From NCBI GenBank assembly GCA_028284075.1, contig JANQSL010000070.1, positions 41,480 to 105,479 on the forward strand: a stretch of 64,000 nucleotides of DNA. The letters run 5' to 3'. Position numbers and translations under genes: made by a program. Of this stretch, positions 1 to 64,000 are shown piece by piece; positions within the stretch are counted from its first letter, which is position 1, and the number at the start of each line of letters is the position of its first letter. The stretch comes from Candidatus Sumerlaeia bacterium (GTDB lineage Bacteria; Sumerlaeota; Sumerlaeia; SLMS01; JAHLLQ01). The notes beneath the pieces were generated by a model. That model searched no databases. It had not been told where the DNA came from and saw only the letters and a program-made list of their open reading frames with translations.

Positions 1-1
1 A

Positions 2-409
2 ACCAAGGTCACCGGGATATTCGCGAATCAGATTCGCTATGCGTTGCCGGCCGTTCTTTCAGCAACCTGCAAGCCCAATCCCCTTTTGGCGTCCAGCACT
101 GTCACATTTCACGATTCCACCGTTCTGCGGCGGATTGTCGAACGATTTGCCGCCGATCCTCGATATCTGGATATGTATCAGGAGAAGGCCCGCATGAACA
201 GCCGCTATTTCACGGTGGAGCGTATTGCGGAGAGGATTCGTGAATCGATTGTTGAATCGCTGGAGAGAGGAATTTTCAGGAAATTCTCTCTCGATGTCAC
301 AAGCGACAAGCCGGCGGAGCGCAGGAGCGGCTATCGTGATGCAAGAAGGTCTCTGAGTGCCGGTACGAGAACCGCCGCGCCATCCTCGTGCATTTCCGGT
401 GAAGGATAG
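2..409 (+). CDS. C-terminal fragment of a gene that starts upstream of the window (hypothetical protein)
   Basis: Reading frame is open from position 2 to the stop at 409 with no in-frame stop to the window edge. The ORF track only shows the first TTG at 44. No family recognised. Confidence 0.3.
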   Translation, partial: TKVTGIFANQIRYALPAVLSATCKPNPLLASSTVTFHDSTVLRRIVERFAADPRYLDMYQEKARMNSRYFTVERIAERIRESIVESLERGIFRKFSLDVTSDKPAERRSGYRDARRSLSAGTRTAAPSSCISGEG

Positions 410-1269
410 TACTTGTTGTGAGTCCATAGTTCACCGCCAAGATCAGGCCGGTCCTTTGCGGGATCAACGGCAACGGGCGCTCCGGTCTGTCGGCTGATCA
501 GTTTCTGCGGTGAACCGCGTTTCGTGACACATTCCACGTAGCAATCGGAATGAGGGAGGATTTCCTCCATCATGCTTTGGTTAACAAGCTGCGGAAAATC
601 CTCGAAAAATCCCTGCAGCGAATCGTATCTGTCCGTGTATTCAGGGGTGCGGCGGGAAAACCAAAAAAGCACAACGGGAGGATCAATACGGTTCAGAAGC
701 TTTTGACAGTTATTCACCCAGTTTCGTCTTGTTTCGCAAACCAGCGCTTTGACACGAGGTCTTCCGTAGAGGCGAAGAAGTTCGCGTGCCAGCGTCCTGC
801 CCCGTGGAACATGTCTCCAAAGGTAGTTGACGTCCAGGATGCGCCTGAATGCCTCGTCGGCGGAAAGCCGTTTTCCGTCGGAGCGGCGAGTCATATACTC
901 AAGTCCCCCGCTTTCGTAAAGAGAGTTGTCTTCACTGCGCCCCGACATGACCTGAACAACGACAGCACAGGCGTTGTTAATCCATGGAAGAAGTTTTGTG
1001 TGACGAAGAAAAAAAAGCGGACCGGCACCTCCGTATCCCAGATTCAGAACGGGAAGCCCCAGCTCCTTACCAAGCAGGACGGTATAGGGGTTGTCACAGA
1101 AACAGCCAAAGGTCTGTGCCGCCCCCAGGCAGACGACATACCCCTTTTTTCCCAGAGACTTCGGCACCGGTCCTCTGAAAAACAGGCCCGTGTCGCCAAG
1201 CCTTGCCATTTGATAGTCGACGACCTCGGCATCCCGCTCCTGATAGCCTGAAAGGTGTTCTAGAGCCAT
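331..1269 (-). CDS. hypothetical protein (312 aa), globular, no family recognised
   Basis: Long ORF with non-repetitive composition. The overlapping + strand ORF 550..1251 is basic and low-complexity and is judged a shadow. Overlaps the downstream sulfotransferase gene by 10 nt, suggesting an operon. Confidence 0.4.
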   Translation of the reverse strand: MALEHLSGYQERDAEVVDYQMARLGDTGLFFRGPVPKSLGKKGYVVCLGAAQTFGCFCDNPYTVLLGKELGLPVLNLGYGGAGPLFFLRHTKLLPWINNACAVVVQVMSGRSEDNSLYESGGLEYMTRRSDGKRLSADEAFRRILDVNYLWRHVPRGRTLARELLRLYGRPRVKALVCETRRNWVNNCQKLLNRIDPPVVLFWFSRRTPEYTDRYDSLQGFFEDFPQLVNQSMMEEILPHSDCYVECVTKRGSPQKLISRQTGAPVAVDPAKDRPDLGGELWTHNKYYPSPEMHEDGAAVLVPALRDLLASR

Positions 1270-2390
1270 GGGAGAGGTCTTTCCAGTATCTCTGAAAGTC
1301 TCGCGATATCCTTGTGAAACCGTCTCATAAGATCCTGCCGGACCGAGGTCGAAAGGCGTGGTACGGAGGTCCTGTTGATTCGTACGAGAAGATTTCGAAA
1401 CCGCAGATAGTTGTTTCTCCGAAGCACCCTGCGAAACAGTTGATTCATCGAACGCGAAGTATGGACAAAGCGATGAAGATGCTCACTTCGTGGCCAGTAA
1501 CCACTTCTCATGTTGGTGTTCATATCGGGACTGAATGCCTCCTCGACATCGAGAAACCGGAAGACCGTTTTCATTGTTTCACGGGGTCCGGAAACGAATT
1601 CGTCATGGAGGAGAATCAGGAAGCGGTCGCGGGAAAAGATTTTGAGATATCGATCCAGCTGTTGGGCGTAGAGACCGGTCCGTACGTAATGCCAGTCCCA
1701 TCCCCAGTTCTCACGAATTCGTTCCGGCTCCGCATCGATCGCATTCCGGAGATTCAGAGGCTCACGAAAATACTCGTTCCGCATCATGCCATAGTGGGAA
1801 AGCAGTCGATCGACGGGATTGCGCAACAGGACAATGAAGCGTGCCTCCGGAACCATGTTGTGGATGTGCAGGGGAACTTGTGGCGCGTAAAGGTAGCGGA
1901 CGGAGGCCTCGCCGCGGACACGGTGATTTTCGAAGCCGCTAAATAATGCAAGATACCGCTCTGTGTCAGTGACGCTGTATTTGTGGAGGCTTTTCACCTG
2001 CGGGAGAAGGGAGGGGGGGCCGTGTTCGTCCCTGAGAGGCGTGTCCGGCGAAACAAAGTAGTTCGGCTCCTTGATGTGAGGCATTCCGACGTCAGGATGC
2101 TGACGGAGATAATGCCAGAGGGAACTTGTTCCGGACTTTGCGGCTCCGATGATGAAGAAGTTGGGATGCGCCAATGGTCTCTTGAATGACTCCTGATCTT
2201 TCACCCGCACTGCCCGAGGCAGTTCCAAAGGCCGTGTCGCTGCGGGCTGGTCAATCTTTCCCGGCGCGAGATCGTATCTCTTTTCCTGGAGACACTTGAA
2301 CAGCTGCTGATAAGGAACCTTCACCGGAACCCTTTGTGCGCTGCCGGAGTCTTCATGCAGCCCATTCAAAAGAAATCCGAATGTCCTCAT
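1260..2390 (-). CDS. carbohydrate sulfotransferase family protein (PAPS-dependent)
   Basis: 5'-PSB-like motif FFIIGAAKSGTSSL and 3'-PB-like motif RNPVDRLLSHY, typical of Sulfotransfer_1 (heparan-sulfate-type) enzymes. Confidence 0.7.
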   Translation of the reverse strand: MRTFGFLLNGLHEDSGSAQRVPVKVPYQQLFKCLQEKRYDLAPGKIDQPAATRPLELPRAVRVKDQESFKRPLAHPNFFIIGAAKSGTSSLWHYLRQHPDVGMPHIKEPNYFVSPDTPLRDEHGPPSLLPQVKSLHKYSVTDTERYLALFSGFENHRVRGEASVRYLYAPQVPLHIHNMVPEARFIVLLRNPVDRLLSHYGMMRNEYFREPLNLRNAIDAEPERIRENWGWDWHYVRTGLYAQQLDRYLKIFSRDRFLILLHDEFVSGPRETMKTVFRFLDVEEAFSPDMNTNMRSGYWPRSEHLHRFVHTSRSMNQLFRRVLRRNNYLRFRNLLVRINRTSVPRLSTSVRQDLMRRFHKDIARLSEILERPLPWL

Positions 2391-2464
2391 TACCCTAAAC
2401 CGGGTGTTCGGCTCCTGTCATCAAGAACGAGAAGGAAACCGCCTGACCCGTCCCGGACTGCGAA

Positions 2465-3628
2465 TCACTGAAGAGCCCAAACTGACTGCGGCTCCTCCGT
2501 CAGAGGGTCGTACGGGGTTGCACCTGCGGGAATCGTTACGCTGCCACCCATCGGACCCAGATTGGCGTTGATCGGTGTTGATCGATACGTGGGTCCCACG
2601 GTGTAGGGCCATGAAGGATCACCCTGTTCATCGATCGTTGCAAAATAGGCATATGTTCCCATCGGATACTCCGGCGTGACACAGAACCGGCCGTTGAACT
2701 CGTCAAGATCTCCGAAGCTTTCGACGTACTCGAAATCCTGTGCGAACGTGCCCAGGGGATTCTGTGGATTGATTGGCGGACCATGGAGGTTGGACGACAG
2801 AACAGTTCCATCGGCGAGCGATGTGCGGTCCACAATATCACGAAGTTTCCACGACGGAATCAATCGCTTCAAGCCACTGCCGGAATCTCCCGGGTCAGAG
2901 TATCCGTAAGCGCCATAGATGGGAATTCCGTCGAAGGACCATGCCATGACCGGCGAATGCAGGGTGCCGTCATCACCGAGCTGCTCCGCCAGCAGCGGTG
3001 GATACGTGTGGTAATGGTACGCGCCACCCGCCTGTTCACCCGGAGGCAGCTTGATCTGTCTGTTGGCCGCGGGATGTCGATGACGTGGACCATGGCTCCA
3101 TCGATGTTCGTGCCGCACGTCTTTTGGCGGACCCATCATGCCTGGTGAAGGATGTCCCAGCCCGGCATCCAGCGGTCTGACCGCGGGCGCGTTATACAAC
3201 CATATATCTTCGTCTTCGTAACTGGTCGAATCCGACCAATTGAACAGATGCACCCCGTTTACCGCCACCCCAATGGCCCCGAGAGGCGTTTCTGAATGAA
3301 CGTTTGCCGGGTTTTCCGGCACCTCCAGAGGCAATACCCATGTGTTGTTTGATTCGGTCGGATACGTGGGTCCTCCACCCGTCCACGGGCCAATCGGATG
3401 AGAGGGAATGCTGTCCGAAACGATGTAAGCGTTTGTCGCCGTGTACCAAACCTCCTGGATGTCCGCCGGGATATCGTCCACAGCATTGTGGACGGTCGGA
3501 TCGGTGCTGTTCCCACGGGCTTCATCCCTGTTGAACAACCACTTTGTTACCGCGGGAGATTGAGAGAAAGCGATGCCGCTGAATGCTGAAAGAACAATTA
3601 GCGGAATGAAAGTGCGTTGAATGGCCAT
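2465..3628 (-). CDS. secreted YHYH-domain protein
   Basis: N-terminal signal peptide (MAIQRTFIPLIVLSAFSGIAFSQ) and an internal GGAYHYHTYPP motif characteristic of the YHYH family. Confidence 0.6.
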   Translation of the reverse strand: MAIQRTFIPLIVLSAFSGIAFSQSPAVTKWLFNRDEARGNSTDPTVHNAVDDIPADIQEVWYTATNAYIVSDSIPSHPIGPWTGGGPTYPTESNNTWVLPLEVPENPANVHSETPLGAIGVAVNGVHLFNWSDSTSYEDEDIWLYNAPAVRPLDAGLGHPSPGMMGPPKDVRHEHRWSHGPRHRHPAANRQIKLPPGEQAGGAYHYHTYPPLLAEQLGDDGTLHSPVMAWSFDGIPIYGAYGYSDPGDSGSGLKRLIPSWKLRDIVDRTSLADGTVLSSNLHGPPINPQNPLGTFAQDFEYVESFGDLDEFNGRFCVTPEYPMGTYAYFATIDEQGDPSWPYTVGPTYRSTPINANLGPMGGSVTIPAGATPYDPLTEEPQSVWALQ

Positions 3629-4527
3629 TATGATTCAGGTGTCCTCGCTGGATGGCGAAACAGGGATGGAACCGACTTTTGCCGTCATCGTCAAATGACA
3701 ATTCATTAAGATTTCATTAATTGAGTCATCGTGATGCCTGAATTGCTGACGAGACAGGGACTCATTTTATGCCGGCGCCGAGACACAAGCCATCACGTCT
3801 TATGTTATGCTTGTTCGCCGTTCCATCATCATCGCCAGGCTTTTCTGTGTTGGAAAGTCGACTTTGATGCGTCGCCTCAGGAGAGGTGAGCTTCCAATTC
3901 CGCGCCGTCAGCTCGATATCGGGATTCCCGATGCAACAGCCCGCCGGGATGTTGAAGAGTGGCCGCAACCGCAGCCGTCACCCGATTCCGATATACTCTT
4001 TCACTAAGACATTTATGCTCAGTCGATACGGGGTGAAAGGTTTAATCACCTCGGGGACGTGGTCAGACGTTCCGGTCGCACGACCATTCTGACACTTTGT
4101 GTGCCTGGGTCTGAAATTTGTCGCCGGAACGGATTCCGATGCATCGAGGCGCTTTCCAACGTACGGCGGTTTACCGCGAATCCCGCACAGGGAACGCCGG
4201 TTGTTCGCCGCAGAATCCGCCGCCAGATCGCCTACTGCCCGACGGATACGGTGTCGACCTGCAACGTCCCGCCGATGGCTCTCCACAGCATGGCACTGAC
4301 TTGCATTTCCGTATTGGAGTTGGGGGAGTTCCGTGGCATCAAACGCTATCGTGAAGGCTGTCAGGTCATTGACGGTAACTTGTTCACGCTGTAGACCGGC
4401 CCTGAATCTCAACAAACGAGCGGTTTTTACCGTCTCTCCCAAGTGAGAAGGACTAGCCCTTGCGAACCTCTCGGGGTCTGGTAGTGTCGAACGGGCTGGC
4501 GATAAAGTCCTGAGGAGTATCCAATCA

Positions 4528-6561
4528 ATGGCTGAACTGGAACGCAAAGTCAGAGAAATCAGACGTCGACTGATGTGGTTTCTTTTTGCCGAGCTGGCCA
4601 GCCGAACTCTGTTGGCCTCTCTTTTCCTGGCCGTTTTGTACCTCCTTGCCTCGCGGTTGATGGCCATTCCGGCTGAGCCCCTTATTGTGACCGCGGCCCT
4701 TCTAGCTGGAGCCATTGTTTCCGCGGCCGTCTGGACATGGGTGCGCCGGGTCGACAATATCAAGGCCGCCCTCGCCGCTGATGAAACCCTGGGGCTTGGC
4801 GAGCGCCTCTCCAGCGCTTTGCTGCTCAGGGACTTTCGCGATTCCACCGGTGCAGTTGCCGCTCTTGAAAGTGACGCTGTGCGTCATGCCTCGGCAATCG
4901 ACCCGGGCCGCGACTTCAAGTTCCGCGTCCCTCGCCTTTTTAAGCATCTGGTCTGGCCACTTGGTGTCTTCGCTATCATGTATCTCGCTTTGCCTCAGAT
5001 GAACCTCCTTGCAAAGACAGGGGAGGATCAGGACCAGGAGCAGACTGCCGAGGAGCAGAAGGCAACAGAGCGGGTGCGTCAGAGCGAGGCGCGCAAGATT
5101 CGCGAGCTGGCAAAGGAGGCACAGAAGGTCGACGAGGAGGCGAAAGTCGCTGAAGCCGGCAAATTTGCCAGGGAGCTGGAGCGTCTGAGTGAGGACCTTT
5201 ATCTCGGCACAAAGGATCGCAAGGCGGTGGCTGCGGAGTTGTCGCGTCTAGAGGATTCCGTGAAGTTGCAGAAGCAGAGCCTCGAGCGTAAAACCGAACC
5301 CTTCAAACAGATTTCCGGTCTCAGGCGCGCGGAGAAGACTCGCGGCCTTCAACAGTCCTTGAAGGATCAGTCCTTCGAGGATGCCGCGGCACAAATGATG
5401 AATCTGGCGCAGCAGCAGCTCTCTCAAATGAATGCCAATGATACGCAGCAGCTCGCGGAGGAGATGCAAAATCTCGCCGATGAGGTGAAGGAAAACGAGC
5501 AAATGGCGGATGCTCTGAAGCAGACGGCTGACGCACTCGAACAGCTTGCTCAGGAAAAACACCAGCAGGAACAGGCAGAACAGGCTCAGCAACAGCAGCA
5601 GGGTCAGCAGGGCCAACAAGGACAGCAGGGCAATCCACAGCAACAGCAGGGTGCGCAATCAGGTCAGCAGCAGGCTCAGTCGGGTCAGCAACCGAACAAC
5701 CAGCAACAGGGGGGCAGCCCACAGGCTCAGACGGCTCAGCAGGGACAGTCACAGCAACAGCAGCAGGCGGGCTCTTCCGGTGCACAGCAGCAGGCTCAAC
5801 AGGCAATGCAGAACGCGGCTCAGCAGATGCAACAGCAGCAGGAGTTGATGCAGCAGATGGCGCAATTGGACCAGCTTGCACAGCAAATGAACAATACCCA
5901 GTCGTCCATGTTAAACCAGGAAGGCCAGCAGGCGGGTCAGGGTGGCCAGAATCAACAAGGCCAGCAGAACCAGAGCGGCAGCGAGGGCCAGGGTCAGCAG
6001 CAAGGTCAGCAGCAAAACGGTAGCGGCCAGGGTCAACAGGGCCAGGGTCAGCAGCAGGGGGGGACCCAACCGGGGGGTCAGCAGGGTTCCGGTCAACAAC
6101 AGGGTCAACAGCCCGGCGGTCAGTCAGGGTCACAGCAGAGCTCGCAACAAGGGCAGGGCCAGGGTCAGGGTCAGGGGCAAGGCCAGGGGAGTGGCAACAA
6201 TCCCAACAATAGCCCCAACCAGGGTCAGTGGAGTCAGGGGCAGCCGCAGTCTTCCGGGGGCGGGAGCGGTCAGGCGGGTCGAGGCCGGGGAGGACAGCCA
6301 CCGGATGCGGGGCTTGTGGATACTCAGTTTGTCGACGAAATGATTCGCGGTGAAAAAAATGAGGGTGAGATTCTGGCGGTGATTGAAATCGATGCACCGG
6401 CAGTGAAAGGCGAATCGAACGTTCGCTATCGTCAGATTTATAACAGCCAGGCTCAGAAGGCCGCTGATGCAATGAAACAGAACGAAATCCCGTTGGGTTA
6501 TCGCAATAAAGTCCGCGATTACTTCCGGGCGATTAATCCCGAAAAGAGCGCGGAGCCCTGA
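4528..6561 (+). CDS. membrane protein with N-terminal double TM anchor, coiled-coil region and a ~250-aa Q/G/S-rich low-complexity domain
   Basis: ATG preceded by GAGGAG 8 nt upstream. Two hydrophobic helices at residues ~17-70. Charged heptad-like segment (res 160-340), then a poly-Q/G tract, then a non-repetitive C-terminal ~70 aa. The first gene of a same-strand, tightly packed gene run. Confidence 0.6.
   Translation: MAELERKVREIRRRLMWFLFAELASRTLLASLFLAVLYLLASRLMAIPAEPLIVTAALLAGAIVSAAVWTWVRRVDNIKAALAADETLGLGERLSSALLLRDFRDSTGAVAALESDAVRHASAIDPGRDFKFRVPRLFKHLVWPLGVFAIMYLALPQMNLLAKTGEDQDQEQTAEEQKATERVRQSEARKIRELAKEAQKVDEEAKVAEAGKFARELERLSEDLYLGTKDRKAVAAELSRLEDSVKLQKQSLERKTEPFKQISGLRRAEKTRGLQQSLKDQSFEDAAAQMMNLAQQQLSQMNANDTQQLAEEMQNLADEVKENEQMADALKQTADALEQLAQEKHQQEQAEQAQQQQQGQQGQQGQQGNPQQQQGAQSGQQQAQSGQQPNNQQQGGSPQAQTAQQGQSQQQQQAGSSGAQQQAQQAMQNAAQQMQQQQELMQQMAQLDQLAQQMNNTQSSMLNQEGQQAGQGGQNQQGQQNQSGSEGQGQQQGQQQNGSGQGQQGQGQQQGGTQPGGQQGSGQQQGQQPGGQSGSQQSSQQGQGQGQGQGQGQGSGNNPNNSPNQGQWSQGQPQSSGGGSGQAGRGRGGQPPDAGLVDTQFVDEMIRGEKNEGEILAVIEIDAPAVKGESNVRYRQIYNSQAQKAADAMKQNEIPLGYRNKVRDYFRAINPEKSAEP
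5560..6310. repeat. CAG/CAA/GGN-rich low-complexity DNA tract encoding the poly-Q/G domain
   Basis: Direct reading: reiterated cagcagggtcag / ggccagggtcag units, e.g. (GGNCAR)n at 6161-6200 encoding GQGQGQGQGQ. Generates long shadow ORFs on the opposite strand. Confidence 0.7.
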
Positions 6562-6642
6562 CGGCGAAGCGGCAGGGAGAGGAAAACCGCGGGACGGCGC
6601 GGGCGGGTTGTAAAGAAAGCGCCATTCCGGTGGGTTGAACGT

Positions 6643-7602
6643 GTGAATCGGATCGGAATTCTGACAGCATCTGCTCTGGCAACCATGGCTTGCTTTTTTG
6701 TTGGCTGCGGGAATTCCGTGGAGTCCGGGGGTGCACGGGTGATTGGCGCCGTTGGCCGGCAGCCAGGTCAGTTTGCCAAGCCTCGCGCTGTGGCTTTTGC
6801 ACAAGACAACTCTCTGTATGTGATTGATCGTAGTGGCCGGATTCAGATCATGGATTCTGAAACCGGCGAGTTTATCAGCAAATGGAACCTGCCGGGCTGG
6901 TCCAATGGAACGCCCACGGGTATCACTGTCGACAATGATGGAGAGTCGCTCTGGGTTGCTGACACGCACTATCAGCAAATTCTACATTACGACCGCGATG
7001 GCAATATTCTGACGCAATGGGGCGAGGACGGCACCGATCCCGGGCAGATGATTTTTCCGACGGATGTCTGTCCCGATCCTGACGGGCGGACCGTTTGGGT
7101 GACCGAGTACGGTCAGCGCAGCCGCATCATGCAGTTTACCCGCGACGGCGAATTCGTCCGCGAGTGGGGGAGCGGCGTTTATGAGTACAGCGATCTGCAA
7201 CGCCCGATGGCGATCGCCGTTTCGGACGACGGCAGCATCTTCGTTGCGGACGCGGGTAATCATCGCATTCTGATCTTCGACCGCGACCTTGGGTTGAGAG
7301 CAACCTGGGGTGAACCGGGAGAGGAGCCGGGCCAGTTGAAGTATCCCTACGATATTGCATTCGCGCCCGATGGCACTCTCTACGTTTGCGAATACGGGAC
7401 CAGTCGTGTGAGTCGCTTCACTGCGGACGGGGATTTTCTCGGCCTTTGGGGAGGTCCGGGTCATGATGCGGGACGCCTCTACTCACCCTGGGGCGTGGCG
7501 ATTGCGCCGAACGGTTTTGTTGCGGTGGCCGATACAAACAACGGACGGATTCAGATTATCGAGCAACCAGAGCGGCGATTCAATTCGGGAGGATCCGCTT
7601 AG
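6643..7602 (+). CDS. NHL-repeat beta-propeller lipoprotein
   Basis: GTG start. Lipoprotein-type signal with FVGC lipobox. Repeated NHL-like blades (e.g. IAVSDDGSIFVADAGNHRILIFD; VAIAPNGFVAVADTNNGRIQIIE). Confidence 0.7.
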   Translation: MNRIGILTASALATMACFFVGCGNSVESGGARVIGAVGRQPGQFAKPRAVAFAQDNSLYVIDRSGRIQIMDSETGEFISKWNLPGWSNGTPTGITVDNDGESLWVADTHYQQILHYDRDGNILTQWGEDGTDPGQMIFPTDVCPDPDGRTVWVTEYGQRSRIMQFTRDGEFVREWGSGVYEYSDLQRPMAIAVSDDGSIFVADAGNHRILIFDRDLGLRATWGEPGEEPGQLKYPYDIAFAPDGTLYVCEYGTSRVSRFTADGDFLGLWGGPGHDAGRLYSPWGVAIAPNGFVAVADTNNGRIQIIEQPERRFNSGGSA

Positions 7603-10535
7603 TGGACATTCACGCCGCGCGTCCTGAGTACCTTTGGCTGCTCCTGTTGATTCCTGTCGTGCTCTATGCCTCGCGCAGCCTCCGCAGTGTCGAGTCCGGT
7701 CGTCGTGTCTTCATCATCGGGTTGCGGACGTTGATTGTTTTGCTGCTGATTCTTGCACTGTCGAAGCTCGAAGTTGCCCGCCGCAGCCGTGATCTGACCG
7801 TTTACTACCTTCTTGATCAGTCCGATTCCGTTCCGCCCCATTTACAGGAAGCGGCCGTGGGGCTTGTTCAGTCAATGAGCAGGGAGAAGCAACGAGACGA
7901 CGAAGCCGGTCTGATCGCTTTTGGTGGCAATGCTTCCATCGAGTCACTTGCAATCAACACCTTTGAGTTCGACGGCCGCATCAATTCCGTTATCGACGGC
8001 GTACGTACCGATATCTCTTCGGCCGTGAGGCTCGCCCTCAGTGCATTTCCCAACAACCGAATGAAGCGCATTGTGCTTTTGACGGATGGGAACGAAAACA
8101 GTGGCAGTGCGGTCGAAGTTGCACGCCTTGCCCGTAACAACAATGTTCCGATCGATGTTGTGCCGCTCCGCTACGATCAGCGTGCGGATGTGCAGATCGA
8201 CAAGCTTATCGTTCCACAGCGGACGACAAAGGATGCTCCTTTTGATGTAAAGGTCTTCCTGTCATCGGAATCAGATGTTAATGGGCGGCTTCGCCTTTAT
8301 CGAGACGGCCAGCTGATCGTCGATCAGGATGTTGATGTGACCGCCGGGAGGAACGCACCGCTTGTTCTGCCACAGCGTCTGGACGACGGTGGTTTTCACC
8401 GTTACAGCGCTGAGATCGAAGTCGCTGGTGATGAACGTCCTCAGAACAACCGGGCTCGAGGCTTCACTCATCTCAAGGCGGAGCCCCGTGTTCTTTACGT
8501 CGAAGGGGACCAGACAAGCACCAATTTTCTCTATCCCGCCCTCGAGCTGGAGGACATTCGGGTCACGTTTGCCGATCCGAACGAGATTCCGCTGAACATC
8601 GAGGAACTGCAAGACTACGACAGCGTCATCCTTTCGAATGTCCATGCAAATGAGATGACGTACGATCAGATGACAATGATCGAACGTGCCGTGCACGATC
8701 TCGGTCTGGGCTTCATCATGATCGGCGGAGAGAACAGCTACGGAGCCGGTGGTTATCAGGATTCGCCCATTGAAAAGGCGCTTCCCGTATCCATGGATGT
8801 GAAGCAAAAGAAGGTTTTGCCCAACGGTGCACTGGTGATCGTGCTCCATACCTGTGAAATTCCCCAGGGGAATTCGTGGGCGCGTGAGATCAGCATTGCC
8901 GCCCTTAACGTTTTATCCTCCCAGGACTATTTCGGTTTGCTGTACTACGGCGCAAAGCAGGGCATCGGAGCCGGGGGTGGAATGGGAGGATGGGGTGAGC
9001 ACTGGCTCTGGGATCCGGGGCTGCAGATGACGGGTGACAAGCGCGCCATGCGGGCAAAGATTCGAGGCGTGCAGCCTCTCGACATGCCCACGTTCGACCC
9101 GACGCTTCAGCTTGCTTACGACGGGTTGAAGGACGTCAAAACAGAAGCAAAGCACATCGTCGTGATTTCCGATGGCGATCCGGCTCCGCCCAATCAGCAG
9201 CTTGTCAACGCGATCCGCGATGAAGGGATTACGGTGTCAACCATCGCTATTGCCCCGCACCACGGTCAGACAGTGGAAACGCTACAGGACATGGCTTACT
9301 GGGGTGCCGGTAACTTCTATTATCCGAAGACGTCGCGGGAGCTTCCCCGCATATTCGTCAAGGAAGCCTCGATTGTTCGCAGATCACTGATTTTCGAAGA
9401 GCCCTTTTTCCCAAAGTATGACACTTATTCAGAGGTTCTTGAAGGTCTACAGGGGATGCCGCAGCTCGACGGATATGTTGTCACCTCCGACAAGGAGCTC
9501 GCGACCATTCCGTTGCGCACGGAAAAGGACGATCCGCTGCTGGCGCACTGGCGATACGGTCTTGGCAAGACCGTGGCGTTTACAAGTGATGCAAAGAACA
9601 AGTGGGCTTCCGCATGGGTGGACTGGGACGGGTACGGGAAATTCTGGAGCCAGGTCGTGCGCTGGTCTCTGCGGGAAACCAGCAGCAATAACCTTCAGGT
9701 GAATACTGAACTGCAGGGCGGCAAGGGTATCATCACCGTCGATGCCGTCGATATCGACGGCAACTTCGAGAACTTTCTCGATTTCAACACCACCGTTCTC
9801 TCTCCCGAACTTGAACCGATGGACGTTGAGGTTCGCCAGGTTGGTCCGGGACGTTACCAGGGAACCTTTGATGCCACGGACGTTGGCACGTACATGGTGC
9901 GGTTGTCTTCCGGTGAGGGGGATCAACAGCAGAATGTGGTGACGGGTGCATCGCTTTCCTATTCGCCCGAGTACGAAGCGGCGCGTTCGAATGACGAGTT
10001 TCTGGAGAAAATCGCGAAGGAATCCGGAGGCCGCATTGCCGGTTCTCAGGATTACAGCGCATTCGATCGACGGGATCTGCGAGCGACGAATCGTCCCAAG
10101 CCGGTCTGGGAATGGCTGCTTCTCGCAGGCCTCCTCCTGGTGCCGGTCGATGTGTTCGTTCGTCGCGTGTATCTTGATTGGGGCGAACTGGCAACCGCGT
10201 TGGCAAAGCCGTTCAGAAAGACGGCACCCGCGGAGCGTACCGAAGCGATGGGGTCGTTGATGGCAGCCAAGAAACGTGCAACCTCCTCGAAAGAGGAAGA
10301 CCGGGAGCGCGACGATGCACGGCGCGAATTCCGTGAACGTTTGCAACAGAACGAACCTCAGGCTGGTGAAGAAGGTTCTGTTTTCGATGCAGCAGATCAG
10401 AGCGGGCGTCAGGCGCCCGCCCGTCATCGTGAGAAACAGACCTACAGTGCCAGCGACGGCCCTCAGCGGACTGGCGGCGGAAGCAGTCTGTCAGAACTCA
10501 AGCGCGCCAAACAACGCGCCCGGAAGAAGATGTAG
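7602..10535 (+). CDS. BatA-like membrane protein: N-terminal double-TM (aerotolerance-regulator N-terminal type) + VWA domain + large extracytoplasmic region + C-terminal TM
   Basis: GTG start overlapping the upstream stop (TAGTG). Two N-terminal TM helices. VWA MIDAS motif LDQSDSV, with a second VWA-like block HIVVISDGDPAPP. C-terminal hydrophobic helix followed by a charged tail. Confidence 0.7.
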   Translation: MDIHAARPEYLWLLLLIPVVLYASRSLRSVESGRRVFIIGLRTLIVLLLILALSKLEVARRSRDLTVYYLLDQSDSVPPHLQEAAVGLVQSMSREKQRDDEAGLIAFGGNASIESLAINTFEFDGRINSVIDGVRTDISSAVRLALSAFPNNRMKRIVLLTDGNENSGSAVEVARLARNNNVPIDVVPLRYDQRADVQIDKLIVPQRTTKDAPFDVKVFLSSESDVNGRLRLYRDGQLIVDQDVDVTAGRNAPLVLPQRLDDGGFHRYSAEIEVAGDERPQNNRARGFTHLKAEPRVLYVEGDQTSTNFLYPALELEDIRVTFADPNEIPLNIEELQDYDSVILSNVHANEMTYDQMTMIERAVHDLGLGFIMIGGENSYGAGGYQDSPIEKALPVSMDVKQKKVLPNGALVIVLHTCEIPQGNSWAREISIAALNVLSSQDYFGLLYYGAKQGIGAGGGMGGWGEHWLWDPGLQMTGDKRAMRAKIRGVQPLDMPTFDPTLQLAYDGLKDVKTEAKHIVVISDGDPAPPNQQLVNAIRDEGITVSTIAIAPHHGQTVETLQDMAYWGAGNFYYPKTSRELPRIFVKEASIVRRSLIFEEPFFPKYDTYSEVLEGLQGMPQLDGYVVTSDKELATIPLRTEKDDPLLAHWRYGLGKTVAFTSDAKNKWASAWVDWDGYGKFWSQVVRWSLRETSSNNLQVNTELQGGKGIITVDAVDIDGNFENFLDFNTTVLSPELEPMDVEVRQVGPGRYQGTFDATDVGTYMVRLSSGEGDQQQNVVTGASLSYSPEYEAARSNDEFLEKIAKESGGRIAGSQDYSAFDRRDLRATNRPKPVWEWLLLAGLLLVPVDVFVRRVYLDWGELATALAKPFRKTAPAERTEAMGSLMAAKKRATSSKEEDRERDDARREFRERLQQNEPQAGEEGSVFDAADQSGRQAPARHREKQTYSASDGPQRTGGGSSLSELKRAKQRARKKM

Positions 10536-10537
10536 TC

Positions 10538-11425
10538 ATGGGTAATGACTGGAGAAACAAGGTCATCCTTGGCGATAATTTGCCGGTCCTCCGTGGGATG
10601 GAAGACGAGTCGATCAATCTGATCTATATTGATCCTCCGTTCAATACGGGAAAAGCCCAGCGTCGCGATCGCATCAAGTCAGTGGCATCGGAAAACGGGA
10701 CCCGCAGCGGATTTGCCGGGAAAAAGTACGATGCGGTACGCCTTGGTTCCCACGCCTGGTGCGATCGCTTTGACGACTATTACGCATTTTTGCGTCCGCG
10801 GCTGGAGGAGGCTCATCGCCTTTTGAAGAGGACAGGAACGATGTATTTTCACATCGATTATCGCGAAGTGCATTATTGCAAGATTCTCCTGGACGAGATT
10901 TTCGGAAGAGACTGCTTTCTCAATGAGATTGTTTGGGCGTACGACTATGGTGCGCGGACGAAACGGCGTTTTCCACCAAAGCATGACAATATTCTGGTTT
11001 ATGTGAAGGACCCGAAGAACTACGCCTTCTATTCCGAGCAGATTGATCGCATACCCTATATGGCGCCGGCACTCGCGGGGCCCGAGAAGGCAGCACGGGG
11101 AAAGCTCCCCACGGATGTATGGTGGCACACAATCGTTTCACCAACGGGGAAGGAAAAAACCGGCTGGCCGACACAAAAGCCACTGGGCGTTTTGCGCCGC
11201 ATTATTGCCGCCTCCTCTCAAGAGGGAGATTTGGTTATGGATTTCTTCGGAGGTAGCGGAACCACGGGAGTGGCGGCGGCTGAAACCGGCCGAAGGTTTA
11301 TCCTCGTGGATGAAAGCCTCGAGGCATTCGAGCTTATGAAAGAGCGTTTTGCCGGAGTGGAGAACATTCAGTTCGTAAACCCCAAAGGAAGCACGACTGC
11401 GAAAAGGAGCACCCATCATGGCTGA
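10538..11425 (+). CDS. DNA methyltransferase, beta-class N6A/N4C family (PF01555-like), orphan
   Basis: Motif IV IYIDPPFN precedes motif I FFGGSGTT, with PTQKP between them, which is the beta-class order. Starts 3 nt after the upstream stop and overlaps the MoxR start by 8 nt. Confidence 0.8.
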   Translation: MGNDWRNKVILGDNLPVLRGMEDESINLIYIDPPFNTGKAQRRDRIKSVASENGTRSGFAGKKYDAVRLGSHAWCDRFDDYYAFLRPRLEEAHRLLKRTGTMYFHIDYREVHYCKILLDEIFGRDCFLNEIVWAYDYGARTKRRFPPKHDNILVYVKDPKNYAFYSEQIDRIPYMAPALAGPEKAARGKLPTDVWWHTIVSPTGKEKTGWPTQKPLGVLRRIIAASSQEGDLVMDFFGGSGTTGVAAAETGRRFILVDESLEAFELMKERFAGVENIQFVNPKGSTTAKRSTHHG

Positions 11426-12425
11426 CATGCAGCAGCTCGCCGCCGAGTTCCGCCAGGAGTTCGACGCCGTTTATAACGAAATTCAGAAGGTGATTGTCGG
11501 TACCGATAATGTCATCGAAGGCGTGTTGATGTGCCTCTTCTCCGGCGGCAACGTGCTGCTCGAAGGTGTCCCGGGTCTCGGCAAGACAATGCTGATTCGC
11601 ACGTTGGGAGAGGTGCTCGATTTGCCTTTCTCGCGCATTCAGTTTACTCCGGATCTGATGCCTGCCGATATCATCGGTACAAACATCGTGCAGGAGGACC
11701 CTGAAACCGGTCGTCGTGATTTCCAGTTTGTGCATGGTCCGCTTTTTTCAAATCTCGTGCTTGCGGATGAAATCAATCGTGCGACACCGAAGACGCAGTC
11801 GGCGATGCTCGAAGCCATGCAGGAGAAGCGCATTACCGCTGCAGGCACGACGCACGAACTGGATCAGCCGTTCTTTGTCATGGCGACACAAAACCCGCTG
11901 GAGATGGAAGGCACGTATCCATTGCCGGAGGCACAGCTGGATCGTTTTCTTTTCAAGCTGATGGTGAATTTTCCGAATCGCGGTGAGCTGAATGAAATTA
12001 TCAATCGCACCACCAGTGCGGAAATGCCACGAGTGTCCCGGGTCATGAACAAGGAGCGCCTTTTGCACTGGATGAATTTCGTGCGCAGTATTGTGGTCGC
12101 TCCTCATGTTCAGGACTATGCCGTTCGCCTGCTTCTCTCGACTCATCCCGAAAGTGAGTACGCCACTGACATGGTGAAACGTTATGTCCGTTTCGGCGCA
12201 TCGCCACGTGGTGCTCAGGCTTTGATTCTGACAGGCAAGATCAAGGCTCTCCGCGCCGAGCGCTATAATGTGGCCTTTGGCGACATTGGTGCCGTGGCGA
12301 CAAACACTCTTCGTCACCGCTTGATTCTCAATTTTGAAGGTGAAGCGGAAGGGGTCACTGCAGACATGGTGATAGAGGATTTGTTGAAGAACGTTCCTCG
12401 TGAGGCGGAAATGGCGGCAAGATAA
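11418..12425 (+). CDS. MoxR-like AAA+ ATPase
   Basis: Walker A GVPGLGKT and Walker B LADEINRA with the typical MoxR length. AAGGAG RBS upstream. Confidence 0.85.
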   Translation: MADMQQLAAEFRQEFDAVYNEIQKVIVGTDNVIEGVLMCLFSGGNVLLEGVPGLGKTMLIRTLGEVLDLPFSRIQFTPDLMPADIIGTNIVQEDPETGRRDFQFVHGPLFSNLVLADEINRATPKTQSAMLEAMQEKRITAAGTTHELDQPFFVMATQNPLEMEGTYPLPEAQLDRFLFKLMVNFPNRGELNEIINRTTSAEMPRVSRVMNKERLLHWMNFVRSIVVAPHVQDYAVRLLLSTHPESEYATDMVKRYVRFGASPRGAQALILTGKIKALRAERYNVAFGDIGAVATNTLRHRLILNFEGEAEGVTADMVIEDLLKNVPREAEMAAR

Positions 12426-12477
12426 TCGTGTCGGCGGGCGCACGAAGGCGAAGCTGGAAATGCCGGAAAAGGACTGA

Positions 12478-13383
12478 ATGGCATACATGGCCACGGCCGA
12501 ACTGAAAACACTGTTGGAACCGGAACTGCTGGCACGCCTCGATCAGCTTGAGGTGTTGACTCACCGTGTGTTTCGGGGGCGGCAAAAGGGCGAAAGGCGG
12601 TCACGCAAGAAGGGGCAGTCCGTCGAGTTTGCCGATTATCGCGAATACGTTCCGGGAGACGACACGCGTTATCTCGACTGGAATATTTTTGGACGTCTTG
12701 AGCGTCTTTACATCAAGCTTTTCCTCGAGGAAGAGGATCTTGCCTTTTATGTTATTGTCGATTCGTCCGCATCGATGAACTATGGTCATCCGGTGACGAA
12801 GTTTGAGTATGCACGGAAACTGGCAGCGGCACTGGGATATGTCGCGCTGAAAAATCAGGACAAGGTTGGAGTCAGCGACGCCAAGGAGCGTGTTGTTTCC
12901 CGCTTTCGTCCGGCGCGCGGCAAAGCACAGCTCACTAAAATGCTCAACTACCTGATGACGCTGGAGCCGGGGGACCGAACGAACCTGATCGAATCCTGTC
13001 GTGACTTCGTGTTTCAGAATACACAGGCTGGCATCGTCGTTTTGATCAGTGATTTTCTGGACGAGCGTGGATATGAGGACGCGCTGAAGCACTTCTTCAT
13101 GCGCAATTACGAGGTGTACTGCATTCAGGTTCTCAGCTCGGAGGAAAGGGATCCGACACAGCTTGGTCACCTGGAGCTCGTCGATGCCGAGACGGGAGAG
13201 AGGCAGGAAGTTACTGCAAGTGATGCATTGATCAGGCAGTACAAACAAACCGTTGAAACATTCTGCGGGGGACTAAGGGACTGGTGCACGTCCCACGGCA
13301 TGACCTATCTGGCGGCCACGACGGATCTTGGTGTTGATCAGATGCTGCTCAGTTACCTGCGTCAGAGGGGGCTGCTGCGGTGA
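12478..13383 (+). CDS. DUF58 domain protein (VWA-like partner of MoxR)
   Basis: DUF58 signature VEFADYREYVPGDDTRYLDWNIFGR...VIVDSSASM. Confidence 0.8.
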   Translation: MAYMATAELKTLLEPELLARLDQLEVLTHRVFRGRQKGERRSRKKGQSVEFADYREYVPGDDTRYLDWNIFGRLERLYIKLFLEEEDLAFYVIVDSSASMNYGHPVTKFEYARKLAAALGYVALKNQDKVGVSDAKERVVSRFRPARGKAQLTKMLNYLMTLEPGDRTNLIESCRDFVFQNTQAGIVVLISDFLDERGYEDALKHFFMRNYEVYCIQVLSSEERDPTQLGHLELVDAETGERQEVTASDALIRQYKQTVETFCGGLRDWCTSHGMTYLAATTDLGVDQMLLSYLRQRGLLR

Positions 13384-15257
13384 CGTTCCTCCAAAGCCTT
13401 TGGTGGGCTGGTCTCTTTTCACTCCTTCCTCTGATCGTCGTGATGTATCTGCTGAAGCTGAAGCGGAAGCGTGTTATCATTCCATCCACGCTGCTGTGGC
13501 GACGATCCGTGCAGGATCTTGTCGCAAACGCCCCGTTTCAGAAACTGCGAAACAACCTCCTACTGTGGCTGCAACTTCTGTTTTTGGCACTTCTGATTCT
13601 GGCGTTTTTACGTCCTGTGATGAAGCTGGAAAGCCAGGCAGGCACGACATTGATTCTGCTGATCGACAATTCCGCCTCGATGCAGACAATGGAAGGTACG
13701 CGAACTCGCCTCGAAGCGGCAAAACTCGCCGCCAGAGAGTCCATCGAGACGCTTTCAAACCGGGATGAGGCGATTATCGTTACCTTCAGCGATCGTACAA
13801 ACATCGTTCAAACACTGACCAGCGATCGTGCCCTGCTGGAAGCAGCTCTCGAGTCCATTGAAGCGCGCGATGTTGAGACTTCTCTCTCAGAAGCGGGTCT
13901 GATTCTTCAAAGTCTGACCTCCACCGTGGATGCGGAGGGCGCCCGGTTACCACGCGAAGATACCAAAACGATTATCCTGAGCGATGGTGTTGTCAACGAT
14001 CTGGCATCGCTATCAGACGTACCCAATGTCGAGTATGTGCGGATCGGTGAAACGGCGGATAATCTCGGCATAACCGGCCTGGATGTCCGAGAGTCGTTCA
14101 GTGATACGGTGGAGTATCAGATTTTTGCATCTGTTACAAACTCAGGTGAGGAAGAGCAGGAAGCGTTTGTTGAATTACAGGTCGACGGAGAGGTTCTTGA
14201 CTTGAAGTCGGTTACCGTTCCGGCCGGCAATACGGAAGCGGTGGTTTTTTCAACAGCGGAAGTTGAGGAAGGCATTGCCACCGTTCGGCTGGACTATAAG
14301 GACGATTTTCCCCTGGACAACAGCGTTGTCGCGCAAATCGTCCCGCCGGGTGAGATTGATGTGTTGCTTGTAACCACCGGGAACGCTTTTCTTGAGGAAG
14401 TGTTCTCTATCGATCCCAGAGTTCGAACAAGCATCATTCGTCCGACGGACTACACGCCGCGGGAGGACTATGATATTGTTGTCTTCGACAACTGTGAAAC
14501 CGGTGAAATCCCCGCCGGCAACTTTCTTTTTATCAATGCACTTCCACCTGTTTCCGGTTTCAAGTCTGGTGAAGAGGCAAGTGTCGATAATCCTGAGGTT
14601 ATCGACTGGAATCGCGTTCATCCCCTGACTCGATTCGCCAACTTTGAGGAGGTTCTCATCGGTAACGCGATCGTGTACGAAACACCACGATCAGCCCTGC
14701 ATATTCTGGAGGCCGTTGAGACGGATCTGATTACTCTCTATGAAACGGAGACGCAGCATGTCGTGGTCATTGGATTCGACATTTTCAAGTCTTACTGGCC
14801 CCTTGATGTCTCGTTTCCGATCTTCATGTCGAATCTGATCGAGTATTTCGCGGAACTGAGTCAGGCGGGCTTTCGCCCTGTCTACCACACGGGTCAGACA
14901 ATTCCCATCTACCCTGGCGACGAAGACCAGGTTGCGATCGTCAAGACCCCTTCCGGAAAAACGGTGGAGTTTTCCTTTGAGGGAATCAGCACCGCCTATC
15001 TGACGGAAACCTCCGAGGCGGGCATGTATGAAATCGATTTCGACAAGAGCCCGGATCGTGCGCTGCCGGTTAACCTGTTAAGCATGGACGAATCGAAGAT
15101 CGCTCCACAGGACGAGATCAATATCGGTGGGCGGGAAATTGTCGGTACGGGAGAAGTCATCAAAACGAATCAGGAAGTCTGGCACTGGTTTGCCCTCGCC
15201 GCTCTGCTGATCATGCTTGTGGAATGGCTTATCTACTGCAAGCGAACGTTTATGTAG
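13380..15257 (+). CDS. BatA-like VWA membrane protein (N-terminal double TM + VWA + C-terminal TM)
   Basis: GTG start overlapping the DUF58 stop (GTGA). N-terminal LWWAGLFSLLPLIVVMYLL...IPSTLLW motif of BatA N-domains. MIDAS LIDNSASM. C-terminal helix WHWFALAALLIMLVEWLIY. Confidence 0.75.
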   Translation: MTFLQSLWWAGLFSLLPLIVVMYLLKLKRKRVIIPSTLLWRRSVQDLVANAPFQKLRNNLLLWLQLLFLALLILAFLRPVMKLESQAGTTLILLIDNSASMQTMEGTRTRLEAAKLAARESIETLSNRDEAIIVTFSDRTNIVQTLTSDRALLEAALESIEARDVETSLSEAGLILQSLTSTVDAEGARLPREDTKTIILSDGVVNDLASLSDVPNVEYVRIGETADNLGITGLDVRESFSDTVEYQIFASVTNSGEEEQEAFVELQVDGEVLDLKSVTVPAGNTEAVVFSTAEVEEGIATVRLDYKDDFPLDNSVVAQIVPPGEIDVLLVTTGNAFLEEVFSIDPRVRTSIIRPTDYTPREDYDIVVFDNCETGEIPAGNFLFINALPPVSGFKSGEEASVDNPEVIDWNRVHPLTRFANFEEVLIGNAIVYETPRSALHILEAVETDLITLYETETQHVVVIGFDIFKSYWPLDVSFPIFMSNLIEYFAELSQAGFRPVYHTGQTIPIYPGDEDQVAIVKTPSGKTVEFSFEGISTAYLTETSEAGMYEIDFDKSPDRALPVNLLSMDESKIAPQDEINIGGREIVGTGEVIKTNQEVWHWFALAALLIMLVEWLIYCKRTFM

Positions 15258-15409
15258 TCATCGCTCTCATTCGTCCGTCCTCATGGCGTTATATTTCCAC
15301 GTTCACCACGTCGTATTGCGATTACCGGTTTTCCCTGCGTATGATTGAGGCTCCGGGAGTATATAATTCGTCACAGAGGGAAACACCACGGGCGTGAAGA
15401 GAGGAAAAT

Positions 15410-15625
15410 ATGACCAACGGCAGGAAGAGCTTTTTGTGGCAGGAGGAGACTCCCTCACTGCGAGTCATACTTCTGACTATCAACACCTTTTGCTTCGGAT
15501 GTTGCCTGGTTCTTCTCATGGCAGGGGCCATGAGCGGTCCTCTAATTCTTTTGACGGTTGGCACGGGGCTTTGCGCCGGGGCAGGACTTGCTGGAGTCCT
15601 TATGAACTTGCGACAGGAGCGATGA
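15410..15625 (+). CDS. possible small two-helix membrane protein (71 aa)
   Basis: GAGGAAAAT RBS-like sequence before the ATG. Two hydrophobic segments. Lies in the gap between the batA-like gene and typA. Speculative. Confidence 0.3.
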   Translation: MTNGRKSFLWQEETPSLRVILLTINTFCFGCCLVLLMAGAMSGPLILLTVGTGLCAGAGLAGVLMNLRQER

Positions 15626-15651
15626 GAGGATTGTAGTCTGCCCCTTTTTCA

Positions 15652-17535
15652 TCACACCCCGGCGAGCGCGGCTCTTTTTTTCTCAGCTTTGCGGCGCTCA
15701 TCAGCGTTGAGGATTGCTTTTCTCAGACGCACGTTTTCAGGTGTGACCTCCACGAGTTCATCGTCGGCAATCCATTCGAGAGCCTGGTCCAGCGTCAGCC
15801 TCCGGGGAACTTTCAGGCCCGTATCGATTTCCTTTGTGGAGGACCGGTGGTTGGTCAGCTTTTTTGTGCGGACCGGGTTGCAGGGAAGATCTTCGGGGCG
15901 TGAGTTTTCACCAACAATCATGCCTTCATAAACTTTTTCCATGGGTGAAACGAAAAGGACCGTCCGCTGTTGGAGACTCTCCAGTGCGTACGATGTCGCC
16001 TCACCGGTATCCATGCTGACAAGAGAGCCGCGGCCGCGGGAGATGATCTCACCTTTCCAGGGTCCGTAACCCACAAACCGCGACGCCATGATGCCCAGGC
16101 CCTTTGTGTCCGTCAGGAATTCATTGCGGTATCCGATAAGACCACGCGTGGGAATGTCGAAGGAGAGACGGATGATGCCGGTTCCGGTATTGTCCATCGA
16201 CGTCAGCTCACCTTTTCGCTTGGCGATTTTCTCAATGACGATGCCCTGACTCTCTTCGGGAACGTCGATGACGAGCTGTTCCAGTGGCTCCATAAGATTA
16301 CCGTCATCATCGTGTATTGTGATGACTTCCGGGCGAGATACGCAGAGCTCCATGCCCTCGCGACGCATTTCCTCGATGAGAATAGCCAGGTGGAGTTCAC
16401 CACGCCCGCTGACCTTTACACCGTCGGCTCTGCCGATGTCTTCCATCCGAAGGGCCACGTTGACACGAAGTTCGCGCTCAAGACGCTCCTTCAACTGACG
16501 AAGAGTGATCGCCTGTCCGTCGTTGCCGGCGAAAGGACCACTGTTGACCAGAAAGAACATCGAGACCGTCGGTTCCTCGATCTCCAGTGGTGGAAACGCC
16601 GCGTTCGTCAGGTCGGGCGCTGCAAACGTATCGCCAATCATAATGTCTTCGGGTCCCGCGATCCAGACGATATCGCCCGCGGTGACTTCCTCGACTTCGG
16701 TGCGCTCCAGGCCACGCGTTACCCAGAGGTGGGACGAGCGTTCGGCGGCAGTGTTCACAACCTCCCACTCGCCTTCTTTTTGTGAGTAGTTCTTCCATCT
16801 GGTGGTGATGCGCTCGAAGTGCTGCCCTTTGCGGTAAGTGCCGCTGAGAATGCGCCCGCCGCCGATTCGACCGATATAGTCGCTCCAGGCGAGTGTTGTG
16901 ATTTGCATGCGGAAAGGTGCTTCCAGTTCCGCCTCCGGAGGCGGAACATGCTGGACGATGGTTTCGAACAGCGCCTCCATACCTTCATGTTTGTCCTTCT
17001 CAAGGTCCCGAACCATCCAGCCGTTCAAGCCTGATCCATACAGGACGGGAAATTCAATCTGGTTATCGTCGGCACCCAGCTCGATGAACAGGTCGAAGGT
17101 TTTCTCAAGAGCACCGGGAGGGTTTGCCTGGGGGCGGTCGACTTTGTTGACCACAACAATGGGTCGCATGCCCAGCTTCAGAGCACGCATTGTCACGTAT
17201 CGAGTCTGGGGCATGGGTCCTTCGTTGGCATCCACAAGGAGAAGAACACTGTCCACCATGGAAAGCACCCGTTCGACCTCGCCGCTGAAGTCCGCATGTC
17301 CCGGCGTATCGATGATATTGATCAGGTAATCGCCCCAGTGAACGGTGCAGGGTTTGGAGCGAATCGTGATGCCGCGTTCGCGCTCCAACTCGTTGTTGTC
17401 CATGACCCGCTCCTCGACCCTCTGATTCTCGCGGAACAGGTGGGCGGCACGGAAGATGGAATCGATCAGGGTGGTTTTGCCGTGGTCGATATGGGCAATA
17501 ATCGCTACATTACGGATCTTGTCGGGTGAAATCAT
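15652..17535 (-). CDS. typA: translational GTPase TypA/BipA
   Basis: G1 motif [21 protein letters not shown] and NKVD. Start set at the ATG encoding MISPDKIRN, verified in sequence. The tracked ORF has a 70-aa low-complexity N-terminal extension that is likely non-coding. Confidence 0.9.
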
Positions 17536-17650
17536 GGGGGGCGAGCCGGGCCGGGAGTGGGGGAGCGGGAAAGGCTCCCCGAGGGCGGCGGCAGGGTGCA
17601 CAGCACCCGGTGCCACGGCAAGGGCGAAGAAGGGGCGGGGTCGAGACAAT

Positions 17651-17682
17651 GAAAAGAGCCCCCGTCGGACGGACGGAGGCTC
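17651..17682 (-). terminator. candidate rho-independent terminator downstream of the 17711..18535 gene
   Basis: On the minus strand GAGCCUCCGUC-CGUCC-GACGGGGGCUC (11-bp stem, one mismatch) is followed by UUUUC. Confidence 0.45.
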
Positions 17683-17710
17683 ATACTCCTCGTTCTTCCC
17701 CGAGGCTTGC

Positions 17711-18535
17711 TTAGTTGAAGATTGTCCAGTCGGTAACGGATGCATTGCCGGAGTAGAACAATGCGGTATCCGAAGGGCTCAGAACATCGATCTCTGCAAT
17801 GAAGGGCGAGGTCACGGCTTCAATACCAATTAAATCGTTCAAGGCGCTTCGATAATCAGACCCGAAGCCTGAAGGCCAGACAGAGATTCGTATATTGGTT
17901 ACAGAGGAGGCGAGAGTCGTGCTCGTGTCATCGCTAATGACCACAGCAACGGCGAAATCGCCAGCAACGATAGACGAGCCGGGAGATTCGGAATCATCGA
18001 GAAAATCCAGGAAATCCGGTCCAACCCCTTGTGGCGGCTGGTATGCAAGAATCTCATTAAAATTCGACCCATTGTCGGTGCTGATCTCGACACTGATCGG
18101 AGCCAGACCGCGAACATCGGGAGTTCCACCATTCCAGTTATAGGCATAGCTGACGACAGAACCCACGTCAGTGGCGCTTGGGAAGTCGACCTGGAAAATG
18201 GCGCTTGGAACGGATGGGTTGCCGACATCTTCGCTGAAATCCGCAGGCAGATTTGCCGGATATGCAACACTGTCCACTCCGTCAAAAAAAACTGCAGGAG
18301 AGATGAGGCCTGAGAAATCATGAACTGATCGACCGCTGGTTTCAGAGAGAACCACCCCGCCACCCTGGGCGAGGTCGGTGTTGGAAGGGGCGGGTACGAC
18401 CGACAGATCGCCAAAGGCCGTCGAAGAGCTGTCAGAACCGGTTGTTCCCCCGTCCACCAGTACAATGGCCGGAGCCGAGAAGGCGGCGGTGGCGACCAGA
18501 CCGAACCCAAACGTGATCAAAGTGCATTTCTTCAT
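17711..18535 (-). CDS. secreted hypothetical protein (274 aa), S/D/G-rich
   Basis: ATG with AAGGA RBS. Signal peptide MKKCTLITFGFGLVATAAFSAPA. No family recognised. Confidence 0.5.
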   Translation of the reverse strand: MKKCTLITFGFGLVATAAFSAPAIVLVDGGTTGSDSSSTAFGDLSVVPAPSNTDLAQGGGVVLSETSGRSVHDFSGLISPAVFFDGVDSVAYPANLPADFSEDVGNPSVPSAIFQVDFPSATDVGSVVSYAYNWNGGTPDVRGLAPISVEISTDNGSNFNEILAYQPPQGVGPDFLDFLDDSESPGSSIVAGDFAVAVVISDDTSTTLASSVTNIRISVWPSGFGSDYRSALNDLIGIEAVTSPFIAEIDVLSPSDTALFYSGNASVTDWTIFN

Positions 18536-18800
18536 GAGCTGGAAATCCTTTCTCCCAAGAGAGAATAGCTGTGAATTGGCACACTCTGTTTAGAGTGAAC
18601 ACAGTAACCGGTAACGAAGATTATTGTCCCTGTAAAGCGGTTTTTTGAAGCACTCCAATTAGACTGTAAAATAGGTCTTTTAGTGATCTTCAACTTCACG
18701 GATTAACTGGTTGTCATATCTCTTATTACGGTACCAATAACCATAGAATTCTCAATCGGTTGCGTTTCAATTAATCCAGACGAAAAGCTGAAGCTTTAAG

Positions 18801-18810
18801 TGTGTATAAT
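18801..18810 (+). promoter_or_regulatory. extended -10-like element (TGTGTATAAT) in an AT-rich divergent intergenic region
   Basis: TGnTATAAT match read directly, ~170 nt upstream of the ggt start. The surrounding 18600-18850 is markedly AT-rich relative to the window. Confidence 0.25.
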
Positions 18811-18983
18811 GAGTACCACGTTTTGATCCAGGGCTGTCCTGGCGGCTCTCTTTGAGCCCTGTTCACAGTGCCTCCACCCTTCCGGAAAGGGAGTCTTGTG
18901 TCTGCTGTTGTGCCACGGTGGGGGGTCTTGTCCTTCTGGGTAACAGGATGGAAACATCTGATGAATTTCAGGGAGAGTCCTTG

Positions 18984-20726
18984 ATGATTCGCTGGATTGG
19001 TTTTTTTGCGGTGACTTGCGCATTATCGATGATGGGGTGCGCATCACGAAGCATGAGAACACAGGAGCAGCTCGCGCTGAATCCTCCCGGGGTGGTGGCG
19101 GCTGCCCATCCGCTGGCGGCGGAGACGGGAGTGGAAATTCTTGAAGCCGGTGGCAATGCCATCGATGCGGCTGTGGCGACTGCGTTTGCGCTGAATGTTG
19201 TCGAGCCTTTTGCAAGCGGGATAGGTGGCGGGGGCTTTTTGCTCTATTACGATGCCGTGACTGGAAAGGTCAGCGTCAGGGATTTCCGAGAAAAAGCACC
19301 TGCCGACCTGTCTCCGCATCATTATCGGGTTAAGGGCGTATCCGAGTCGTCAACAATGCATAGCGGTGGAATGGCTGTTGCCGTGCCAGGCATGGCGAGA
19401 GGTTTGCTCGCGATGCACGCAGAGCACGGGCGCTTGTCCCGCGAGCGGGTTCTCGGCCCCGCAATTAAGCATGCAGAGAGCGGCTTCGAAGTCAGCCCGA
19501 CACTTGCCGGAATCCTGGCCAGCAAAGCCGACTTGCTTAAGAAAGACAAAACAGCCTCGAGCATTTTTCTTGTGGACGGCGGGGCTCCGTACAAACCGGG
19601 TGACATACTTGTTCAGAGAGATCTCTCGGCAACGCTCAGAGCCATTGCCATACAAGGTGAGTCGGCCGTTTACGGGCCGGACATGGCACATCATATTGCG
19701 GACGCTGTTCGTGTTCGAGGTGGGATTCTCAAGGCATCGGACATTACCGGTTATTCCTTCGTGGATCGAGAACCGGTACCCGGATCCTATCGTGGATACG
19801 ACCTGGTCACGATTGGCCCGCCGAGTTCCGGCGGACTCACGTTGTTGATGACGCTCTCTGTTCTTGATCGATTCGACGTCCAGAAGATGAGCCCTGAAGA
19901 TCCGGTCTATCTTGCGCTATTTGCAGAGGCATTCGCGGCGGCTCAGACCGCCTGCGACCGGGTTGTGGCCGATCCATCCTTTGCAGGCACAGGTACGCAG
20001 ACTTCGAAACTCCTGTCCGATGCATGGATTGATCGAACGGTTGCTGATATTCGCAGCCGTCTTGGCAATGCTCTTGCCGGGGCACCCGTGGCGGGCCGCG
20101 CGGAAATTGCGAAGGTTTCCTCCGATCTTTCACGCTTTCCAGGCAACACGACGCATTTCTCGGTCATCGATGCGGACGGAAACATGGTTGCTCTGACCCA
20201 GACAATTAACTACTGGTTCGGTTCCGGTGTCGTGGTTCCGGGAACAGGCATCGTTCTGAACAATGAGATGTATGACTTCAGTTTTGAGGAAGGATCCGTC
20301 AATCTTCCAGAGCCCGGCAAGCGGCCACGCTCCAGCATCTCTCCATTGATTATTTTGCAGGACGGGAAGCCGGTGGCTGCAATTGGAACACCGGGCGGCC
20401 GCCGTATTCCTTCAGCTTTGGCTCAGATTGTTGTTCGGTGCATTGACTTCGATCAGGATTTACAAAGCGCTATTGATGCTCCACGCGTTCATATCAACGG
20501 TTCCGATCATGTGTTTTCCCACGAGTCTCGTATTCCCACAGAGACAATTCGGAAGGTGGCGGGAATTCTTGGAGAAGAATGGTCTTTTCGCGAGCGCAAT
20601 GCGATGGATGCTTATTTCGGCGGAGCTCAGGGCATTTGGCTTGGCAGGGATTCAGATAAACCGGTTTCGGTTTACGGCGGGGCGGATCCCCGGCGTGACG
20701 GTGCAGTGGCGCGAGTTGGCCACTGA
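18984..20726 (+). CDS. ggt: gamma-glutamyltranspeptidase
   Basis: GGT family signatures: nucleophile region TTHFSVIDADGNMVALTQTIN, also GSGVVVPGTGIVLNNEM. Start placed at the ATG giving the signal peptide MIRWIGFFAVTCALSMMGC. In-frame alternative ATG at 18948 or TTG at 18852. Confidence 0.85.
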   Translation: MIRWIGFFAVTCALSMMGCASRSMRTQEQLALNPPGVVAAAHPLAAETGVEILEAGGNAIDAAVATAFALNVVEPFASGIGGGGFLLYYDAVTGKVSVRDFREKAPADLSPHHYRVKGVSESSTMHSGGMAVAVPGMARGLLAMHAEHGRLSRERVLGPAIKHAESGFEVSPTLAGILASKADLLKKDKTASSIFLVDGGAPYKPGDILVQRDLSATLRAIAIQGESAVYGPDMAHHIADAVRVRGGILKASDITGYSFVDREPVPGSYRGYDLVTIGPPSSGGLTLLMTLSVLDRFDVQKMSPEDPVYLALFAEAFAAAQTACDRVVADPSFAGTGTQTSKLLSDAWIDRTVADIRSRLGNALAGAPVAGRAEIAKVSSDLSRFPGNTTHFSVIDADGNMVALTQTINYWFGSGVVVPGTGIVLNNEMYDFSFEEGSVNLPEPGKRPRSSISPLIILQDGKPVAAIGTPGGRRIPSALAQIVVRCIDFDQDLQSAIDAPRVHINGSDHVFSHESRIPTETIRKVAGILGEEWSFRERNAMDAYFGGAQGIWLGRDSDKPVSVYGGADPRRDGAVARVGH

Positions 20727-20759
20727 TGCGAACCACGTTCACGCCGGGACCTTTTCCGT

Positions 20760-22190
20760 CTATCGTGTTGGCATCCATTCCCGGTGAGCATGAGGTTTGG
20801 GGTACATGCGGTCCATTGTTCCGTCCGCGAGGGCCTTTTGATACTCGCGCCATGTCAGGTGAGGGACAGTTGCCTTTTCATCTTCCACCATATCAATGCA
20901 TCCGGTCACGGGACAAACGAGGCTGCAGAGATTGCAGCCCACACAGGTTTCTTCGTTTACCTTGTAGACATTGACAGTGCCATCTCCCAGGCCCGGCAAA
21001 GTGCGAACCCCACCACTTGTTGTGAATTTTTTCTTCGATCCGTTTTCCAGGGCGTGCCCCTGTGATTTTTCGTATTCCTCGATAGACGTCGGAAAGATAT
21101 CGATGGACTGATGAGCGCCGTCCTCGCATGCGCTGTAGCACAGCCCGCAGTTGATGCACTTGTCCTGATCGATGCGTGCAACGACCTGATAGCCCAGGTC
21201 AAGGTCCGCCCAGTTTCCAACGCGGGGAACGGAGGCACCGATGAAGTCGTCGAGCCTCGTGAAGCCCTTTTCCATCATCCAATGCTGCAGCCCGGAAATC
21301 ATCTGCTCGACGATTCGGAAGCCGTAATGCATGGCGGCGGTGCAAACCTGGGTGGTGCTTGCACCCAGCAGCATGTGCTCCACAGCGTCCTGCCAGGCCT
21401 GAATACCTCCGATTCCGCTGATAGGGAGGTGGATTTCAGGATCTGCCGCGATAGACTGAACCATATTCAACGCGATGGGCTTGACCGCCGGCCCGCAATA
21501 GCCGCCATGGGAACCCCGGCCGTTGACATGTGGAAGCGGATTGAATGTGTCGAGGTTAATACCCATGATGGAATTGATGGTATTGATCAGCGATAATCCG
21601 TCCGCACCTCCGCGGCGCGCGGCGCGGCCAACGGTAGTGACATCGGTGATGTTGGGAGTCAGTTTGACAAGAACAGGCGTTGTTGCGACTTCCTTTACCC
21701 AGGCCGTGATCATTTCGGCATACTCCGGAACCTGACCGACAGCGGAACCCATTCCGCGTTCGCTCATGCCGTGGGGGCAGCCGAAGTTCAGTTCGAGTCC
21801 GTCCACACCCACGTCTTCCACTTGCTTGACGATATCGTGCCATGCTTCACGATTACTTTCCACCATTAACGATGCAATGACGGCATGGTTTGGAAACTCC
21901 TTCTTCACCTCCGCCATCTCGCGGATGTTTTCCTCCAGAGGACGATCGGTGATGAGTTCGATATTGTTGAATCCCGCCACTTTTCGCCCGTCGTAGTCGA
22001 ATGCGCCGTACCGGGATGACACGTTGATGATCGGGTCGTGAGTCAGCGTCTTCCAGACGACGCCTCCCCAGCCGGCTTCGAAGGCGCGGCAGGCCTGATA
22101 GCCGGTATTGGTAGGAGGACCGCTTGCAAGCCAGAACGGATTGGGTGATTTAATGCCGGCGGTATTGGCGGAGAGATCGGGCTTTTTCAT
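20760..22190 (-). CDS. preA: NAD-dependent dihydropyrimidine dehydrogenase subunit PreA (DHOD-like FMN domain + 2x4Fe-4S)
   Basis: DHPD/DHOD-like TIM barrel (NFGCPHGM) with a C-terminal CxxCxxCxxxCP ferredoxin pair. Overlaps the preT stop. Confidence 0.8.
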   Translation of the reverse strand: MKKPDLSANTAGIKSPNPFWLASGPPTNTGYQACRAFEAGWGGVVWKTLTHDPIINVSSRYGAFDYDGRKVAGFNNIELITDRPLEENIREMAEVKKEFPNHAVIASLMVESNREAWHDIVKQVEDVGVDGLELNFGCPHGMSERGMGSAVGQVPEYAEMITAWVKEVATTPVLVKLTPNITDVTTVGRAARRGGADGLSLINTINSIMGINLDTFNPLPHVNGRGSHGGYCGPAVKPIALNMVQSIAADPEIHLPISGIGGIQAWQDAVEHMLLGASTTQVCTAAMHYGFRIVEQMISGLQHWMMEKGFTRLDDFIGASVPRVGNWADLDLGYQVVARIDQDKCINCGLCYSACEDGAHQSIDIFPTSIEEYEKSQGHALENGSKKKFTTSGGVRTLPGLGDGTVNVYKVNEETCVGCNLCSLVCPVTGCIDMVEDEKATVPHLTWREYQKALADGTMDRMYPKPHAHREWMPTR

Positions 22191-23560
22191 GCGCTGGCTC
22201 CCTTCTGATCCAGATAACTGTCGATGCTTCGCGCGGCCAGCTTGCCATCCTGTACCGCATTGACGATTTCCTTGCCTTTGCTCGTACAGTCACCTCCGGC
22301 AAACAGGCCCGGGAGGCTGGTCGCAAATGAATGAGGGTCGACCTGCAGCCCCTTGCGGCCCACCTCAACTCCCTCGATACTGCCAAGAAGTTCGAGAACG
22401 GGTGATTGTCCCAGAGCTTTGATTGCCATGTCGCAGGGTACGACAAATTCGCTTCCGGGTATACTTTCAAGTTTGGCTGATCGTCCGTTTCCGCCTTCTT
22501 CCACAAGGCGGGTTCGAATGAACCTCACACCTGAGAGAGTGCCGTTCTCCTCGAGGAACTCCACGGGCTGGGCATACCATTCGAACTGAACACCATCCTG
22601 CTTGCCGAGTTCATATTCATAGTTATAGGCGGATTTTTCGGCGGGGGAGCGGCGATAGGCGATTGTGACTTTTGAGGCGCCCAGACGGACGGCGCCGGTA
22701 GCGGCATCGATGGCGGTATTACCACAGCCAATCACGATCACCTGGTTGCCAACGGGACATTCAAAATAAGGTCTCTGGTGCATCTGATAAATGAGAGCGA
22801 GTGCTTCATGAACCCCCTGGACGTCTTCGCCGGGAAGGTTCAGGCGCTGGGTTACCCCGAGACCGACACCAAGGAACACAGCGTCATACTCCGCGAGAAG
22901 TGTGCGCAGCCTGTCAGCATCGACAGGTGAGCTGAGGTGAAGGTCGATGCCCATGGCAAGAATCGGCTGAATTTCACGAAGCGACGTCTCGCGGTCGAGT
23001 TTGTAGGGAGCGATACCAAGTGTATTGAGGCCTCCGGGGACATCGCGTGCCTCGAAGACGGTCGCTTCGTGACCCAGACGGCGAAGCTCGTGTGCACAGG
23101 ACAAGCCAGCCGGGCCGCTGCCTACAATCGCGACTCTCCGACCGGTTGACTTACCGGGCTCGAAGAAGCTTAGCTTGCGATCGAGTGCATAGTCCGTCGC
23201 GTAGCGCTGCAGGCGGCCGATTTCGATCGGTACACCGGCGCGTGCCTGGTCGACACAGGCACCCTCACAAAGCACTTCGGTCGGACAGGCACGTGCACAG
23301 GCTCCGCCAAAGATATTTGCATCGAGTATCGTTTCCGCCGCACCGGATACATTGTCGTGCAGTATCTGGCGGATGAAGCGGGGAACATCGATGTGGGTCG
23401 GACAGGCACGGGTGCAGGGAGCGTCGTAACAGTAGAGGCACTTGCCCGCCTCCGCCACAGCTTCGTCATGCGTGTAGTTCGGGTGGATATCAGCGAAGTT
23501 ACTCTGAAGCTCTTCGGGGCTGAGTCTGGTTTTTTGCATCATGAATCCTCGTTGGCTCAA
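22187..23560 (-). CDS. preT: NAD-dependent dihydropyrimidine dehydrogenase subunit PreT (GltD-like)
   Basis: N-terminal 4Fe-4S motifs (CLYCYDAPCTRACP) plus FAD/NAD Rossmann folds (VAIVGSGPAGLSCA; IVIGCGNTAIDAA). Confidence 0.8.
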   Translation of the reverse strand: MSQRGFMMQKTRLSPEELQSNFADIHPNYTHDEAVAEAGKCLYCYDAPCTRACPTHIDVPRFIRQILHDNVSGAAETILDANIFGGACARACPTEVLCEGACVDQARAGVPIEIGRLQRYATDYALDRKLSFFEPGKSTGRRVAIVGSGPAGLSCAHELRRLGHEATVFEARDVPGGLNTLGIAPYKLDRETSLREIQPILAMGIDLHLSSPVDADRLRTLLAEYDAVFLGVGLGVTQRLNLPGEDVQGVHEALALIYQMHQRPYFECPVGNQVIVIGCGNTAIDAATGAVRLGASKVTIAYRRSPAEKSAYNYEYELGKQDGVQFEWYAQPVEFLEENGTLSGVRFIRTRLVEEGGNGRSAKLESIPGSEFVVPCDMAIKALGQSPVLELLGSIEGVEVGRKGLQVDPHSFATSLPGLFAGGDCTSKGKEIVNAVQDGKLAARSIDSYLDQKGASA

Positions 23561-25032
23561 CTCATCCAGTTGGATTTGTTGCGGTCAGACCATTTTGTTG
23601 TGATTTTTTTTGTCTTTGTCCAGAAATCGAAGCTGCCGTGACCCGTGAGATCTCCTTCACCAAAGGAGCTTTCATTCCATCCGCCGAAGGGGAACGGCTC
23701 GCGGGGAACGGGCACGCCAATGTTGACGCCGATCATGCCCGCACTGGCGCGTTCACTGAAGTAGTTCGCAACTTCACCGGAAGATGTGTAAATCGCGGCT
23801 GCGTTCCCGTAGGGGTTGGAGTTTTCCATTGCGATTGCTTCATCAAGTGACTCGCAACGAACCACCGTCAGTGTTGGTCCGAAGATCTCGTCGCAACAGA
23901 CTTCATGGTCGATGCGTGCGTTATCGAAGAGGGTTGGACCAAGGAAGTTACCGTTGGAAGATGCGGAGGCGTCGATTGAGCCGCGACCGTCCACCGCGAG
24001 CTCCACTCCTCCGCTCTTGCAACGCTCAATGTAACCAACGATTCGATTATGAGCGTCTCTGCTAATCAATGCGCCGATATCGCGGCCTGCTTTCATGGTT
24101 GAGAAACGCTTCTTGATTTCCTCGAGAATCGGCTCGGAACCCTTAACGGCAAGAAGAACGGAGGCTGCCATACAGCGCTGCCCCGCGCAGCCGGTGGCGG
24201 AAGCGACAACGTTTGTTGCCGTCATCTCAGGATCGGCATCCGGCATCACAACGAGATGATTCTTTGCACCGCCGAGAGCTTTGACTCGTTTGCCGGCTTG
24301 CGAGGATCGTTCATACACCGTTTTCGCAACACCGGTCGATCCAACGAATCCGACAGCGGAAATGTCCTTGTGATCGCAGATTGCCTCAACAACCTCCCGG
24401 CCGCCGTTAACAACTGAAAGAACGCCTTTTGGAAGCCCCGCTTCCTCAAAGAGCTCCGCAAGCTTCATGGCGGAAAGCGGCGTTTGCTCGGAGGGCTTGA
24501 GCACAAGCGCGTTTCCCGAGGCAATGGCTACTGGCGCCATCCACAAAGGGACCATCAGCGGAAAATTGAATGGCGTGATCGCGGCAACGATTCCGAGTGG
24601 ATAACGAAGCATTTTGCATTCCACGCCACGCGAAACCTCCATGGCCTGGCCAGCGGAAATCTGCGGGAGACTCGAGGCAAACTCAATGCATTCGACTCCG
24701 CGCAGCAACTCTCCGCGAGACTCTCCGGGAGTTTTTCCGTTCTCCGACGTAATAAGTTCCGCCAGTTCATCAACACGATCTTCGATGATTGCCTTGAGGC
24801 GGAACATGACCTGAACACGGTCCTTAAGGGCAACCGCAGCCCACTGCTTCTGAGGCTCCAGAGATGCCTGCACCGCCGCATCAACCGCGGAAGCTGTTGA
24901 GAGTGGGACCTGAGCTATGATTTCACCAGTCGCCGGGTTTGTGACGGGAAGTTGCGGCACAGAATCAGTGGGTACAACACTTCCACCAATATAGTTACCC
25001 AGAGATGCCGGGGCGATATCCTGAATACTCAT
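23557..25032 (-). CDS. mmsA: CoA-acylating methylmalonate/malonate-semialdehyde dehydrogenase
   Basis: ALDH family with an MMSDH-like N-terminus (NYIGGSVVPTDS...NPATGEII) and catalytic Cys region GQRCMA. Confidence 0.8.
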   Translation of the reverse strand: MSIQDIAPASLGNYIGGSVVPTDSVPQLPVTNPATGEIIAQVPLSTASAVDAAVQASLEPQKQWAAVALKDRVQVMFRLKAIIEDRVDELAELITSENGKTPGESRGELLRGVECIEFASSLPQISAGQAMEVSRGVECKMLRYPLGIVAAITPFNFPLMVPLWMAPVAIASGNALVLKPSEQTPLSAMKLAELFEEAGLPKGVLSVVNGGREVVEAICDHKDISAVGFVGSTGVAKTVYERSSQAGKRVKALGGAKNHLVVMPDADPEMTATNVVASATGCAGQRCMAASVLLAVKGSEPILEEIKKRFSTMKAGRDIGALISRDAHNRIVGYIERCKSGGVELAVDGRGSIDASASSNGNFLGPTLFDNARIDHEVCCDEIFGPTLTVVRCESLDEAIAMENSNPYGNAAAIYTSSGEVANYFSERASAGMIGVNIGVPVPREPFPFGGWNESSFGEGDLTGHGSFDFWTKTKKITTKWSDRNKSNWMS

Positions 25033-25062
25033 ATGGGAACTCCTTTGCTAACAGGTTCTTTA

Positions 25063-26472
25063 TCAGGTCCCGAGACCTGCACTTTTTCGCTGAAGCCACT
25101 GACCGCGACCCGCGGATCCCGTGACCTTGTAGTCATCAACAATCACTTCGCCACGACTGAGAGTCGTGCGTGAAAAACCGGCGAGTTCCATCCCGGAGTA
25201 AGGGCTCCAGTCCGCGTTCGTTTCCATTTTCCGGTGGTCGACTTTGGTTTTCCTTGTGGGATGGATAATCGCAAGGTCTGCGTCCGCACCAACCATAATG
25301 GCACCTTTGCGGGGAGCCAGTCCCATGATCTTTGCAGGATTGGCACAGAGCTTTTCCACCAGTTGTTCCATCGTGATTTTCTTCTTCAATACGCCGAAGG
25401 TGTATACTGTCGGCAAGAGCGTCTCGAGGCCCGGCATTCCCATGGGAATCTTTGTCCAGTCGCCTTTCCACATTGCTTTCTGCTTCTTTGTGAACGTGCA
25501 TGTATCGGTGGAAACAACGGAGACCTCTCCGTCAGCAAGACCTCTCCAGAGCCGCTCAATATCGGCCTTCTTCTTCAACTGAGGGCAGCATGCAAACAAG
25601 TGTCCATCCTTACGCTTGAAGACGGAATCATCCAGGACAAGGTATTGAGCACACGTTTCAGCGATAACCGGAACGTTGCGTGCCTGTGCATCCTTGATGA
25701 TATCAGTTCCTTCACCCGTGGACATGTGAACGATATACAGCGAGCCTCCCGTGACTTCGCACCATTTGACGGCTCGCTGGATAGCTTCCGCCTCAATATA
25801 ATTCGGGCGGGTGATTGCATGAAGCTGACTCTTGTATTTCTTCATGAGTGCGGGTCTGTGATAGCGCGCGATCAATTCGTCGAGCACGCGGGACGACTCC
25901 GCATGGACGAGGAGCATGGCGTCGAGATCCCGCATGGACTCAAGAGTCCCAAAGAGGGCCCGGTCATCTGATTGCCAGCCCTCACTCTCATAGATCATGA
26001 ATTCCTTGAATGTCGAAAATCCGCGATCAACCATGCCCTTGATCTGGTTCTTGTGGGTATCCCAGTTGGTGATACACATGTGGAAGGTGTAGTCGATGAG
26101 CGCCTTGCCCTCCGCTTTCTTGTGCCAGTTGTCAGCGGCCTGGGAGAGCGACTCGTACTTGCCGTTTTTGCTACGGTAGGGAATGGCAAAGTCGATCAGG
26201 GTGGTCACACCGCCTCGCGCACCTGCTCGAGTCCCGGAACGATAGTCGTCCGAGGAAACTGTTCCACAGAACGGAAGCTCCAGGTGCACATGGACATCCA
26301 GGACACCGGGCATGACATAGTGCCCGGAGGCGTTGATGATTTCATCGGCATCCCTTCCAAGGTTCTCGGCGATTGACGAAATTTTTTCACCCCGAATTCC
26401 GACATCAGCCTTCACGATACCGGTGGGAGTGACGACTCTGCCGTTCTTGATAATTTTGTTGAATGCTGCCAT
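25063..26472 (-). CDS. dihydropyrimidinase (D-hydantoinase)
   Basis: Cyclic amidohydrolase motifs PGVLDVHVHLE. Start moved to the ATG encoding MAAFNKIIKNGRVV, verified in sequence. The tracked ORF has a 51-aa extension. Confidence 0.85.
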   Translation of the reverse strand: MAAFNKIIKNGRVVTPTGIVKADVGIRGEKISSIAENLGRDADEIINASGHYVMPGVLDVHVHLELPFCGTVSSDDYRSGTRAGARGGVTTLIDFAIPYRSKNGKYESLSQAADNWHKKAEGKALIDYTFHMCITNWDTHKNQIKGMVDRGFSTFKEFMIYESEGWQSDDRALFGTLESMRDLDAMLLVHAESSRVLDELIARYHRPALMKKYKSQLHAITRPNYIEAEAIQRAVKWCEVTGGSLYIVHMSTGEGTDIIKDAQARNVPVIAETCAQYLVLDDSVFKRKDGHLFACCPQLKKKADIERLWRGLADGEVSVVSTDTCTFTKKQKAMWKGDWTKIPMGMPGLETLLPTVYTFGVLKKKITMEQLVEKLCANPAKIMGLAPRKGAIMVGADADLAIIHPTRKTKVDHRKMETNADWSPYSGMELAGFSRTTLSRGEVIVDDYKVTGSAGRGQWLQRKSAGLGT

Positions 26473-26494
26473 ACCCGTTCTCTCCTGTGGTGTT

Positions 26495-27853
26495 TCAAAT
26501 GTTCGTGATGCAATGATCGAGGGCCGCGATCGCGTAGTCGACATCCTGCTTCGTGATGCAGAGGGGTGGCTTGATACGCAGTATATTGCCATAGAGGCCG
26601 CCCTTGCCCGCAAGGACGCCAACATCTTTCAGCCCTTCATGAATTGCCGCGGTTTCATCTTTCGCGGGCTCCTTCGTCCTGCGGTCCCGCACAAATTCCA
26701 TTCCAAGCATCAATCCCATCCCGCGGACATCTCCAATAAGGTTGTGTTTTTCCTGGAGACGCTTCATCTCAGCAAGGAAGTGGCTTCCGGTCTCGAGCGC
26801 GTTTTGCTGCAGCTTCTCTTCGTCAATCACCTCAAGGACTCCAAGCGCCGCCGCCGTACTGACGGGGTTGCCGCCGAATGTGTTGACATGAAGTTTCTGG
26901 CGCATGACATCGGCGATTTCCTTGCGCGTGACAACCGCGGCAATGGGGGCGCCGTTTCCAAGGCTCTTTGCCATGGTCACGATATCGGGCATCACGTCAA
27001 AGTTCTCGAAGCCCCAGTAATGATGACCGGTTCTTCCAAAGCCCGTCTGGACTTCGTCGGCGATGCACAGAGCGCCATGTTCACGTGCTACGGCATAAGC
27101 GGCACCGAGGTACTCTTTTGCGCCATGCGTTGTGCCTCCAACGCCCTGGATCGGCTCCGCAATGAAGGCGGCGAGCCTTGCGGATGTGGAAAACCGGATG
27201 AGGTCACGAAGATCGTCGACACTTTTTTGAGCCACCTCGGACGGCGTTCCGTCGAAAAGACTGCGATAGGGATCGGGGCATGCCGCGTGAAAGATGTGAT
27301 CGCCGGGTGCTGCCGCGTACTTCCAGGTATGGTGTGATGTGAGCCCAAAGGTGATTCCACTCGCTCCGTGGTAGCAGTTTCTCAGCGCCACCACGTCGCG
27401 GCTGCCTGTATAAAGCCGCGCCATGAGAATTGCCAGATCGTTGGCCTCGCTGCCGCTGTTGGTGAAATAAGCGACTTCAAGGTCACCGGGAAGCTTTGCC
27501 GCCAGTTTTTTTCCCAGTTCGGTCACGTTCGGGTTCAGGTAAATGGTTGTTGTGTGCTGTAGCCGCCCCACCTGGTCCTGGACACGTTTCGCAATTGCGG
27601 GATGACAGTGGCCGCAGGAGACGCTGACGATACCGGCAAACAGATCGAGATACCGGCGACCTGTCTCATCAAACAGGTATTGCATCCAACCGTCCGTGAT
27701 CATGACGGGGTTCTTGTAGTAAGTGATGAGACCGGGGCTCAGGTAGGTCTGGCGATCACGAAGTACATCATCCCGTGACGGGCCGCCATAGGGCTTTGGT
27801 GCGAACTCACAGGGAGGCAGAGGGATGTCGAGGGGGGCCAGGGTGGTGGACAT
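26495..27853 (-). CDS. class-III aminotransferase (beta-alanine/3-aminoisobutyrate:pyruvate aminotransferase-like, AGXT2 type)
   Basis: PLP class-III fold (GIVSVSCGHCHP; ADEVQTGFGRTG). Start at the verified ATG encoding MSTTLAPLD. Sits inside the pyrimidine-catabolic operon. Confidence 0.75.
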   Translation of the reverse strand: MSTTLAPLDIPLPPCEFAPKPYGGPSRDDVLRDRQTYLSPGLITYYKNPVMITDGWMQYLFDETGRRYLDLFAGIVSVSCGHCHPAIAKRVQDQVGRLQHTTTIYLNPNVTELGKKLAAKLPGDLEVAYFTNSGSEANDLAILMARLYTGSRDVVALRNCYHGASGITFGLTSHHTWKYAAAPGDHIFHAACPDPYRSLFDGTPSEVAQKSVDDLRDLIRFSTSARLAAFIAEPIQGVGGTTHGAKEYLGAAYAVAREHGALCIADEVQTGFGRTGHHYWGFENFDVMPDIVTMAKSLGNGAPIAAVVTRKEIADVMRQKLHVNTFGGNPVSTAAALGVLEVIDEEKLQQNALETGSHFLAEMKRLQEKHNLIGDVRGMGLMLGMEFVRDRRTKEPAKDETAAIHEGLKDVGVLAGKGGLYGNILRIKPPLCITKQDVDYAIAALDHCITNI

Positions 27854-27860
27854 GTCGATG

Positions 27861-29387
27861 TTACTCCATTTCAGGGAAAGTTTCAGGCGCAACGGCTTCG
27901 GTTCCGGAAAGCGGCTCACGGGTCGGTGACATTTTCCACAACGCAGCATAGGAGACTCCGGAAACCAAAAGTCCAACAAACCATGCGTGTGTATAAAGGT
28001 GAACAAAAAAATCGGGGACGCTGATTTTTTCGGGGCCGATAGCGGCGCTTAGAAAGCCTGGCACGTTCGGCATAATACCGATGACGAGGGCGGTCAGGGC
28101 CCGCCAGTTGAATCCTCGTCCATAGGCATAAACACCGTCGCGCTTATAGAGGTCTTTCGCAACGAGACGAGCACGACGTATCAGGAAATAGTCGATCAGC
28201 ATGACTCCGGCAATAGCGCCGAGAAGGCCGCTGTAACCGATAAGCCACGTAAAAATATAGCCGCCGAGGTCCGTGATGAGTCGCCAGGGCATGATAACGA
28301 TGCCTATGGTGCCAGCGATGAGGCCGCCCGTGCGGAAGCTGATTAACGATGGGCGCAGATTGGAAAAGTCGTTTGCGGGCGAAACGATGTTGGCGGCGAT
28401 GTTTGTTGAGAGCGTTGCCAATGAGAGGGCGAGAAGAGAAACGATCACCACAACGGGATGCTCGAATCGGGCAAGGAGAGCGACCGGATCCCAAATCGCT
28501 TCACCGAACATGACGACAGTCGCGCAGGTTACGGCGATTCCAATGAAACTGAAGAGGGCCATGGTCGGTGGCAAACCGATCAGTTGGCCAAGCATTTGAT
28601 CCCGCTGGCTGCGTGCATACCGCGTGAAGTCGGGAATGTTCAGCGACAACGTCGCCCAGAACCCGACCATGGCCGTCAGGTTGGGCCAAAATGCGGTGAG
28701 GAAGGAAAATTCCCCGGTCTGACTGCCGCGAACTTTTGCAATGACGTCCGCACTGAAGATTGCGCTGAACCCTCCTGCTCGACTGGCGCTCCAGAAGAGC
28801 AGAACAAGGCCGGCAATCAGAAGAAAGGGTGCTGCCAGGTTCTCGAGCCATTTGATGGAGTTGATACCGGCCACAATAATTGCCATGTTGATGGCCCAGA
28901 AAAACAGAAAGCAGACCAGTTGCCCTGCAGTGAGTCCCAGGAAGGCGCCATCTCCCACGGAAGCGGGTTCGAATCCGAACATGACCGCGCACAGCCCGTA
29001 GATGGCTGCACCGCCTATCCACGTTTGGATTCCGAACCAGCCACAAGCCACCAGGGCTCGCATCATTGCGGGGATGTTGGCGCCAAAGACTCCGAAGCTT
29101 GAGCGAAGCAAAACGGGGAATGGGATACCGTACTTCGTTCCAGCGTGGGCGTTGAGTACCATCGGAATGAGAACGACCAGGTTTCCCACGGCAATCGTGA
29201 AGAGTGCCTGCCCGATCGTCATGCCCTGAGAGACAAGACCTGCCGCCAGCATATAGGTGGGAATACACACCGCCATCCCAACCCACAATGCGGCGATGTT
29301 CCACATGCTCCACGTCCGTTTTTCCGGTGGAACAGGAGCGAGGTCTTCATTGTAGAGACCTGCATCATGATGTGGATCTTGCGTCAA
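27861..29387 (-). CDS. NCS1 family nucleobase:cation symporter (uracil/thymine-type permease)
   Basis: Typical NCS1 N-terminus NEDLAPVPPEKRTWSMWN with 12 predicted helices. TTG start. Confidence 0.8.
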   Translation of the reverse strand: MTQDPHHDAGLYNEDLAPVPPEKRTWSMWNIAALWVGMAVCIPTYMLAAGLVSQGMTIGQALFTIAVGNLVVLIPMVLNAHAGTKYGIPFPVLLRSSFGVFGANIPAMMRALVACGWFGIQTWIGGAAIYGLCAVMFGFEPASVGDGAFLGLTAGQLVCFLFFWAINMAIIVAGINSIKWLENLAAPFLLIAGLVLLFWSASRAGGFSAIFSADVIAKVRGSQTGEFSFLTAFWPNLTAMVGFWATLSLNIPDFTRYARSQRDQMLGQLIGLPPTMALFSFIGIAVTCATVVMFGEAIWDPVALLARFEHPVVVIVSLLALSLATLSTNIAANIVSPANDFSNLRPSLISFRTGGLIAGTIGIVIMPWRLITDLGGYIFTWLIGYSGLLGAIAGVMLIDYFLIRRARLVAKDLYKRDGVYAYGRGFNWRALTALVIGIMPNVPGFLSAAIGPEKISVPDFFVHLYTHAWFVGLLVSGVSYAALWKMSPTREPLSGTEAVAPETFPEME

Positions 29388-29421
29388 GAGGTCATCCTTT
29401 TGGGAAGGTTGGTGTGACGGT

Positions 29422-30288
29422 TCAAGGCGCGGTAATAACGTCGTAGGTTTCCGGACGACGGTCTCGATAGAATTGCCAGACGTTGCGGACCTCGCGGATC
29501 ATGTCAAAGTCCATATCCGCGACAACAATATCGTCCTTTGTACGGGAGCCCTCTTCGATGATTTGTCCTCGGGGATTCGCGAAATAGGATGTGCCGTAAA
29601 ACTCTCCGATGTTCCACGGAGCTTCCGTACCGGGTCGATTGATGGCACCGACGAAGTAGATGTTGTTTGCGGCGGCGGCAGGTTGCTCGAGTTTCCAGAG
29701 GTATTCGCTTAAACCGGCAACAGTGGCGGAGGGGTTGAACACGATCTCGGCACCGTTTAGACCGAATGCCCGCCATCCTTCCGGGAAATGGCGATCGTAG
29801 CAGATATAAACACCCACTTTGCCAATCATGGTCTCGAAGACGGGATAACCCAGGTTTCCAGGCTTGAAGTAGAACTTTTCCCAGAAACCAGGCTCACAAT
29901 GGGGAATGTGGATCTTGCGCATTTTCCCCAGATAAGAGCCGTCGGCATCAATTACGATGGATGTGTTATAATAAACGCCTGTGATGTCTTCTTCATAGAG
30001 AGAAGCGACCACCACCATCCGATGCTTTTTGGCAAGGTCCTGCATCAGCTTTGTTGTGGGGCCGTCCGGGATGCGCTCCACCATTTCGTACCACTTGGTG
30101 TTGTGCTCAGCGCAGAAGTAAGGACCGGCAAAGATCTCCTGAGTGCAGACAATCTGTGCACCCTTGCCGGCTGCTTCCTCGATTTGGGCCACCACCCTGT
30201 CCGTCATGGCTTTCTTCACCACGGGAACTTCGCTGGAATCAGAGCACAGCTTCGTTTGTATCAGTGCTCCGCGGACGATTCGGCTCAT
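29422..30288 (-). CDS. nitrilase-superfamily C-N hydrolase, probable beta-ureidopropionase (beta-alanine synthase)
   Basis: Carbon-nitrogen hydrolase catalytic triad context (CTQEIF, KIHIP, ICYDRHFPE). First gene of the operon that contains preTA and dihydropyrimidinase. Confidence 0.7.
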   Translation of the reverse strand: MSRIVRGALIQTKLCSDSSEVPVVKKAMTDRVVAQIEEAAGKGAQIVCTQEIFAGPYFCAEHNTKWYEMVERIPDGPTTKLMQDLAKKHRMVVVASLYEEDITGVYYNTSIVIDADGSYLGKMRKIHIPHCEPGFWEKFYFKPGNLGYPVFETMIGKVGVYICYDRHFPEGWRAFGLNGAEIVFNPSATVAGLSEYLWKLEQPAAAANNIYFVGAINRPGTEAPWNIGEFYGTSYFANPRGQIIEEGSRTKDDIVVADMDFDMIREVRNVWQFYRDRRPETYDVITAP

Positions 30289-30509
30289 GTGTGCATTCTC
30301 CTGTCGTATGGAAACTCCAGCCAGATTTTGTAGAGCACATGGCTACTCCCATCCGGTCAATTCTTTTCCGGGAGAAGCGCTCTGCTCGGGCGAAGTTATG
30401 GAGAAGCCACCCGTGGGGGGAAACCCTGACATGCAGTGGCGGCCATCGGACGAAGAAATGTGAACCGGGGTTGTGATCGCCGGCAGCGAGACCTGATGTT
30501 ATTGTCGGA

Positions 30510-31169
30510 TCATTGTTTGGCCGAAGGCTTCGGCAATGGTTGAATGGCTATATCTTTTTGGGCAGAGAGCGGGGAGTCAGAGCTTTCAACGGTAGCCTCG
30601 AGAATCGCTTCGCACTCAAGCAGCCTTTTTTGAAAGTCCTTCAGGTGGGGATTGGAAGCACGGGTTCTCGCGATGTCGATCGGGGTGACTCCACTGCGTG
30701 TTCTCCGATGGGGATTGCAGCCGAGTTCGAGAAGTGCGCGAACGGTTTCCACGGAACCGAAAATGACAGCATAGTGCAATGCAGTCAGGCCAGTGTCAGG
30801 CTCGGTGTAGTCGATATCCGCTCCCAACGATACTGCGAGCAAAACGACGTCTCTATGGTTGGCTGCGGATGCGTTTTTGAGAACCAGCCATTTTTCGTAG
30901 GCCCCGACCTCATGGTGGAACAGGAGTCTTTTGATCGCGTCGACATCTCCTCCCGATGCTGCTGCCTCGATTTGTTCCTGTACAGAAGCCACGGACTCCT
31001 CTGGTATCGCTTTCAGCTGGAGCCAGGCGTCCACTGTCGTCCAGACCGCCAGGATCACCATCAGGAGGCATCCGAAGGTTGTGATGAATCTGTTTGTCCT
31101 CCTTCGGGCCATGATCTGATCCTTGCGTTGTTTCCCTTCGGTTCGCCGTTGACCTGAAACATCGGTCAT
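30510..31169 (-). CDS. ankyrin-repeat protein with N-terminal TM anchor
   Basis: ANK consensus TALHYAVIFGSVETVRALLELGCNP plus an N-terminal hydrophobic helix. Confidence 0.65.
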   Translation of the reverse strand: MTDVSGQRRTEGKQRKDQIMARRRTNRFITTFGCLLMVILAVWTTVDAWLQLKAIPEESVASVQEQIEAAASGGDVDAIKRLLFHHEVGAYEKWLVLKNASAANHRDVVLLAVSLGADIDYTEPDTGLTALHYAVIFGSVETVRALLELGCNPHRRTRSGVTPIDIARTRASNPHLKDFQKRLLECEAILEATVESSDSPLSAQKDIAIQPLPKPSAKQ

Positions 31170-31519
31170 TGAGCGGGTTCCGGATGATTGAGCGCTTCTC
31201 TTATGTTGCCGGCACCGCGAAACTTGCCGATCATGATACCGTATTGCCAGATGGTCTGCATGAGCGTTTCGGATTCATCGTGGCCGATGGTTTCTCCAAG
31301 TCGATTTGCCGCCGACCTGATGTCTGTCTCGTCTTGTGTAGTGGCTGCGGTGCAAATTGCCACAAAGAATGCATCGCGATCCCATCCATGAGGGCGTTGC
31401 CAAACAGGTGTTTCAGCCACCGGGCGGGTGACAGCAGCTCCTGCAACGACTCCACCGATTGCGAGCAATGCACCAAAAGCAATGGCGGCCAGGAATCGGA
31501 GTCCACTGTTCGTGTTCAT
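31166..31519 (-). CDS. small hypothetical exported/membrane protein (117 aa)
   Basis: Signal/TM segment at the N-terminus. 4-nt overlap with the ankyrin gene start. Confidence 0.4.
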   Translation of the reverse strand: MNTNSGLRFLAAIAFGALLAIGGVVAGAAVTRPVAETPVWQRPHGWDRDAFFVAICTAATTQDETDIRSAANRLGETIGHDESETLMQTIWQYGIMIGKFRGAGNIREALNHPEPAQ

Positions 31520-31690
31520 TACGATCTACTCCAGACGGTTTTGTGAACTGACTTTCAAAACAAACCGCTCCGGCGAAACGGCACAGTCGACGGGCGGGAA
31601 GATCTTTCAAGGTTCTTGACTTGTTCGTGTCCGTTGCAGTGGTGTTTGAAACTGCGTTTGTCGTGCTTCAGGCGAGGCTTTCCGAGCCCG

Positions 31691-34072
31691 TTATCCGGGT
31701 GGATCTGCTGTTGGTTGGCCAGTTGGCTGCAGAATGATGACTCTGCCCTGGTCTACTCTCAGTTGATTGTCCTCGCCCGGTGGCTTCGTTGTCGCGATGT
31801 TTCCCCTGTTCGCGCTTGCCTCGACATCCCCTGAAACATGATTGAGCATGATGTTTCCATGGGATGCCGAAACGGAGGCGTCTCCTTCCACATGATTGAG
31901 GGTAATGTTTCCGCGGGACGCCGAGGCTTCGATGTCACCCCTCACGTTCTCTAGCGTGGCGTTTCCGCGGCTGACGGAAACCTGGATGTCGCCTTTTCCA
32001 TGTTTTAAAGTGATATTGCCCTGATCGGCCCTTGCCGACATTTCACCGGAAATGTCGCCCAGGCGGATGTTTCCACTTCCAGTCAGAAAACTGGCGCTTC
32101 CGCTGATTTCATCGACACTGATATCACCTCGGCCCGCCTTCAAGTCTGCGGAATCGTCGCCCCTGGAAAGTGTGATGTTTCCTTGCGAAGCTTTGACTGC
32201 AACGGGGCCGCGAATCTCTCCCAGACTCACATCGCCCCTTCCGGCGCAAATATCCGCCGCTCCCGAAAGATCCTCCAGGGAAATGTCTCCCTGATCGGCC
32301 CCTGCCGAAAGATCACCGGAAATGTTGCCCAGGCGGATGTTTCCTTTTCCAGTCCAGAAGCTTGCGTCTCCACTCATTTCGTTGACACTGATATCACCTT
32401 GGCCTGCCTTCAAGTCTGCGGAATCATGACCTTTGGAAAGTGTGATGTTTCCTCGCGAAGTTTTGACCTCGGCGGGGCCATGAATCTCTCCCAGACTCAC
32501 GTTGCCCCTTCCGGTGTAAACACCGGCTTGTCCCGTGAGATGTTCCAGAGAAATGTTTCCAAGTCCGGTGGACAGATTCACATCGAACTTCATCGGAATG
32601 CTGATGCGAAGCTTGTGGTTCGGATTCTGAAAGCCCCCAAAAAGGCCCAGGTTTAACCCGTCGTGATCGAAACGAAAGCGTTGGAATGCTGATTCATGCT
32701 CCTTTTCAGCTTTCGTTGATTCATCGAAGACCACATCCAGATGCGTTTCGACCCGAATTTGAGATTCGGATCCCCTGACAATCTCGAGGTTACCCCTGCT
32801 GATCCTGACGTTCAGTGATCCTCCCGGTCCCACGTCGAACGAGCGATAGGGACGTTCTTCAAGATCCTGTGATTCGCCGTTGGCCGACATCCTCAGGTCT
32901 TCTGCCATTGAGCCTTCAGGAGTCGATGGGTTATCCTGCGCTGAATCGTTCGCAAGATCGTCCGGCGGAGAAGTGGATGCTCCTCCCGGCAGAAGAACAA
33001 GGGCTGCGGCGAACACGGCCGCTCCGGCTCCAAAGGAGAGTTTCGTGGCCCGATGGAGCCGTGCATCGCGAATGCGGCAAAGACGACGGGCAAGGGGATG
33101 GGCCTGTTCCGCGAGGCCAGGTGTGGCAGCGAAGGGTATTCTCTTTTGACGTACATGTGCCACACGAGCTGCGTCGAGAAGGGTGGAACAATAGAGGTCA
33201 CGTGTCGTCAGTCGTTGGGCGAGCAGCATGTCATCACAGCACTCCTCGCGTACGCGGCGTAGTGAAGCCGCGGTCGCCCAGAAGAGCGGATGGAACCACC
33301 AAACCGCGCCAAGCAGGAGTTGGATCCAGGCCCAGGCAACATCCCGTCGGCTGTGATGCGCAAGTTCATGTGCCAGCACAGTGCGCAATGCAGGGAGATC
33401 AAGGGACACAGCCAGGTTTCGAGGCAGAAGAATTCGTGGACGCCAGCAGCCGAAAGCGATGGGGGAAGCCGCATTGTCGGAAACCAGCAGGCGCGGCAGC
33501 CTTGTCATTCCAAGTTGGCGGGCAGTCTCACTGTAGAGTGACAAAAGATTGCCATCCGTTGCCGGTGAAGCACCTGCAATTAAGCGTTTCAAGCGGAGCC
33601 AGTTGAGAGCGATTCGACTCAAAGCGAATAATACGCCCGCCAGATAGAAAAGAAAGAACCAGGATTTCCATGCAGCGTCTGTATGACCGAGGGTCGGCTG
33701 ATCGACACGATGAGATTCAATGACCGGGTTTGCCGAGAGCGAACCCGATGCGTCCGTTCGTGCAATGGCGGTTTCCGTGGCCTCCAATGGAGTAACGGTG
33801 GGGCTCGTGGTCGCTGCCTTGCTCCCCGGGATGGATAGCGTTGCAGGTTGAGCCCATGTGAAGCGGTTAAAGACTCCCGTTGGCAGTACGCCCAGTGGTG
33901 GCATCGCGAACTTCATCAGTACCAGGACGAGCAGCCAGTAGCGCAGTGGCGATGAGAGTCGCGGGAGTGCCTTCACGATGAACAGCAGGGCCATTGCGAC
34001 GATCGTGGCCTGCAAGAAGACGGGCACAATGATGGTCCACCAGGCGTTGGCGATGTGAGTGAGTGTTTCCAT
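31691..34072 (-). CDS. BlaR1-like M56 metallopeptidase signal transducer with C-terminal beta-helix-like repeat domain
   Basis: N-terminal TM helices, HEXXH motif AHELAHHSRRD and a downstream Glu region. C-terminal ~20 copies of ~22-aa GNIxL/GDIS repeats. Start at the ATG (MET...) 14 nt after the blaI stop. Confidence 0.8.
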   Translation of the reverse strand: METLTHIANAWWTIIVPVFLQATIVAMALLFIVKALPRLSSPLRYWLLVLVLMKFAMPPLGVLPTGVFNRFTWAQPATLSIPGSKAATTSPTVTPLEATETAIARTDASGSLSANPVIESHRVDQPTLGHTDAAWKSWFFLFYLAGVLFALSRIALNWLRLKRLIAGASPATDGNLLSLYSETARQLGMTRLPRLLVSDNAASPIAFGCWRPRILLPRNLAVSLDLPALRTVLAHELAHHSRRDVAWAWIQLLLGAVWWFHPLFWATAASLRRVREECCDDMLLAQRLTTRDLYCSTLLDAARVAHVRQKRIPFAATPGLAEQAHPLARRLCRIRDARLHRATKLSFGAGAAVFAAALVLLPGGASTSPPDDLANDSAQDNPSTPEGSMAEDLRMSANGESQDLEERPYRSFDVGPGGSLNVRISRGNLEIVRGSESQIRVETHLDVVFDESTKAEKEHESAFQRFRFDHDGLNLGLFGGFQNPNHKLRISIPMKFDVNLSTGLGNISLEHLTGQAGVYTGRGNVSLGEIHGPAEVKTSRGNITLSKGHDSADLKAGQGDISVNEMSGDASFWTGKGNIRLGNISGDLSAGADQGDISLEDLSGAADICAGRGDVSLGEIRGPVAVKASQGNITLSRGDDSADLKAGRGDISVDEISGSASFLTGSGNIRLGDISGEMSARADQGNITLKHGKGDIQVSVSRGNATLENVRGDIEASASRGNITLNHVEGDASVSASHGNIMLNHVSGDVEASANRGNIATTKPPGEDNQLRVDQGRVIILQPTGQPTADPPG
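32021..32560. repeat. 2 x 270-bp near-identical direct tandem duplication inside the BlaR1-like gene
   Basis: Direct comparison of 32021-32290 vs 32291-32560 shows ~90% identity, in frame (90 aa per unit). Confidence 0.7.
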
Positions 34073-34085
34073 CGGTGTTCTCCTC

Positions 34086-34520
34086 TTAGTCGCGGTTCTT
34101 GCTTTCCCGCTCACGTCTTTTGAGCTCTTCAAGAAGATGCTCCAACTGGTCGATTTCCTCGGAACTGGGTGCCCGCGTTGCGAAGAGAGAGGAGACCATC
34201 GCGATGCTGTCCCCGCCGAAGATTCGCTCCAGCAGATCACCAACCAGGCGTCGGTGGGTTGGTCCGGGCTTGCGTGTTGCCTGAAAAACCAGCGCCTTTC
34301 CCTGACCCGATTTGCGTCGCTTGACGAATTTCTTTCGGCGGAGACGTTCCAGGAGTGTGAGCACGGTTGTGGGTGCCATCGGTCTGCGGTCGGCGAGTCC
34401 CTCGACAATCTGTCGGGCGGTGCATTCTCCGTGCTGCCACAGATAGGTGAGCACATCCAGTTCCGCGTCGGGAAGGTTTTCCCGTATCTGGTTGCGATTG
34501 GGTTTGGGGGAATTCGGCAT
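34086..34520 (-). CDS. BlaI/MecI/CopY-family transcriptional repressor
   Basis: Winged-helix N-domain LDVLTYLWQHGECTARQIVEGL...MAPTTVLTLLERL, typical of Penicillinase_R. Confidence 0.8.
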   Translation of the reverse strand: MPNSPKPNRNQIRENLPDAELDVLTYLWQHGECTARQIVEGLADRRPMAPTTVLTLLERLRRKKFVKRRKSGQGKALVFQATRKPGPTHRRLVGDLLERIFGGDSIAMVSSLFATRAPSSEEIDQLEHLLEELKRRERESKNRD

Positions 34521-34580
34521 GGAAGCGATTTACTCCGATTGGCGAGACACTATTTTTACGCTTGTCGAAGAGCAAGCCTA

Positions 34581-34598
34581 TTTTTACCTGTGTAAAAA
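34581..34598. promoter_or_regulatory. candidate BlaI operator palindrome TTTTTAC-ctgt-GTAAAAA
   Basis: Perfect 7-bp inverted repeat ~60 nt upstream of the blaI-family gene. An extra TTTTTAC half-site sits at 34554-34560. Resembles the TACA/TGTA-type operators of this family. Confidence 0.35.
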
Positions 34599-34746
34599 TA
34601 TCGTGGCTTTCAGGCATGGCTACATGAGCGTTCCCAATTGGGTGCTCCTGTGAAAAGGGAGTGCTCTTGCGTTGTTCACCCGTTGGTTTTCAAGGACTTG
34701 CCGTTAAGCTGTTTAGCCCTCTCTCCTCCTGACCTTCAGAAGGCGC

Positions 34747-35379
34747 CTAGCCTCCCATGAGATCCTTAAGCACCTTCTCGAGCTGCTTGACATCGAATTG
34801 TCCGTTCATCGCGCCGCCGAGGAGTTGCCCGATCTGGTGGCCGTTGGCTTCCGGGTCAATGTCGGCGACGATGTTCATAAGGACCATCTCGCCCTGCTCC
34901 ATGACGGAGATGAATCCGCCGCGAATGTATTTGTCGTCTGATCGTATCAGAACATTCACGTTCTCATCGTCTTCGGCGACGCGCACGACGGAAACCCATC
35001 CGTCGTCACGGAGATCCTCGACGATTTTCTTTCCGTTTTCGATGATGGCACTGTCGATCTCCGGCGACTCGAAGACTCGAACCTGAACCAGATGCAGGTC
35101 GATACCATCAAGAAGCTGTTTGAGTTGTGCGGCTTCCGGACTTTCTCCCGAGGCGCTGTCGGCGGCACCGAGGGCCGTTGCGATGGCAAGGCGGATGAGA
35201 GGTTCCGTGACGTTAACTTCAACTTCTGGTACAAGGTTCTCCGTGGCGAGAGATTCTGGTGTGAGAGACACAAATCCAGGGTGGGAATCCACCGGTTCCG
35301 TGGACTCCGCGAATGCGACCGCGGTACAGAGGCACAAAGTGACTGCAAAAACCGCAAATGTGGATTTGAAGAGCTTCAT
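34747..35379 (-). CDS. secreted hypothetical protein (~210 aa), possibly DUF4252-like
   Basis: Signal peptide MKLFKSTFAVFAVTLCLCTAVAFA. C-terminal segment resembles the C-terminal domain of the upstream BlaR1-like protein (DPEA...IGxLLG block). Confidence 0.5.
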   Translation of the reverse strand: MKLFKSTFAVFAVTLCLCTAVAFAESTEPVDSHPGFVSLTPESLATENLVPEVEVNVTEPLIRLAIATALGAADSASGESPEAAQLKQLLDGIDLHLVQVRVFESPEIDSAIIENGKKIVEDLRDDGWVSVVRVAEDDENVNVLIRSDDKYIRGGFISVMEQGEMVLMNIVADIDPEANGHQIGQLLGGAMNGQFDVKQLEKVLKDLMGG

Positions 35380-35502
35380 GAACAGCAACCTTTCCGAGTT
35401 CTGAGATGTGTGCGTTTCGAATTCCTTTGTGTCGCAAGGGAACTTCAAATGACTTTGGATGTCGGTGAATCGTCCTTTCCACATGATCCGCATGTGAGAG
35501 AA

Positions 35503-37233
35503 TCAGTCGGACTGCAGCGCCTCTGCCTTGTTGGCGAAGCGTCTGCAGAGCCCGATGAGATGACCGATACGTTCGCCGGCCTCGTCCGGGTCGAATCTTC
35601 CCGATACGCGAAACGTCACAACAAGATCGCGGCTCTCAACAACGCCGACAAGGAGACGGATGAGATCACCCTCTGTTTTTGCATAGACTCTGATGTTCTT
35701 ATCGCGGACCTGTACCACAGGAGTCATTCCTTCCACGGCCCTGAGTAATTCAAAGACGGCGTCGGCTTCTTCCTGCCTGACAGATTTGGCGCCCGCTTTC
35801 TTTCCAAAAACGGAAAACGAAAGGCTCCCAATGTTGACTTCAGTGAGCGTTTGACGAATGATATCCTTTGAAACGGGGAGCTGAAGATTGCGAAGTGAGA
35901 TTCCGTTCTCTGATATCGCGAGTCGCATACTGGGATTCTTGATTCGAATAAAGGTTTCGGGTTCATAGGTGGCGATATCCCTTGTTTCGGATTTCGTCAG
36001 CATAATGACCTGGGAATCGCGCGTTCCGACTCCGGCAGACCGTGCCTCGGCATTGTCACTGAGGGGCTGGAACACGAGCCAGCCAGCCAGTACCAGAAGC
36101 GGTGTTCCGATAATCGCGGGTCCGTGAGAGTTTCTTTTCCCTGATTTGGGACTGGTGGAAGCGACAATACGCCGGATCCTTCCAAGCAACGGTCCGTCCG
36201 TGGCAGCGAGAGCCATGCGCTCGGCGTGGCGGAGCTCCTCAAGGCGCATAAGCGCGGTGGCGTACGTGCGGGGTTCTCCTTCCATGGCGAGTACCAGATC
36301 GTCACAACAATGCTCACGCTCGGTGCGAATACGCGCAGAAACCCACCAGACCGCCGGATGGAAGAAAAGAACCGTTTCAGCGCATGTCTGGACAACGTTC
36401 CACATATAGTCATGTCGACGGATATGAGCGAGCTCGTGAAGAAGAACGGCGCTAAGCTCGTCCGGCTTCAAACCGGTGATGGAGCAGGGTGGGAGAAGAA
36501 TAACGGGCCGTAGCCATCCGATCATGGAGGGTCCGGCAATCCGGGCGGACTGAAGCAGGCGGACATTCCGGCGTATGCGCAGGCGTGCTTTCAGCTGGCA
36601 GAGAACAACGGTCAGTCCCTCCGGACACGGCTCGACGTTGTCATGACACAGGCGTCGCGCGCGAAGAAACCCGCCGGTGTGCAGGCAGGTGAGCAGAACA
36701 ACGCCAGTAATCCATCCGGCGGCGAGCCATGGAAGCCACGGACTGATGCGTTTCGATGCGGCGTCGATTTTCTGCCCGAGGGTGGGCTCGACATCGGTTT
36801 GTGGAAATGCATCGGGAGACGCCAGATTCTCCGCAATGAAGCCGACAAAGGCGGCCACTCCGTTTTTGATGACACGTACATAGGCGGAATCATCCGGTCC
36901 TGTTGAAAGTGTGTGCGTCTCATTCCGCAAGTTCTCTTCCGGGACAGTCTTGCCGTTGGGCGTCTTGTCGGGCCATCCCGTTGCTGCGGCGACCATGTCA
37001 TCGTCGATTCTCTCTGATACCCGAAGGGCGGTGACGGCAGGACAGGCGAGCATTGCCAGCAGGGCGATGAGGCTGACGGCATAGCGTGCGCTTGCGCTGT
37101 GGTTGTGAAGAAGATGGACGGCGGTTCTCCACAAGACTGCAATCAACGCTCCCTGCCAGAGGAAATGCAGAACACAGAGTCCGATAAGAAGCAGTGCCTT
37201 GATGAGCGGAGTGTTTTGCAACAGGGTGCTCAT
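35503..37233 (-). CDS. BlaR1-like M56 metallopeptidase signal transducer (second copy) with novel C-terminal extracytoplasmic domain
   Basis: HEXXH LHELAHIRRHD with multiple TM helices. Start ATG overlaps the blaI stop (ATGA-type coupling). Confidence 0.8.
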   Translation of the reverse strand: MSTLLQNTPLIKALLLIGLCVLHFLWQGALIAVLWRTAVHLLHNHSASARYAVSLIALLAMLACPAVTALRVSERIDDDMVAAATGWPDKTPNGKTVPEENLRNETHTLSTGPDDSAYVRVIKNGVAAFVGFIAENLASPDAFPQTDVEPTLGQKIDAASKRISPWLPWLAAGWITGVVLLTCLHTGGFLRARRLCHDNVEPCPEGLTVVLCQLKARLRIRRNVRLLQSARIAGPSMIGWLRPVILLPPCSITGLKPDELSAVLLHELAHIRRHDYMWNVVQTCAETVLFFHPAVWWVSARIRTEREHCCDDLVLAMEGEPRTYATALMRLEELRHAERMALAATDGPLLGRIRRIVASTSPKSGKRNSHGPAIIGTPLLVLAGWLVFQPLSDNAEARSAGVGTRDSQVIMLTKSETRDIATYEPETFIRIKNPSMRLAISENGISLRNLQLPVSKDIIRQTLTEVNIGSLSFSVFGKKAGAKSVRQEEADAVFELLRAVEGMTPVVQVRDKNIRVYAKTEGDLIRLLVGVVESRDLVVTFRVSGRFDPDEAGERIGHLIGLCRRFANKAEALQSD

Positions 37234-37234
37234 T

Positions 37235-37636
37235 TCAATCCTCGGTGAGCTGATCAAGAAGCGAGCGGATTTCCTTCAGTTCCTCGGGAGAGGTTTGTTT
37301 GCTGTTAAGTGCGTTGAGAATAAGGTTCGCGGCTGAGCCGTTGAACGCGCGGTTGATGAGATCGTTGACAAGCCGCTTGCGTGTTTGCTCCGGAGGATGG
37401 GCGGCCTTGTAGATATGGGTACGCTGTTCCGTGTTTCTGACAACCAGGCCCTTGTCGGTCATGATCTGCATGAACTTCAGTGTTGTCGTGTAGCTGCGTT
37501 CTTCGGAATCGGGGAGTTGTTCGTGAACTTCGCGGACGGTGGCCGAACCGCGGTCCCAAAGAATTCGGAGGATCGCGAGTTCCGCGTCGGTTGGTCTCGG
37601 GAGGGGCACAGAGGTCATGCGGGTGCTTCCGTTCAC
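37235..37636 (-). CDS. BlaI/MecI/CopY-family transcriptional repressor (second copy)
   Basis: AELAILRILWDRGSATVREVHEQL...YTTTLKFMQIMTDKGLV winged helix. Confidence 0.8.
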   Translation of the reverse strand: MNGSTRMTSVPLPRPTDAELAILRILWDRGSATVREVHEQLPDSEERSYTTTLKFMQIMTDKGLVVRNTEQRTHIYKAAHPPEQTRKRLVNDLINRAFNGSAANLILNALNSKQTSPEELKEIRSLLDQLTED

Positions 37637-37660
37637 TTGGACTGATTGTGAGGGCGCTTT

Positions 37661-37678
37661 CTACGAGATTTTTCGTAG
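37661..37678. promoter_or_regulatory. candidate operator palindrome CTACGA-gatttt-TCGTAG
   Basis: 6-bp inverted repeat ~25 nt upstream of the second blaI-family gene. A further TTCGTAG copy at 37694-37700 and a CGAAgaaaTTCG palindrome at 37686-37697. Confidence 0.35.
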
Positions 37679-37803
37679 TTGTCAACGAAGAAATTCGTAG
37701 ATTGGGTCCGGAATACCTCCTATCAATCCCAAGCCCTTTTTTTTCAGTTATCCATGGAGTGTAATGCTGCATGGAGCCAAGTGTGTCTGATCCATGGAGC
37801 GGG

Positions 37804-39702
37804 TTATTGTGTCTGCCTTGCCTCTTCCAGATATAGTCGCGCCGTTTCGAGGTCCGGCTGCATTTTCAAAACCGCCTCGTATTCACGGATGGCATCGTCG
37901 ATTCGCCCCGCCAGGTGAAATGCGCTCGCCAGATTGAATCGCGCCTCCACACTGTTATTGTCTGATTCCACCGCGCGCCCGAACCACTCCATCGCCACTT
38001 TGTAATCCTCTGAAGAAGCCGCCATCATTCCGAGGCTGTTGAGTGCACCGGTATGTTGTGCATCGATTTCCAGGGTTCGCAAAAAATGGTTCTCGGCCTC
38101 TTTCGCGCGCCCCAGCGCAAGGAGAGCTGTACCGCGGTTCTTCAATGCGTCAGGATAATTCGATTCAATCGCCAATGCCTTGTCGAAGGCATTCAACCCC
38201 TCTTCAGGTCGGTTCATTGCTGTCAGGAGGTTGCCCATGTTGTTCCATGCGAGCACATGGTTGGGATCGATTCCTGTCGCTTCGCGATAGTGTTTCAGTG
38301 ACTCCTCCGAAGCTCCCCGATCACGCAGCACGTTCGCAAGGTTGTAGTGAGCCTCCCGGTATTGGGGCCATGCACGAAGCGCCTCTTTGTAGTGTGCCTC
38401 AGCCTGTCGCTTTTCACCGCGTGTTTCAAGGATGAGGCCAAGGTTGTTATGGGCGATCCAGGCATCGGGATTTCGGTTCAACGTCGATCGCCACAGTGTT
38501 TCCTCGTCGCGATACTGTCTTTGCTCGCGGAGTGTGAATGCTCCAAGAATCATTGCAATGACAACACCTGTCAACAGGGGGGGGATGTGCAGGATTCGGG
38601 TGCTCTTGACTATTCCCGCCGCTGCCAGCGCACATCCCGCCGGGAGTGAGACTTGCATCCAGTGGTCCGACACAAGAGCATAGCGCATGAAATAGATGTC
38701 GAGAAAGCCAAGGACGGGAATCAGCATGACAACAAACCATCCCAATGCCGCGGTCACGTCGCGCCAGCTCTCGGATCTCCGTGTAACGAGTGTGCCGGCG
38801 GCTGCAGCCAGTCCCGCCAGCGGCAGCCATGACAACGGATTGCGAACCGGCATTTCGAACCAGGGATAAACAAAGCTCAGTCCGGCCGGCACAAACGCCT
38901 TAACAAGATAAAACCAAACGGCGCGGGTGGCTACGAGAGTGCGATGCGGCAGCGAGTCCGTTCTCACAACGTCTGTTGCGATGTTCACCGTATACTGAAA
39001 CCACACTGTAACCAGTCCGAGAAGAAGTGAGAGGGCCAGGAACGGTGCGATGGCGACAATGTCTTTTCTCCGGATCGATCCGGTTCGCCTCCATCGGAGC
39101 AGTAACAGGCCGATGGGAAGCATAACCACCGATGTTTTGCTGAGGAGCGCGCCCGCAAACTCCGCCAGAGACAGCCCGTATTGCCTGCGGAATCCGGATT
39201 CGTCCCAACGCAGCCAGGCGAGCACCGAACAAACCAGAAGGAACAGTGAAAGGGTGTTCTTGCGTTCCGTGATCCACGTCACGGATTCCACGTTGACGGG
39301 GTGCATCGCAAACAGCAGTGCTCCCAGCCAGGCTCCGGGGACTGCGAGCCGCCGGAACACGCGCCACAACAGAACGCATGTGGTTCCATGAAGAAGAATA
39401 TTCGTCACATGATAGCCCGTTGCACGCATTCCCCACAGCCGCCACTCGATCCACAGCGTTGTCGATGTAAGGGGAAAGTAATCGGGGGCTTCTCTCGAGA
39501 ACCAAAAACGAAGCAAGCCGTCTGATGCATGAATCAAGGGGTTGCGGTATAAAAAGCGGTCATCATCCCATATGAACCCACACATCATTGCCGGGATGTA
39601 CGCCAGTACCACGGCCGCAAAAAGAAGACAGCTCGCGACAACACTGTTTGTCGCAGGAGTCGGATCATCCGGCGCGGGAACGTCTGGCGCTGTTTTTTCC
39701 AT
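37804..39702 (-). CDS. TMTC-like polytopic membrane protein with C-terminal TPR repeats (DUF1736-type)
   Basis: N-terminal FIWDDDRFLYRNP and MHPVNVESVTWITERKN motifs with ~10 TM helices, then multiple TPR units (AHYNLANVLRDRG...). Confidence 0.7.
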   Translation of the reverse strand: MEKTAPDVPAPDDPTPATNSVVASCLLFAAVVLAYIPAMMCGFIWDDDRFLYRNPLIHASDGLLRFWFSREAPDYFPLTSTTLWIEWRLWGMRATGYHVTNILLHGTTCVLLWRVFRRLAVPGAWLGALLFAMHPVNVESVTWITERKNTLSLFLLVCSVLAWLRWDESGFRRQYGLSLAEFAGALLSKTSVVMLPIGLLLLRWRRTGSIRRKDIVAIAPFLALSLLLGLVTVWFQYTVNIATDVVRTDSLPHRTLVATRAVWFYLVKAFVPAGLSFVYPWFEMPVRNPLSWLPLAGLAAAAGTLVTRRSESWRDVTAALGWFVVMLIPVLGFLDIYFMRYALVSDHWMQVSLPAGCALAAAGIVKSTRILHIPPLLTGVVIAMILGAFTLREQRQYRDEETLWRSTLNRNPDAWIAHNNLGLILETRGEKRQAEAHYKEALRAWPQYREAHYNLANVLRDRGASEESLKHYREATGIDPNHVLAWNNMGNLLTAMNRPEEGLNAFDKALAIESNYPDALKNRGTALLALGRAKEAENHFLRTLEIDAQHTGALNSLGMMAASSEDYKVAMEWFGRAVESDNNSVEARFNLASAFHLAGRIDDAIREYEAVLKMQPDLETARLYLEEARQTQ

Positions 39703-39803
39703 TCAGTCAGAAAGACGAAAACCCATGGCCGGTGCAACCGCTACAACGGACATCGGTTCTGCACAGGCTGAAGGCATGAGCTGGAGATGCTGCCCGTATC
39801 CTG

Positions 39804-40643
39804 TTATTCTTTTGTTTTATGGATGAAATCCATCACGAGGTTGCGGGAAACGGCCAGGCGATAGTTGCGGGTGGACCGAATATCATCCATGGGCGCCAGT
39901 TCCTCCATCAGTACCACGGCGGCTTCTTCCGGTGAGGCACCTCCGGCAATGGCTTTCTCGGTCTTTAGGGCGCGCAACGTCGTGGGTCCGACGGATCCCC
40001 AGGCGAGTTTGGTTTCATGGTCTGTCCTGATGCCGGCCACAACAACCTTGCTGATAGCCTGTGCAGCCCGTGTTCCGACCTTGCGGTAGTAATGGCGCGC
40101 ACCGTCCGGTGGTGCCGGTAGAATGATTTCTGAAATCAGTTCGTCTGAACGGAGGATCGTTTTGCGATAGCCGGTATAAAACTCGTTGATGGAAATAACG
40201 CGCTCACCGCTGCTGCTAAGGAGACGAATGTTCGCCTCGTACACAAAAAGCGCGGGGACCGTGTCGGCGGCGGGAGATCCGTTGACGATATTGCCGACAA
40301 GCGTTCCCCGGTTTTGAATCTGGAGGGCGCCGGTGACTTTCGCGGATTCCACCAGCAAAGGATAGCGTTCACACACAACGGGGTGATGACGAACGTCGGT
40401 GTAGGTTGCCAGAGCTCCGATGATCAGCGAACCGTCGGACTCACGAATACCTCGCCAGTCGCCTGCGAGTTGATGCAGGCTTTGAACAGGACAGGGTGCC
40501 AGAAGTCCTTCGTTTAAGAGGACCATGACTTCCGTGCCGCCCGCTATCGGCAGCAGGTTCTCAATCGCAGCCTTTTGCTCCAGAGCCTCCTCAACACCAA
40601 CAGGAACGTACGCGCGATACCGGACAGGATTGGATGCGATCAT
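39804..40643 (-). CDS. xanthine dehydrogenase-family FAD-binding (medium) subunit
   Basis: CO-dehydrogenase-flavoprotein-like fold (IAGGTEV...). Start at the verified ATG MIASNPVRY, overlapping the 2Fe-2S subunit stop. Confidence 0.75.
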   Translation of the reverse strand: MIASNPVRYRAYVPVGVEEALEQKAAIENLLPIAGGTEVMVLLNEGLLAPCPVQSLHQLAGDWRGIRESDGSLIIGALATYTDVRHHPVVCERYPLLVESAKVTGALQIQNRGTLVGNIVNGSPAADTVPALFVYEANIRLLSSSGERVISINEFYTGYRKTILRSDELISEIILPAPPDGARHYYRKVGTRAAQAISKVVVAGIRTDHETKLAWGSVGPTTLRALKTEKAIAGGASPEEAAVVLMEELAPMDDIRSTRNYRLAVSRNLVMDFIHKTKE

Positions 40644-41119
40644 TCCGGGTGTCCTGTTTTTGCGGCCTGCTCCATCGCGCGAAAGATCGCGCTGTATCCG
40701 GTGCAGCGGCAGAGGTTGCCTTCCAGAGCTTCGCGCAGGCCGCCGGGAGCCCGGTCGGGATGACGGAGGTGATGAACACCTGCCATAACCATTCCCGGTG
40801 TGCAGATACCACACTGGGCACCACCACATTCGAGAAACGCCTGTTGCACGGGGTGCAATATTTCCTCGCCGTTTTCCGCGACGCGGGCAAGTCCCTCCAC
40901 TGTTTCAATTTCAGCTCCCCCGGCCTGCATGACAGGAACCATGCAACTCATAACCAGCTCATCATTCATGATAACCGTACACGCCCCGCACTCGCCTTCT
41001 CCGCATCCATACTTTGTTCCCGTCAGCCGGCAGCTTTCACGTAAAACATCCAACAGCGGCATCATGGGATGCGCGTCGGTTTCATACTCGCGTCCGTTGA
41101 TCGTCATGCGGATAGTCAT
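40640..41119 (-). CDS. xanthine dehydrogenase-family [2Fe-2S] (small) subunit
   Basis: Plant-type ferredoxin cysteines CGEGECGACTV and second-cluster cysteines CGGAQCGICTPG. Confidence 0.8.
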   Translation of the reverse strand: MTIRMTINGREYETDAHPMMPLLDVLRESCRLTGTKYGCGEGECGACTVIMNDELVMSCMVPVMQAGGAEIETVEGLARVAENGEEILHPVQQAFLECGGAQCGICTPGMVMAGVHHLRHPDRAPGGLREALEGNLCRCTGYSAIFRAMEQAAKTGHPE

Positions 41120-43296
41120 TTGAGGATGTCCTCGGGGCGGATTGGGATCGAAACAATGTTCTGTCCCGTCGCATGAGCCACGGCGTTTGCAATCGCGGCG
41201 GGCGGACCATCCATTGGAAGTTCGCCAACACCTTTTGAGCCGAACGCTCCGATGGGATTGTGATGCTCAACAAATTCCACCACCATGTCCGGACCGTCAG
41301 CGGATGTGGGAATAATGTAGTTGGTGACGCGTGTATTTTGCATAAGTCCCTCTCTCAGCACGACGTCCTCACATGTTGCCCAGCCTGCTCCCTGTGCCAT
41401 TCCTCCCTCAACCTGGCCCACTGCAAGGACCGGATTGATGACGCACCCGATATCATAGATGCCCCACATTTTCTCGACACGAAGTTCCGCAGTCACGCTG
41501 TCGAGGACGATTTCCGCGACGTTGCACCCCCAGGAGTACGCACCATATGCGCAGCCCTGGTATGTTTCCTCGTTCCAGACCAGTCCCGGCGGCGGTTCGT
41601 AACGCGCCTCGGCACGAAGAGAATCCATCGCGGCCGCTTCGGCAACATCGCGACCATTGAGTTTCTCTCGCATCTGGCGTGCTGCTTTCTCAACAAGGCC
41701 GCCGACGATGGAGCAGGTGCGCGAGGCAACGGTCGGACCGCTGTCCGGGACCGCGCCGGTCTCCGGCTTGCGAAATCGAATTTGCTCAATGTTGATACCA
41801 AGGCCTTCGGCGGCGATTTGAGCAAAAACGGTTTCCGTTCCCTGGCCAATTTCCGTCGACGAGACCTGGATTTCCACGGTTCCGTCGGACTGCGCTTCAA
41901 GGGCTACGACACTACTGAGGTAAACTTCACCGGAACCCGTGAAGCCGGTACCGTGATAAAAAACGGAAAGCCCCATTCCATGTCCTGACCCACATGGGGA
42001 GCTTTGCTGTTTCGCGCGGTAGTCAGACAGCTCCAGAGCCCGATCAACGATGTGGTCGAGTTCCGGATCCTCTTCGACAATCTGAGAAGTGGGTAACACG
42101 TCGCCACGCTGCAAAAAGTTTTTCCTCCGCAGCTCGATGGGGCAGATGCCGAGGAGTTGCGAGAGACGATCGAGATGACGCTCGATGGCAAACTCACTCT
42201 GAGGTGCCCCGAAGCCGCGGAATGCTCCATAGGGAGGAGAATTAGTGAACCAGCACAGGCCATCCATTTTTGCCGCAGGCCAGCGATAGGGACCGCCACT
42301 ATGGAGAAGGCCGCGTGAAAGAACAACAGGCGACAATGTCAGATAGGCGCCACCGTCTATATGAAAGGTGACCTCGATGCCCTTGAAAACTCCCTCTCTT
42401 GTACATGCCGTGCGAATGCGTGTGATCGAAGGATGGCGTTTTGTCGAGCACGCCATATCCTCGGCGCGGTCGTATATCAGGCGAACCGGTTTGCCCCCGG
42501 CCTTGCGCGACAGCAGCGCAGTGTGAATGGCCACCATGCTGGGGAATTCCTCCTTGCCGCCAAAGCCGCCACCTGTCGTTTCCTGAACGACACGGACCTG
42601 ATCATCCCGCTCAAGAGCAAAAGCGTTTTTGACCGCTTTGTGAACGTAATAGGGGCACTGATTTGATCCGTGCAGAACAACGGTTTCATTCTCCCACCAT
42701 GCAATGAATCCGTTTGGCTCTATATAGACGTGCTCCTGAGCTCCGGTGGCGTATTCTCCTTCAAAAACAATGTTTTCTCCGGAAAAGGCCTGCTCTGTAT
42801 TTCCATGCCGAATCGCAAGATCCTTAAGGACACGCCCCTGTTCCATTTCGAAGATGCCGGGATCCTTCTCATAAACAATTTCAATGGCGCGTGCGGCTTC
42901 CTGCACAAGGCCCGGATCCTCATGGGCAATGAGGAGAATGGCTTCCTGATGATGCCGAACGATACTATCCACCAACGCAGGCTGCTCGTTTGTAATCAAA
43001 GCGACTTCGTTGACCGGCAGATCCTTTGCCGTGACGATTGTGAACTCATTCCATGGAAAACCTTCGGGGAAGCGGATGTCCCTGACTCGACCTGCGGCAA
43101 TGGTGGTGCGAATCGTTCGTCCCGTCAGGGCTCCTTCCACATGCATGTCGTCAATATAGCGCGAGCGACCGGTAAGCTTGTGGGCACCTTCGCGACGGGT
43201 CACGGAACGACCCACATACCGTAGTTCATGATGTTCGGGAGGCGAAACTGTCATGTGCTCTCGAGAAAACTCTCCATCGGGACCTGAATGTTTCAT
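41116..43296 (-). CDS. xanthine dehydrogenase-family molybdopterin-binding (large) subunit
   Basis: Aldehyde oxidase/xanthine dehydrogenase a/b hammerhead and MoCo domains. Alternative start at 43254. Confidence 0.8.
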   Translation of the reverse strand: MKHSGPDGEFSREHMTVSPPEHHELRYVGRSVTRREGAHKLTGRSRYIDDMHVEGALTGRTIRTTIAAGRVRDIRFPEGFPWNEFTIVTAKDLPVNEVALITNEQPALVDSIVRHHQEAILLIAHEDPGLVQEAARAIEIVYEKDPGIFEMEQGRVLKDLAIRHGNTEQAFSGENIVFEGEYATGAQEHVYIEPNGFIAWWENETVVLHGSNQCPYYVHKAVKNAFALERDDQVRVVQETTGGGFGGKEEFPSMVAIHTALLSRKAGGKPVRLIYDRAEDMACSTKRHPSITRIRTACTREGVFKGIEVTFHIDGGAYLTLSPVVLSRGLLHSGGPYRWPAAKMDGLCWFTNSPPYGAFRGFGAPQSEFAIERHLDRLSQLLGICPIELRRKNFLQRGDVLPTSQIVEEDPELDHIVDRALELSDYRAKQQSSPCGSGHGMGLSVFYHGTGFTGSGEVYLSSVVALEAQSDGTVEIQVSSTEIGQGTETVFAQIAAEGLGINIEQIRFRKPETGAVPDSGPTVASRTCSIVGGLVEKAARQMREKLNGRDVAEAAAMDSLRAEARYEPPPGLVWNEETYQGCAYGAYSWGCNVAEIVLDSVTAELRVEKMWGIYDIGCVINPVLAVGQVEGGMAQGAGWATCEDVVLREGLMQNTRVTNYIIPTSADGPDMVVEFVEHHNPIGAFGSKGVGELPMDGPPAAIANAVAHATGQNIVSIPIRPEDILK

Positions 43297-43466
43297 CCTC
43301 GTGCGACGGCAGGTCTCGTCAACCGATATTGCCGTAGGCTTGTTCCAAACTGGCCGGCGAGGATCGCACGACAGCGTTTCTTTGCTTGCAGCGAGGCGCC
43401 TGTGGTTCTCATCCTCGTAGTCTTAACGCTGCCCGGCAAAGCCGGGCCAACAAAGGATATTATTGA

Positions 43467-44648
43467 ATGAGTGTGCTTCCCGCTCCCCTTAATCCCCCTG
43501 ATCGTGTACTTCTCGGTCCCGGCCCCAGCGATGTCTCCTCTCGTATTCTGCGAGCCCTTTCGGCACCGACCATCGGCCACCTGGACCCACATTACCTGGA
43601 GCTGATGGATGAGGTTCGGTCAATGCTGCGAGAGGTTTTCCGGACAGAAAACGAGCTGACCCTCGCCGTTTCCGCGACGGGTATGGCGGGAATGGAGTGC
43701 ATCATCTCGAACCTGCTGGAGTGTGGGGACGAGATGATTGTTTGCATCAACGGTGTTTTCGGCGGGCGGATGGCGGATATGGCCTCCCGGCAGGGAATCG
43801 TTGTCCACAAACTCGAGGCGGAATGGGGCCGGGTTTTTGATCTCGCGCAGATCGAAGAGGCCTTCAAGAGGCACCCCGGTGCCAAGGCGATCGGTATCGT
43901 GCATGCCGAAACCTCGACGGGCGCTCACCAGCCTATGGATGGAATTGGAGAACTCGCCCACCGGAATGGCTCCCTTCTGATTGTGGATGCGGTCACTTCT
44001 CTCGGGGGTGTGGATGTTCGTATCGACGACTGGGGGGTCGATGCGTGTTACAGCGCGACACAGAAGTGCCTGTCCTGTCCTCCGGGGCTGGCCCCCGTGA
44101 CGTTTTCAAAGCGAGCCGAGGAGAAGATGGCGGGTCGGACATCAAAGTGTGTCTCCTGGTACCTCGACGTGAGTATGGTGCGCGACTACTGGGGGAGTGC
44201 GCGTTCTTATCATCATACCGCACCCATTAATATGACGTATGCTCTTCGCGAAGCGTTATTGATCATTTTGGAGGAGGGGCTTGATGTTCGATTTGCCCGG
44301 CATGAACGGAATCATCGTGCTCTTCGGGCGGGTCTTGAAGCGATGGGTGTCTCCTATATCCCGCAGCATTCGTTAACGACACTCAATTGTATTGGCATTC
44401 CCGACGGGGTGGATGACGTCGTCGCGCGCAAACATCTGCTGGAGCAGTATGGGATCGAGATTGGCTCGGGCCTGGGGCCCTTCAAGGGCAGAGCCTGGCG
44501 AATCGGCCTGATGGGCGAGTCCAGTAGTGAAAGGAATGTAATGCTTGTTTTGAGTGCGCTCGAGTCGGCACTCACGAGACAGAATGTTTCCTTCAAGGAA
44601 GGCGTCGGACCGGCGGCGGCACAGGCAGTTTATGGCTCTCGCGACTGA
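43467..44648 (+). CDS. class-V aminotransferase (serine-pyruvate/alanine-glyoxylate type; candidate ureidoglycine-glyoxylate aminotransferase PucG-like)
   Basis: AGT-family fold with PLP-Lys region TQKCL. Divergent from the XDH genes and followed by the uricolytic genes. Confidence 0.7.
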
Positions 44649-45879
44649 CCAACGAAGCAGCGCCACTCGCGTGATGGAACGATGCGCCCGGCTTGCCGAG
44701 TTCACCGAAGAACCCGGACACATAACCCGAACCTACCTCTCTTCATCAATGCTTGGTTTACACCGCGAGGTTTCTGACTGGATGAGAGAGGCGGGTTTGG
44801 AGGTACGCGTCGACAACGCCGGCAACATTGTGGGCAGACGTTTATCCGGCACAAGGGACGCGAAGGTTTTTACAATCGGGTCACATCTGGATACGGTTCC
44901 CAACGCAGGTCGATATGACGGTATACTCGGGGTGATTGTTGGAATTGAAGCTGCAGGGATTTTGCGCCATGAGTCATTACCTTTCGATCTCGAGGTTGTG
45001 GGCTTTTCAGAAGAAGAAGGTGTTCGGTTCAACATGCCGTTTATCGGGAGTCGAGCTTATGCGGGTACGTTTGACTCCTCACTTTTGTCGCTCAGCGACG
45101 CACATGGAGAGACTGTCGCAGACGCTATTCGTTTCTTCGGCCTGAATCCGGACATGATCGGAGAGGCAGCAGTTTCATCGGAGGATCTGCTTGGATTCCT
45201 CGAGGTGCATATTGAGCAGGGACCGGTTCTTCAGCAGCGCGGCATGCCGGTCGCGGCTGTAGAGCATATATCCGGTCAGACCCGCCTGCATGCCGTTGTT
45301 ACCGGTGAGACCCGTCACGCGGGTACAACCCCGATGAACGCTCGTCATGATGCTCTTGCAGGTGCTTCTGAGATCGTTCTTGCCGTGGAACGGCTCGGAA
45401 TCGAGGGCGCTGCTGATGTCATGACGGTTGGCCGCCTGGTTGTATCTCCAAACGTTCCCAATTGTGTGCCCGGATCCGTTGCCCTGACGGTGGATATCCG
45501 ACATGCGGAAGACGCTCGTCGGGCGAAAGCGGAAGCACAGTTGATGCAAAAGGCGGAGCGTATTGCCACTGATCGCGGATTGATGTTTCATCTCACGGAC
45601 CGGCGCGAAACACCATGTGTTTTGTGTAACGGTGATTTGACGGACTGCCTTGCGGAATCCATCGCGGTCGCAACTGAGCAGCCGGCGTTTCGTCACTTCA
45701 GCGGGGCGGGTCACGACACAATGGTTATGGCGCAGGTGACGCGGACAGCCATGCTGTTTGTGCGTTGCCGCGACGGCATCAGCCACAATCCGGAGGAAAG
45801 CGTCACGATCGAGGATGTTGGCGTTGCCGTTGAAGCGACCGTTGATTTTCTGCGCAGGCTGGGGAGGCGGGCTTCCTGA
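44632..45879 (+). CDS. allC: M20-family amidohydrolase, probable allantoate amidohydrolase
   Basis: AAH/carbamoylase-type M20 fold ([15 protein letters not shown]; EEEGVRF). Start uncertain: ATG at 44632 overlaps the upstream gene by 17 nt, with an alternative ATG at 44674. Confidence 0.65.
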
Positions 45880-45966
45880 AGCGCTCCATGCTTCCAAAGC
45901 CCGGTATTTTCGCTTGCCGAGTAATGATGGGTTGAGTCTGATCAATTTTTCAATGGAGGCCGTTTT

Positions 45967-46716
45967 GTGCTGGAATCGTTTGGAAGCACCCGGACAAGTG
46001 TTCAAGGTAACCACGCGCTGATCGCCCCGGACTCACACGTCGTCTCAGCATTGCCGGGATGGTCGAAAACCGATGCAGTCATACTGATTTCTCCACAGAT
46101 GGGAGCGCGGTTCTGTATGTTCTTCGCCGTCATGCAACGCGGTGCAAAGAGCGCTCCTGCAGCAGAAGGGATGGAGAGATTCGCCTACGTGCTTGAAGGA
46201 GAGATTCGCATCCGGGAAGGCGGGAAAGTTCATGCGCTTAAACCGGGCTCATACGTTTTCTTCCCTCCTGACAGTGAGCTGACGATCGCGGCTGCCATGA
46301 ACTCGCGATTGGTGCTGTTCGAAAAGCCGTGGTGTCCGTCGAGTAGCGGTGAAAAGCCGGGTTTCCTGTGTGGACATGAAAAAAAATGCAAAGCCGAACC
46401 GTTTCTTGGCGATCCCGACGCACGACTCAAAACACTCCTCCCGGACGATCAGGGTTTCGACATGGCTGTGAATCTGTTTTCCTTCAAGCCCGGTACCACC
46501 CTTCCTTTCGTGGAGACCCATGTTATGGAGCACGGACTTCTGATGGTCGAGGGGGGCGGCGTATATCGTCTGGATGATTCTTGGTATCCCGTGCAGAAAA
46601 GCGATGTGATCTGGATGGCTCCGTATTGTCCTCAGTGGTTTGTGGCTGCCGGCAAAAAACCGAGCGCGTATTTGTACTACAAAGATGTGCAACGCGATCC
46701 TCTGACAATGACATGA
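45967..46716 (+). CDS. bicupin, probable (S)-ureidoglycine aminohydrolase
   Basis: Size and two cupin halves consistent with AllE/UGlyAH. GTG start. Sits between two M20 amidohydrolases. Confidence 0.6.
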   Translation: MLESFGSTRTSVQGNHALIAPDSHVVSALPGWSKTDAVILISPQMGARFCMFFAVMQRGAKSAPAAEGMERFAYVLEGEIRIREGGKVHALKPGSYVFFPPDSELTIAAAMNSRLVLFEKPWCPSSSGEKPGFLCGHEKKCKAEPFLGDPDARLKTLLPDDQGFDMAVNLFSFKPGTTLPFVETHVMEHGLLMVEGGGVYRLDDSWYPVQKSDVIWMAPYCPQWFVAAGKKPSAYLYYKDVQRDPLTMT

Positions 46717-47987
46717 AACTGAAGCGTCCCGCCACTCCCCTCTCTGTCAATGGCGACCGGGTTTGCGCCGAAATACAGGAATTATCACAATTCATGGATG
46801 GAGAACCGCCGGGTGTCACACGGGTGGTTTTCACGGAGGCGGATCGGCAGGCGCGTGCGTGGTTGAGGGCGAAGTGCGTGAATTCAGGTCTCGTCACAAG
46901 GGAGGATGGCGTCGGGAATTTTTTTGCCCGTTGGGTCGGCTCTGAAGCGAACACGGCGGCCGTCGGCACCGGGTCTCATTGCGATGCAATTCCGAACTCA
47001 GGCGTCTACGATGGAACTGTAGGCGTTCTTGGAGGTCTCGAAGCGATTCGTACTCTGCAGGAATCAGGTTTCAAGCCGCGCCGAAGCATCGAATTGCTTA
47101 TGTTCACCTCAGAGGAGCCAACCCGGTTTGGTATTGGTTGCCTGGGCAGCAGACTCTTGAGCGGCCGCGCGGATATTGGTTCCATTGACCGGTTGCTTGA
47201 TGGCGAGGAAATGTCTGTGCGTGAAGCCGCAAGGCAGTCCGGATTCAATGGCGACCTGGAGAATGTATGTCTCTCATCAAACTACTACAGCCATTTTGTG
47301 GAGCTTCATATTGAGCAAGGTCCGGTCCTCGAGTGCGAAAGCATTCCGATTGGGGTTGTGACCGCAATTGCAGCTCCCGCCGCGCTCCGAATTATGTTTA
47401 AGGGGGAAGGCGGCCATGCAGGTACTGTATTGATGTCAGGCCGCCATGACGCACTGACGGCTGCGGCTGAGCTGGCCCTGGAGGTTGAGCGCGCGGGCCG
47501 GGAAAGCGAAAGCGCCGACACCGTTGCCACGACTGGTGTCTTCCGCCCTTTCCCGGGAGCCGTGAACAGCATTCCTTCACAATGTCTGTTGGAGATTGAC
47601 GTTCGCGACACCTCCGAGAAGTCGCGGAATCGGGCTGTCGACCGCATCGTTTCCTTCGCTCATCAAGTTGCGGGGGAGCGTGGTGTCGATGTGCTGGTTG
47701 AAACAATCAACTCAGACCCTCCGGCCGTCTGCGATACGAGCGTCGTCGAGGCCGTTCAGGCATCAGCATCCGCGGAGAGCCTGGCAACACTGGACCTTGT
47801 AAGCCGCGCTTACCATGACTCTCTTTTTATGGCGACCCTGACGCGCACGGGAATGATCTTTATTCCATGCCGCAATGGCATCAGTCACCGGCCTGAAGAG
47901 TATGCCACTCCGGAGCATATTTGCGGAGGTGTGGCTGTCCTCGCCCGGACGCTGGCTGCGCTGTCTTTGTCAGAGGAGGAAGCATAG
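46713..47987 (+). CDS. M20-family amidohydrolase, paralog of the upstream one (candidate ureidoglycolate amidohydrolase)
   Basis: Same fold signatures (GSHCDAIPNSGVYDG; SEEPTRFG). ATGA overlap with the upstream stop. Start at the verified ATG MKLKRPATP. Confidence 0.6.
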   Translation: MKLKRPATPLSVNGDRVCAEIQELSQFMDGEPPGVTRVVFTEADRQARAWLRAKCVNSGLVTREDGVGNFFARWVGSEANTAAVGTGSHCDAIPNSGVYDGTVGVLGGLEAIRTLQESGFKPRRSIELLMFTSEEPTRFGIGCLGSRLLSGRADIGSIDRLLDGEEMSVREAARQSGFNGDLENVCLSSNYYSHFVELHIEQGPVLECESIPIGVVTAIAAPAALRIMFKGEGGHAGTVLMSGRHDALTAAAELALEVERAGRESESADTVATTGVFRPFPGAVNSIPSQCLLEIDVRDTSEKSRNRAVDRIVSFAHQVAGERGVDVLVETINSDPPAVCDTSVVEAVQASASAESLATLDLVSRAYHDSLFMATLTRTGMIFIPCRNGISHRPEEYATPEHICGGVAVLARTLAALSLSEEEA

Positions 47988-47992
47988 CGATC

Positions 47993-49447
47993 ATGGACAT
48001 CACTCGGGAGTCTGAAACAAAATCCGTCGATTTTTCCACCGCCAATGCGGAGGGGCTGCGTGCGCTGGAGAACGCCGTACATCGCGACCTGGAATTTCTA
48101 CAGTATCCCCGGCGTGAATGGGTTTCACCGCGAACAGCAGCTGATGGTCGCCGGATTCTCGATGTGCTTGTTATCGGCGGTGGCCAGAGCGGACTTGTAA
48201 CGGCGTTTGCTCTGATGCGCGAGCGAATCAACAACATCCTCGTGATCGATGAAAACGATGAAGGTCTCGAAGGACCGTGGCTGACGTTTGCGCGTATGAA
48301 AACACTGCGCACTCCAAAGTATCTGACAGGCCCGGATCTCGGTATTCCAAACCTGACGCCGCGCGCATGGTTCGAGGCGCAGTACGGAGAGGGAAGCTGG
48401 GAGGGGGTTGGGTTGGTCCCAAAAGAGGAATGGGCGCGCTATCTGGCATGGTATCGCAGATTACTCAAGATTGCCGTCCGGAACAGGACGCGGGCTGGTG
48501 CTATTGAGTGGTGGGAGGCTGAGGAGTGCTTTTGCATTCCCATCGTGTCCGAAGACGGACCCGGCGAGCTGCTGGCGCGCAAGGTTGTACTGGCGACGGG
48601 CATTTCGGGATCCGGTCAATGGCGTGTTCCCGACTTCGTGACGGACGAACTGCCGAGGCACTTTTATTCCCATACACGCGAGGATATCGATTTCGATGCG
48701 CTTCGCGGGAAACGTGTCGGTGTTCTTGGCGCGGGGGCCTCTGCATTCGATAATGCCAGCCTCTCTCTCGAAAACGGCGCATCGGAAGTCCATCTCTTCT
48801 TTCGGCGCAAGGAGCTTGTGCGCGTGAACCCGTATCGCTGGGCGGAGTTCAGCGGGTTTCTCAGGCATCATCGCGATTTGCCGGATGACCTGCGCTGGAA
48901 GTTCATTCACAAGATCATCTGTATGGGACAGCTTCCCCCCGCGGATACGTTCGAGCGTGCACGGCGACACCGTAATTTTCACCTTCATCCGGGATCCGCG
49001 GCTCACGGTATTGCTGTCGGTGACAAGGATTTCGTTCTGAAAACCGCTAATGGAGAGCACACGCTTGACTATCTGATTGTTGGTACAGGCTTCGTTACCG
49101 ACCTTTCGTCCAGACCGGAGCTACAGAAGTTCAGCTCGAGCATTGCACTTTGGGAGGATCGTTTTTCACCACCGGCGGATGAGTGCCTCGAAGACATGCT
49201 GAGGCATCCCTACCTTGGGCCTCACTTTGAACTTACCGAAAAAAATGGTGGTGAGGCTCCATGGCTGTCTTCTATTTTCAACTATACATTCGGATGCCTG
49301 CTCAGTCAGGGATTCGGAGGTGCCAGCATCAGTGGTATGAAGTACAGTGTGCCCCGGCTTGTCGAGGGCATCACCGGCCAGCTCTATCGCGATGACATCG
49401 ACCAGCACTTCGAGTCGTTGGAATCATTCAACCTCCGGGAATTTTAG
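47993..49447 (+). CDS. FAD/NAD(P)-binding oxidoreductase, candidate FAD-dependent urate hydroxylase (HpyO-like)
   Basis: Two dinucleotide-binding motifs (VIGGGQSGL; VGVLGAGASAFDNA). Embedded between ureide-hydrolysing genes and allantoinase. No other urate oxidase in the locus. Confidence 0.5.
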   Translation: MDITRESETKSVDFSTANAEGLRALENAVHRDLEFLQYPRREWVSPRTAADGRRILDVLVIGGGQSGLVTAFALMRERINNILVIDENDEGLEGPWLTFARMKTLRTPKYLTGPDLGIPNLTPRAWFEAQYGEGSWEGVGLVPKEEWARYLAWYRRLLKIAVRNRTRAGAIEWWEAEECFCIPIVSEDGPGELLARKVVLATGISGSGQWRVPDFVTDELPRHFYSHTREDIDFDALRGKRVGVLGAGASAFDNASLSLENGASEVHLFFRRKELVRVNPYRWAEFSGFLRHHRDLPDDLRWKFIHKIICMGQLPPADTFERARRHRNFHLHPGSAAHGIAVGDKDFVLKTANGEHTLDYLIVGTGFVTDLSSRPELQKFSSSIALWEDRFSPPADECLEDMLRHPYLGPHFELTEKNGGEAPWLSSIFNYTFGCLLSQGFGGASISGMKYSVPRLVEGITGQLYRDDIDQHFESLESFNLREF

Positions 49448-49456
49448 TTATCATCC

Positions 49457-50809
49457 ATGACAGGCACTCGCATTCTTAGAAGTCACCGGGTTGTTCTTCC
49501 GGATGGCGTTCGCCCCGCTACTCTTGTCATTGAGGATGGTGTTTTCAGCTCGATCACCGACCATGAAGCAAATATCCCCGGCGATTCTGTTGAGGATTTC
49601 GGAAATCTGGTGATTTCACCGGGCGGCATTGATGTTCATGTGCATGTCAACGAGCCAGGACGAACAAACTGGGAGGGCTTTGAAACGGCAACGCGAGCCG
49701 CCGCCGCCGGCGGAACGACGACAATTGCCGACATGCCACTCAATTCTCTTCCCGTAACGACATCCCGTAATGCGCTTCGTGCAAAGATTAAAGCCATGAC
49801 CGGGAAACTACAGGCAGACGTTGCTCTATACGGCGGTTTGATTCCCGGCAACGTGGCCGAACTCGAAGGGCTCGTGCAGGGCGGTGTTGCGGGCATCAAG
49901 ACGTTTCTCATTCCTTCAGGAATTGATGAGTTTCCCGCCTCCGGGGAAGCGGACCTTCTTCCCGCCGCAAAGGCGCTGGCTGCAGAGGGGCGGCCGCTTC
50001 TCGCACATGCGGAACTCGAACCGGCTGTTCCTTCGGTCTCTCCAAAGGGACTGTGGAGCCACATGGACTGGCTCGAATCCCGGCCAGCGGAGATGGAGAG
50101 TCGCGCTATCAAAATGCTGGTAAACATCGCCGCTGAAACTGGAGCACACATTCATATTGTTCACGTGGCTTCAGCTGAGGCGGTTGATGTGATTCGCAAT
50201 GCGAAAACTCGCGGAGTTCCGGTGACAGCTGAGACATGCCCTCACTATCTGGCTTTTTGCGCTGACGATGTTCCACCCGGAAACACACTCTATAAGTGCG
50301 CTCCTCCTCTTCGCGAACCCCACCATCGAGAGGCACTCTGGCAAGCGCTGCGAGACGGAGCTCTCGACATGGTTGCCACGGATCACTCACCCTCACCGCC
50401 TGAGGTAAAGGCGCTGGAGACGGGCGACTTCCGGGCTGCATGGGGAGGAATTTCATCAATCCAATTTCTCCTCTCCGCGACGTGGACAGAGGCACGGAAA
50501 CGCGGGTTTACATTCGAGGAACTGGCTGCATGGCTGTCAGTATCTCCCGCCTCTCTGTTGGGGCTCAAAGATCGCAAGGGATGTATCGCCACGGGATTTG
50601 ATGCTGACATGGTTGTCTGGAATCCGGACGAAGAGTTTGTCGTGGAGGCGGGTTTTCTGAGAACTCGTCATCGGATTTCACCCTGGATTGGGCGTAATCT
50701 CTTTGGCCGTGTCGAGGAAACGATATTGCGCGGAGAGAGTGTTTATCGTTTCGGATCCGAAGTCGCGACAAAACACGGAGAATTTCTTTCACGCAAAGGC
50801 CAGCCATGA
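49457..50809 (+). CDS. allB: allantoinase (cyclic amidohydrolase)
   Basis: GGIDVHVHVNEPGRTNWEGFETATRAAAAGGTTT metal-binding region. Context. Confidence 0.8.
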   Translation: MTGTRILRSHRVVLPDGVRPATLVIEDGVFSSITDHEANIPGDSVEDFGNLVISPGGIDVHVHVNEPGRTNWEGFETATRAAAAGGTTTIADMPLNSLPVTTSRNALRAKIKAMTGKLQADVALYGGLIPGNVAELEGLVQGGVAGIKTFLIPSGIDEFPASGEADLLPAAKALAAEGRPLLAHAELEPAVPSVSPKGLWSHMDWLESRPAEMESRAIKMLVNIAAETGAHIHIVHVASAEAVDVIRNAKTRGVPVTAETCPHYLAFCADDVPPGNTLYKCAPPLREPHHREALWQALRDGALDMVATDHSPSPPEVKALETGDFRAAWGGISSIQFLLSATWTEARKRGFTFEELAAWLSVSPASLLGLKDRKGCIATGFDADMVVWNPDEEFVVEAGFLRTRHRISPWIGRNLFGRVEETILRGESVYRFGSEVATKHGEFLSRKGQP

Positions 50810-51309
50810 ACCTTGCCGATCTTAATGCTTTTTCTGTGGATGCCGCTCGTGCGGAATTCCTGCGTTGCTGTGGATCCTTAAAATGGGCCAACGCCATGGT
50901 GGACAAGCGCCCTTATAATTCGGTGGAGGATTTGTTCGAGTGGTCCGGTCAGGTGGCAGGGCGCCTTGAGAGAAATGACTGGCTGGAGGCGTTTTCTCAT
51001 CATCCCCGTATTGGAGATATGGAAAGCCTGCGAGCAAGGTTTACGATAACAAAGGACCTGTCTCTGGCGGAGCAGGCCGGAGCGGCCGACGCATCCGAAG
51101 AGGTTATTCAGGCGCTTGCCCGGGAGAACGACACGTACTTTAATCGGTTTGGGTACATCTTCATTGTTTGTGCGACAGGAAAAGGAGCGGCGGAAATGCT
51201 CGACATTCTTCGTTCACGGTTGTCCAATAATCCTGAACAGGAACTTCTGATCGCAGCCGGCGAACAGAACAGAATCACACAACTCCGACTGGAGAAACTC
51301 TTCTCATGA
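50806..51309 (+). CDS. uraD: 2-oxo-4-hydroxy-4-carboxy-5-ureidoimidazoline (OHCU) decarboxylase
   Basis: OHCU decarboxylase family with the HPRIG motif. ATGA overlap with the allantoinase stop. Confidence 0.8.
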   Translation: MNLADLNAFSVDAARAEFLRCCGSLKWANAMVDKRPYNSVEDLFEWSGQVAGRLERNDWLEAFSHHPRIGDMESLRARFTITKDLSLAEQAGAADASEEVIQALARENDTYFNRFGYIFIVCATGKGAAEMLDILRSRLSNNPEQELLIAAGEQNRITQLRLEKLFS

Positions 51310-51650
51310 GCGGTATTACCAGCCATGTACTCGACACATCCCTTGGTACTCCGGCGGATGGTCTTCGCATCGTGCTTGAGCGACGATCAAACACGAATAA
51401 ATGGACAGTTCTCGGAGATCTTGAGACGAATGCAGACGGCCGCGTGCCAGGGCTTTTTCCCGAGACCACCCGACTGGAAGCGGATTCGTACCGTATAACC
51501 TTCCATACGGGCACCTATTTCAGGAAAACAGGCCGTCCGGTGTTTTATCCCGTTGTGCATGTGCATTTTGAAATTACAAATACCACTGAACACTACCATA
51601 TCCCGCTGCTGTTGAGCCCCTTCGGCTACAGCACATATCGGGGAAGCTGA
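51306..51650 (+). CDS. uraH: 5-hydroxyisourate hydrolase (transthyretin-like)
   Basis: Transthyretin fold start HVLDTSLGTPA and C-terminal YRGS signature. ATGA overlap with the upstream gene. Confidence 0.85.
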   Translation: MSGITSHVLDTSLGTPADGLRIVLERRSNTNKWTVLGDLETNADGRVPGLFPETTRLEADSYRITFHTGTYFRKTGRPVFYPVVHVHFEITNTTEHYHIPLLLSPFGYSTYRGS

Positions 51651-51664
51651 TGCGGCGACTGTCC

Positions 51665-52450
51665 TCAATAGCAGGTCGTCAGGGCTCCATCCACAAGAAT
51701 CGTTTGCCCTGTCACGTATGTGTTTGCGGGAGAGCATAGAAACGCGGCGACACGGCCGAATTCCTTCGGATCACCATACCTTCCGACAGGAATGGCTTTC
51801 TGCTCCAGAGTCTTCACCTCTTCGAGCGACAGTGATTCACGCTTGGCACGTATCCCGTCCAATTGTGCAACCCGATCCGTATCGAACCGTCCCGGGCACA
51901 AAACGTTCAGCAGAATATCGCGGTCCCCGTATTCGATTGCGAGCGATTTGACCAGTCCGGTAATTCCAGTCCGAAACACGTTGGAGAGCAGGAGATTTGG
52001 AAGGGCCATGCGGGTGGATGAGGAAGCGATAGTGACAACGCGTCCACCATTTTCCTCCAGATATGGAAGGGCTTCGCGGACGGAGCGTACGATACTCATC
52101 AAGGTCAGCTCGAAGGCCTGCCTCCATGCATCGTCATCAAACTTTGCAAATGTTCCGGCAGGGGGTCCCCCGGCGTTACAGACAAGGGCATAGAGGCTGC
52201 CGCATTTATCGATAGTTGTGTTGATGGCTGTGACAATACTGTCGGTTTTTGACACATCACCGACAACGTAGTCGGGACGATTCCCCGTCTCCCGTTCTAT
52301 TTCGCTCTGCGCCGCCCGGAGGCGATTCTCCTCGCGTGCAACCAGTACAACACGCGCTCCCTCGCGTGCCAGCTCCAGTGCACAACCTTTGCCCAGACCA
52401 GCACTCGAAGCGAAAACAAGCGCCCCTTTTCCGTTCAGGTTCAACTCCAT
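51665..52450 (-). CDS. short-chain dehydrogenase/reductase (SDR)
   Basis: [14 protein letters not shown] coenzyme motif and YxxxK region. Start at the verified [12 protein letters not shown]. The tracked ORF has a 57-aa extension. Confidence 0.75.
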
Positions 52451-52622
52451 AACAGATGACTCCGTAAAAATCGACAATAACGTACAGATAGCTGATTTAT
52501 CGGGTGCGAAGCAAGTGCAGCCTTGTTTCAGCAAGAATCGCGTTGCCCATGATGGCCACCGTCGGTTTTTACAGGCACCTTCAGCCAATGAAGAAGCAAA
52601 TACACCAGGGGAGATTTCCACG

Positions 52623-53864
52623 ATGATGATTCATCTTCGACTGTTGTTGCCTGCAATTCTGACTCTGCTCGTTTCCAGGGCTTTTGGGGCGGCCGATTCC
52701 GAAGTTCGCGCAATCTGGATAACGCGGTGGGATTACAAGACTGCGGAGGATGTCCGGAAAATTGTCGAAAACTGCGAAACGATTAACACTAATCTTTTGT
52801 TGTTTCAAGTACGGGGAAACGGTACCGTGTTTTACCGTTCCGAAATCGAACCCTGGGCATGGGAGCTGACCGGCGACGATGCATCAACAACGGGAAGAGA
52901 TCCTGGATGGGACCCTCTTGCCGTTGCCATTGAGGAGGCACACGGGCGTGGTCTGGAGCTGCATGCCTATGTCAACGTGTTTCCCGCATGGCGTACTCAG
53001 GAGTACGCGCCGCGGGATTCAGGCCAACTCTGGTGGGACCACCCGGACTGGTTCATGTGCGACGCGGCCGGACGGCGTATGATACCACGCGACCCGAACC
53101 ATGATGAGAATGTTTCACGTCCTTGGTACAGTTTCATCAGCCCGGGTGTTCCTGAGGTGCAGGACTATCTGGCGTCCCTGTTCGAAGAGCTGGTCGCAAA
53201 CTACGATGTTGATGGCGTGCACTACGATTACATTCGTTACCCTCACGAAATTCATGAAGTCGATCCGGACTACAAACAACGAGAGAAGGCCTTGGGCAAC
53301 TGGTCCTATGATCCCATCAGTCTCGCGCGTTTTTCAAGGGAGACAGGTGTATGCTCCCCCGATGAGAGTCCGGAGGACTGGACACGGTGGCGGGCCTCTC
53401 AGATTTCAGAAATGGTTCGTAAGGCGGACGAATTGATGCGGAAGCACGACCCGGACATCTTTGTTTCGGCCGCTGTCATGGCGGATCCTGATGATGCGTA
53501 TCAAACAAAGTACCAGGACTACATCACGTGGATGAAGCAGGGCTGGCTGAATGCCGCCATCACGATGGGTTACACCAGTGACAACGAGAAGTACGAGAAG
53601 CGCATGCGGAATCTTGCTTCGCGTCGTGTTGAGGGGCAGTACATTGTACCTGGCCTTGGCTTCAAGAATGACGGAGAAACCATCAAAAAACAGATTGAGC
53701 TGACTCGTCAGTACAATATGGACGGCTTTAGCGGCTTTGCGTATTCGCATCTGTTTGATCGGAACAACGGTCATGCACCGAAGCAACTCGCCACGGAACT
53801 GCTTGAGGGACCGATGAAGGAAAAGGCCTCACTACCCTGGGAGGAGAGCCCTTCGAAGGACTAG
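52623..53864 (+). CDS. secreted glycoside-hydrolase-like family 10 (GHL10/PF02638-type) protein
   Basis: Signal peptide [31 protein letters not shown]...LFQVRGNG...HAYVNVF blocks typical of YngK-like GHL10 TIM barrels. Confidence 0.6.
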
Positions 53865-53920
53865 TTTCAACCCTCGAAGAATCTCTACTCTGACGGCTGG
53901 CCAAAACGAAGTGGTGTACC

Positions 53921-53955
53921 AGATGGTACGCCACCGATCTCTTTCGGAAACCAGG
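53921..53955 (+). terminator. weak candidate terminator after the GHL10 gene
   Basis: GGUGUACC-AGAU-GGUACGCC stem-loop followed by ACCGAUCUCUUUCGG. Confidence 0.3.
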
Positions 53956-54139
53956 CCACTTGACACGTATTGCGTCTTCGCATCGTTTGCGGAATCCGAT
54001 TCGCAGAGGAACGACGGTGCATGATGCGCTGATGCATCCTGCAACCGGTTTCACAGCTTGTTTTTGCCATGGCCCGGACCTCGCGCGCGTTTTCGTTGAA
54101 GGCAAAACAGCCTTCGAATTGAAAAACGGAGGTCTTTCC

Positions 54140-55900
54140 ATGAAGACCCAACATACTTGTCGTCCCTTTGGTAAAGCTCTGCCGGTTGGTGCGATATGTT
54201 TCGTTCTTGCCGGAGCAGGTTCACCATCGACTGCACGGCCCGACAAACCGCGCTCCCACGGAGATTCAAATCCGATCGTCGAAGTCCGGACGATCGACGG
54301 CATAAACAATAATCCTTCGGAACCATTGTGGGGGGCGGCGGGTGAATCGTTTGTGCGTTTCGCAACTGTTGCGTATGAAGACGGTGTTTCTCTTCCCTCC
54401 GGTAATGACAGGCCTGGCGCTCGTGCGGTGAGCAATGCTGTGTGTGCACAAACGGAGAGCCTTCCGAATGATGTCGGCTATACCGATTACCTCTGGCAAT
54501 GGGGGCAGTTTCTCGATCACGACATTACCGAGACGCCGCTCCTCGATCCGGCCGAACCTTTTAACATTCCTGTTCCTACTGGTGACATATGGTTCGACCC
54601 GACTTTTACCGGAACGGTCATTATTCCCATGAACCGCTCGTTCCATGAAACGGATCAATCCGGCGTTGCTCAACAGGTGAATCTGATTACCGCCTATGTC
54701 GATGCCTCCAACGTCTATGGTTCGGATGAGGAACGTGCACATACGCTCCGGGCCAACGACGGCACCGGACGGCTGAAGATCAGTGATGGTGATTTATTGC
54801 CTTACAACACCGAGGGTCTTGAAAATGCCGGCGGAACATCTGCAACATTGTTTCTCGCAGGTGATGTTCGCGCCAACGAACAGATCTACCTGACGGCGAT
54901 GCACACGCTGTTTGTTCGTGAACACAATCACTGGGCGGATTTGATTCGCGAACAGAGCAACTCGATGAAGAAATCCCGTTTTCGTGAACGAACCCTTCCG
55001 GGGGTTACACCGGACATGTCCGGTGACGATGTCTACGAACTGGCGCGGGCCATCGTTGGCGCGGAGATGCAGGTTATTACGTATCGGGATTTTCTTGGGA
55101 CTCTGTTGGGACACGACGCACTACCACCATATCGCGGTTACAGGCCAAACATCAACGCAGGGATCACCAATGTCTTTGCCACGGCGGCCTTTCGTCTCGG
55201 TCACACAATGCTCTCATCCGAACTGTTACGTCTCGATCGAAACGGAGAACCCATCGAAGCGGGCAACATCGCACTGGCTAACGCGTTCTTCTCACCCTCG
55301 GAGATCACTGACAACGGCGGGATCGAACCGCTGCTTCGCGGTCTGGCCGCGCAACCCGCCCAGTCCATCGATCCCCATCTTGTCGACGATGTGCGCAATT
55401 TCCTCTTTGGCCCTCCGGGATCCGGCGGATTCGATCTGGCCTCATTGAATATTCAACGCGGCCGTGACCACGGGCTTCCATCCTACAATCAGGTGCGCGC
55501 GGACTTCGGACTCAATCATGTTTCAGAATTCAGCGAAATCTCTCGGAACCCGGAGCGACAGGCCAGTCTGTCAAGTGTATACGCCTCACCCGACGACATC
55601 GATCCATGGGTCGGTATGCTGAGTGAGGATCACGTACCGGGTGCACTGGTGGGAGAGACATTATTTACGATTCTGATTGAACAGTTCGGTGCGTTGCGGG
55701 ACGGAGATCGGTTCTGGTATCAGAACTCCCTTCCGAGAGAGCTTCAGAATATCGCCGAGGCACAAACACTGGCAGGCATCATTCGCCGCAACACGACAAT
55801 TCGCGGTGAAATTCAGGACGACGTTTTCAAGGTCAGGCAGCAGAACGAAGAAAAGCCGCCGCATCGTGAGCGCGACAGAAGAAGTCGTCGAGGACGTTAA
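54140..55900 (+). CDS. secreted animal-type heme peroxidase (peroxidase-cyclooxygenase superfamily)
   Basis: Distal-site motif WQWGQFLDHD, catalytic Arg/Glu block FLAGDVRANE and proximal His motif AFRLGHTML. Signal peptide from the verified ATG (MKTQHTC...), with GGAGG RBS upstream. Confidence 0.85.
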   Translation: MKTQHTCRPFGKALPVGAICFVLAGAGSPSTARPDKPRSHGDSNPIVEVRTIDGINNNPSEPLWGAAGESFVRFATVAYEDGVSLPSGNDRPGARAVSNAVCAQTESLPNDVGYTDYLWQWGQFLDHDITETPLLDPAEPFNIPVPTGDIWFDPTFTGTVIIPMNRSFHETDQSGVAQQVNLITAYVDASNVYGSDEERAHTLRANDGTGRLKISDGDLLPYNTEGLENAGGTSATLFLAGDVRANEQIYLTAMHTLFVREHNHWADLIREQSNSMKKSRFRERTLPGVTPDMSGDDVYELARAIVGAEMQVITYRDFLGTLLGHDALPPYRGYRPNINAGITNVFATAAFRLGHTMLSSELLRLDRNGEPIEAGNIALANAFFSPSEITDNGGIEPLLRGLAAQPAQSIDPHLVDDVRNFLFGPPGSGGFDLASLNIQRGRDHGLPSYNQVRADFGLNHVSEFSEISRNPERQASLSSVYASPDDIDPWVGMLSEDHVPGALVGETLFTILIEQFGALRDGDRFWYQNSLPRELQNIAEAQTLAGIIRRNTTIRGEIQDDVFKVRQQNEEKPPHRERDRRSRRGR

Positions 55901-55919
55901 GCCCGAACCACAGTCCAAT

Positions 55920-55957
55920 ACTACAGAAAGAATGGGCCGCATAAAGCGGCCCATTCT
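55920..55957 (-). terminator. rho-independent terminator (perfect 12-bp stem), probably bidirectional
   Basis: AGAATGGGCCGC-ataaa-GCGGCCCATTCT read directly. On the minus strand it is followed by UUUCUGUAGUAUU, 20 nt after the DHOD-like gene stop. Confidence 0.5.
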
Positions 55958-55979
55958 CAAGCATGCGGTGCGTTTACTG

Positions 55980-56983
<1,004 letters not shown>

Positions 56984-56984
<1 letters not shown>

Positions 56985-59900
56985 TACTCAGATCCTTTCC
57001 TGGAAGAGGCTTCCGTAACAGGGGCCTCGCCAAAGTGTTCCGCGGGTGCGGCCGCCAGATCGCGATAATACTCCCAGCGGCGGTAAATATCACTCTGGGC
57101 TTCAGAAAGAAGCTCACCGGCGAGTTCTGGAGCGCTGTGCGCCAGCATGTTGTAGCGCGCCTCATTGTAGGCAAACTCGCGCAACGGAATACTCGGCTCA
57201 CGGGAATCCAGAGTGAGCGGGTTTTTGCCGCTCTCCGCGAGAGCGGGGTTGTATCTGAGCAGTGGCCAGTAGCCGGATTGAACGGCGGCTTTTTGTTGAG
57301 AGAAACCCTTCGACAAATCATATCCGTGAGCAATACAGTGACTGTATGCGAGAACCAGTGACGGCCCCTGCCATGCGTCCGCCTCGCGAAGTGCTCGGAT
57401 GGTCTGTGTATCGTTACCTCCCATTGCAACACGGGCCACATAGACGTTGCCATACGTCATTGCGAGTGCAGCCAGATCCTTCTTGCCGGTTCGTTTTCCT
57501 CCGGCGGCAAACTTTGCAACAGCACCTCGCGCCGTCGACTTTGACTGTTGTCCACCTGTGTTCGAGTAAACCTCCGTGTCCAGTACCAGAACGTTTACGT
57601 CCAGTCCTGATGCCAGTACATGGTCGAGACCGCCGAATCCGATATCGTAGGCCCATCCGTCGCCGCCGACGATCCAAAGTGATTGCCTGACAAGGGAATC
57701 CAAAACGCCCAGCAGCGTCTTTGCATCGTGCGAATCCAGCAGCTCCAGATCAGCCTGAAGCTGAGCAACTCGTTTTCGTTGTGCCACAATTCCCTGCTCG
57801 CCTGATTGATCCGCTTGCAGAACATCCGCAACAAGGCGTTCATCCAGTGCATCGGCCAGCCTTCTGAGCAGCAGCTGCGCAAAGTCACGTTTGGTATCCA
57901 GCGAAAGCCGCATTCCCAAACCAAATTCGGCGTTGTCCTCGAACAACGAGTTATTCCATGTAGGCCCGCGGCCATCGCTGTTGGTTGTCCAGGGTGTTGT
58001 CGGCAGGTTTCCTCCATAAATCGAGGAACACCCCGTGGCATTGGCCACGACCATCCGGTCCCCGAAAAGCTGAGTAACGAGCTTGATATAGGGTGTTTCT
58101 CCACAGCCTGCACAAGCGCCGGAGAACTCGAAAAGCGGTTCCAGAAGCTGAACGTCCTTCACACGCGAATGATCCAGTGTCGCACGATCGGTCTGGGGAA
58201 GTCCGAGAAATGCCTCCCAGTTTCGGCGATCGCGTTCGATAATCTCCTCCTTGGGCGCCATATTGATGGCCTTCCGCCCCGCCTCACTCTTGTTTTTTGC
58301 CGGGCATGCCTCGACGCAGAGTGAGCAGCCGGTGCAGTCGTCCGGTGCAATTTGCAACACGTACACTAAATCCTTGCGATCGAGCCACTTCGATGTGGCC
58401 GTCTTGAATTCATCACTCGCCTGGTTGACCGCGCCGGGAGGAACCAGTTTCGCACGAATCACTCCATGAGGACAGGCCATGACACACTTGCCGCACTGAA
58501 TACAGACTGACGGATCCCAGTCAGGAATCGTTGCGGCAATATCGCGCTTTTCGTACTTTGTGGTTCCTGTTGGAAAGGTTCCATCACACGGAAATGCGCT
58601 GACGGGAAGATTGTCGCCACGTTGTTCGATGAGTTTCACCGTCACGTCTTTTACAAAGGGTGGTGCTCCGTTGAGGCAGGCTTCCGCCATGGCAAGGTCT
58701 GATGTCGCCTCAGCTGGCACACGGATTTCGTGAAGACGCTCCAGCGCCGCGTCCACCGCTGCCTGATTGCGTTTGACGATCACATCACCCCTGCGGCCGT
58801 AAGCCTTGTCGATGGATTCCTTGATCTTCTGAATTGCCAACGGACGCTCGAGGATACCGCTCAGGGCAAAGAAACAGGTCTGCATGACCGTATTGATACG
58901 GCGGCCGAGCCCCGCCTCCCGTGCAACGGACAGTGCATCCACGACATGGAAACGCAGTTGTTTGTGAACAATTTGCTCCTGTACCGCTCGCGGGAGCCGG
59001 TCCCATACCTCTTCCTTTTTGTAGGGTGTGTTCAGCAGGAACGTGGAGCCATGATCCGCCAGATCGAGGAGTGCCACTCGGTCAATAAACTGCCACTGAT
59101 GGCAAGCGACAAAGTCCGCCTTCTCAATCAGGTAGGGGGCGCGGATTTCCTCCGGTCCGAAGCGAAGATGAGAAACCGTGAGTGATCCTGACTTCTTCGA
59201 ATCATAAATAAAATAACCCTGTGCGAAGAGGTCCGTTTCCTCGCCGATAATCTTGATGGTGTTTTTGTTGGCTCCAACTGTTCCGTCTGAACCCAGTCCG
59301 AAAAAGACCGCGCGACGCGTCTTTTTGCCCTCAATCGAGTAGGCCGAATCCCAATCGAGACTCCTGTGTGTGACATCGTCGTGGATACCAACCGTGAAGT
59401 GATTCTTGGGAATGTCTTGCCCAAGCTCATCAAACACGCATCTGGCCATCGCCGGGTTGAATTCTTTCGATGACAAACCGTATCGTCCGCCAATGACGCG
59501 CGGCATTGTATCGAATGGCTTTGATCGGGTGGCGACAGCCTCTGCCAGCGCCGTAACAACATCCTGGTAAAGAGGTTCACCCGTTGCGCCCGGTTCCTTT
59601 GTCCGATCCAGTACTGCAATCGATCGCACCGTCGGAGGAAGAGCATCGAGAAATGACTCTGTGGGGAACGGGCGATAAAGTCGAACCTTGAGCACACCGG
59701 TCTTGTCACCCGACTCGTTCAGCGCCGCTGCCGTTGCCGCGACGGTTTCCGCTCCCGACCCCATGACAACCACAACCCGCTCTGCATCCGGAGCGCCCTC
59801 ATAGTCGACGAGGCGATACTGACGCCCCGTCAATTCAGCAAATCGATCCATCGTGCCCTGGACGATGGCGGGACAGGCGAGATAGAAGGGATTAATACCT

Positions 59901-60589
59901 TCACGGCTCTGAAAGAACGTGTCCGGGTTTTGTGCTGTCCCACGAACAACGGGGTTCTTCGGTGTCATGGCGCGAGCCCGGAAGGCTGCGATCGCTTCCG
60001 GCGAAACAATGGCTTTCATCTGATCAGAATCAACAAGATGAATTTTGTTGATTTCATGGGATGTCCGGAAGCCATCGAAGAAATGAAGGAACGGGATTCG
60101 GCTTTCCAGCGTTGCGGCGTGTGAAACGACCGCGAGGTCGTGAGCCTCCTGCACTGTATTCGATGCCAGCAGGGCAAAACCGGTCGTTCGGGCAGCCATC
60201 ACATCGCTGTGATCGCCAAAAATAGAAAGGGCGTGTGTGGCGATCGTTCGAGCGGCCACATGAATCACACAAGGCGTGAGTTCTCCCGCGATCTTGAACA
60301 TGTTCGGGAGCATAAGCAGCAACCCCTGTGATGCCGTGTAGGTCGTTGCCAGGCTGCCGACTTGAAGGGCGCCGTGCAGTGCTCCCGCCACGCCCGCCTC
60401 GCTCTGCATCTCCTCGATCCGCGGCACGGCTCCCCACAGGTTGGGCCTGCCCTGAGATGCCCACATGTCCGCCCATTCTCCCATGGGCGAAGAGGGCGTG
60501 ATGGGGTAGATGGCCACCACCTCATTGAGAGCGTAGGATGCGAGAGCGACCGCTTCGTTGGCATCGAGAGTACGTGTTTTCGGGGGCAT
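56984..60589 (-). CDS. nifJ: pyruvate:ferredoxin (flavodoxin) oxidoreductase, single-chain
   Basis: Full-length ~1200-aa PFOR with N-terminal domain I (YPITPSS), 2x CxxCxxCxxxCP and TPP domain GDGW...GGLD. Confidence 0.9.
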
Positions 60590-60820
60590 AACAAATCTCC
60601 TGAGACAATACGGATATTGCTTATCTCGATTTTGGCATGAGGCGCAAGGCCAACTTGCGCGGCGTCACCGGCCCGAACACAAAAGCCCGCCCTGGCCGTC
60701 ATCAGTGGATGAATTGTGGATGCTTCTTGCGACAACGAGGGAGCCCGGTGTCGACTCTCTCCGCGTTGCTCGTCTCCGATCCCCTGCAGCGGTAGCTCCG
60801 CCAACAAAAGGCTCTCAGGA

Positions 60821-61693
60821 ATGGCTCAGGATCTTCTCTGGCTTAATGGCGATATCATGCCTCTCGAAGAGGGGCGGGTGAACGTGCAGGATCGAGGCCT
60901 GCTTTTCTCCGACGGAATCTATGAAGTCATCAATTTCTACAACGGCAAGCCGTTCACATTACGTGAGCACCTTGAGCGCTGGGAGAAAAGCGCTTCTGGT
61001 ATTCTGTTGGATTCACCCGGAACCATCGAGGAACGAATGCAGGTCCTGATGGATCTGGCCGGAAAGAGCGGTTATCGGAACGCATCGGTCTACGGACAGT
61101 TGACTCGCGGCACAGCGCCTCGAAACCACCTGTTTCCATCGAACGACACGCCTCCGACGGAATTCTGGTTCGCTCGTCCGACGCCTGAGTTCACTTCCGG
61201 GGTGAAGGAAAAAGGCGTTTCGCTGGCGACACATCCCGACGAACGGTGGGAACACTGCGAATTTAAAACGATCTCGCTTCTTCCCAACTGCCTCGCGAAG
61301 GAGCGTGCGAAGCGTCAGGGGGCTTTCGAGGCACTACAGTATCTCAAGAACGATATTGTCACTGAGTGTTCCGCCTCTAATGCATGGTGCGTGCGCGACG
61401 GAGTTGTGTTTACTCACCCGGCAACTCATCGGATTTTGAATGGTATCACGCGCATGGCGATTATCGATGTCGCGTATGCACTGGGAATCGAAGTCAGAGA
61501 GGAGGCCGTTTCGCTCAGAGAGTTTCTTGCCTCTGATGAAGTCTTCATCAGCTCCACCACGATGGAAGTGATGCCGGTTACCGCCATCGACAACAAGCCT
61601 GTGGGATCGGGCCGGGTTGGTTCCGTTACAACAAAGTTGATGAAGGGTCTGCGTGAACGGATTGTGGCGGACTGCGAAGCGGCCGCAGTATAG
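60821..61693 (+). CDS. class-IV aminotransferase (D-amino-acid/branched-chain aminotransferase family)
   Basis: RGLLFSDGIYEV and PLP-Lys region EHCEFKTISLL. Start at the verified ATG MAQDLLWLNG. Confidence 0.75.
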   Translation: MAQDLLWLNGDIMPLEEGRVNVQDRGLLFSDGIYEVINFYNGKPFTLREHLERWEKSASGILLDSPGTIEERMQVLMDLAGKSGYRNASVYGQLTRGTAPRNHLFPSNDTPPTEFWFARPTPEFTSGVKEKGVSLATHPDERWEHCEFKTISLLPNCLAKERAKRQGAFEALQYLKNDIVTECSASNAWCVRDGVVFTHPATHRILNGITRMAIIDVAYALGIEVREEAVSLREFLASDEVFISSTTMEVMPVTAIDNKPVGSGRVGSVTTKLMKGLRERIVADCEAAAV

Positions 61694-61700
61694 CAAGCTC

Positions 61701-62138
61701 CTAGAGTCCCAGAACTTCCAGTTTCACCGGGATAACCCCTCGCGCGGGCGGCGCAAGTTGTTCGAAGGCGGCCTCTGAAAGGTCGATGATTCTGTTTTTG
61801 GTATTCGGAAAGCGATCATTGATACGAACCACAACGCTACGGCCGTTTTCCGCGTTTGTGACCCGCACCCGGGTACCGAAGGAGAGTGTTTTGTGGGCTG
61901 CCGTCATGGCACGCTGATTGTAGATTTCACCGCTGGCGGTGGTTTTTCCATGAAACCCCGGGCCATACCAGGATGCCTCTCCCGCGGGAATGTACTTTCC
62001 CCGCGGGGAAGACACGGCTCCACCACGGGCGCAGTTTAAACACATCCCGGCGCAGACAAAGACCGCGAGGGTCAGGATTGATATCTGCCACTTTGTACGT
62101 CGTGGCAGGGGAGAACCGGAGCTTGTGGGGTTATCCAT
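61701..62138 (-). CDS. rlpA: RlpA-like double-psi beta-barrel lipoprotein
   Basis: DPBB motif EASWYGPGFHGKTTASGEIY...RVVVRINDRFP. Alternative start at 62177. Confidence 0.7.
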   Translation of the reverse strand: MDNPTSSGSPLPRRTKWQISILTLAVFVCAGMCLNCARGGAVSSPRGKYIPAGEASWYGPGFHGKTTASGEIYNQRAMTAAHKTLSFGTRVRVTNAENGRSVVVRINDRFPNTKNRIIDLSEAAFEQLAPPARGVIPVKLEVLGL

Positions 62139-63555
62139 GCAAAGCCGTCGCTTGTTGTGATTCACGAATGACAGCACAGATTTCTTCGAAATCGATGCCC
62201 GTGTCGGTCAGCGCACGGAGTTCATCCATCTCACCGGTTTTTTCCAGCAGGCGATCGCGAACGATTGTTGCGCTATCGAGGAATACTTCATAAGTCGCGT
62301 TGTTGAGCAGACTGATGGTATACGGAGCCACGAGTTCATCCACGTAGAACAACGGATTCATGTCCGGCGAAGACGGTGCGGTACCACTCCAGAGGAGCCT
62401 GGCGGGCGCCGCTCCGGCAATTGCGCACCTGCGGAAGCGTTCACCGAAGAACAACTCGCGGAAACGGGTATGCAGCCGTTGGCAATTGGCGAGTGCTGCG
62501 CGATCCTCCAGACGCAACAACGGGAGAACCTCGTCACGGCCCTCCTTTTGCAGCGCAAGTTCCTCCAGTTTTCGATTCACAGCACCGTCGATGATATTGA
62601 CCTCCACGGCAATAACGGCACGAAGCGTGTGGAGCGGTTTTCCCGCAGCCAGAGCATCTTCATATCCACCTATAATTGCTTCTGTTGCTGCATCGAAGTC
62701 AGAAGTGGAAAGAACCCCCGTGATACAGAGACTGGTGCCTGCGCAAATCAGTTCGCGGGAGGCGGCAAGACCCGCTTTTGTGTTGGGAACTGCGAACATC
62801 AGATTTTTCTGATCGTAGGATCGATCCGTTTCCAGTACCGCATCGCGAATAGCGGTCGCATTATCCACTTCCGCCCCGGGTGCGGGCATGCAGGCGAAGC
62901 CATCATCACCACCCGAATTCGTCCAGACAGGCAACAGTGCGTCGGCGGCGTCCAGAATGTCTTCCTTTGCACCAGAGATCAAAATACCTCGCAGACCCTC
63001 GCCCTCGACGCGTTGTTCCGCCACGGATCGCGTAAACGAACCCGGTTGTGAGCGGTCGATCCAGATGCTTTGACCGTGACGTAAAACACGATGAGTCGGA
63101 AGGGGCGAATCCGCCCATTCATCGGTTGTCATCATTTGTGCCACACGGCGACCGTGGCGCCCTCCTTCATGCTCAGTGGCGATGAAGATATTGAACAGAT
63201 CACAGGGATCTTCATCAATATGGTCGCATCCAACAACCATGATGTTTGCATCATTATGCTGGCGAGCCAGCCGTGCGAGTTCCGCTGTCCGTATGTTTGC
63301 CGCACGAACCTTGGAAAATCTGTTCGCGGCCATCGTCATCCCGTTGCCACTGCGGCAAATAATCAGACCAAAATCCGCCACGCCGTGCGAGACGGCTCGC
63401 GCCACACGCGACGCATAGATTGGATAATCGGTCGATTCGGCGGTGGCTGTTCCGCAGTCGAGCACAAAATGTCCCTGCCTGCCGAGCCTGTCACGAAGTT
63501 CGTTTTTCTTTTCAAAGCCGCCGTGATCGGTGCCAATGGCGATACGCAGAGACAT
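62131..63555 (-). CDS. fusion protein: ribose-5-phosphate isomerase B (N-terminal) + transaldolase-like domain (C-terminal)
   Basis: RpiB/LacAB signature MSLRIAIGTDHGGF...ICRSGNGMTMAANR in the first ~150 aa. C-terminal ~320 aa has transaldolase-like blocks (VPNTKAGLAA; PLFYVDELVAPYTISLLNNATYE). Confidence 0.55.
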   Translation of the reverse strand: MSLRIAIGTDHGGFEKKNELRDRLGRQGHFVLDCGTATAESTDYPIYASRVARAVSHGVADFGLIICRSGNGMTMAANRFSKVRAANIRTAELARLARQHNDANIMVVGCDHIDEDPCDLFNIFIATEHEGGRHGRRVAQMMTTDEWADSPLPTHRVLRHGQSIWIDRSQPGSFTRSVAEQRVEGEGLRGILISGAKEDILDAADALLPVWTNSGGDDGFACMPAPGAEVDNATAIRDAVLETDRSYDQKNLMFAVPNTKAGLAASRELICAGTSLCITGVLSTSDFDAATEAIIGGYEDALAAGKPLHTLRAVIAVEVNIIDGAVNRKLEELALQKEGRDEVLPLLRLEDRAALANCQRLHTRFRELFFGERFRRCAIAGAAPARLLWSGTAPSSPDMNPLFYVDELVAPYTISLLNNATYEVFLDSATIVRDRLLEKTGEMDELRALTDTGIDFEEICAVIRESQQATALHG

Positions 63556-63622
63556 GCGAAAACATCCTCGAGCAGTTTGGACCCTCAGACAAGAGCGCCC
63601 CCCCCCTTTGAGCCAAGCCGTT

Positions 63623-64000
63623 TTACTGAGGTACCGGGTGCAGGATGCGAACTTTGTAGTCGATGGTAACGGACCAGGAAGCTCCCGGTGCCAGTTTGAG
63701 ATCCCACACGGGCATCACGACGGCGCTTTGATGAACGCGTTCGAGTCCGGCTTCGGAGTTTGATACCGTCTCGACGGGGAGGCGCCAGTGGGTTGCCGAC
63801 TTCGAGAGAAGCCATTCGATGCTAAGACCTCTGAGCCCGTCCACCGCACGAAACGAAGTCGCCTTTTCGACGGCTCCAGTGCTGTCAAGAAGGCGGCTGG
63901 GCATATCCACGCCGGCGACCTCATGGTATACGTCATCATGATGATCCGCAAGAAGGGCGACTCCAAACTCGATGCCGAATCCTGCGGCGAGCTCCGACTC
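63623..64000 (-). CDS. C-terminal part of a gene continuing beyond the window (hypothetical)
   Basis: Frame checked codon by codon: open from 64000 down to the stop at 63623. The tracked ORF merely begins at the first GTG. No family recognised. Confidence 0.35.
   Translation of the reverse strand, partial: ESELAAGFGIEFGVALLADHHDDVYHEVAGVDMPSRLLDSTGAVEKATSFRAVDGLRGLSIEWLLSKSATHWRLPVETVSNSEAGLERVHQSAVVMPVWDLKLAPGASWSVTIDYKVRILHPVPQ

Follow-up and report, generated by a model that had tools for sequence, protein, structure and literature searches.

A conserved membrane protein with a glutamine/glycine-rich tract heads a Bat-like MoxR-DUF58-VWA operon in a Candidatus Sumerlaeota bacterium

Analysis of a 64-kb stretch of DNA (hereafter, the window) from a Candidatus Sumerlaeota bacterium revealed that the open reading frame (ORF) at positions 4528 to 6561 of the (+) strand is a genuine conserved gene, the first of an operon, encoding a 677-aa membrane protein designated here as protein X. 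We lean toward the view that protein X serves a Bat-like MoxR-DUF58-VWA envelope system as its scaffold or tether in the membrane. The frame is unbroken from the ATG at 4528 to the stop codon at 6559–6561, i.e., it is the single uninterrupted ORF that the initial annotation had presumed, and a ribosome-binding site (GAGGAG, 4512–4517) lies 10 nt 5′ of the ATG. Orthologs are full-length and share 35–56% identity with protein X, with ~82% for the protein of the closest relative, locus L012. When the window was searched with an X-family profile (A2, built with the window protein itself among its members), the 4528–6561 ORF was the sole match (E = 3e-165), and protein X fits the 550-position family profile over its full length, from the transmembrane (TM) hairpin through the conserved loop, TM3, and helical domain to the C-terminal YF module. 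The operon is preceded by a conserved stretch at 4405–4527 on the (+) strand, its 5′ leader or promoter region: the blastn alignment to L012 begins at 4405, 123 nt 5′ of the gene, and nothing upstream of this point aligns. A promoter scan found no consensus sigma-70 promoter in the leader, and Rfam and tRNA scans of the entire 64-kb window gave zero matches.

The genes that follow, all on the (+) strand, encode proteins of recognizable types. Immediately downstream is an NHL-repeat beta-propeller (6643–7602; Pfam NHL, E = 3e-33) with a lipoprotein-type signal, consisting of an N-terminal hydrophobic segment and a Cys (…FFVGC). It is followed by a 977-aa VWA/GATase1_like membrane protein (7602–10535; identified by Pfam, TM segments, a MIDAS motif, and synteny), in which an N-terminal TM hairpin, a VWA domain (MIDAS DQSDS), a second VWA domain, a GATase1_like domain, a C-terminal TM segment, and a basic tail succeed one another. 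Farther downstream are a MoxR-type AAA+ ATPase (11418–12425; Pfam AAA_3, E = 6.5e-62; 71–92% identity to its relatives), a VWA-like DUF58 protein with the MIDAS motif DSSAS and without TM segments (12478–13383; Pfam DUF58, E = 2.4e-43), and a membrane protein with BatA-N and VWA domains (13380–15257; Pfam BatA, E = 6.6e-12; VWA_2, E = 1e-13), which has a TM hairpin, the MIDAS motif DNSAS, and a C-terminal TM segment. A periplasmic location is predicted for the NHL lipoprotein, from its lipobox, and for the VWA domains of both BatA-like proteins, from their TM layout and basic C-tail; for the BatA type, a periplasmic VWA domain has been demonstrated in Borrelia BB0173 (PMC5700661).

We found that the order X-NHL-VWA/GATase1_like-[insert]-MoxR-DUF58-BatA/VWA recurs in those Sumerlaeota loci whose length suffices to reveal it, that the NHL gene directly follows X in every Sumerlaeota locus, and that X is linked to the MoxR/VWA run in all Sumerlaeota loci examined. 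Outside this phylum, linkage was seen in one genome of Hydrogenedentes, three of Anaerolineae, and one of Bacillota. Specifically, the Hydrogenedentes order is X-NHL-VWA; X adjoins MoxR-DUF58 in Anaerolineae L022, L034, and L037 and in Bacillota L027, and the order X-MoxR-DUF58-BatA-VWA is present in L022 and L027. The initial annotation had placed X at the head of the MoxR/VWA gene run, which is indeed its position, and had suggested a structural partner of that system, a proposal now well supported because the linkage is kept in all Sumerlaeota loci and recurs in other phyla. Co-directional adjacency across genomes thus marks X as a component of a Bat-like MoxR-DUF58-VWA system, but not in the Planctomycete-like members, where the X gene stands alone, away from any MoxR gene, so the functional tie between X and MoxR may not be universal.

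Operons of the MoxR-DUF58-VWA or Bat-like type are widespread; bat genes of Leptospira have reportedly been studied for oxidative stress. The operon described here resembles them in its AAA_3 MoxR ATPase, its DUF58 protein, and its BatA_N and VWA membrane proteins with MIDAS motifs, among which X is genetically embedded. Classical Bat operons differ in having DUF4381, BatC/E (TPR), and BatD and in lacking X-like, NHL, and GATase1_like components. The DUF58 matches found on plasmids belong to classical Bat operons only, with no X-like gene, and a tblastn search of plasmids with X returned no match; the Sumerlaeota literature does not mention the X operon system. Protein X represents an extra conserved transmembrane component that Bat-like operons have in Sumerlaeota and also in certain genomes of Hydrogenedentes, Chloroflexi, and Bacillota.

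Profile searches indicate that X belongs to a large, multi-phylum family for which neither Pfam nor NCBIfam has a model. At E ≤ 1e-30, the family comprises 2,743 representatives (clusters at 50% identity), with the top 150 being mostly full-length matches. Its close relatives are all Sumerlaeota MAGs (the related-locus search used an alignment of 11 closer sequences), and its range also includes Planctomycetes-like, Hydrogenedentes, Chloroflexi, and Bacillota genomes. Its members are built alike: a basic N-tail is followed by a TM hairpin, a highly conserved helical loop, TM3, a folded helical domain, a linker of variable composition with one conserved helix in it, and finally a short conserved C-terminal module. 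The linker differs between groups: Planctomycete-like members have a coiled coil with a Cys motif, Chloroflexi have low complexity of the acidic or the Q/G kind, and Sumerlaeota have a Gln/Gly/Ser tract from which charged and hydrophobic residues are nearly absent; the flanking modules are conserved. Defining this family, with its more than 2,700 clusters, would give annotators a new model.

Three hydrophobic segments were detected in protein X (residues ~17–45, 51–72, and 137–157). The first two form a helical hairpin, TM1-TM2 (4576–4743), recognized by hydropathy and by AF2 helices at residues 2–45 and 51–72 with pLDDT >90. A basic N-tail with an invariant R14 precedes the hairpin, and the family mean of K+R is 5.0 in this tail versus 0.3 in the hairpin loop, which argues for an N-in orientation. 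The helical loop between TM2 and TM3 (residues 73–136; 4744–4935; pLDDT ~90) is the most conserved segment, with the motif AAxxADxxLGLxERLSSAL and with A81, D85, L90, R93, and A117 invariant among 21 sequences. On the positive-inside rule, this loop is predicted to face the cytoplasm and, as the most conserved part, makes X a candidate link from the cytoplasmic ATPase to the periplasmic VWA domains. TM3 (residues ~137–157; 4936–4998), supported by hydropathy and AF2, was called in 23 of 24 family members, the exception (P0013) being missed by the hydropathy threshold. Together, hydropathy and the positive-inside rule suggest an N-in/C-out topology, which would place ~520 residues, including the Q/G tract, in the periplasm. 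The earlier description of a membrane-anchored protein therefore holds, but in place of the N-terminal double TM that it likened to the BatA-like proteins, X has three TM segments. BatA_N (PF07584) gave no match to X even at E ≤ 10, and homology of X to BatA_N was rejected.

Beyond the membrane segments, AF2 predicts a folded, coiled-coil-like domain at residues 174–361 (5047–5610) with seven helices and a pLDDT of ~90. The region had been annotated as a coiled coil; its helical nature stands, but it is a seven-helix folded domain and not one long coil. The Q/M/A-rich helix at residues 411–470 (5758–5937), which contains …QQAMQNAAQQMQQQQELMQQMAQLDQLAQQM…, is modeled as one long helix (pLDDT ~90) and is aligned and conserved family-wide, also in members that have no Q/G tract; 36 of 40 residues at 431–470 are identical to those of the L012 protein. 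The C-terminal conserved module (residues 591–677; 6298–6558) consists of a segment GEILAVIEIDAP..GES and then a helix-turn-helix ending in IPLGYRNKVRDYF. Within this module, G613, P655, and Y665 are invariant and F666 nearly so, 82 of 87 residues are identical to L012, and Chloroflexi and Bacillota homologs also carry it. In the full-length model, in which the TM and helical parts exceed a pLDDT of 90 and residues 364–411 and 473–633 fall below 50, confidence in the module is confined to helices at 634–669 (pLDDT 70–84). Modeled in isolation from 98 sequences, it gave a helix-turn-helix of moderate confidence (mean pLDDT 62.6). No Pfam model matched the module, nor did any other model match its consensus.

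X, its N-terminal and C-terminal portions, two sets of relatives (21 and 63), and the consensus of the profile were all scanned against Pfam and NCBIfam, which yielded only sub-threshold N-terminal matches to DUF4175 (PF13779); matches of X or its relatives to ProA, Rad50, SMC, and EzrA were dismissed as coiled-coil noise. The DUF4175 matches raise the question of whether X is a divergent ortholog of the DUF4175/TIGR02302 proteins that shares their envelope- or exopolysaccharide-related function. DUF4175 is the top Pfam match of the family N-terminal consensus (E = 0.0017, 16.9 bits, positions 2–104 of 825), and it was matched by 3 of 21 and 7 of 63 members (the 63 at E ≤ 0.01), always co-linear from the N terminus, with a best E of 1.1e-5. 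The aligned part in the relatives, DUF4175 positions 2–120, corresponds to the TM hairpin and loop 73–136, i.e., both families begin with a TM pair followed by a conserved helical segment. However, the relatives score 15.6–21.3 bits, and none reaches the gathering threshold of 27.3; no more than 120 of the 825 profile positions align, largely TM helices; and the window protein itself has no match at E ≤ 10. By neither the gathering cut-off nor alignment over most of the profile does X qualify as a DUF4175 member.

The case for TIGR02302 is one of resemblance. This model ('aProt_lowcomp') presumably describes two to three N-terminal TM helices plus Gln/Gly-rich low complexity outside the membrane, which is similar to the three TM segments, Q/G tract, and predicted C-out topology of X. 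Gln/Gly-rich membrane proteins of this general type would then already have been noted, and the surprise of X is moderate. The context of TIGR02302 is likewise the envelope and EPS: a TIGR02302 gene is a target of the CenR envelope regulon in R. sphaeroides (PMC9275681), and an A. caulinodans TIGR02302 mutant overproduces EPS according to a reference cited in PMC6842974. Nevertheless, TIGR02302 matched neither the window protein (E ≤ 10), nor the 63 members (E ≤ 0.01), nor the consensus sequences (E ≤ 1), so X is not assigned to it by HMM, and the C-terminal module matches no model of either family. Word-indexed protein searches with the N-terminal profile (2 matches) or the C-terminal profile (109 short, unannotated matches) returned no DUF4175-annotated protein. 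X also differs in being shorter (~550–680 aa), in having its own '…IPxGxRxxVRDYF' C-terminal module, for which there is no model, and in its phyla (Sumerlaeota, Planctomycete-like, and Chloroflexi). We therefore regard orthology with these proteins as possible but doubtful. AdvA, an essential division protein of Acinetobacter baumannii with two TM helices and an N-terminal DUF4175 match (PMC7481262), shares with the X family this weak DUF4175-type membrane module; beyond the module, AdvA and its gene neighborhood probably differ from X.

The Q/G tract spans residues 345–590 (5560–6297) and consists of 44% Q, 22% G, and 9% S, and charged, aromatic, and aliphatic residues number five, one, and one, respectively, among 206 tract residues. 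Q+G peaks at 76% per 100 aa, and among the 112 stop-to-stop ORFs of the window that are 150 aa or longer, no other exceeds 24%, which confirms the extreme Q/G/S low-complexity region annotated at about 5560–6310. The same annotation had called such tracts rare in bacterial proteins; this is true within the window but not within the X family, since Chloroflexi members also have Q/G tracts. The tract is interrupted by the confidently predicted conserved helix at residues 411–470. On either side of it lie two disordered segments: LC1, which is Q-rich (residues 362–410; 5611–5757; pLDDT <50 over 364–411; Q reaches 52% across 345–430), and LC2, which is G/Q/S-rich (residues 471–590; 5938–6297; pLDDT <50; 39% Q, 33% G, and 12% S) and contains the TRF arrays.

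At the DNA level, the tract is degenerate and contains short, imperfect arrays of 6, 9, 12, and 15 nt (by TRF), among them the (GGNCAR)n run that had been noted earlier, which is present in LC2 at 6150–6189 (period 6, 6.7 copies, 82% match). A strong AT skew (+0.5) extends across the tract, and long spurious ORFs occupy the strand opposite the X ORF. The term microsatellite-like, applied to the tract before, proved overstated: the longest perfect tandem is 24 nt (2 × 12), no k-mer longer than 19 nt is repeated exactly, Gly-Gln is written with seven different codon pairs, four Gly codons are in use, and Gln is encoded by 84 CAG and 24 CAA.

These properties bear on the suggestion that the tract is a contingency locus, in which slipped-strand mispairing in CAG/GGN repeats would alter tract length or frame between strains. 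Degenerate arrays of 6 to 15 nt are present, and ortholog indels do cluster in the tract, with five inside and none outside between L001 and L014. However, perfect tandems and exact repeats are as short as described and the codons mixed, and all ortholog indels are small and in-frame. Tract length, whose comparison among strains or metagenome reads had been proposed, ranges from 181 to 271 residues in Sumerlaeota orthologs, with P0010 (64 residues) as the sole exception. At 76.6% nucleotide identity, the window protein and that of L012 have the same length, 677 aa, and differ in the tract by no more than three small in-frame indels; identical full-length X proteins were recovered in independent assemblies and samples. 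Slipped-strand length variation was thus not borne out, and we consider a contingency locus very improbable.

Comparison with L012 further revealed that 71/86 and 93/117 residues are identical in the tract versus 136/169, 140/174, and 82/87 elsewhere, and that synonymous outnumber non-synonymous codon differences both in the tract (74:39) and outside it (190:76). Given the equal protein length, the three small in-frame indels, and this synonymous-dominated pattern, the tract, which is predicted to be disordered, is under purifying selection. The pattern is also a coding signature and argues against explaining the tract, or even the entire ORF, as an artefact of assembly or as low-complexity DNA that does not code, a reading that the odd composition, AT skew, and spurious opposite-strand ORFs might suggest. 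More than 20 independent assemblies show the same architecture, with the N- and C-terminal modules in one frame flanking the tract, and with no exact repeat longer than 19 nt, there is nothing to collapse in assembly. Collapse was rejected as very unlikely, also in view of the identical proteins from independent assemblies, and an artefactual or non-coding origin can practically be dismissed. The tract is therefore neither hypervariable nor an artefactual repeat. As a long, nearly charge-free, disordered, and probably extracytoplasmic region under purifying selection, it offers a useful case for studying the role of low-complexity regions in bacteria.

In the scaffold or tether role that we favor, X would sit N-in/C-out in the membrane, with loop 73–136 on the cytoplasmic side alongside MoxR and DUF58, and in the periplasm the Q/G tract would serve as an entropic spacer, flexible and uncharged. 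Such a spacer could allow the C-terminal module to extend to a partner in the periplasm and dock there, be it the wall, the NHL propeller, or the MIDAS site of a VWA domain, and the conserved cytoplasmic loop may couple this assembly to the MoxR ATPase. The design would be comparable to that of TolA and TonB with their extended spacers: an anchor in the inner membrane, then a long stretch that is helical or of low complexity, and at the C terminus a small domain for docking. In TolA, Gly-rich linkers join the domains. The likeness is an analogy of design, as X shows no sequence or fold similarity to TolA or TonB. X also differs from them in its three predicted TM segments with a conserved cytoplasmic loop and in an operon that encodes a MoxR ATPase and no ExbBD/TolQR-type proteins.

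Alternatively, the tract may be a prion-like or phase-separating domain that self-associates in the periplasm or at the membrane, be it as an amyloid, a hydrogel, or a condensate, with the MoxR AAA+ system controlling that state or remodeling it. The best 80-residue window contains 47 Q/N, and the Michelitsch-Weissman threshold (at least 30 Q/N per 80 consecutive residues) is reached across residues 285–597. Moreover, the tract is nearly without charge and predicted to be disordered, the Q-rich helix 411–470 could drive coiled-coil assembly, and an AAA+ remodeler is encoded in the operon. Its ~80% identity to L012 also exceeds what a pure entropic spacer would need, which hints at a composition- or sequence-specific role. 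In these respects, namely, high Q/N density, low charge, and predicted disorder, it is akin to the Q/N-rich prion-like domains of bacteria, of which that of Clostridium botulinum Rho is an example, but it differs in being predicted extracytoplasmic, hence apart from the ATPase, in its very high Gly content (33% in LC2), and in being split by a conserved helix. Aromatic residues usually serve as the stickers when phase separation is viewed in sticker-spacer terms, and the tract has one. Finally, homologs carry acidic low complexity or a plain coiled coil at this position, so a prion-like property would not be family-wide, which favors a spacer over a sequence-specific prion domain. We consider the prion-like alternative unlikely. 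A more specific version, in which a reversible periplasmic gel or condensate of the uncharged Gln/Gly prion-like domain organizes the VWA and NHL proteins and MoxR sets its state across the membrane via the X loop, appears quite improbable; if true, it would constitute an extracytoplasmic, ATPase-controlled phase-separating scaffold in bacteria.

The remaining gene of the run (10538–11425, (+) strand) encodes an N6/N4 DNA methyltransferase (Pfam N6_N4_Mtase, E = 5e-49). Its slot between the VWA/GATase1_like and MoxR genes is variable: the methyltransferase gene is found solely in the window, L012, and L013, and other relatives have 23S_rRNA_IVP or NTP_transf_5 there. It is an insert and no core component of the operon.

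The gene at 4528-6561 (+) is real and well conserved, and its 677-aa product, termed X here, represents no novel class of element but a Q/G-linker variant, specific to this lineage, of a large, unannotated membrane scaffold family tied to MoxR-DUF58-VWA systems; the useful outcome is a defined X family, its operon linkage and evidence of selection on its disordered tract. The DNA comes from a Candidatus Sumerlaeota (BRC1) bacterium, and every close relative detected among the collected genomes was a Sumerlaeota or Sumerlaeia MAG. The frame is unbroken, with a ribosome-binding site (GAGGAG) 10 nt 5′ of the ATG. Hydropathy and an AlphaFold2 model agreed on the layout of X: a basic N-tail leads into a TM hairpin (aa ~17-45 and 51-72), which a helical loop (aa 73-136) connects to the third TM segment (aa ~137-157); then come a folded helical domain modeled with confidence (aa 174-361; pLDDT about 90), a Q-rich disordered stretch (aa 364-411), a single long confident helix (aa 411-470), a G/Q/S-rich disordered stretch (aa 473-633) that extends into the beginning of the C-terminal module and a short C-terminal helix-turn-helix (aa 634-669). 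The hairpin proposed in the initial annotation is therefore present, within a total of three TM segments instead of two.

The extreme Q/G region noted earlier lies far above the local background: Q+G peaked at 76% over the best 100-aa window of X versus a maximum of ≤24% in the other 111 stop-to-stop ORFs (≥150 aa) of the window. Specifically, Q and G make up 44% and 22% of aa 345-590 (nt 5560-6297), and the 206 residues of this Sumerlaeota tract outside the helix part (aa 431-470) include 5 charged, 1 aromatic and 1 aliphatic residue. The underlying DNA is no true microsatellite, and the earlier term microsatellite-like overstates its regularity. TRF returned only short degenerate arrays, the longest perfect tandem was 2 × 12 nt, no word longer than 19 nt recurred exactly within 5501-6350, and seven codon pairs encode the Gly-Gln dipeptides. 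Long ORFs in other frames or on the opposite strand also cover the tract (5321-6472 [−], 5248-5658 [−], 5546-5848 [+] and 5942-6343 [+]); we rejected them as genes and regard them as by-products of the stop-poor CAG/GGN composition. The synonymous/non-synonymous pattern favors the (+) frame of 4528-6561 over these ORFs.

An assembly artefact was rejected, as the N- and C-terminal modules are in frame on both sides of the tract in 11 close homologs and identical full-length proteins came from independent samples or assemblies (P0001 from an NCBI MAG and a Logan run, and P0002 from two JGI samples). Slipped-strand length variation, also suggested initially, was not borne out either, given the short degenerate repeats and the equal length (677 aa) of the ortholog in L012, the closest relative, whose operon shares 76.6% nucleotide identity with that of the window. 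The two tracts differ by three in-frame indels (3, 3 and 1 residues), which led us to reject a hypervariable or phase-variable tract. Identity between these orthologs was 71/86 and 93/117 residues in the tract and 136/169, 140/174 and 82/87 in the non-repetitive parts, with synonymous:non-synonymous codon differences of 74:39 and 190:76 inside and outside the tract, respectively. Across 11 complete orthologs from Sumerlaeota MAG contigs, tract length ranged from 193 to 271 residues, and the loci L001 and L014 differ by 5 indel events within the tract and 0 outside. This gathering of indels in the tract at longer distances is ordinary low-complexity behavior, not phase variation.

A family profile of 550 positions, in which Q/G columns counted as insertions, matched 2,743 of 1.84 billion representative proteins at E ≤ 1e-30 and 7,348 of them at E ≤ 1e-10; the best 150 were mostly full-length (530-580 aa), and no family member had a Pfam or NCBIfam assignment. 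Residues R14, A81, D85, L90, R93, A117, A286, G584, G613, P655 and Y665 are invariant in a 21-sequence alignment, and the helix at aa 411-470 is kept throughout. This alignment, together with the Chloroflexi loci, revealed that the flanking modules are conserved while linker type differs between lineages: Sumerlaeota have Q/G/S low complexity, Chloroflexi either Q/G (L037, L029 and L035) or acidic Q/E/D/S low complexity, and Planctomycete-like members an ordinary coiled coil together with a CxxCxGxGCxxC motif. The motif, presumably periplasmic, occupies the place of the second Q/G segment in P0012, P0013, P0016, P0018 and P0021 (Planctomycete-like and Hydrogenedentes) and might form a disulfide or bind metal. 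Among the 147 best representatives, 15 have 100 or more low-complexity residues. The Anaerolineae MAG locus L037 (2089-3975) carries a more regular tract, QQGQQGQQ, directly 5′ of MoxR-DUF58, suggesting that the family has gained Q/G linkers independently or repeatedly.

K+R counts across the family average 5.0 in the N-tail versus 0.3 in the TM1-TM2 loop, a bias indicating an N-in orientation; aa 73-136, the most conserved part of X, would therefore be cytoplasmic and everything past the third TM segment periplasmic. This predicted extracytoplasmic position, the very high proportion of Gly, the almost complete lack of aromatic residues and the unrelated linker types of homologs all speak against a prion-like or phase-separating tract, a minority reading to which Q/N richness (47 per 80 residues, easily above the Michelitsch-Weissman threshold of 30) and conservation above what a pure spacer needs lend some weight. 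The most economical model makes X the transmembrane scaffold for the MoxR-DUF58-VWA system. On the cytoplasmic side, the conserved loop would contact MoxR/DUF58, neither of which has a TM segment; on the periplasmic side, the helical domain and the flexible Q/G spacer would hold out a small C-terminal docking module to meet VWA or NHL components, or the wall. Modeled in isolation, this module folded only partially (mean pLDDT 62.6), an outcome consistent with partner-dependent folding, though no proof of it. The design is analogous to that of TolA and TonB, to which no homology of X was found. The VWA domains of both BatA-like operon proteins are placed in the periplasm because each protein combines a TM hairpin, its loop rich in Arg, with a TM segment at the C-terminus, followed in the 977-aa protein by a basic tail; the experimentally mapped topology of Borrelia BB0173 agrees with this placement (PMC5700661).

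The only recurrent link to a known family was DUF4175 (PF13779), matching 3/21 and 7/63 members and the N-terminal consensus, but not X itself, in co-linear alignments limited to profile positions 2-120 of 825. TIGR02302, an alpha-proteobacterial family described as having 2-3 TM helices and Gln/Gly-rich low complexity outside the membrane, gave no match over X, the 63 members or the consensus sequences. With DUF4175 scores (15.6-21.3 bits) below the cut-off of 27.3 and TIGR02302 unmatched, membership in either family is not established; a common N-terminal membrane module is plausible. Published work on both families indicates an envelope connection: in R. sphaeroides, CenR targets a TIGR02302 gene (PMC9275681), an A. 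caulinodans strain mutated in a TIGR02302 gene makes excess EPS according to a reference cited in PMC6842974, and AdvA, which bears DUF4175, is an essential division protein of A. baumannii (PMC7481262).

The gene order X, NHL, 977-aa VWA/GATase1_like, variable insert, MoxR (AAA_3), DUF58, BatA_N-VWA holds in Sumerlaeota loci of sufficient length. As proposed initially, X heads this conserved block, because homology to L012 begins just 123 nt upstream of it. The synteny break falls exactly at 4405; the preceding ~780 bp (3629-4404), which separate a YHYH-domain gene (2465-3628, −) from the conserved leader of X, showed no confident gene, Rfam hit or homology to L012. In the whole window (1-64000), there were no tRNA genes and no Rfam families at the gathering threshold. 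X-NHL-VWA/GATase1_like is kept in a Hydrogenedentes homolog and X-MoxR-DUF58-BatA-VWA in Anaerolineae L022 and Bacillota L027; in Planctomycete-like members, X stands alone, with no MoxR gene nearby. The plasmid-borne classical Bat operons that were found, unlike the operon of the window, contain no X-like gene.

The second operon gene (6643-7602, +) encodes an NHL beta-propeller with a lipobox in a lipoprotein-type signal (MNRIGILTASALATMACFFVGC…), its top NCBIfam similarity being to ScyF-like NHL proteins, far under threshold. The VWA/GATase1_like protein (7602-10535, +) comprises a TM hairpin, VWA, GATase1_like and a C-terminal TM segment, followed by a long basic tail (last ~120 aa, …KRAKQRARKKM) that is probably disordered and forms a second low-complexity cytoplasmic element of the operon. 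In the window, L012 and L013 alone, an N6/N4 DNA methyltransferase gene occupies the insert slot; the window copy (10538-11425, +; Pfam E 5e-49) shares its last 8 nt with the start of MoxR and had no apparent restriction partner in its vicinity. Other Sumerlaeota relatives have 23S_rRNA_IVP or NTP_transf_5 genes there or between MoxR and DUF58, a pattern that resembles a hot-spot at which small accessory genes insert. The MoxR-DUF58 gap, ~40 bp in the window (12424-12465), has ~630 bp extra in L012 (12461-13089) and contains two small genes (NTP_transf_5 and a 75-aa ORF) in L001.

Follow-up and report, generated by a model that had tools for sequence, protein, structure and literature searches.

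A methylase gene within a MoxR/VWA operon

The window, by which we mean the whole 64-kb stretch of DNA that was analysed, carries a forward-strand operon of seven genes. It begins with a Q-rich protein of 677 aa (4528-6561) that has no Pfam match, and continues with an NHL-repeat beta-propeller protein (6643-7602; PF01436, E = 3.4e-33), which keeps its syntenic position in most of the 80 genome loci compared below. The third gene (7602-10535) encodes a membrane protein of 977 aa, here called VWA977, in which Pfam recognizes a VWA and a GATase1_like domain (PF07090) and which has orthologues in all 80 loci. It is followed by the gene of interest, a beta-class DNA methyltransferase of 295 aa (10538-11425; ATG at 10538-10540, stop codon TGA at 11423-11425). 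Downstream lie a MoxR AAA+ ATPase of the AAA_3 type (11418-12425; PF07726, E = 6.5e-62), a DUF58 protein (12478-13383; PF01882, E = 2.4e-43) and a 625-aa protein with a BatA N-terminal domain and a VWA domain, BatA625 (13380-15257; PF07584 and PF13519). A preliminary description of this DNA, made from the sequence, had labelled the 977-aa protein BatA-like; it is a VWA protein, but the Pfam BatA N-terminal domain sits in the 625-aa protein.

Both junctions of the methylase gene are tight. Upstream (10533-10540, forward strand), the TAG stop codon of the 977-aa gene (10533-10535) is separated from the methylase ATG by a spacer of two nucleotides (TC). The preliminary description had placed the start 3 nt after the stop, which is right as to the closeness of the junction but not as to the spacer, since the third base is the A of the ATG. 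Downstream (11404-11425, forward strand), the Shine-Dalgarno sequence of MoxR, AAGGAG at 11404-11409, falls within the coding region of the methylase. The MoxR ATG at 11418, read from the sequence, overlaps the 3' end of the methylase gene by 8 nt (ATGGCTGA), as had been reported. An identical overlap of methylase end and MoxR start (ATGGCTGA) is found in the related locus L002, and the spacer between VWA977 and the methylase measures 2 nt in L002 and L011 and 5 nt in L004. Promoter- or terminator-like sites are not in excess at the methylase junctions, and no direct or inverted repeats were found to flank the insertion; on these grounds we rejected the idea that the junctions bear signals of mobile-element insertion. 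The preliminary description had proposed that the methylase is co-transcribed with the operon, and we agree that the tight packing can reasonably be read in this way only. Translation of the methylase is probably coupled to that of the operon as well. Tight gene packing alone, however, should not be taken as functional coupling.

The protein is a beta-class DNA methylase with probable N6-adenine specificity

Pfam PF01555 (N6_N4_Mtase) matches the methylase with E = 5.4e-49 and 167.5 bits, against a cut-off of 26.7 bits, over profile positions 1-221 of 221. The catalytic motif IV, DPPF (gat cct ccg ttc; 10631-10642, forward strand; residues 32-35), lies N-terminal to the AdoMet-binding motif I, DFFGGSGTTG (11240-11269, forward strand; residues 235-244), whose core FFGGSG occupies residues 236-241. 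This is the circularly permuted order of the beta class. In an alignment of 25 family members, D32, P33, P34 and F35 of motif IV and D235, F236, F237, G239, S240 and G241 of motif I are invariant. The PADLOC model MTase_II PDLC03300, a Type II model derived from REBASE, matches the protein over its full length at 451 bits. The original assignment, a 295-aa PF01555-type DNA methylase with DPPF before FxGxG, is thus borne out by the Pfam score and the motif positions. We also considered a methyltransferase acting on something other than DNA, an outcome that the preliminary description had named as fatal to its own reading. Weak matches to RsmD (Cons_hypoth95), MTS and TRM5 span only the common AdoMet motif, and we dropped this candidate because the PF01555 match and the restriction-modification (R-M) homology described below favour a DNA methylase.

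Motif IV begins with Asp in N6-adenine and with Ser in N4-cytosine methylases, although the rule is not absolute. Among solved structures, the best relatives are N6-adenine enzymes, namely M.RsrI (E = 6e-23), CcrM, MboIIA and Type III Mod, whereas N4-cytosine enzymes score far weaker and match only the C-terminal third of the protein. The DPPF motif and the nearest solved relatives together indicate that the methylase is probably N6-adenine specific.

By sequence, the nearest solved structure is that of M.RsrI, an N6-adenine methylase of GAATTC (PDB 1EG2/1NW5). The two enzymes have the beta-class order, DPP[YF] and FxGxG in common and can be aligned over residues 74-260. Unlike M.RsrI, the window methylase has an insert of about 40 residues after motif IV, which resembles Type III Mod and YhdJ-type enzymes. 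The relationship is distant, and the specificity of the window methylase is almost certainly different. The best NCBIfam match is YhdJ (PRK11524), but the score stays below the equivalog threshold of that model (NF008572/PRK11524; 133 bits in two matched stretches against 292), as it does for the CcrM equivalog (NF050803; 85.8 bits against 830 needed).

A solitary relative of a restriction-modification family

At least 8000 database proteins match the methylase, so that it cannot be a chance open reading frame; the best 120 of these are 62-100% identical. Source names of family members include Chloroflexi/Anaerolineae, Thermanaerothrix, Bellilinea and Armatimonadetes, and identity across phyla within the family amounts to 60-70%. 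Mean column identity in the 25-sequence alignment is 68%, the region between the motifs, presumed to recognize the target, included. Such conservation between the motifs suggests that one specificity is common to the family.

We then surveyed the neighbours of family members in 80 metagenome and 80 IMG/VR loci, in which immediate neighbours were called and clustered. This revealed one large recurrent cluster, a protein of 182-210 aa encoded directly downstream on the same strand and often overlapping the methylase gene. It matches the PADLOC model REase_II PDLC03515 over its full length, with E values down to 7e-64, and bears a D...ExK motif of the PD-(D/E)XK type. A tblastn search detected this endonuclease in 11/57 metagenome and 4/78 IMG/VR loci with at least 650 bp of downstream sequence. 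In all 15 positive loci it follows the methylase immediately and on the same strand, never at a distance, while about 80% of family members have no such gene within several kb. The members with a downstream endonuclease are 60-65% identical to the window methylase and are spread over the whole methylase tree. As homologues at this level of identity are ordinary Type II R-M methylases, the window methylase belongs with this R-M family as a solitary relative and is no new type of enzyme. It resembles the methylases of the PDLC03300/PDLC03515 systems in length, motif order and presumed target-recognition region, but differs from those pairs in being followed by moxR, with the 8-nt overlap, and not by an endonuclease.

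Further searches with the endonuclease gave little. Its profile found nothing in the PDB, it had no significant match in NCBIfam, and nothing was found in the plasmid collection. A search of 5.8 billion proteins returned 2114 relatives, every one with the source name 'hypothetical protein'. To look for the recognition site, ratios of observed to expected counts of all 4- and 6-bp palindromes were calculated for the Sumerlaeota loci, for 17 endonuclease-positive loci (106 kb) and for 142 endonuclease-negative loci (1.29 Mb). The positive set, in which taxa are mixed and contigs short, showed no specific depletion of any palindrome. A possible lead to the site comes from the literature: four Chloroflexi MAGs have TTAA methylation, and an orphan methylase with 64% similarity to TTAA enzymes was described in the same study (Hiraoka et al. 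2022, PMC8919816); none of our conclusions rests on it.

The preliminary description had stated that no restriction or defence gene lies nearby, which our searches confirm. PADLOC detected no endonuclease or defence gene among the 42 other ORFs of the window, giving two low-significance matches to unrelated models, and seven sequences of the family's cognate endonuclease, used as tblastn queries, had no match in the 64 kb. The same type of endonuclease (PDLC03515) was likewise not detected by tblastn in the loci L002, L004, L010 and L011. By Pfam, the content of these other ORFs is metabolic (dihydropyrimidine dehydrogenase-like protein, amidohydrolases, aldehyde dehydrogenase, xanthine-dehydrogenase-type subunits, BipA, gamma-glutamyltranspeptidase and others). 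The window therefore contains no complete Type II R-M system, with an endonuclease next to the methylase, and the methylase is solitary within 64 kb. An ordinary R-M system, the other outcome that had been said to undo the preliminary description, is found in part: close homologues at 60-65% identity do have a downstream endonuclease, but the window has none.

The operon is conserved across phyla without the methylase

The synteny check proposed in the preliminary description was carried out on one genome per GTDB species. These genomes were scanned with an alignment of the VWA977 protein, which yielded 80 loci; each of the seven window proteins was then used as a tblastn query against them. 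In 53 of the 80 loci VWA977 is present with moxR after it, and the junction counts below are based on these. Homologues of VWA977 are found in Candidatus Sumerlaeota/Sumerlaeia down to about 45% identity and then in Planctomycetota, Hydrogenedentota, Omnitrophota and others. The order NHL-VWA977-MoxR-DUF58-BatA625 is kept in 53 genomes of Sumerlaeota, Planctomycetota, Hydrogenedentota and other phyla, and in 40 of the 53 VWA977 and moxR are directly adjacent (less than 450 bp apart, with a median near 60 bp).

The methylase occupies this junction in four lineages only. To the window, L002/L010 (GCA_021772755.1) is 89% identical in VWA977 and 80% in the methylase, L004 is 79% and 75% identical, and L011 is 70% and 64% identical. 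Two of these (L010 and L011) belong to the 53 GTDB-representative clusters, while the window and L004 come from other sources; the operon stands without the methylase in about 49 of 53 orthologous clusters. The identity matrix of VWA977 unites the window, L010 and L004 in one clade, ((window, L010), L004), with (L011, L026) as its sister. In the nearest outgroups (L026, L012, L014, L015, L016 and L018), tblastn found no methylase at the junction. When co-occurrence with the cluster across lineages is taken as the mark of an integral component, the methylase does not qualify. The NHL-VWA-MoxR-DUF58-BatA module is deeply conserved without it across several phyla. The preliminary description, by which Bat-type MoxR/VWA operons are not known to contain DNA-modifying enzymes, is supported in that orthologous operons normally have none.

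The operon has MoxR of the AAA_3 type, DUF58 and BatA-N plus VWA proteins in common with Bat-type operons (the bat loci of Bacteroides and Leptospira; MoxR-proper). Unlike these, the PVC/Sumerlaeota operon adds the NHL propeller, the 977-aa VWA and GATase1_like protein and the Q-rich protein. As a lineage-specific insert, the methylase falls outside the conserved set.

The VWA977-moxR junction takes in unrelated genes

Inserted genes are present at 13 of the 53 VWA977-moxR junctions, co-oriented with the operon and tightly packed. Two of them are the methylase (L010) and a methylase-caspase fusion (L011). The other eleven include a gene for a 23S-rRNA-IVP four-helix bundle (L026), PDDEXK_3 genes (L038 and L082), two Uma2 genes (L058), an Rce1-like gene (L023) and several hypothetical ORFs. 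Several inserts share a few bases with the stop codon of VWA977, which indicates that tight packing is general to insertions at this site. The junction thus repeatedly takes in small stand-alone genes in other lineages, and given the variety of inserts at the operon's junctions, the methylase is one of many unrelated hitch-hikers.

The gene at the junction of L011 encodes a fusion of 681 aa, composed of a methylase domain, a Peptidase_C14 caspase domain and a C-terminal region. Its GC3 of 0.43-0.49 is foreign to flanks of 0.86-0.88, which points to a recent import that is not part of the MoxR module. A neighbour-joining tree places the L011 methylase weakly with the window clade, at 63-65% identity. 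Because the L011 methylase is foreign in composition and fused to a caspase, the history of the junction must be more complex than one gain, and we do not claim a single acquisition that covers L011, since its GC3 points to recent import despite the grouping in the tree.

At the MoxR-DUF58 junction, nucleotidyltransferase-like ORFs were seen in L002 and L026.

The methylase is an old resident under purifying selection

GC3 of the methylase is 0.595, 0.878 and 0.952 in three genomes of the clade, whose host GC3 is about 0.60, 0.90 and 0.95. Methylase identities to the window (80% and 75%) drop alongside those of VWA977 (89% and 79%). The comparison of the window with L002 gives a methylase dN of 0.12, with saturation at synonymous sites. 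For L002 against L004, dN/dS is 0.23 in the methylase, 0.27 in VWA977 and 0.33 in the NHL gene; overall, dN/dS of the methylase is 0.05-0.23, similar to that of neighbouring genes. The host-like composition and neighbour-like dN/dS mark the methylase of the window, L002/L010 and L004 as an old, vertically inherited resident on which purifying selection acts.

In plasmid and phage collections, the best matches to the methylase are only 31-37% identical, and at these identities we see no sign of a recent mobile source such as a plasmid or phage. IMG/VR holds family members that are up to 65% identical; many of their contigs are very long, and their viral nature is putative.

Most family members elsewhere are solitary too and have housekeeping neighbours, such as transketolase, transaldolase, aminotransferases, pyruvate kinase, HtrA and argininosuccinate synthase. 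In five loci a solitary methylase lies between transketolase and transaldolase, separated from them by gaps of 1-85 nt or overlapping by 1 nt. Across these loci the methylase is 69-82% identical, and the flanking enzymes 64-83% and 55-79%, so that its conservation equals or exceeds theirs. These loci represent a second, independent case of long-term lodging in a housekeeping operon. Solitary methylases homologous to R-M components are common in general: 3966 were counted in 2342 chromosomes, and most were argued to have arrived by horizontal transfer and not by loss of the endonuclease in situ (Oliveira et al. 2014, PMC4176335).

Discussion

We consider it likely that the gene at 10538-11425 encodes an intact and active solitary methylase of the Type II, beta-class kind, with N6-adenine as its likely target, and that it is an old passenger in the MoxR/VWA operon, with no part in the MoxR/VWA machinery. 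A solitary copy from a large family would have entered the short stretch that separates moxR from the VWA/GATase1-like gene, at a point ancestral to a small Sumerlaeota subclade; a partner endonuclease would have been lost, or never have been present. From then on it would have been inherited vertically, taken on the base composition of the host and been held by purifying selection. As the junctions offer no room for signals of its own, the methylase would be expressed by read-through transcription of the operon, with probable translational coupling. Its product may methylate a single short motif of fixed sequence wherever this occurs on the chromosome. What the cell gains could be standing protection from a widely circulating cognate endonuclease, or an epigenetic or housekeeping role acquired later. 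The strong conservation of solitary copies suggests a positive function that the word 'passenger' does not cover.

A stronger version of such a role is that the methylase has been domesticated in the Sumerlaeota subclade as an epigenetic regulator, with a Dam- or CcrM-like part in gene regulation or in the timing of replication or repair. The preliminary description had also raised a regulatory methylase, and on this reading the placement in the operon would tie the level of methylation to expression of the MoxR operon. We regard it as possible, though tentatively so. Like Dam, CcrM and E. coli YhdJ, the window methylase stands alone with no adjacent endonuclease, is inherited vertically and is under purifying selection, on a par with its housekeeping neighbours and with a composition that is fully host-like. 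The solitary copy in the independent transketolase/transaldolase lineage, which is more conserved than the enzymes that flank it, argues in the same direction, as do the solitary copies among housekeeping genes in many contexts and the high column identity of the family, presumed target-recognition region included. Unlike Dam, CcrM and YhdJ, however, the methylase is narrow and patchy in its phylum, with sister Sumerlaeota (L026, L012, L014, L015, L016 and L018) lacking it at the junction, and it scores below the CcrM and YhdJ equivalog cut-offs. Moreover, the interspersed family members that are linked to an endonuclease fit protection against a circulating enzyme equally well.

Two linked ideas go further, and we think them rather doubtful. 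The first is that the VWA977-moxR junction is a specific, recurrent landing site for selfish or defence genes, which would cover the methylase, the methylase-caspase fusion, PDDEXK_3, Uma2 and IVP. The second is that the family as a whole is a domesticated orphan that spans phyla. If true, it would constitute an undescribed Dam/CcrM-like epigenetic system of Chloroflexota, Armatimonadota and Sumerlaeota, and obligatory co-expression in MoxR/VWA or transketolase/transaldolase operons would couple genome methylation to core physiology.

It is unlikely that the methylase is the protective half of a split R-M system whose cognate endonuclease lies elsewhere in the genome. Complete R-M pairs do exist within the family, split systems are known (discussed in PMC4176335), and our inspection covered 64 kb of the genome, from a MAG contig of 112 kb. 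Yet the endonuclease is immediately downstream, and never distant, wherever it was found in the family (15/15 loci), neither the window nor the four Sumerlaeota loci contain a match to it, and about four-fifths of family members do without one within several kb.

The preliminary description had further suggested that the MoxR-VWA module belongs to the NTP-dependent conflict systems. The marks of this class are an ATPase of the bpMoxR type, architectural variability, displacement of effectors, a patchy distribution and a third component of the VMAP, iSTAND or FtsH type (Kaur, Burroughs, Iyer and Aravind 2020, PMC7159879), and a methylase is not mentioned among the MoxR-vWA ternary conflict systems of that study. 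Like these systems, the window brings together MoxR, vWA and beta-propeller proteins, and its ATPase has a weak match to bpMoxR (PF20030). Unlike them, the cluster has no VMAP, iSTAND or FtsH component and no variable array of effectors, its architecture is fixed and its phyletic spread is broad. The bpMoxR cross-match amounts to 42 bits against 208 bits for the classical AAA_3, and PADLOC gave no matches for the six operon proteins other than the methylase. The suggestion is therefore not supported for the module, with its fixed order in 53 genomes from several phyla. That the methylase is a functional part of such a system, its DNA methylation marking self or serving as sensor or effector, is very improbable: the tight translational embedding, the bpMoxR match, the NHL beta-propeller and the L011 fusion with a caspase domain, of a kind typical among the effectors of conflict systems, speak for it, but the module lacks the methylase in about 49/53 clusters and keeps a fixed order, the opposite of the marks named above (PMC7159879), the methylase family turns up in a wide range of unrelated contexts, and the L011 fusion is a recent import of foreign composition.

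The presence of a methylase within a MoxR/VWA operon thus does not make the operon a defence or conflict system. Read as an old solitary passenger, the window methylase belongs to a family that is unusually conserved and whose solitary copies are long-lived in housekeeping operons of at least two unrelated lineages. In view of this conservation and persistence, the family can reasonably be regarded as a candidate functional orphan methylase of phyla that have been little studied. Part of the remaining interest lies in the methylase-caspase fusion of L011.

Genes inserted at the operon junctions

The spacer between the gene for the 977-aa VWA/GATase1-like protein (VWA977) and moxR, in which the window carries its solitary methylase, is occupied by inserted genes in 13 of the 53 genomes that conserve the operon. 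The methylase accounts for the inserts at L010, from the window's subclade, and at L011, from the sister group. Among the others are genes for a 23S-rRNA-IVP protein (L026:12054-12488), PDDEXK_3 proteins (L038:11915-12322 and L082:12018-12401), two Uma2 copies (L058:12090-13395) and an Rce1-like protein (L023:11907-12755), as well as hypothetical ORFs. The inserts share the orientation of the operon and frequently overlap the upstream stop codon. This spacer looks like a site of repeated insertion.

At L011 (JASGMJ010000010.1, a Candidatus Sumerlaeota MAG), the junction holds a single ORF of 681 aa (L011:11952-13997), in which a caspase domain (Peptidase_C14, E = 5e-17) is joined to the methylase domain; beyond the two lies an extra C-terminal region of about 150 aa. 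GC3 of this ORF is 0.43-0.49, far below the 0.86-0.88 of the genes on either side, and the fusion is therefore a foreign gene that was recently acquired.

Small lineage-specific ORFs are also found at the MoxR/DUF58 junction of two loci (L002:9909-10527 and L026:13578-14054). They resemble nucleotidyltransferases (DUF2204/DUF6036/NTP_transf_5) and match AbiEii weakly; their GC3 of 0.72-0.74 is below that of the operon (about 0.91).

The methylase family in other contexts

In another lineage, a solitary methylase of the same family is flanked by transketolase and transaldolase (L007:5987-10008, and likewise L091, L092, L105 and L153), separated from these neighbours by gaps of 1-85 nt or overlapping them by 1 nt. 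Identity across these loci is 69-82% for the methylase, 64-83% for transketolase and 55-79% for transaldolase; the solitary methylase is at least as conserved as the two enzymes that flank it.

At a further locus of the family, an uninterrupted 503-aa ORF (L120:1023-2534) covers both the methylase and its cognate PD-(D/E)XK endonuclease; this could be a true fusion of the two enzymes or an error of sequencing or assembly.

Base composition and other proteins of the window

GC3 is near 0.60 in the window lineage (window 6643-15257) compared with 0.88-0.95 in its closest relatives L002 and L004, whose proteins are 89% and 79% identical, respectively. This difference is a large and recent compositional shift, as a result of which synonymous distances are saturated although the proteins remain close. 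CTAG is strongly depleted in the pooled DNA of the window, L010, L004 and L011 (112 kb; 18 observed against 56 expected, O/E 0.32), while its O/E in mixed metagenome loci is far higher (0.77-0.78).

The first gene of the cluster (window 4528-6561, + strand) encodes a 677-aa protein for which Pfam and NCBIfam searches returned no match. The protein has a membrane segment at its N terminus and a stretch that resembles a coiled coil, and its low-complexity core, about 300 aa long, is nearly all Q, G, S and N; relatives retain both ends but not the repeat. AT skew within this gene reaches 0.49 (window 5400-6300). Of the 42 window ORFs outside 4528-15257, one gives a match to the animal haem peroxidase family (PF03098, E = 8e-152), whose members are uncommon among bacteria.

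Follow-up and report, generated by a model that had tools for sequence, protein, structure and literature searches.

A BlaI/M56 signalling module with a divergent DUF4252-like sensor domain and an exported DUF4252 protein encoded immediately downstream

The stretch of DNA analysed here, which we refer to as the window, is 64 kb in length and contains a three-gene unit, located entirely on the minus strand, in the order blaI-2, a gene for an M56 membrane metalloprotease signal transducer, and a gene for an exported DUF4252 protein. The first of these (positions 37235-37618) encodes a BlaI/MecI/CopY-family winged-helix repressor of 127 residues, as assigned by Pfam and a gene call and counted from an ATG at 37618; a GTG at 37636 offers an alternative start. 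The second gene (35503-37233) encodes a protein of 576 residues from its ATG, which was assigned from Pfam, hydropathy and sequence motifs and which had been termed 'BlaR1 copy 2' in a first-pass annotation, and the third (34747-35379) encodes a protein of 210 residues that begins with MKLFKST. The junction sequence places the ATG of the M56 gene 1 nucleotide past the blaI-2 stop codon, and the M56 reading frame is open further upstream, to a TTG at 37257. The span originally annotated (34747-37233) corresponds to the M56 and secreted-protein genes and leaves the blaI gene outside; both of the protein sequences quoted at that stage were located on the minus strand.

The repressor matches the Pfam Penicillinase_R family (PF03965) with a score of 97.9 bits (cut-off 22.6, E 6e-28), and its matches to the BlaI and CopY models of NCBIfam fall below their equivalog cut-offs. 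Two operator-like dyads, separated by 22 bp centre-to-centre, are found upstream of its gene: dyad A (37683-37700), which reads CTACGA-N6-TCGTTG on the coding strand, and dyad B (37661-37678), a perfect palindrome of the form CTACGA-N6-TCGTAG, from which dyad A differs by one mismatch, that lies 43-60 nucleotides upstream of the blaI-2 ATG. A TTGACA hexamer overlaps the 3' arm of dyad A. Within the 64 kb there is a single occurrence of the core pattern TACGA-N4-8-TCGTA, versus 0.06 expected. BlaI-2 presumably binds both of these tandem dyads, 5' of its own gene, and represses the operon. A scan for promoters and terminators returned counts that were not above those in shuffled sequences.

The M56 protein matches Pfam Peptidase_M56 (PF05569) across residues 167-343 (36205-36735, minus strand) with 113.7 bits against a cut-off of 31 (E 1.2e-32). 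Evaluated by the gluzincin criteria for M56 proteins (HEXXH, a downstream Asp, and E-x3-D, as taken from PMC9834060 and the PvmS preprint), its motifs are intact, with HEXXH (HELAHIRRHD) at residue 266, the HELAH zinc motif itself occupying 36424-36438 on the minus strand, and EXXXD (EHCCD) at residue 307. Kyte-Doolittle hydropathy, which provides an estimate only, indicates four transmembrane helices at about residues 10-33, 52-70, 166-184 and 373-391, together with a 95-residue acidic loop (residues 71-165) that this topology places in the periplasm; the loop within the protease is rich in lysine and arginine, and the charges of the loops fit a cytoplasmic protease with the C-terminus outside. 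The fourth helix (36061-36117, minus strand) is thus predicted to export a C-terminal periplasmic sensor domain, which spans residues 400-576 (35506-36036, minus strand).

The earlier description of this locus as a second BlaI-BlaR1 module holds for the BlaI/M56 pairing and fails for the identity of BlaR1 itself. The M56 protein scores 88 bits with the NCBIfam blaR1_generic model, whose cut-off is 400, and the alignment covers model positions 110-282 of 585, which correspond to the protease core only. Searches of the C-terminus returned no match to a transpeptidase or beta-lactamase Pfam family, and neither a PBP-type sensor nor SxxK or KTG motifs were found in it. The absence of a PBP-type domain means that the module does not sense beta-lactams and, judged by its sequence, that the name 'BlaR1' is a misnomer for this protein, which is not a BlaR1/MecR1 sensu stricto.

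Downstream of the M56 stop codon, a spacer of 123 nucleotides (35380-35502, minus strand) precedes the start of the signal peptide of the secreted protein. A Shine-Dalgarno-like GGAAAGG lies in this spacer 9 nucleotides before the ATG at 35379, and the spacer contains no copy of the blaI-2 dyad. The predicted signal peptide (residues 1-24, 35308-35379, minus strand; MKLFKSTFAVFAVTLCLCTAVAFA, followed by ES) displays a positively charged n-region, a hydrophobic core, and a cleavage site between AFA and ES, and by the predicted topologies this protein and the tethered sensor domain should both reside in the periplasm. Despite the 123-nucleotide gap, the secreted DUF4252 gene is most likely co-transcribed with the M56 gene. 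The secreted-protein reading frame is itself open upstream to an ATG at 35493, with in-frame ATGs in the spacer at 35493 and 35484; it shares one frame with the M56 ORF, from which it is separated by 12 nucleotides (TGA plus 9 nucleotides). That arrangement could reflect a single M56 gene with two tandem DUF4252 domains, interrupted by a sequencing error, by a pseudogenising stop or by a stop that is read through. Such an origin is very improbable, however, given that the second ORF opens with a canonical signal peptide with GGAAAGG ahead of it, that in a fused protein this signal peptide would constitute a fifth transmembrane helix and deliver the second domain to the cytoplasm, that identical proteins are found in NCBI and Logan assemblies, and that TGA serves as a stop elsewhere at the locus, for example in blaI-2; on these grounds the interrupted gene was rejected.

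The resemblance between the C-terminus of the M56 protein and the adjacent secreted protein, first proposed from a short block of matching sequence, has been borne out by several comparisons. BLASTP alignment of the 178-residue C-terminal segment of the M56 protein with the secreted protein yields 34.3 bits, with 27% identity over 148 columns (E 3e-7), a score reached by none of 500 shuffled versions of the secreted protein (mean 12.5 bits, standard deviation 4.2, maximum 26.6), and a profile alignment of the two single sequences with hhalign is likewise significant (E 6.4e-5, 132 columns). In phmmer searches among the 699 ORFs of the window (stop-to-stop, at least 50 residues, six frames), the only non-self match of each domain is the other (E 1.8e-5 and 1.8e-4), and the next best match after this pair has an E-value above 1. 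The similarity extends beyond the block first quoted and covers the whole domain, about 140 residues, from approximately residues 425-561 of the M56 protein (the sensor-domain core, 35551-35961, minus strand) to residues 51-188 of the secreted protein; moreover, the alignment is collinear and takes in the hydrophobic leader, such that the fourth transmembrane helix plus domain corresponds to the signal peptide plus domain.

The suggestion that both proteins belong to DUF4252 was subsequently supported to differing degrees. The secreted protein matches Pfam DUF4252 (PF14060) with 43.2 bits against a cut-off of 23.9 (E 5.4e-11), its residues 81-177 (34849-35139, minus strand) aligning to positions 28-120 of the 125-position HMM, and its database record carries a precomputed PF14060 assignment that agrees with this search. 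The C-terminus of the M56 protein (residues 489-551) matches the same model with 15.5 bits (E 0.02), below the gathering cut-off of 23.9 bits, in a register that coincides with that of the BLASTP alignment: residue 551 of the M56 protein and residues 177/178 of the secreted protein fall at HMM positions 120/121. Just past the end of the Pfam model, both domains share the motif DP[ED]xxGxxIGxLxG. The assignment of the sensor domain as a divergent DUF4252 rests on transitive homology to its neighbour (E 3e-7, same register). The sub-threshold direct match, together with the failure of a database-wide search with the sensor domain to recover the neighbour at E<=0.001, could be taken to mean that the similarity is a product of chance or composition and that the C-terminal domain is unrelated to DUF4252. 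We consider this extremely improbable and rejected it, in view of the 500 shuffles, the reciprocal and unique matches among the 699 ORFs (E 1e-5 to 1e-4), the consistent Pfam register, and the collinear alignment of about 140 residues, leader included. The free copy and the sensor domain are ancient paralogs, at 27% identity, and the two are, by their sequences, each other's closest detectable relatives.

Models of both domains generated with AF2 display a matching order of secondary-structure elements, at low confidence (pLDDT about 50), and both match DcrB first, followed by PA1624, SciW, the PknH ectodomain, Mog1, PsbP and LpqN. This agreement is not independent, because both models share one two-sequence alignment. 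The sensor DUF4252 probably adopts a Mog1/PsbP/DcrB-like alpha/beta sandwich, and its likeness to envelope domains of that type (DcrB, PA1624, LpqN, TiME and the PknH ectodomain) is at the level of fold only, at 7-15% identity and with low-confidence models. Sequence searches of the PDB with both domains returned only chance-level matches.

Searches for relatives established how isolated this arrangement is within public data. In a database of 5.8 billion proteins, the sensor domain found no match and the secreted protein recovered only itself. An exhaustive phmmer search of 1.84 billion representatives with the sensor domain returned itself and one protein of 3151 residues with Big_3_5 Ig repeats, which was judged spurious, a 58-residue stretch being matched seven times; the neighbour was missed at E<=0.001 in that search because of the 1.8-billion search space. 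The full-length M56 protein has 5804 matches, the nearest of which align over the protease core only. PF14060 was found in none of the 120 matches listed of these 5804, and phmmer and HMM searches found no DUF4252-like C-terminus among the 36 closest homologs. Many of those 36 carry 'IHGVTPxF' repeats or HEAT repeats instead. The M56 genes of the two nearest relatives are each followed by a gene (GWxTD, OMP beta-barrel) whose product shows no relationship to the M56 C-terminus. When species genomes were scanned for synteny with the neighbouring XDH large subunit, only a 43%-identical homologue, in an unrelated Eisenbacteria MAG, was recovered, and a scan of metagenome contigs with the two-domain alignment produced no match. 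Within the window, the DUF4097 sensor of the neighbouring module, which served as an internal control, was not found to have a free paralog. The combination of an M56-DUF4252 fusion and a free DUF4252 gene therefore had no orthologous or analogous locus in the protein, genome and metagenome searches, and appears to be a one-off in public data.

With no such locus recovered, comparison with other genomes lends no support to a functional link, and the pair might be an evolutionary leftover, in which tandem duplication or fusion produced two proteins that are now independent and whose adjacency carries no functional meaning. The identity of only 27%, the singleton status of the arrangement, the unrelated third genes of the nearest M56 relatives, and the 123-nucleotide gap, which could house an independent promoter, would all fit that account. 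We nonetheless regard it as unlikely: the two ORFs are undamaged, lie close together on one strand and have products predicted to be exported to one compartment; that they have stayed adjacent while diverging to 27% identity points to selection; and DUF4252 is tied to signalling operons elsewhere.

The chassis of the module resembles that of BlaR1/BlaI and MecR1/MecI from Staphylococcus aureus and Bacillus licheniformis, with which it shares an M56 gluzincin protease (HEXXH...E(xxxD)) with four transmembrane helices, a C-terminal sensor and a long loop between the second and third helices that both lie outside the cytoplasm, and an adjacent gene for a cognate winged-helix repressor with dyads upstream (operator-like in the present case). 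It differs from them in that its sensor is DUF4252-like rather than a PBP/class D beta-lactamase domain, that a beta-lactam is not expected as its cue, that blaI precedes the M56 gene, and that the exported paralog is encoded directly downstream in the same direction rather than divergently. The first-pass annotation had presented a sensor accompanied by a soluble paralog of its own sensor domain as a new twist on BlaR/BlaI signalling, a claim that is overstated on two counts. Structurally, the BlaR1 sensor is a homologue of the class D beta-lactamases, and the acyl-transferase superfamily in which it is placed also includes the induced proteins (PMC5957439), so that a canonical sensor already shares a ligand-binding superfamily with its exported product (BlaZ or PBP2a); the present locus would follow that pattern, in which the sensor and an exported protein from one regulon have a fold superfamily in common (PMC9834060, PMC5957439), if its genes are co-regulated as we infer. 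Additionally, multiple free DUF4252 paralogs beside a signalling pair are already present in ECF operons of Bacteroidota (PMC11410844, PMC10101095).

In those operons, genes for one to three exported DUF4252 proteins accompany, and are regulated together with, a transmembrane signalling pair that governs a transcription factor (PMC10101095, PMC10434189, PMC9045371, PMC11410844); in P. gingivalis PG0214-0216 and PG0985-0987 the DUF4252 genes lie with those for a sigma factor of the ECF type and its putative anti-sigma factor, as they do in P. bivia RS05890-05910, where three DUF4252 genes surround one sigma factor. The signalling pair is there a sigma/anti-sigma pair, rather than a repressor and an M56 protease, a DUF4252 domain fused to the transducer has not been reported for them, and the DUF4252 sequences of the present locus have diverged too far for a sequence search to retrieve them from the Bacteroidota family. 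Atypical, sensor-less BlaIR pairs (M. tuberculosis Rv1845c/Rv1846c, and those of M. abscessus and P. aeruginosa, the latter termed PvmSR) regulate functions unrelated to beta-lactam resistance (bioRxiv 10.64898/2026.08.03.742534); like the present module they combine an M56 protein with a BlaI-family repressor and have no beta-lactam sensor, but they end after the protease and transmembrane core, whereas here a 185-residue extracytoplasmic domain and a free paralog follow. Finally, in the mecR1-mecI-mecR2 operon of MRSA the switch is modulated by the product of a third gene that shares its transcript with sensor and repressor (PMC3406092). The locus is alike in having a third gene beside sensor and repressor, for which co-transcription and modulation would have to hold as well; MecR2 itself acts on MecI as an anti-repressor in the cytoplasm; unlike the free DUF4252 protein, it is not exported and bears no relation to the sensor domain.

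We tentatively favour, at somewhat less than even confidence, a non-beta-lactam BlaI/M56 regulated-proteolysis switch in which the free DUF4252 protein partners or modulates the tethered sensor in the periplasm. The transducer would have kept the BlaR1 chassis, with a periplasmic DUF4252 domain replacing the PBP-like sensor; a periplasmic or envelope cue acting on that domain would activate the M56 protease, leading to cleavage of BlaI-2 and derepression of the operon. The free DUF4252 gene is most likely part of the same transcript, and the level of its product would therefore rise on induction. That product might then pair with the sensor domain, or compete for the 95-residue periplasmic loop or for the cue, and might thereby set the switch or exert feedback on it. 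A precedent for such docking comes from S. aureus BlaR1, whose extracellular loop EL1 is docked in the sensor domain until signalling displaces it (PMC9834060); this offers a defined surface that a free paralog could compete for. As to origin, a sensor-less M56 core may have fused to a downstream secreted DUF4252 gene, in an ancestor with more than one such gene, such that a signal peptide became the fourth transmembrane helix; the collinearity of helix plus domain with signal peptide plus domain, and the shared frame of the two closely spaced ORFs, follow the same logic. Against the partner model, an identity of 27% marks paralogs old enough for their functions to have diverged.

The main rival to this partner or modulator reading draws on the same homology and operon evidence and proceeds by analogy with BlaZ: the free DUF4252 protein would be the regulated output of the switch, binding, sequestering or processing the envelope-derived ligand of the sensor with no direct contact between the two proteins, much as beta-lactamase and PBP2a are members of the penicillin-binding superfamily to which the BlaR1/MecR1 sensor also belongs. 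No other gene in the unit has a non-regulatory role, which makes the free gene the obvious candidate output; the homology of the BlaR1 sensor to class D beta-lactamases, members of the superfamily of the induced proteins (PMC5957439), offers a precedent, and proteins with a DcrB/LpqN/PsbP-type fold are often binders of envelope ligands or lipids. DUF4252, however, has no known ligand or catalytic motif, BlaI-2 may control distant genes outside the window, and in Bacteroidota several DUF4252 copies lie beside sigma and anti-sigma factors with no other obvious sensor, an arrangement at least equally compatible with a sensory or accessory role. Such an effector is possible, if rather doubtful. 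An extension of the partner reading, which we offer as speculative and unlikely in its full form, would make DUF4252 a general periplasmic co-sensor that acts as hetero-pairs of paralogs in two different proteolytic transmembrane switches, the ECF anti-sigma factors of Bacteroidota and the M56/BlaI switch of this locus, where one copy is tethered by fusion and the free, co-induced copy serves as a soluble decoy that competes with it for the loop or the cue. If true, this would supply built-in negative feedback and adaptation, a mechanism that is undescribed for any BlaR-type system.

Pairs of M56 and BlaI proteins are abundant in environmental bacteria and, to our knowledge, almost nothing is known of their cues, beta-lactam sensors apart. 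The locus described here offers a concrete case, albeit a single one, of a sensor domain swapped to DUF4252 in an M56 transducer, and the gene fusion, by Rosetta-stone logic, ties DUF4252 to transmembrane signalling in a manner that matches its unexplained presence in the ECF sigma operons of Bacteroidota. If it is true that the free paralog modulates the tethered sensor, the arrangement would represent a simple and testable feedback design for one-component proteolytic switches, and would provide the first functional handle on DUF4252.

The locus comprises five genes arranged head to tail on the minus strand: blaI-2 (37235-37618), a gene encoding a 576-aa M56 'BlaR1-like' protein (35503-37233), a gene whose 210-aa product is exported (34747-35379, in an ORF that reaches an upstream ATG at 35493), blaI-1 (34086-34520) and a second M56 gene (31691-34072), whose product ends in DUF4097 'toastrack' repeats according to Pfam. 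The first three genes are here termed module 2, and the last two module 1; a first-pass annotation had singled out the M56 and exported-protein genes of module 2, and the same proteins, identical in sequence, were recorded from a 112-kb NCBI contig and from the Logan assembly of SRR20820731. A hairpin followed by a T-run (31564-31582, minus strand), approximately 110 nt beyond the stop codon of this second M56 gene, is the only minus-strand terminator-like site at any gene end within the block, so that transcription could, in principle, run through all five genes as a single unit. The modules are flanked by nucleobase/ureide-type catabolic gene blocks (23557-31169 and 39804-46716), one with a cytosine/purine permease, CN-hydrolase, allantoinase-like amidohydrolase and aldehyde dehydrogenase, and the other with XDH/CO-dehydrogenase-like Mo-enzyme subunits, an aminotransferase, an M20 peptidase and a cupin; elsewhere in the window, a 646-aa protein (53960-55900, plus strand) displays a full-length match to PF03098 (animal haem peroxidase, E 8e-152).

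Module 2 was shown to be a BlaI/M56 switch. Its protease is intact, its extracytoplasmic domain is of the DUF4252 type, and the gene immediately downstream encodes an exported paralog of this domain. The blaI-2 product is a clear member of the Penicillinase_R family (Pfam, E 6e-28), and its gene stops 1 nt ahead of the M56 ATG. The M56 protein matches PF05569 (E 1.2e-32), and its gluzincin motifs, HELAH(IRRH)D at aa 266 and EHCCD at aa 307, fit the HEXXH...E/D signature described for BlaR1 (PMC9834060). Hydropathy places TM helices at about aa 10-33, 52-70, 166-184 and 373-391, with an acidic 95-aa loop between TM2 and TM3 and a K/R-rich, 185-aa protease loop between TM3 and TM4; this arrangement is that of BlaR1, and would thus leave the 95-aa loop and the 185-aa C-terminal sensor domain outside the cytoplasm. 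The first-pass annotation had described a BlaR1 sensor resembling its exported neighbor, possibly of the DUF4252 family; the resemblance and the family were upheld. The NCBIfam blaR1_generic model scored 88 bits (cut-off 400) and aligned with the protease core only. Judged by that profile, the protein is not a beta-lactam sensor.

The similarity between the M56 C-terminus and the adjacent secreted protein proved real by BLASTP, shuffling, comparison with window ORFs, and hhalign. The C-terminal 178 aa of the M56 protein aligned with the exported protein at 34.3 bits (BLASTP, 27% identity over 148 columns, E 3e-7), a score reached by none of 500 shuffled versions of the latter (mean 12.5 bits, maximum 26.6). 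Because the earlier annotation had in effect scanned the whole window, phmmer was run against its 699 ORFs of 50 aa or more in all six frames; the only non-self match of each domain was the other (E 1.8e-5 and 1.8e-4), and all further ORFs lay at E>1. The hhalign comparison that the annotation had proposed, run on single sequences, gave E 6.4e-5 over 132 columns. Chance similarity of the two domains is disfavored by these statistics and is extremely improbable. The aligned region takes in essentially the entire domain (aa ~425-561 of the M56 protein and aa 51-188 of the exported one), extending beyond the block quoted earlier.

Pfam assigned the exported protein to DUF4252 at 43.2 bits (cut-off 23.9, E 5.4e-11), and the sole Pfam match of the M56 protein outside its protease region was a sub-threshold one to the same family (15.5 bits, E 0.02); both Pfam alignments are in register with that from BLASTP. 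The strongest motif common to both, DP[ED]xxGxxIGxLxG, lies just beyond the end of the Pfam model, and no other relatives of either domain were detectable in a search of 5.8 billion proteins, nor of the sensor domain among 1.84 billion representatives; from these two observations we infer that the domains are mutual closest relatives in a very divergent DUF4252 branch. Among those representatives, a 3151-aa Big_3_5 Ig-repeat protein (P0121) matched sensor-domain aa 54-111 seven times (E 4.6e-5), which was judged a spurious beta-strand repeat match. AF2 models of the two domains were poor (pLDDT 50.7 and 50.3) and, having been built from an alignment of only the two sequences, were not independent; they have in common a core order of helix, long strand, helix, three to four strands and C-terminal helix. 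Structural matches, ranked, were DcrB, PA1624, SciW, PknH ectodomain, Mog1, PA0094, TiME, LpqN, MTC28 and PsbP, with Foldseek in agreement (DcrB and TiME, probability 0.97-1.0, E-values weak), and tentatively suggest a Mog1/PsbP/DcrB-like alpha/beta sandwich for both domains.

The exported protein has a canonical N-terminal signal peptide, MKLFKSTFAVFAVTLCLCTAVAFA/ES, and its start is preceded by GGAAAGG at -9. The automated gene call uses the upstream ATG (245 aa), so that 35-38 aa of non-signal sequence would precede the signal peptide and turn it into a signal anchor; from either start codon, the DUF4252 domain is predicted to be exported. The M56 and DUF4252 ORFs lie in one frame, parted by a TGA and 9 nt (35494-35505), an arrangement that a single interrupted gene would also produce; that explanation is disfavored by the signal peptide and by the membrane topology such a fusion would have, and is very improbable. 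TM4 and the domain of the M56 protein are collinear with the signal peptide and domain of the exported protein, and this collinearity, together with the shared frame and 12-nt separation, points to an origin in which a sensor-less M56 core was fused to a downstream secreted DUF4252 gene. By Rosetta-stone logic, such a fusion would imply that M56 and DUF4252 proteins work together; that the free copy is a non-functional leftover of duplication is considered quite unlikely.

No orthologue of the gene triplet was found in the available data, where the M56 and exported proteins are both singletons; the best M56 relatives correspond to the protease core only (44-54% identity over 33-40% of length). 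PF14060 occurred in 0 of 120 M56 homologues among the matches listed, and none of 36 of the closest homologues, directly checked, has a DUF4252-like C-terminus; neither a genome synteny scan nor a metagenome scan with the two-domain alignment yielded anything useful. At the loci of the two nearest M56 relatives (L003 and L004), blaI is again followed by the M56 gene and then by a gene for a small exported or outer-membrane protein, a GWxTD domain protein in L003 (7806-8369) and an OMP beta-barrel in L004 (7324-7830); modules of this kind may thus commonly include an exported third gene. These third-gene products are unrelated to their own M56 C-termini, and module 1 (31691-34600, minus strand), whose 793-aa M56 protein has a long DUF4097 C-terminus (Pfam E 1e-16), has no free paralog of that sensor within the window; the sensor/free-paralog pairing is therefore specific to module 2, rather than a general habit of M56 relatives. 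C-terminal domains are widely swapped on the conserved M56 core. In the alignment of M56 relatives (A3; P0005-P0109 and others), many proteins of ~700-720 aa from Acidobacteriota-type MAGs carry C-terminal tandem 'IHGVTPxF' repeats (without Pfam assignment in the precomputed list), and others end in HEAT repeats. The 931-aa relative in L003 (P0002, 5001-7796) displays two separate Peptidase_M56 matches, an HELAH-containing core near its C-terminus and weak Poly_export/SLBB matches, features that may reflect duplication or fusion of M56 proteins.

Upstream of blaI-2 lie two tandem operator-like dyads with centers 22 bp apart, one perfect (CTACGA-N6-TCGTAG, 37661-37678) and one with a single mismatch (37683-37700); the 64 kb contain a single occurrence of the core pattern (0.06 expected), and the distal dyad partly coincides with a TTGACA hexamer. 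No copy of the dyad is present in the 123-nt gap between the M56 and exported-protein genes, and a promoter/terminator scan of the locus was uninformative; the exported-protein gene is likely co-transcribed with blaI-2 and the M56 gene. BlaI/MecI/CopY repressors recognize a TACAnnTGTA box, from which the core of the blaI-1 palindrome, TACCTGTGTA, differs by one mismatch. That palindrome, a perfect 9-bp inverted repeat (TATTTTTAC-N4-GTAAAAATA, 34579-34600), is unlike the module-2 dyads, so each module appears to be insulated from the other.

Exported DUF4252 proteins have been encountered at other transcription switches. In P. gingivalis, PG0214 (sigma), PG0215 (putative anti-sigma) and PG0216 (DUF4252) are grouped, and the PG0985-0987 operon again joins DUF4252 with an ECF sigma factor and putative anti-sigma (PMC10101095, PMC10434189, PMC9045371); in P. 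bivia, a single sigma factor gene has three co-regulated DUF4252 genes around it (PMC11410844). As these Bacteroidota operons show, sets of exported DUF4252 paralogs at transmembrane transcription switches are a family habit; what is new in module 2 is that the switch is of the M56/BlaI type and that one copy is fused to the transducer.

The preferred, though tentative, reading is that the free copy serves as partner or decoy and thereby tunes the switch or exerts feedback on it: its induction would be coupled to the operon, and it would either pair with the tethered domain or compete with it for the periplasmic loop or cue. In BlaR1, the extracellular loop EL1 is docked in the sensor and displaced on signalling (PMC9834060), and the mec system has a third, co-transcribed modulator, MecR2 (PMC3406092). 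The main rival, by analogy with BlaZ, regards the free protein as an effector that would have its ligand in common with the sensor and make no contact with it; the canonical BlaR1 sensor is a structural homologue of class D beta-lactamases, in a superfamily common with induced exported proteins (PMC5957439), and this reading is considered somewhat unlikely. An AxA-type motif follows TM4 (~36037-36060, aa 392-399, SDNAEA/RS), and by likeness to S. aureus BlaR1, whose sensor domain is shed by signal peptidase just after the last TM at Gly331 (PMC9834060), the tethered domain might, speculatively, be released there as a soluble protein. Sensor-less M56/BlaI pairs control other functions (bioRxiv 10.64898/2026.08.03.742534); module 2, a singleton, represents an M56/BlaI switch with a new type of sensor and a free paralog of it.

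Follow-up and report, generated by a model that had tools for sequence, protein, structure and literature searches.

The flavoprotein gene at 47993-49447 on the forward strand of the window (the whole 64-kb stretch of DNA analysed here) very probably, at about 85%, encodes a soluble FAD- and NAD(P)H-dependent monooxygenase of the HpyO type (EC 1.14.13.113), which would hydroxylate urate and probably prefer NADPH. Support for urate hydroxylation comes from a gap in the encoded pathway, the lack of three other types of urate oxidase in the window, a conserved gene order, gene fusions, the predicted fold and the names that annotation pipelines give to relatives. Such an enzyme would fill the single missing step in the purine-nitrogen recycling pathway of the organism, and its assignment to the HpyO type leaves the current understanding of purine catabolism unchanged.

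The ureide operon and its flavoprotein gene

The flavoprotein gene is located in a tightly packed eight-gene ureide operon, which is divergent from a xanthine-dehydrogenase-like (XDH-like) operon. The relevant features, including two redox genes beyond the operon, are:

39804..43296, - strand: divergent XDH-like operon (profile matches), which would supply urate
39804-40829, - strand: XDH-like FAD subunit (profile match); true start probably near 40640
40640-41119, - strand: XDH-like 2Fe-2S subunit (profile match)
41116-43296, - strand: XDH-like Mo subunit (profile match)
43467..44648, + strand: class V aminotransferase, first operon gene (profile match); probably a PucG-type glyoxylate or ureidoglycine aminotransferase
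44632..45879, + strand: allantoate amidohydrolase (M20); NF006775, 497.7 bits (cut-off 479); probably starts with the in-frame ATG at 44632
45967..46716, + strand: (S)-ureidoglycine aminohydrolase; TIGR03214, 296 bits (cut-off 200)
46713..47987, + strand: second M20 amidohydrolase, 424 aa (profile match, start from the gene call), ending 5 nt before the flavoprotein ATG; probably a ureidoglycolate amidohydrolase, an assignment that is not secure
47973..47979, + strand: ribosome-binding site GAGGAGG of the flavoprotein gene, read from the sequence, 13 nt before the ATG
47993..49447, + strand: flavoprotein gene, 484 aa plus stop codon; predicted HpyO-type NAD(P)H/FAD-dependent urate hydroxylase (urate to 5-hydroxyisourate)
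49457..50809, + strand: allantoinase AllB; TIGR03178, 521.8 bits (cut-off 357.85)
50806..51309, + strand: OHCU decarboxylase (profile match), with a 4-nt overlap between its start and the stop of allB
51306..51650, + strand: 5-hydroxyisourate (HIU) hydrolase, transthyretin-like (profile match), which would consume the predicted product of the flavoprotein; start overlaps the OHCU decarboxylase stop by 4 nt
51665-52621, convergent to the operon: SDR, outside the operon
53960-55900: animal-type haem peroxidase, outside the operon, 2.3 kb downstream

The flavoprotein gene is separated by 5 nt from the gene upstream and by 9 nt from the gene downstream, after which the two 4-nt overlaps follow. 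Its longest mechanical open reading frame (ORF) has a TTG start (47921-49447); the ATG at 47993 lies behind the TAG of the upstream gene (47985-47987), and the location of the ribosome-binding site inside the 3' end of that M20 gene suggests that translation of the two is coupled. The initial annotation had placed an ORF at 47993-49447, which is indeed a real gene with an ATG and a GAGGAGG, and had given its size as 485 aa, a figure that counts the stop codon. It had also correctly named OHCU decarboxylase, HIU hydrolase and allantoinase as neighbours and placed the gene between ureide hydrolases and allantoinase, as is the case with the two M20 amidohydrolases and the ureidoglycine aminohydrolase upstream and AllB downstream.

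Across the ureide operon and the divergent XDH-like operon, the conversion of urate to HIU is the sole step from xanthine to glyoxylate that lacks an assigned enzyme, and the flavoprotein is the only oxidoreductase inside the ureide operon. No match to Uricase (PF01014), FAD_binding_3 (HpxO type) or DUF989 (PuuD) was found by Pfam among about 55 large ORFs of the whole window, which agrees with the earlier claim that neither a uricase nor an HpxO-type hydroxylase is present. The accompanying claim that the flavoprotein is the only unassigned redox enzyme is true inside the operon but too strong for its surroundings, given the SDR and the haem peroxidase nearby; in the neighbourhood survey described below, neither of these recurs beside homologues elsewhere. 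The haem peroxidase was rejected as the main urate oxidant because it is located outside the operon and is not a recurrent neighbour of the homologues.

No purine or xanthine riboswitch reached the gathering score when the whole window was scanned with Rfam. Over 43000-52800, predicted promoters and terminators were no more numerous than expected by chance, with no obvious terminator within the operon. The ORF at 43293-43592 (- strand), considered as a possible regulator, is probably spurious, since it has no Pfam match and overlaps the first operon gene.

In the proposed model, the flavin would be reduced by NAD(P)H and react with O2 to give a C4a-hydroperoxyflavin, which would hydroxylate urate, presumably supplied by the divergently transcribed XDH-like enzyme, at C5, yielding 5-hydroxyisourate and water without release of H2O2. 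HIU would next be converted to OHCU by the co-translated HIU hydrolase of the same operon, to (S)-allantoin by OHCU decarboxylase and to allantoate by AllB. Finally, allantoate amidohydrolase, ureidoglycine aminohydrolase and the second M20 amidohydrolase would produce glyoxylate, ammonia and CO2.

Sequence motifs and predicted fold

Two dinucleotide-binding motifs and an arginine pair are found in the protein:

48176..48193, + strand: FAD-binding Rossmann motif GGGQSG, residues 62-67 (G62-G-G-Q-S-G67), from the sequence and the homologue alignment
48728..48745, + strand: NAD(P)H-binding Rossmann motif GAGASA, residues 246-251 (G246-A-G-A-S-A251), from the sequence and the alignment
48803..48808, + strand: R271-R272 (HLFFRR), where the second strand of the NAD(P)H domain ends, invariant in the homologue alignment

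Both motifs had been recognized in the initial annotation, at residues ~40 (GxGxxG) and ~265 instead of the positions given here. G62, G64, Q65 and G67 of the FAD motif are invariant in the alignment of 15 homologues, and GAGASA is preceded by a conserved H227-T-R segment at a spacing that we take to be that of the FMO-type linker motif. By analogy with PvdA and SidA, R271-R272 may bind the 2'-phosphate, which would give a preference for NADPH.

A search with the profiles PF13454 and PF13434 had been proposed as a check, and in the Pfam search both match above their gathering scores: PF13454 (NAD_binding_9) with 33.6 bits (cut-off 21.8) over residues 60-204, and PF13434 with 37.3 bits (cut-off 21.3) in a partial match covering profile positions 92-227 of 339. 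Pyr_redox_3 and Pyr_redox_2 score slightly higher than these two. The same search gave no match of the protein to PF01494 (FAD_binding_3, the HpxO-type class A fold) or PF01014 (the Uricase T-fold), and none of the NCBIfam models scored above its own cut-off. The AF2 model (pLDDT 80, pTM 0.83) resembles class B (N-hydroxylase-like) flavin monooxygenases, its best structural matches being the NADPH/FAD N-hydroxylating enzymes 7us3, DesB, DfoA, PvdA and SidA (TM 0.6-0.7), to which the protein is 13-17% identical in the structure comparison. A sequence search of the PDB returned marginal matches alone (best 8acs, E = 5.5e-5) and no close solved relative.

Homologues, their genomic context and alternative roles

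The context of homologues with 47-63% identity was surveyed at 80 genomic loci, considering neighbours within 10 kb. HIU hydrolase is present at 56 of the 80 loci, allantoinase at 50, OHCU decarboxylase at 45 and XDH subunits at about 25; further recurrent neighbours are XdhC (the commonest of these, 15 loci), allantoicase, PuuE-type allantoinase, an amidase, DUF6986 and LysR, and no other urate oxidase is among the recurrent neighbours. An Abditibacteriota genome (L034) and the Sandaracinus-type loci L045 and L051 share the gene order of the window, and in Myxococcus sp. Y35 a minimal five-gene operon encodes, in a row, the flavoprotein as its sole redox enzyme, AllB, allantoicase, OHCU decarboxylase and HIU hydrolase. 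The flavoprotein is also found fused to partner domains. OHCU_decarbox-flavoprotein fusions occur in Steroidobacteraceae and Caulobacteraceae, with PF09349 carried by P0135 and 16 more proteins among the best 120 homologue matches, and XdhC-flavoprotein fusions (P0121, P0051, P0058 and others) account for about 10 of the same 120.

In the phylogeny, the window protein nests inside a clade with ureide-gene context, composed of Myxococcota, Abditibacteriota, Acetobacteraceae and the source organism. At 18 positions, the residues are conserved and shared between this clade and the OHCU-fusion clade but different in seven paralogs, of which five come from loci without purine genes nearby and two are fused to unrelated domains: Q65, F72, R76, T107, I204, W210, L245, F252, R282, E285, Q313, D318, T319, F329, H405, Y407, S447 and G448. 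The wider flavoprotein family is functionally mixed. Homologues at 38-41% identity (Ralstonia, Burkholderia, Rhizobium and Pantoea) are found in non-purine contexts, among them a Pantoea/Rhizobium operon with genes for LysR, the flavoprotein, a CMD protein and an amino-acid ABC transporter. No linkage to purine genes was seen for a Bacillus member or for the sister group from Obscuribacterales (57-60% identical).

This diversity bears on the reading that the flavoprotein is a monooxygenase of purine or N-heterocycle catabolism with a substrate other than urate, such as a different oxopurine or a by-product of the pathway, and that urate is oxidised from outside the window. Family members are located beside XDH-family genes without ureide genes (M. 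loti pML2037) and in unrelated operons, so the substrate range varies within the family, and our view covers 64 kb of the genome. Against this, HIU hydrolase and OHCU decarboxylase, which are not known to act on anything but products of urate oxidation, are the steadiest neighbours, the latter even being fused to the flavoprotein; the Myxococcus operon leaves the flavoprotein no other role and the neighbourhoods contain no other recurrent urate oxidase, which makes a different substrate improbable. A function as an accessory redox protein in the maturation of, or electron transfer to or from, xanthine dehydrogenase, rather than as a hydroxylase, would account for the XdhC fusions and for the frequency of XdhC as a neighbour. 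We regard it as very improbable, since many loci, including the Myxococcus operons, combine the gene with ureide genes in the absence of XDH or XdhC within 10 kb, the window has no XdhC match, the fold is that of an oxygen-activating class B monooxygenase, and the OHCU decarboxylase fusions tie the flavoprotein to the step after XDH.

It is hardly credible that the protein is a generic CzcO-like or SidA/IucD/PvdA-like N-hydroxylase, present in the operon by chance, with urate being oxidised by the haem peroxidase or non-enzymatically. Such a role would fit the PF13434 score, the N-hydroxylases as nearest solved folds, the animal-type haem peroxidase downstream and some of the automatic names of relatives ("SidA/IucD/PvdA family monooxygenase" from NCBI for some, "CzcO" from JGI for many). 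However, the PF13434 match is partial and identity to the solved enzymes low, ureide-gene synteny is kept across phyla, and the peroxidase does not recur beside the homologues. Moreover, among the window ORFs scanned, no siderophore, NRPS or other biosynthetic genes were found near the flavoprotein gene and no cation diffusion facilitator (CzcD-type) gene was detected, so the gene partner expected of CzcO is missing. Urate hydroxylation is thus the reading that we retain, and the initial proposal of the flavoprotein as the best candidate for urate oxidation is supported by the operon gap, the gene order across phyla, the OHCU decarboxylase and XdhC fusions and the class B fold.

Comparison with HpyO and other known enzymes

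Homologue searches and cluster look-ups gave the JGI name "FAD-dependent urate hydroxylase" for many close relatives. The window protein itself has no name in public sources, and its exact sequence is recorded on one NCBI contig and one Logan contig only. There is a gap in annotation: in that of NCBI, this large and well-conserved clade is labelled just 'NAD(P)/FAD-dependent oxidoreductase' or 'SidA/IucD/PvdA family monooxygenase'. Name-based pipelines also seem to spread the 'urate hydroxylase' label to paralogs in amino-acid-transport operons. The 18-residue signature, together with the OHCU decarboxylase and XdhC fusions, offers a practical way to separate true urate hydroxylases from these paralogs. 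Urate hydroxylases that work without H2O2 release also hold some interest as substitutes for therapeutic uricase.

Uricase and PuuD occupy the same position in the pathway (urate to HIU) but have unrelated folds and chemistry: uricase releases H2O2, PuuD is an integral membrane haem protein, and neither is encoded in the window. HpxO of Klebsiella and Acinetobacter shares with the flavoprotein the reaction, cofactor and cosubstrate predicted for the latter, as well as its predicted place ahead of HIU hydrolase and OHCU decarboxylase. They are non-homologous proteins; HpxO has a single-Rossmann class A fold (PF01494), whereas the flavoprotein has two Rossmann domains, one of them a separate NAD(P)H domain, in a class B fold. 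PvdA, SidA, DfoA, DesB and putrescine N-hydroxylase are the closest solved folds and have the same arrangement of FAD and NADPH domains. These enzymes act on amines in siderophore synthesis, while the flavoprotein is predicted to hydroxylate a carbon atom of an aromatic heterocycle in ureide catabolism; members of the SidA/IucD/PvdA group are recognized by a full-length PF13434 match and a siderophore or natural-product context, in contrast to the partial match and ureide operon found here.

HpyO, the FAD-dependent urate hydroxylase of Xanthomonas campestris, was reportedly first described by Michiel et al. in 2012 (Environ Microbiol Rep 4:642). We take the KEGG entry K22879, "FAD-dependent urate hydroxylase", to be that of HpyO. 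K22879 has been listed together with COG2072 (PMC13210998), and HpyO has been tied to the Pfam family NAD_binding_9 (PF13454), which was used to collect HpyO homologs, and apparently also to COG2072 (PMC4562309). No Xanthomonas sequences were found among the homologues of the window protein, of the flavoprotein part of the Steroidobacteraceae OHCU fusion or of a gammaproteobacterial 'Kentron' homologue, nor among the names of 30 cluster representatives, in the genome contigs scanned or, by tblastn, in the plasmid collection. HpyO and the window clade would belong to the same orthologous group or to sister clades, the flavoprotein being likened to HpyO via database links rather than by direct alignment. 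There is a small but real chance that the window clade is instead a separately recruited N-hydroxylase-like class B lineage that hydroxylates urate on carbon, with its own 18-residue signature, and is not orthologous to HpyO. If so, the lineage would lack any biochemically or structurally characterised member, and the occasional fusion to OHCU decarboxylase would hint at a hand-over of unstable intermediates.

The assignment to the HpyO type, which we favour, agrees with the HpyO-like layout suggested in the initial annotation, a suggestion that appears correct. The candidate thus belongs to a known enzyme type and not to a new one, and the label "non-canonical" was overstated. Like the flavoprotein of the window, HpyO is a soluble protein that uses FAD and NAD(P)H and carries a NAD_binding_9 signature, both being apparently of the COG2072 type (PMC4562309). 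Both are unrelated to HpxO and, in organisms without uricase (for the flavoprotein, as judged within the 64-kb window), are encoded together with urah and urad genes (PMC4562309).

The gap at urate in the ureide operon

The 484-residue flavoprotein is encoded by the fifth of eight closely packed plus-strand genes (43467-51650), with spacers of 5 nt upstream and 9 nt downstream; the final two junctions of the operon overlap by 4 nt. Together with a divergent xanthine-dehydrogenase-like (XDH-like) operon, these genes supply a candidate enzyme for each step from xanthine to glyoxylate except the conversion of urate to 5-hydroxyisourate (HIU), and the flavoprotein is the sole oxidoreductase within the ureide operon.

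Genes of the ureide operon and the divergent operon (window positions)
39804-43296, divergent from the ureide operon: XDH-like operon (molybdenum, 2Fe-2S and FAD)
43467-44648, +: class V aminotransferase (gene 1)
44632-45879, +: allantoate amidohydrolase (NF006775, above cut-off)
45967-46716, +: (S)-ureidoglycine aminohydrolase (TIGR03214, above cut-off)
46713-47987, +: second M20 amidohydrolase (gene 4)
47993-49447, +: flavoprotein (gene 5)
49457-50809, +: allantoinase AllB (TIGR03178, above cut-off)
50806-51309, +: OHCU decarboxylase (gene 7)
51306-51650, +: HIU hydrolase (gene 8)

The initial annotation had noted OHCU decarboxylase and HIU hydrolase at the locus and had placed the flavoprotein between ureide hydrolases and allantoinase; both observations hold, with the M20 amidohydrolase on its 5' side and AllB on its 3' side. 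Its further point, that neither uricase nor an HpxO-type enzyme is encoded here, agrees with a scan of about 55 large ORFs, spanning practically all of the 64-kb window, which gave no match to Uricase (PF01014), FAD_binding_3 (HpxO type) or DUF989 (the membrane urate oxidase PuuD). An Rfam scan of the window found no family, and counts of consensus promoters and terminators around the operon were at or below chance. Haem peroxidases can also oxidise urate, and a bacterial 'animal haem peroxidase' (PF03098, E = 8e-152; 53960-55900, +) is encoded 2.3 kb past the end of the purine operon; we rejected it as the main candidate, as it lies outside that operon and does not recur beside homologs of the flavoprotein elsewhere.

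The window also holds an apparently complete reductive pyrimidine-catabolism cluster (20760-30288, -), with two dihydropyrimidine-dehydrogenase-like subunits, an aldehyde dehydrogenase, a dihydropyrimidinase-like amidohydrolase, a class III aminotransferase, an NCS1 permease and a CN-hydrolase (β-ureidopropionase-like), so that, counting the purine genes, the window has two distinct modules for salvage of nucleobase nitrogen, with about 10 kb between them. At 31691-37257 (-), a DUF4252 protein lies between two M56 peptidase sensor proteins of the BlaR1 type, one bearing a DUF4097 'toastrack' domain, and a single 474-aa ORF (62131-63555, -) joins a domain of ribose-5-phosphate isomerase B (LacAB_rpiB) to one resembling transaldolase.

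Gene start, fold and proposed mechanism

The ORF is mechanically called from a TTG (47921-49447); an ATG at 47993, 5 nt past the TAG of the upstream gene and preceded by GAGGAGG at 47973-47979, together with homologs that align at 96-100% coverage from about residue 16-20 through the last residue, bears out the annotated frame 47993-49447. Its GC content is that of the surrounding DNA. Two dinucleotide-binding motifs, both invariant among 15 aligned homologs, are found at residues 62-67 (GGGQSG, FAD type) and 246-251 (GAGASA, NAD(P)H type); the two-motif layout described at the outset is thus correct, and the positions then given (about 40 and 265) were only approximate. The HMM check suggested there shows that Lys_Orn_oxgnase (PF13434, 37.3 bits) and NAD_binding_9 (PF13454, 33.6 bits) match above their gathering scores, as do Pyr_redox_3 (43.1 bits) and Pyr_redox_2 (42.4 bits). 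No NCBIfam model came near its cut-off (best ArsO, 34 bits versus 425).

AlphaFold2, run on the 15-sequence alignment, gave a confident model (mean pLDDT 80.3, pTM 0.83). In a Foldseek comparison with the PDB, NADPH/FAD N-hydroxylating monooxygenases rank first (TM-scores 0.6-0.7, identity 13-17%), including putrescine N-hydroxylase (7us3), DesB, DfoA, lysine 6-monooxygenase, PvdA, SidA and KtzI, a ranking by which the modelled protein is classed as a class B (two-Rossmann) flavin monooxygenase. A search of the PDB by sequence alone gave nothing closer than E = 5.5e-5, and neither approach turned up a close solved structure. In the mechanism we propose, FAD would be reduced by NAD(P)H, O2 would add to the reduced flavin to form C4a-hydroperoxyflavin, and this intermediate would hydroxylate urate at C5, yielding HIU and water. 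By analogy with PvdA and SidA, an invariant R271-R272 pair that follows strand 2 of the NAD(P)H domain suggests a preference for NADPH, and a conserved helical insert (about residues 280-325) is a candidate substrate-binding element.

Gene context, fusions and paralogs

The family is very large and well conserved: a word-indexed search returned more than 4,400 matches, the best 120 being 57-68% identical and 465-480 aa long, and an exhaustive search gave 1,750 clusters (50% identity) at E <= 1e-3, 439 of them at E <= 1e-30. When one genome of each species was scanned, 80 loci held homologs 47-63% identical to the flavoprotein, in Myxococcota, Obscuribacterales, Abditibacteriota, Acetobacteraceae, Azospirillaceae-like bacteria, one spirochaete and one Deinococcota MAG. 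Within 10 kb of these homologs, tblastn with the window's own genes detected HIU hydrolase at 56 of the 80 loci, allantoinase at 50, OHCU decarboxylase at 45 and XDH subunits at about 25. The order allantoate amidohydrolase, ureidoglycine aminohydrolase, M20 amidohydrolase, flavoprotein, AllB, OHCU decarboxylase, HIU hydrolase recurs in Abditibacteriota (locus L034) and in Sandaracinus-type loci (L045, L051). Myxococcus sp. Y35 has a reduced operon of flavoprotein, AllB, allantoicase, OHCU decarboxylase and HIU hydrolase, which leaves urate oxidation as the sole role for the flavoprotein. When the other neighbouring ORFs were clustered and the ten most recurrent groups scanned against Pfam, XdhC (15 loci), DUF6986 (14 loci), allantoicase, an amidase, PuuE-type allantoinase, LysR and APH kinase were found, three groups had no Pfam match, and none of the ten was an alternative urate oxidase. 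The DUF6986 protein (PF22484, about 456 aa), uncharacterised and absent from the window, is encoded directly 3' of HIU hydrolase in 14 Polyangia-type urate operons (e.g. L048:14634-16004).

A neighbour-joining tree places the window protein inside a clade with purine-gene context. Its nearest branch is Obscuribacterales (57-60% identity), where six loci (L001, L002, L008, L009, L018 and L027) have no purine-catabolic genes within 10 kb, the neighbours at L009 being TPR, PMT_2, MFS and pentapeptide-repeat proteins; this branch has either a different function or pathway genes that are not linked to it.

Fusions link the family to the same pathway. About 10 of the best 120 relatives carry an N-terminal XdhC, a fusion type also represented by proteins P0121, P0051 and P0058. 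Another large clade, whose members share 42-46% identity with the window protein, includes fusions with an N-terminal OHCU decarboxylase, as in P0135 from a Steroidobacteraceae genome; that domain (PF09349) is present on 16 more among the best 120 relatives of P0135, Caulobacteraceae included, and further fusions include P0343, P0347, P0348 and P0371. Fusion to the enzyme acting two steps downstream is independent and strong evidence that the flavoprotein has a part in the conversion of urate to allantoin. A Bacillus member of this clade stands alone.

Function is not uniform across the wider family. Ralstonia and Burkholderia homologs (38-41% identity) have no purine neighbours, and plasmid-borne paralogs of Rhizobium sp. 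CB3090 (L087) and Pantoea vagans (pPant1, L088), both matched at about 8000-10400 and also 38-41% identical, lie in a conserved operon that runs LysR, flavoprotein, hypothetical gene, CMD-family 'peroxidase-related enzyme', amino-acid ABC transporter. This subfamily, of which P0226 is a flavoprotein-CMD fusion form, probably acts on something other than urate, and fusions to TauD or CMD domains are seen farther out in the family. We compared 22 window-clade sequences (group A), 11 OHCU-fusion sequences (group B) and seven paralogs (group C; five have no purine genes beside them and two are fusions with TauD or CMD, domains unrelated to the pathway). Groups A and B share 98 columns that are identical and at least 90% conserved, of which 55 are conserved throughout group C and 18 are essentially missing from it: Q65, F72, R76, T107, I204, W210, L245, F252, R282, E285, Q313, D318, T319, F329, H405, Y407, S447 and G448, with R282, E285, Q313, D318 and T319 in the helical insert. 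Since B (42-46%) is scarcely closer to the window protein in overall identity than C (34-41%), these positions may plausibly determine specificity, and this residue pattern supports a single isofunctional urate group that would include the window protein. With this signature the urate-linked clades can be told apart from paralogs at risk of mislabelling by pipelines; the 'hpyO' reported in a Pantoea genome paper may be one such paralog.

Relation to known urate-oxidising enzymes

The pathway gap, conserved context, fusions, signature residues and fold all favour the original proposal that this protein is the best candidate for urate oxidation, and we put the probability that it is the urate hydroxylase of the ureide operon at roughly 85%. 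The enzyme type is already known, and was named in that proposal, so this is not a new solution to urate oxidation. Names of relatives are generic or conflicting: 'NAD(P)/FAD-dependent oxidoreductase', 'FAD/NAD(P)-binding protein' or 'SidA/IucD/PvdA family monooxygenase' at NCBI, whose resources hold no specific name or model for the window clade; 'CzcO' (the COG2072 name) or 'FAD-dependent urate hydroxylase' at JGI; and 'FAD-dependent urate hydroxylase HpyO/Asp monooxygenase CreE-like FAD/NAD(P)-binding...' in UniProt. The JGI urate hydroxylase name is carried by many proteins of both the window clade and the OHCU-fusion clade. Another KEGG orthology called 'FAD-dependent urate hydroxylase', K16839, is HpxO.

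Enzymes described as oxidising urate are of four kinds: uricase, which is cofactor-free; HpxO, a class A flavoprotein; HpyO of Xanthomonas, a flavoprotein not homologous to HpxO; and PuuD, a membrane cytochrome c protein (PMC4562309). In contrast to HpxO, the window protein has the predicted class B architecture. HpyO homologs were gathered with NAD_binding_9, the same Pfam model that the window protein matches, and a STRING figure labels a COG 'HpyO', apparently COG2072, the only flavoprotein COG near that label (PMC4562309); a 2026 genome paper gives K22879, 'FAD-dependent urate hydroxylase', and COG2072 for one same gene (PMC13210998). These Pfam, COG and KEGG links and the JGI names together assign the window protein, indirectly, to the HpyO family, in keeping with the HpyO-like comparison first drawn, and its clade is possibly a sister lineage of the characterised Xanthomonas enzyme.
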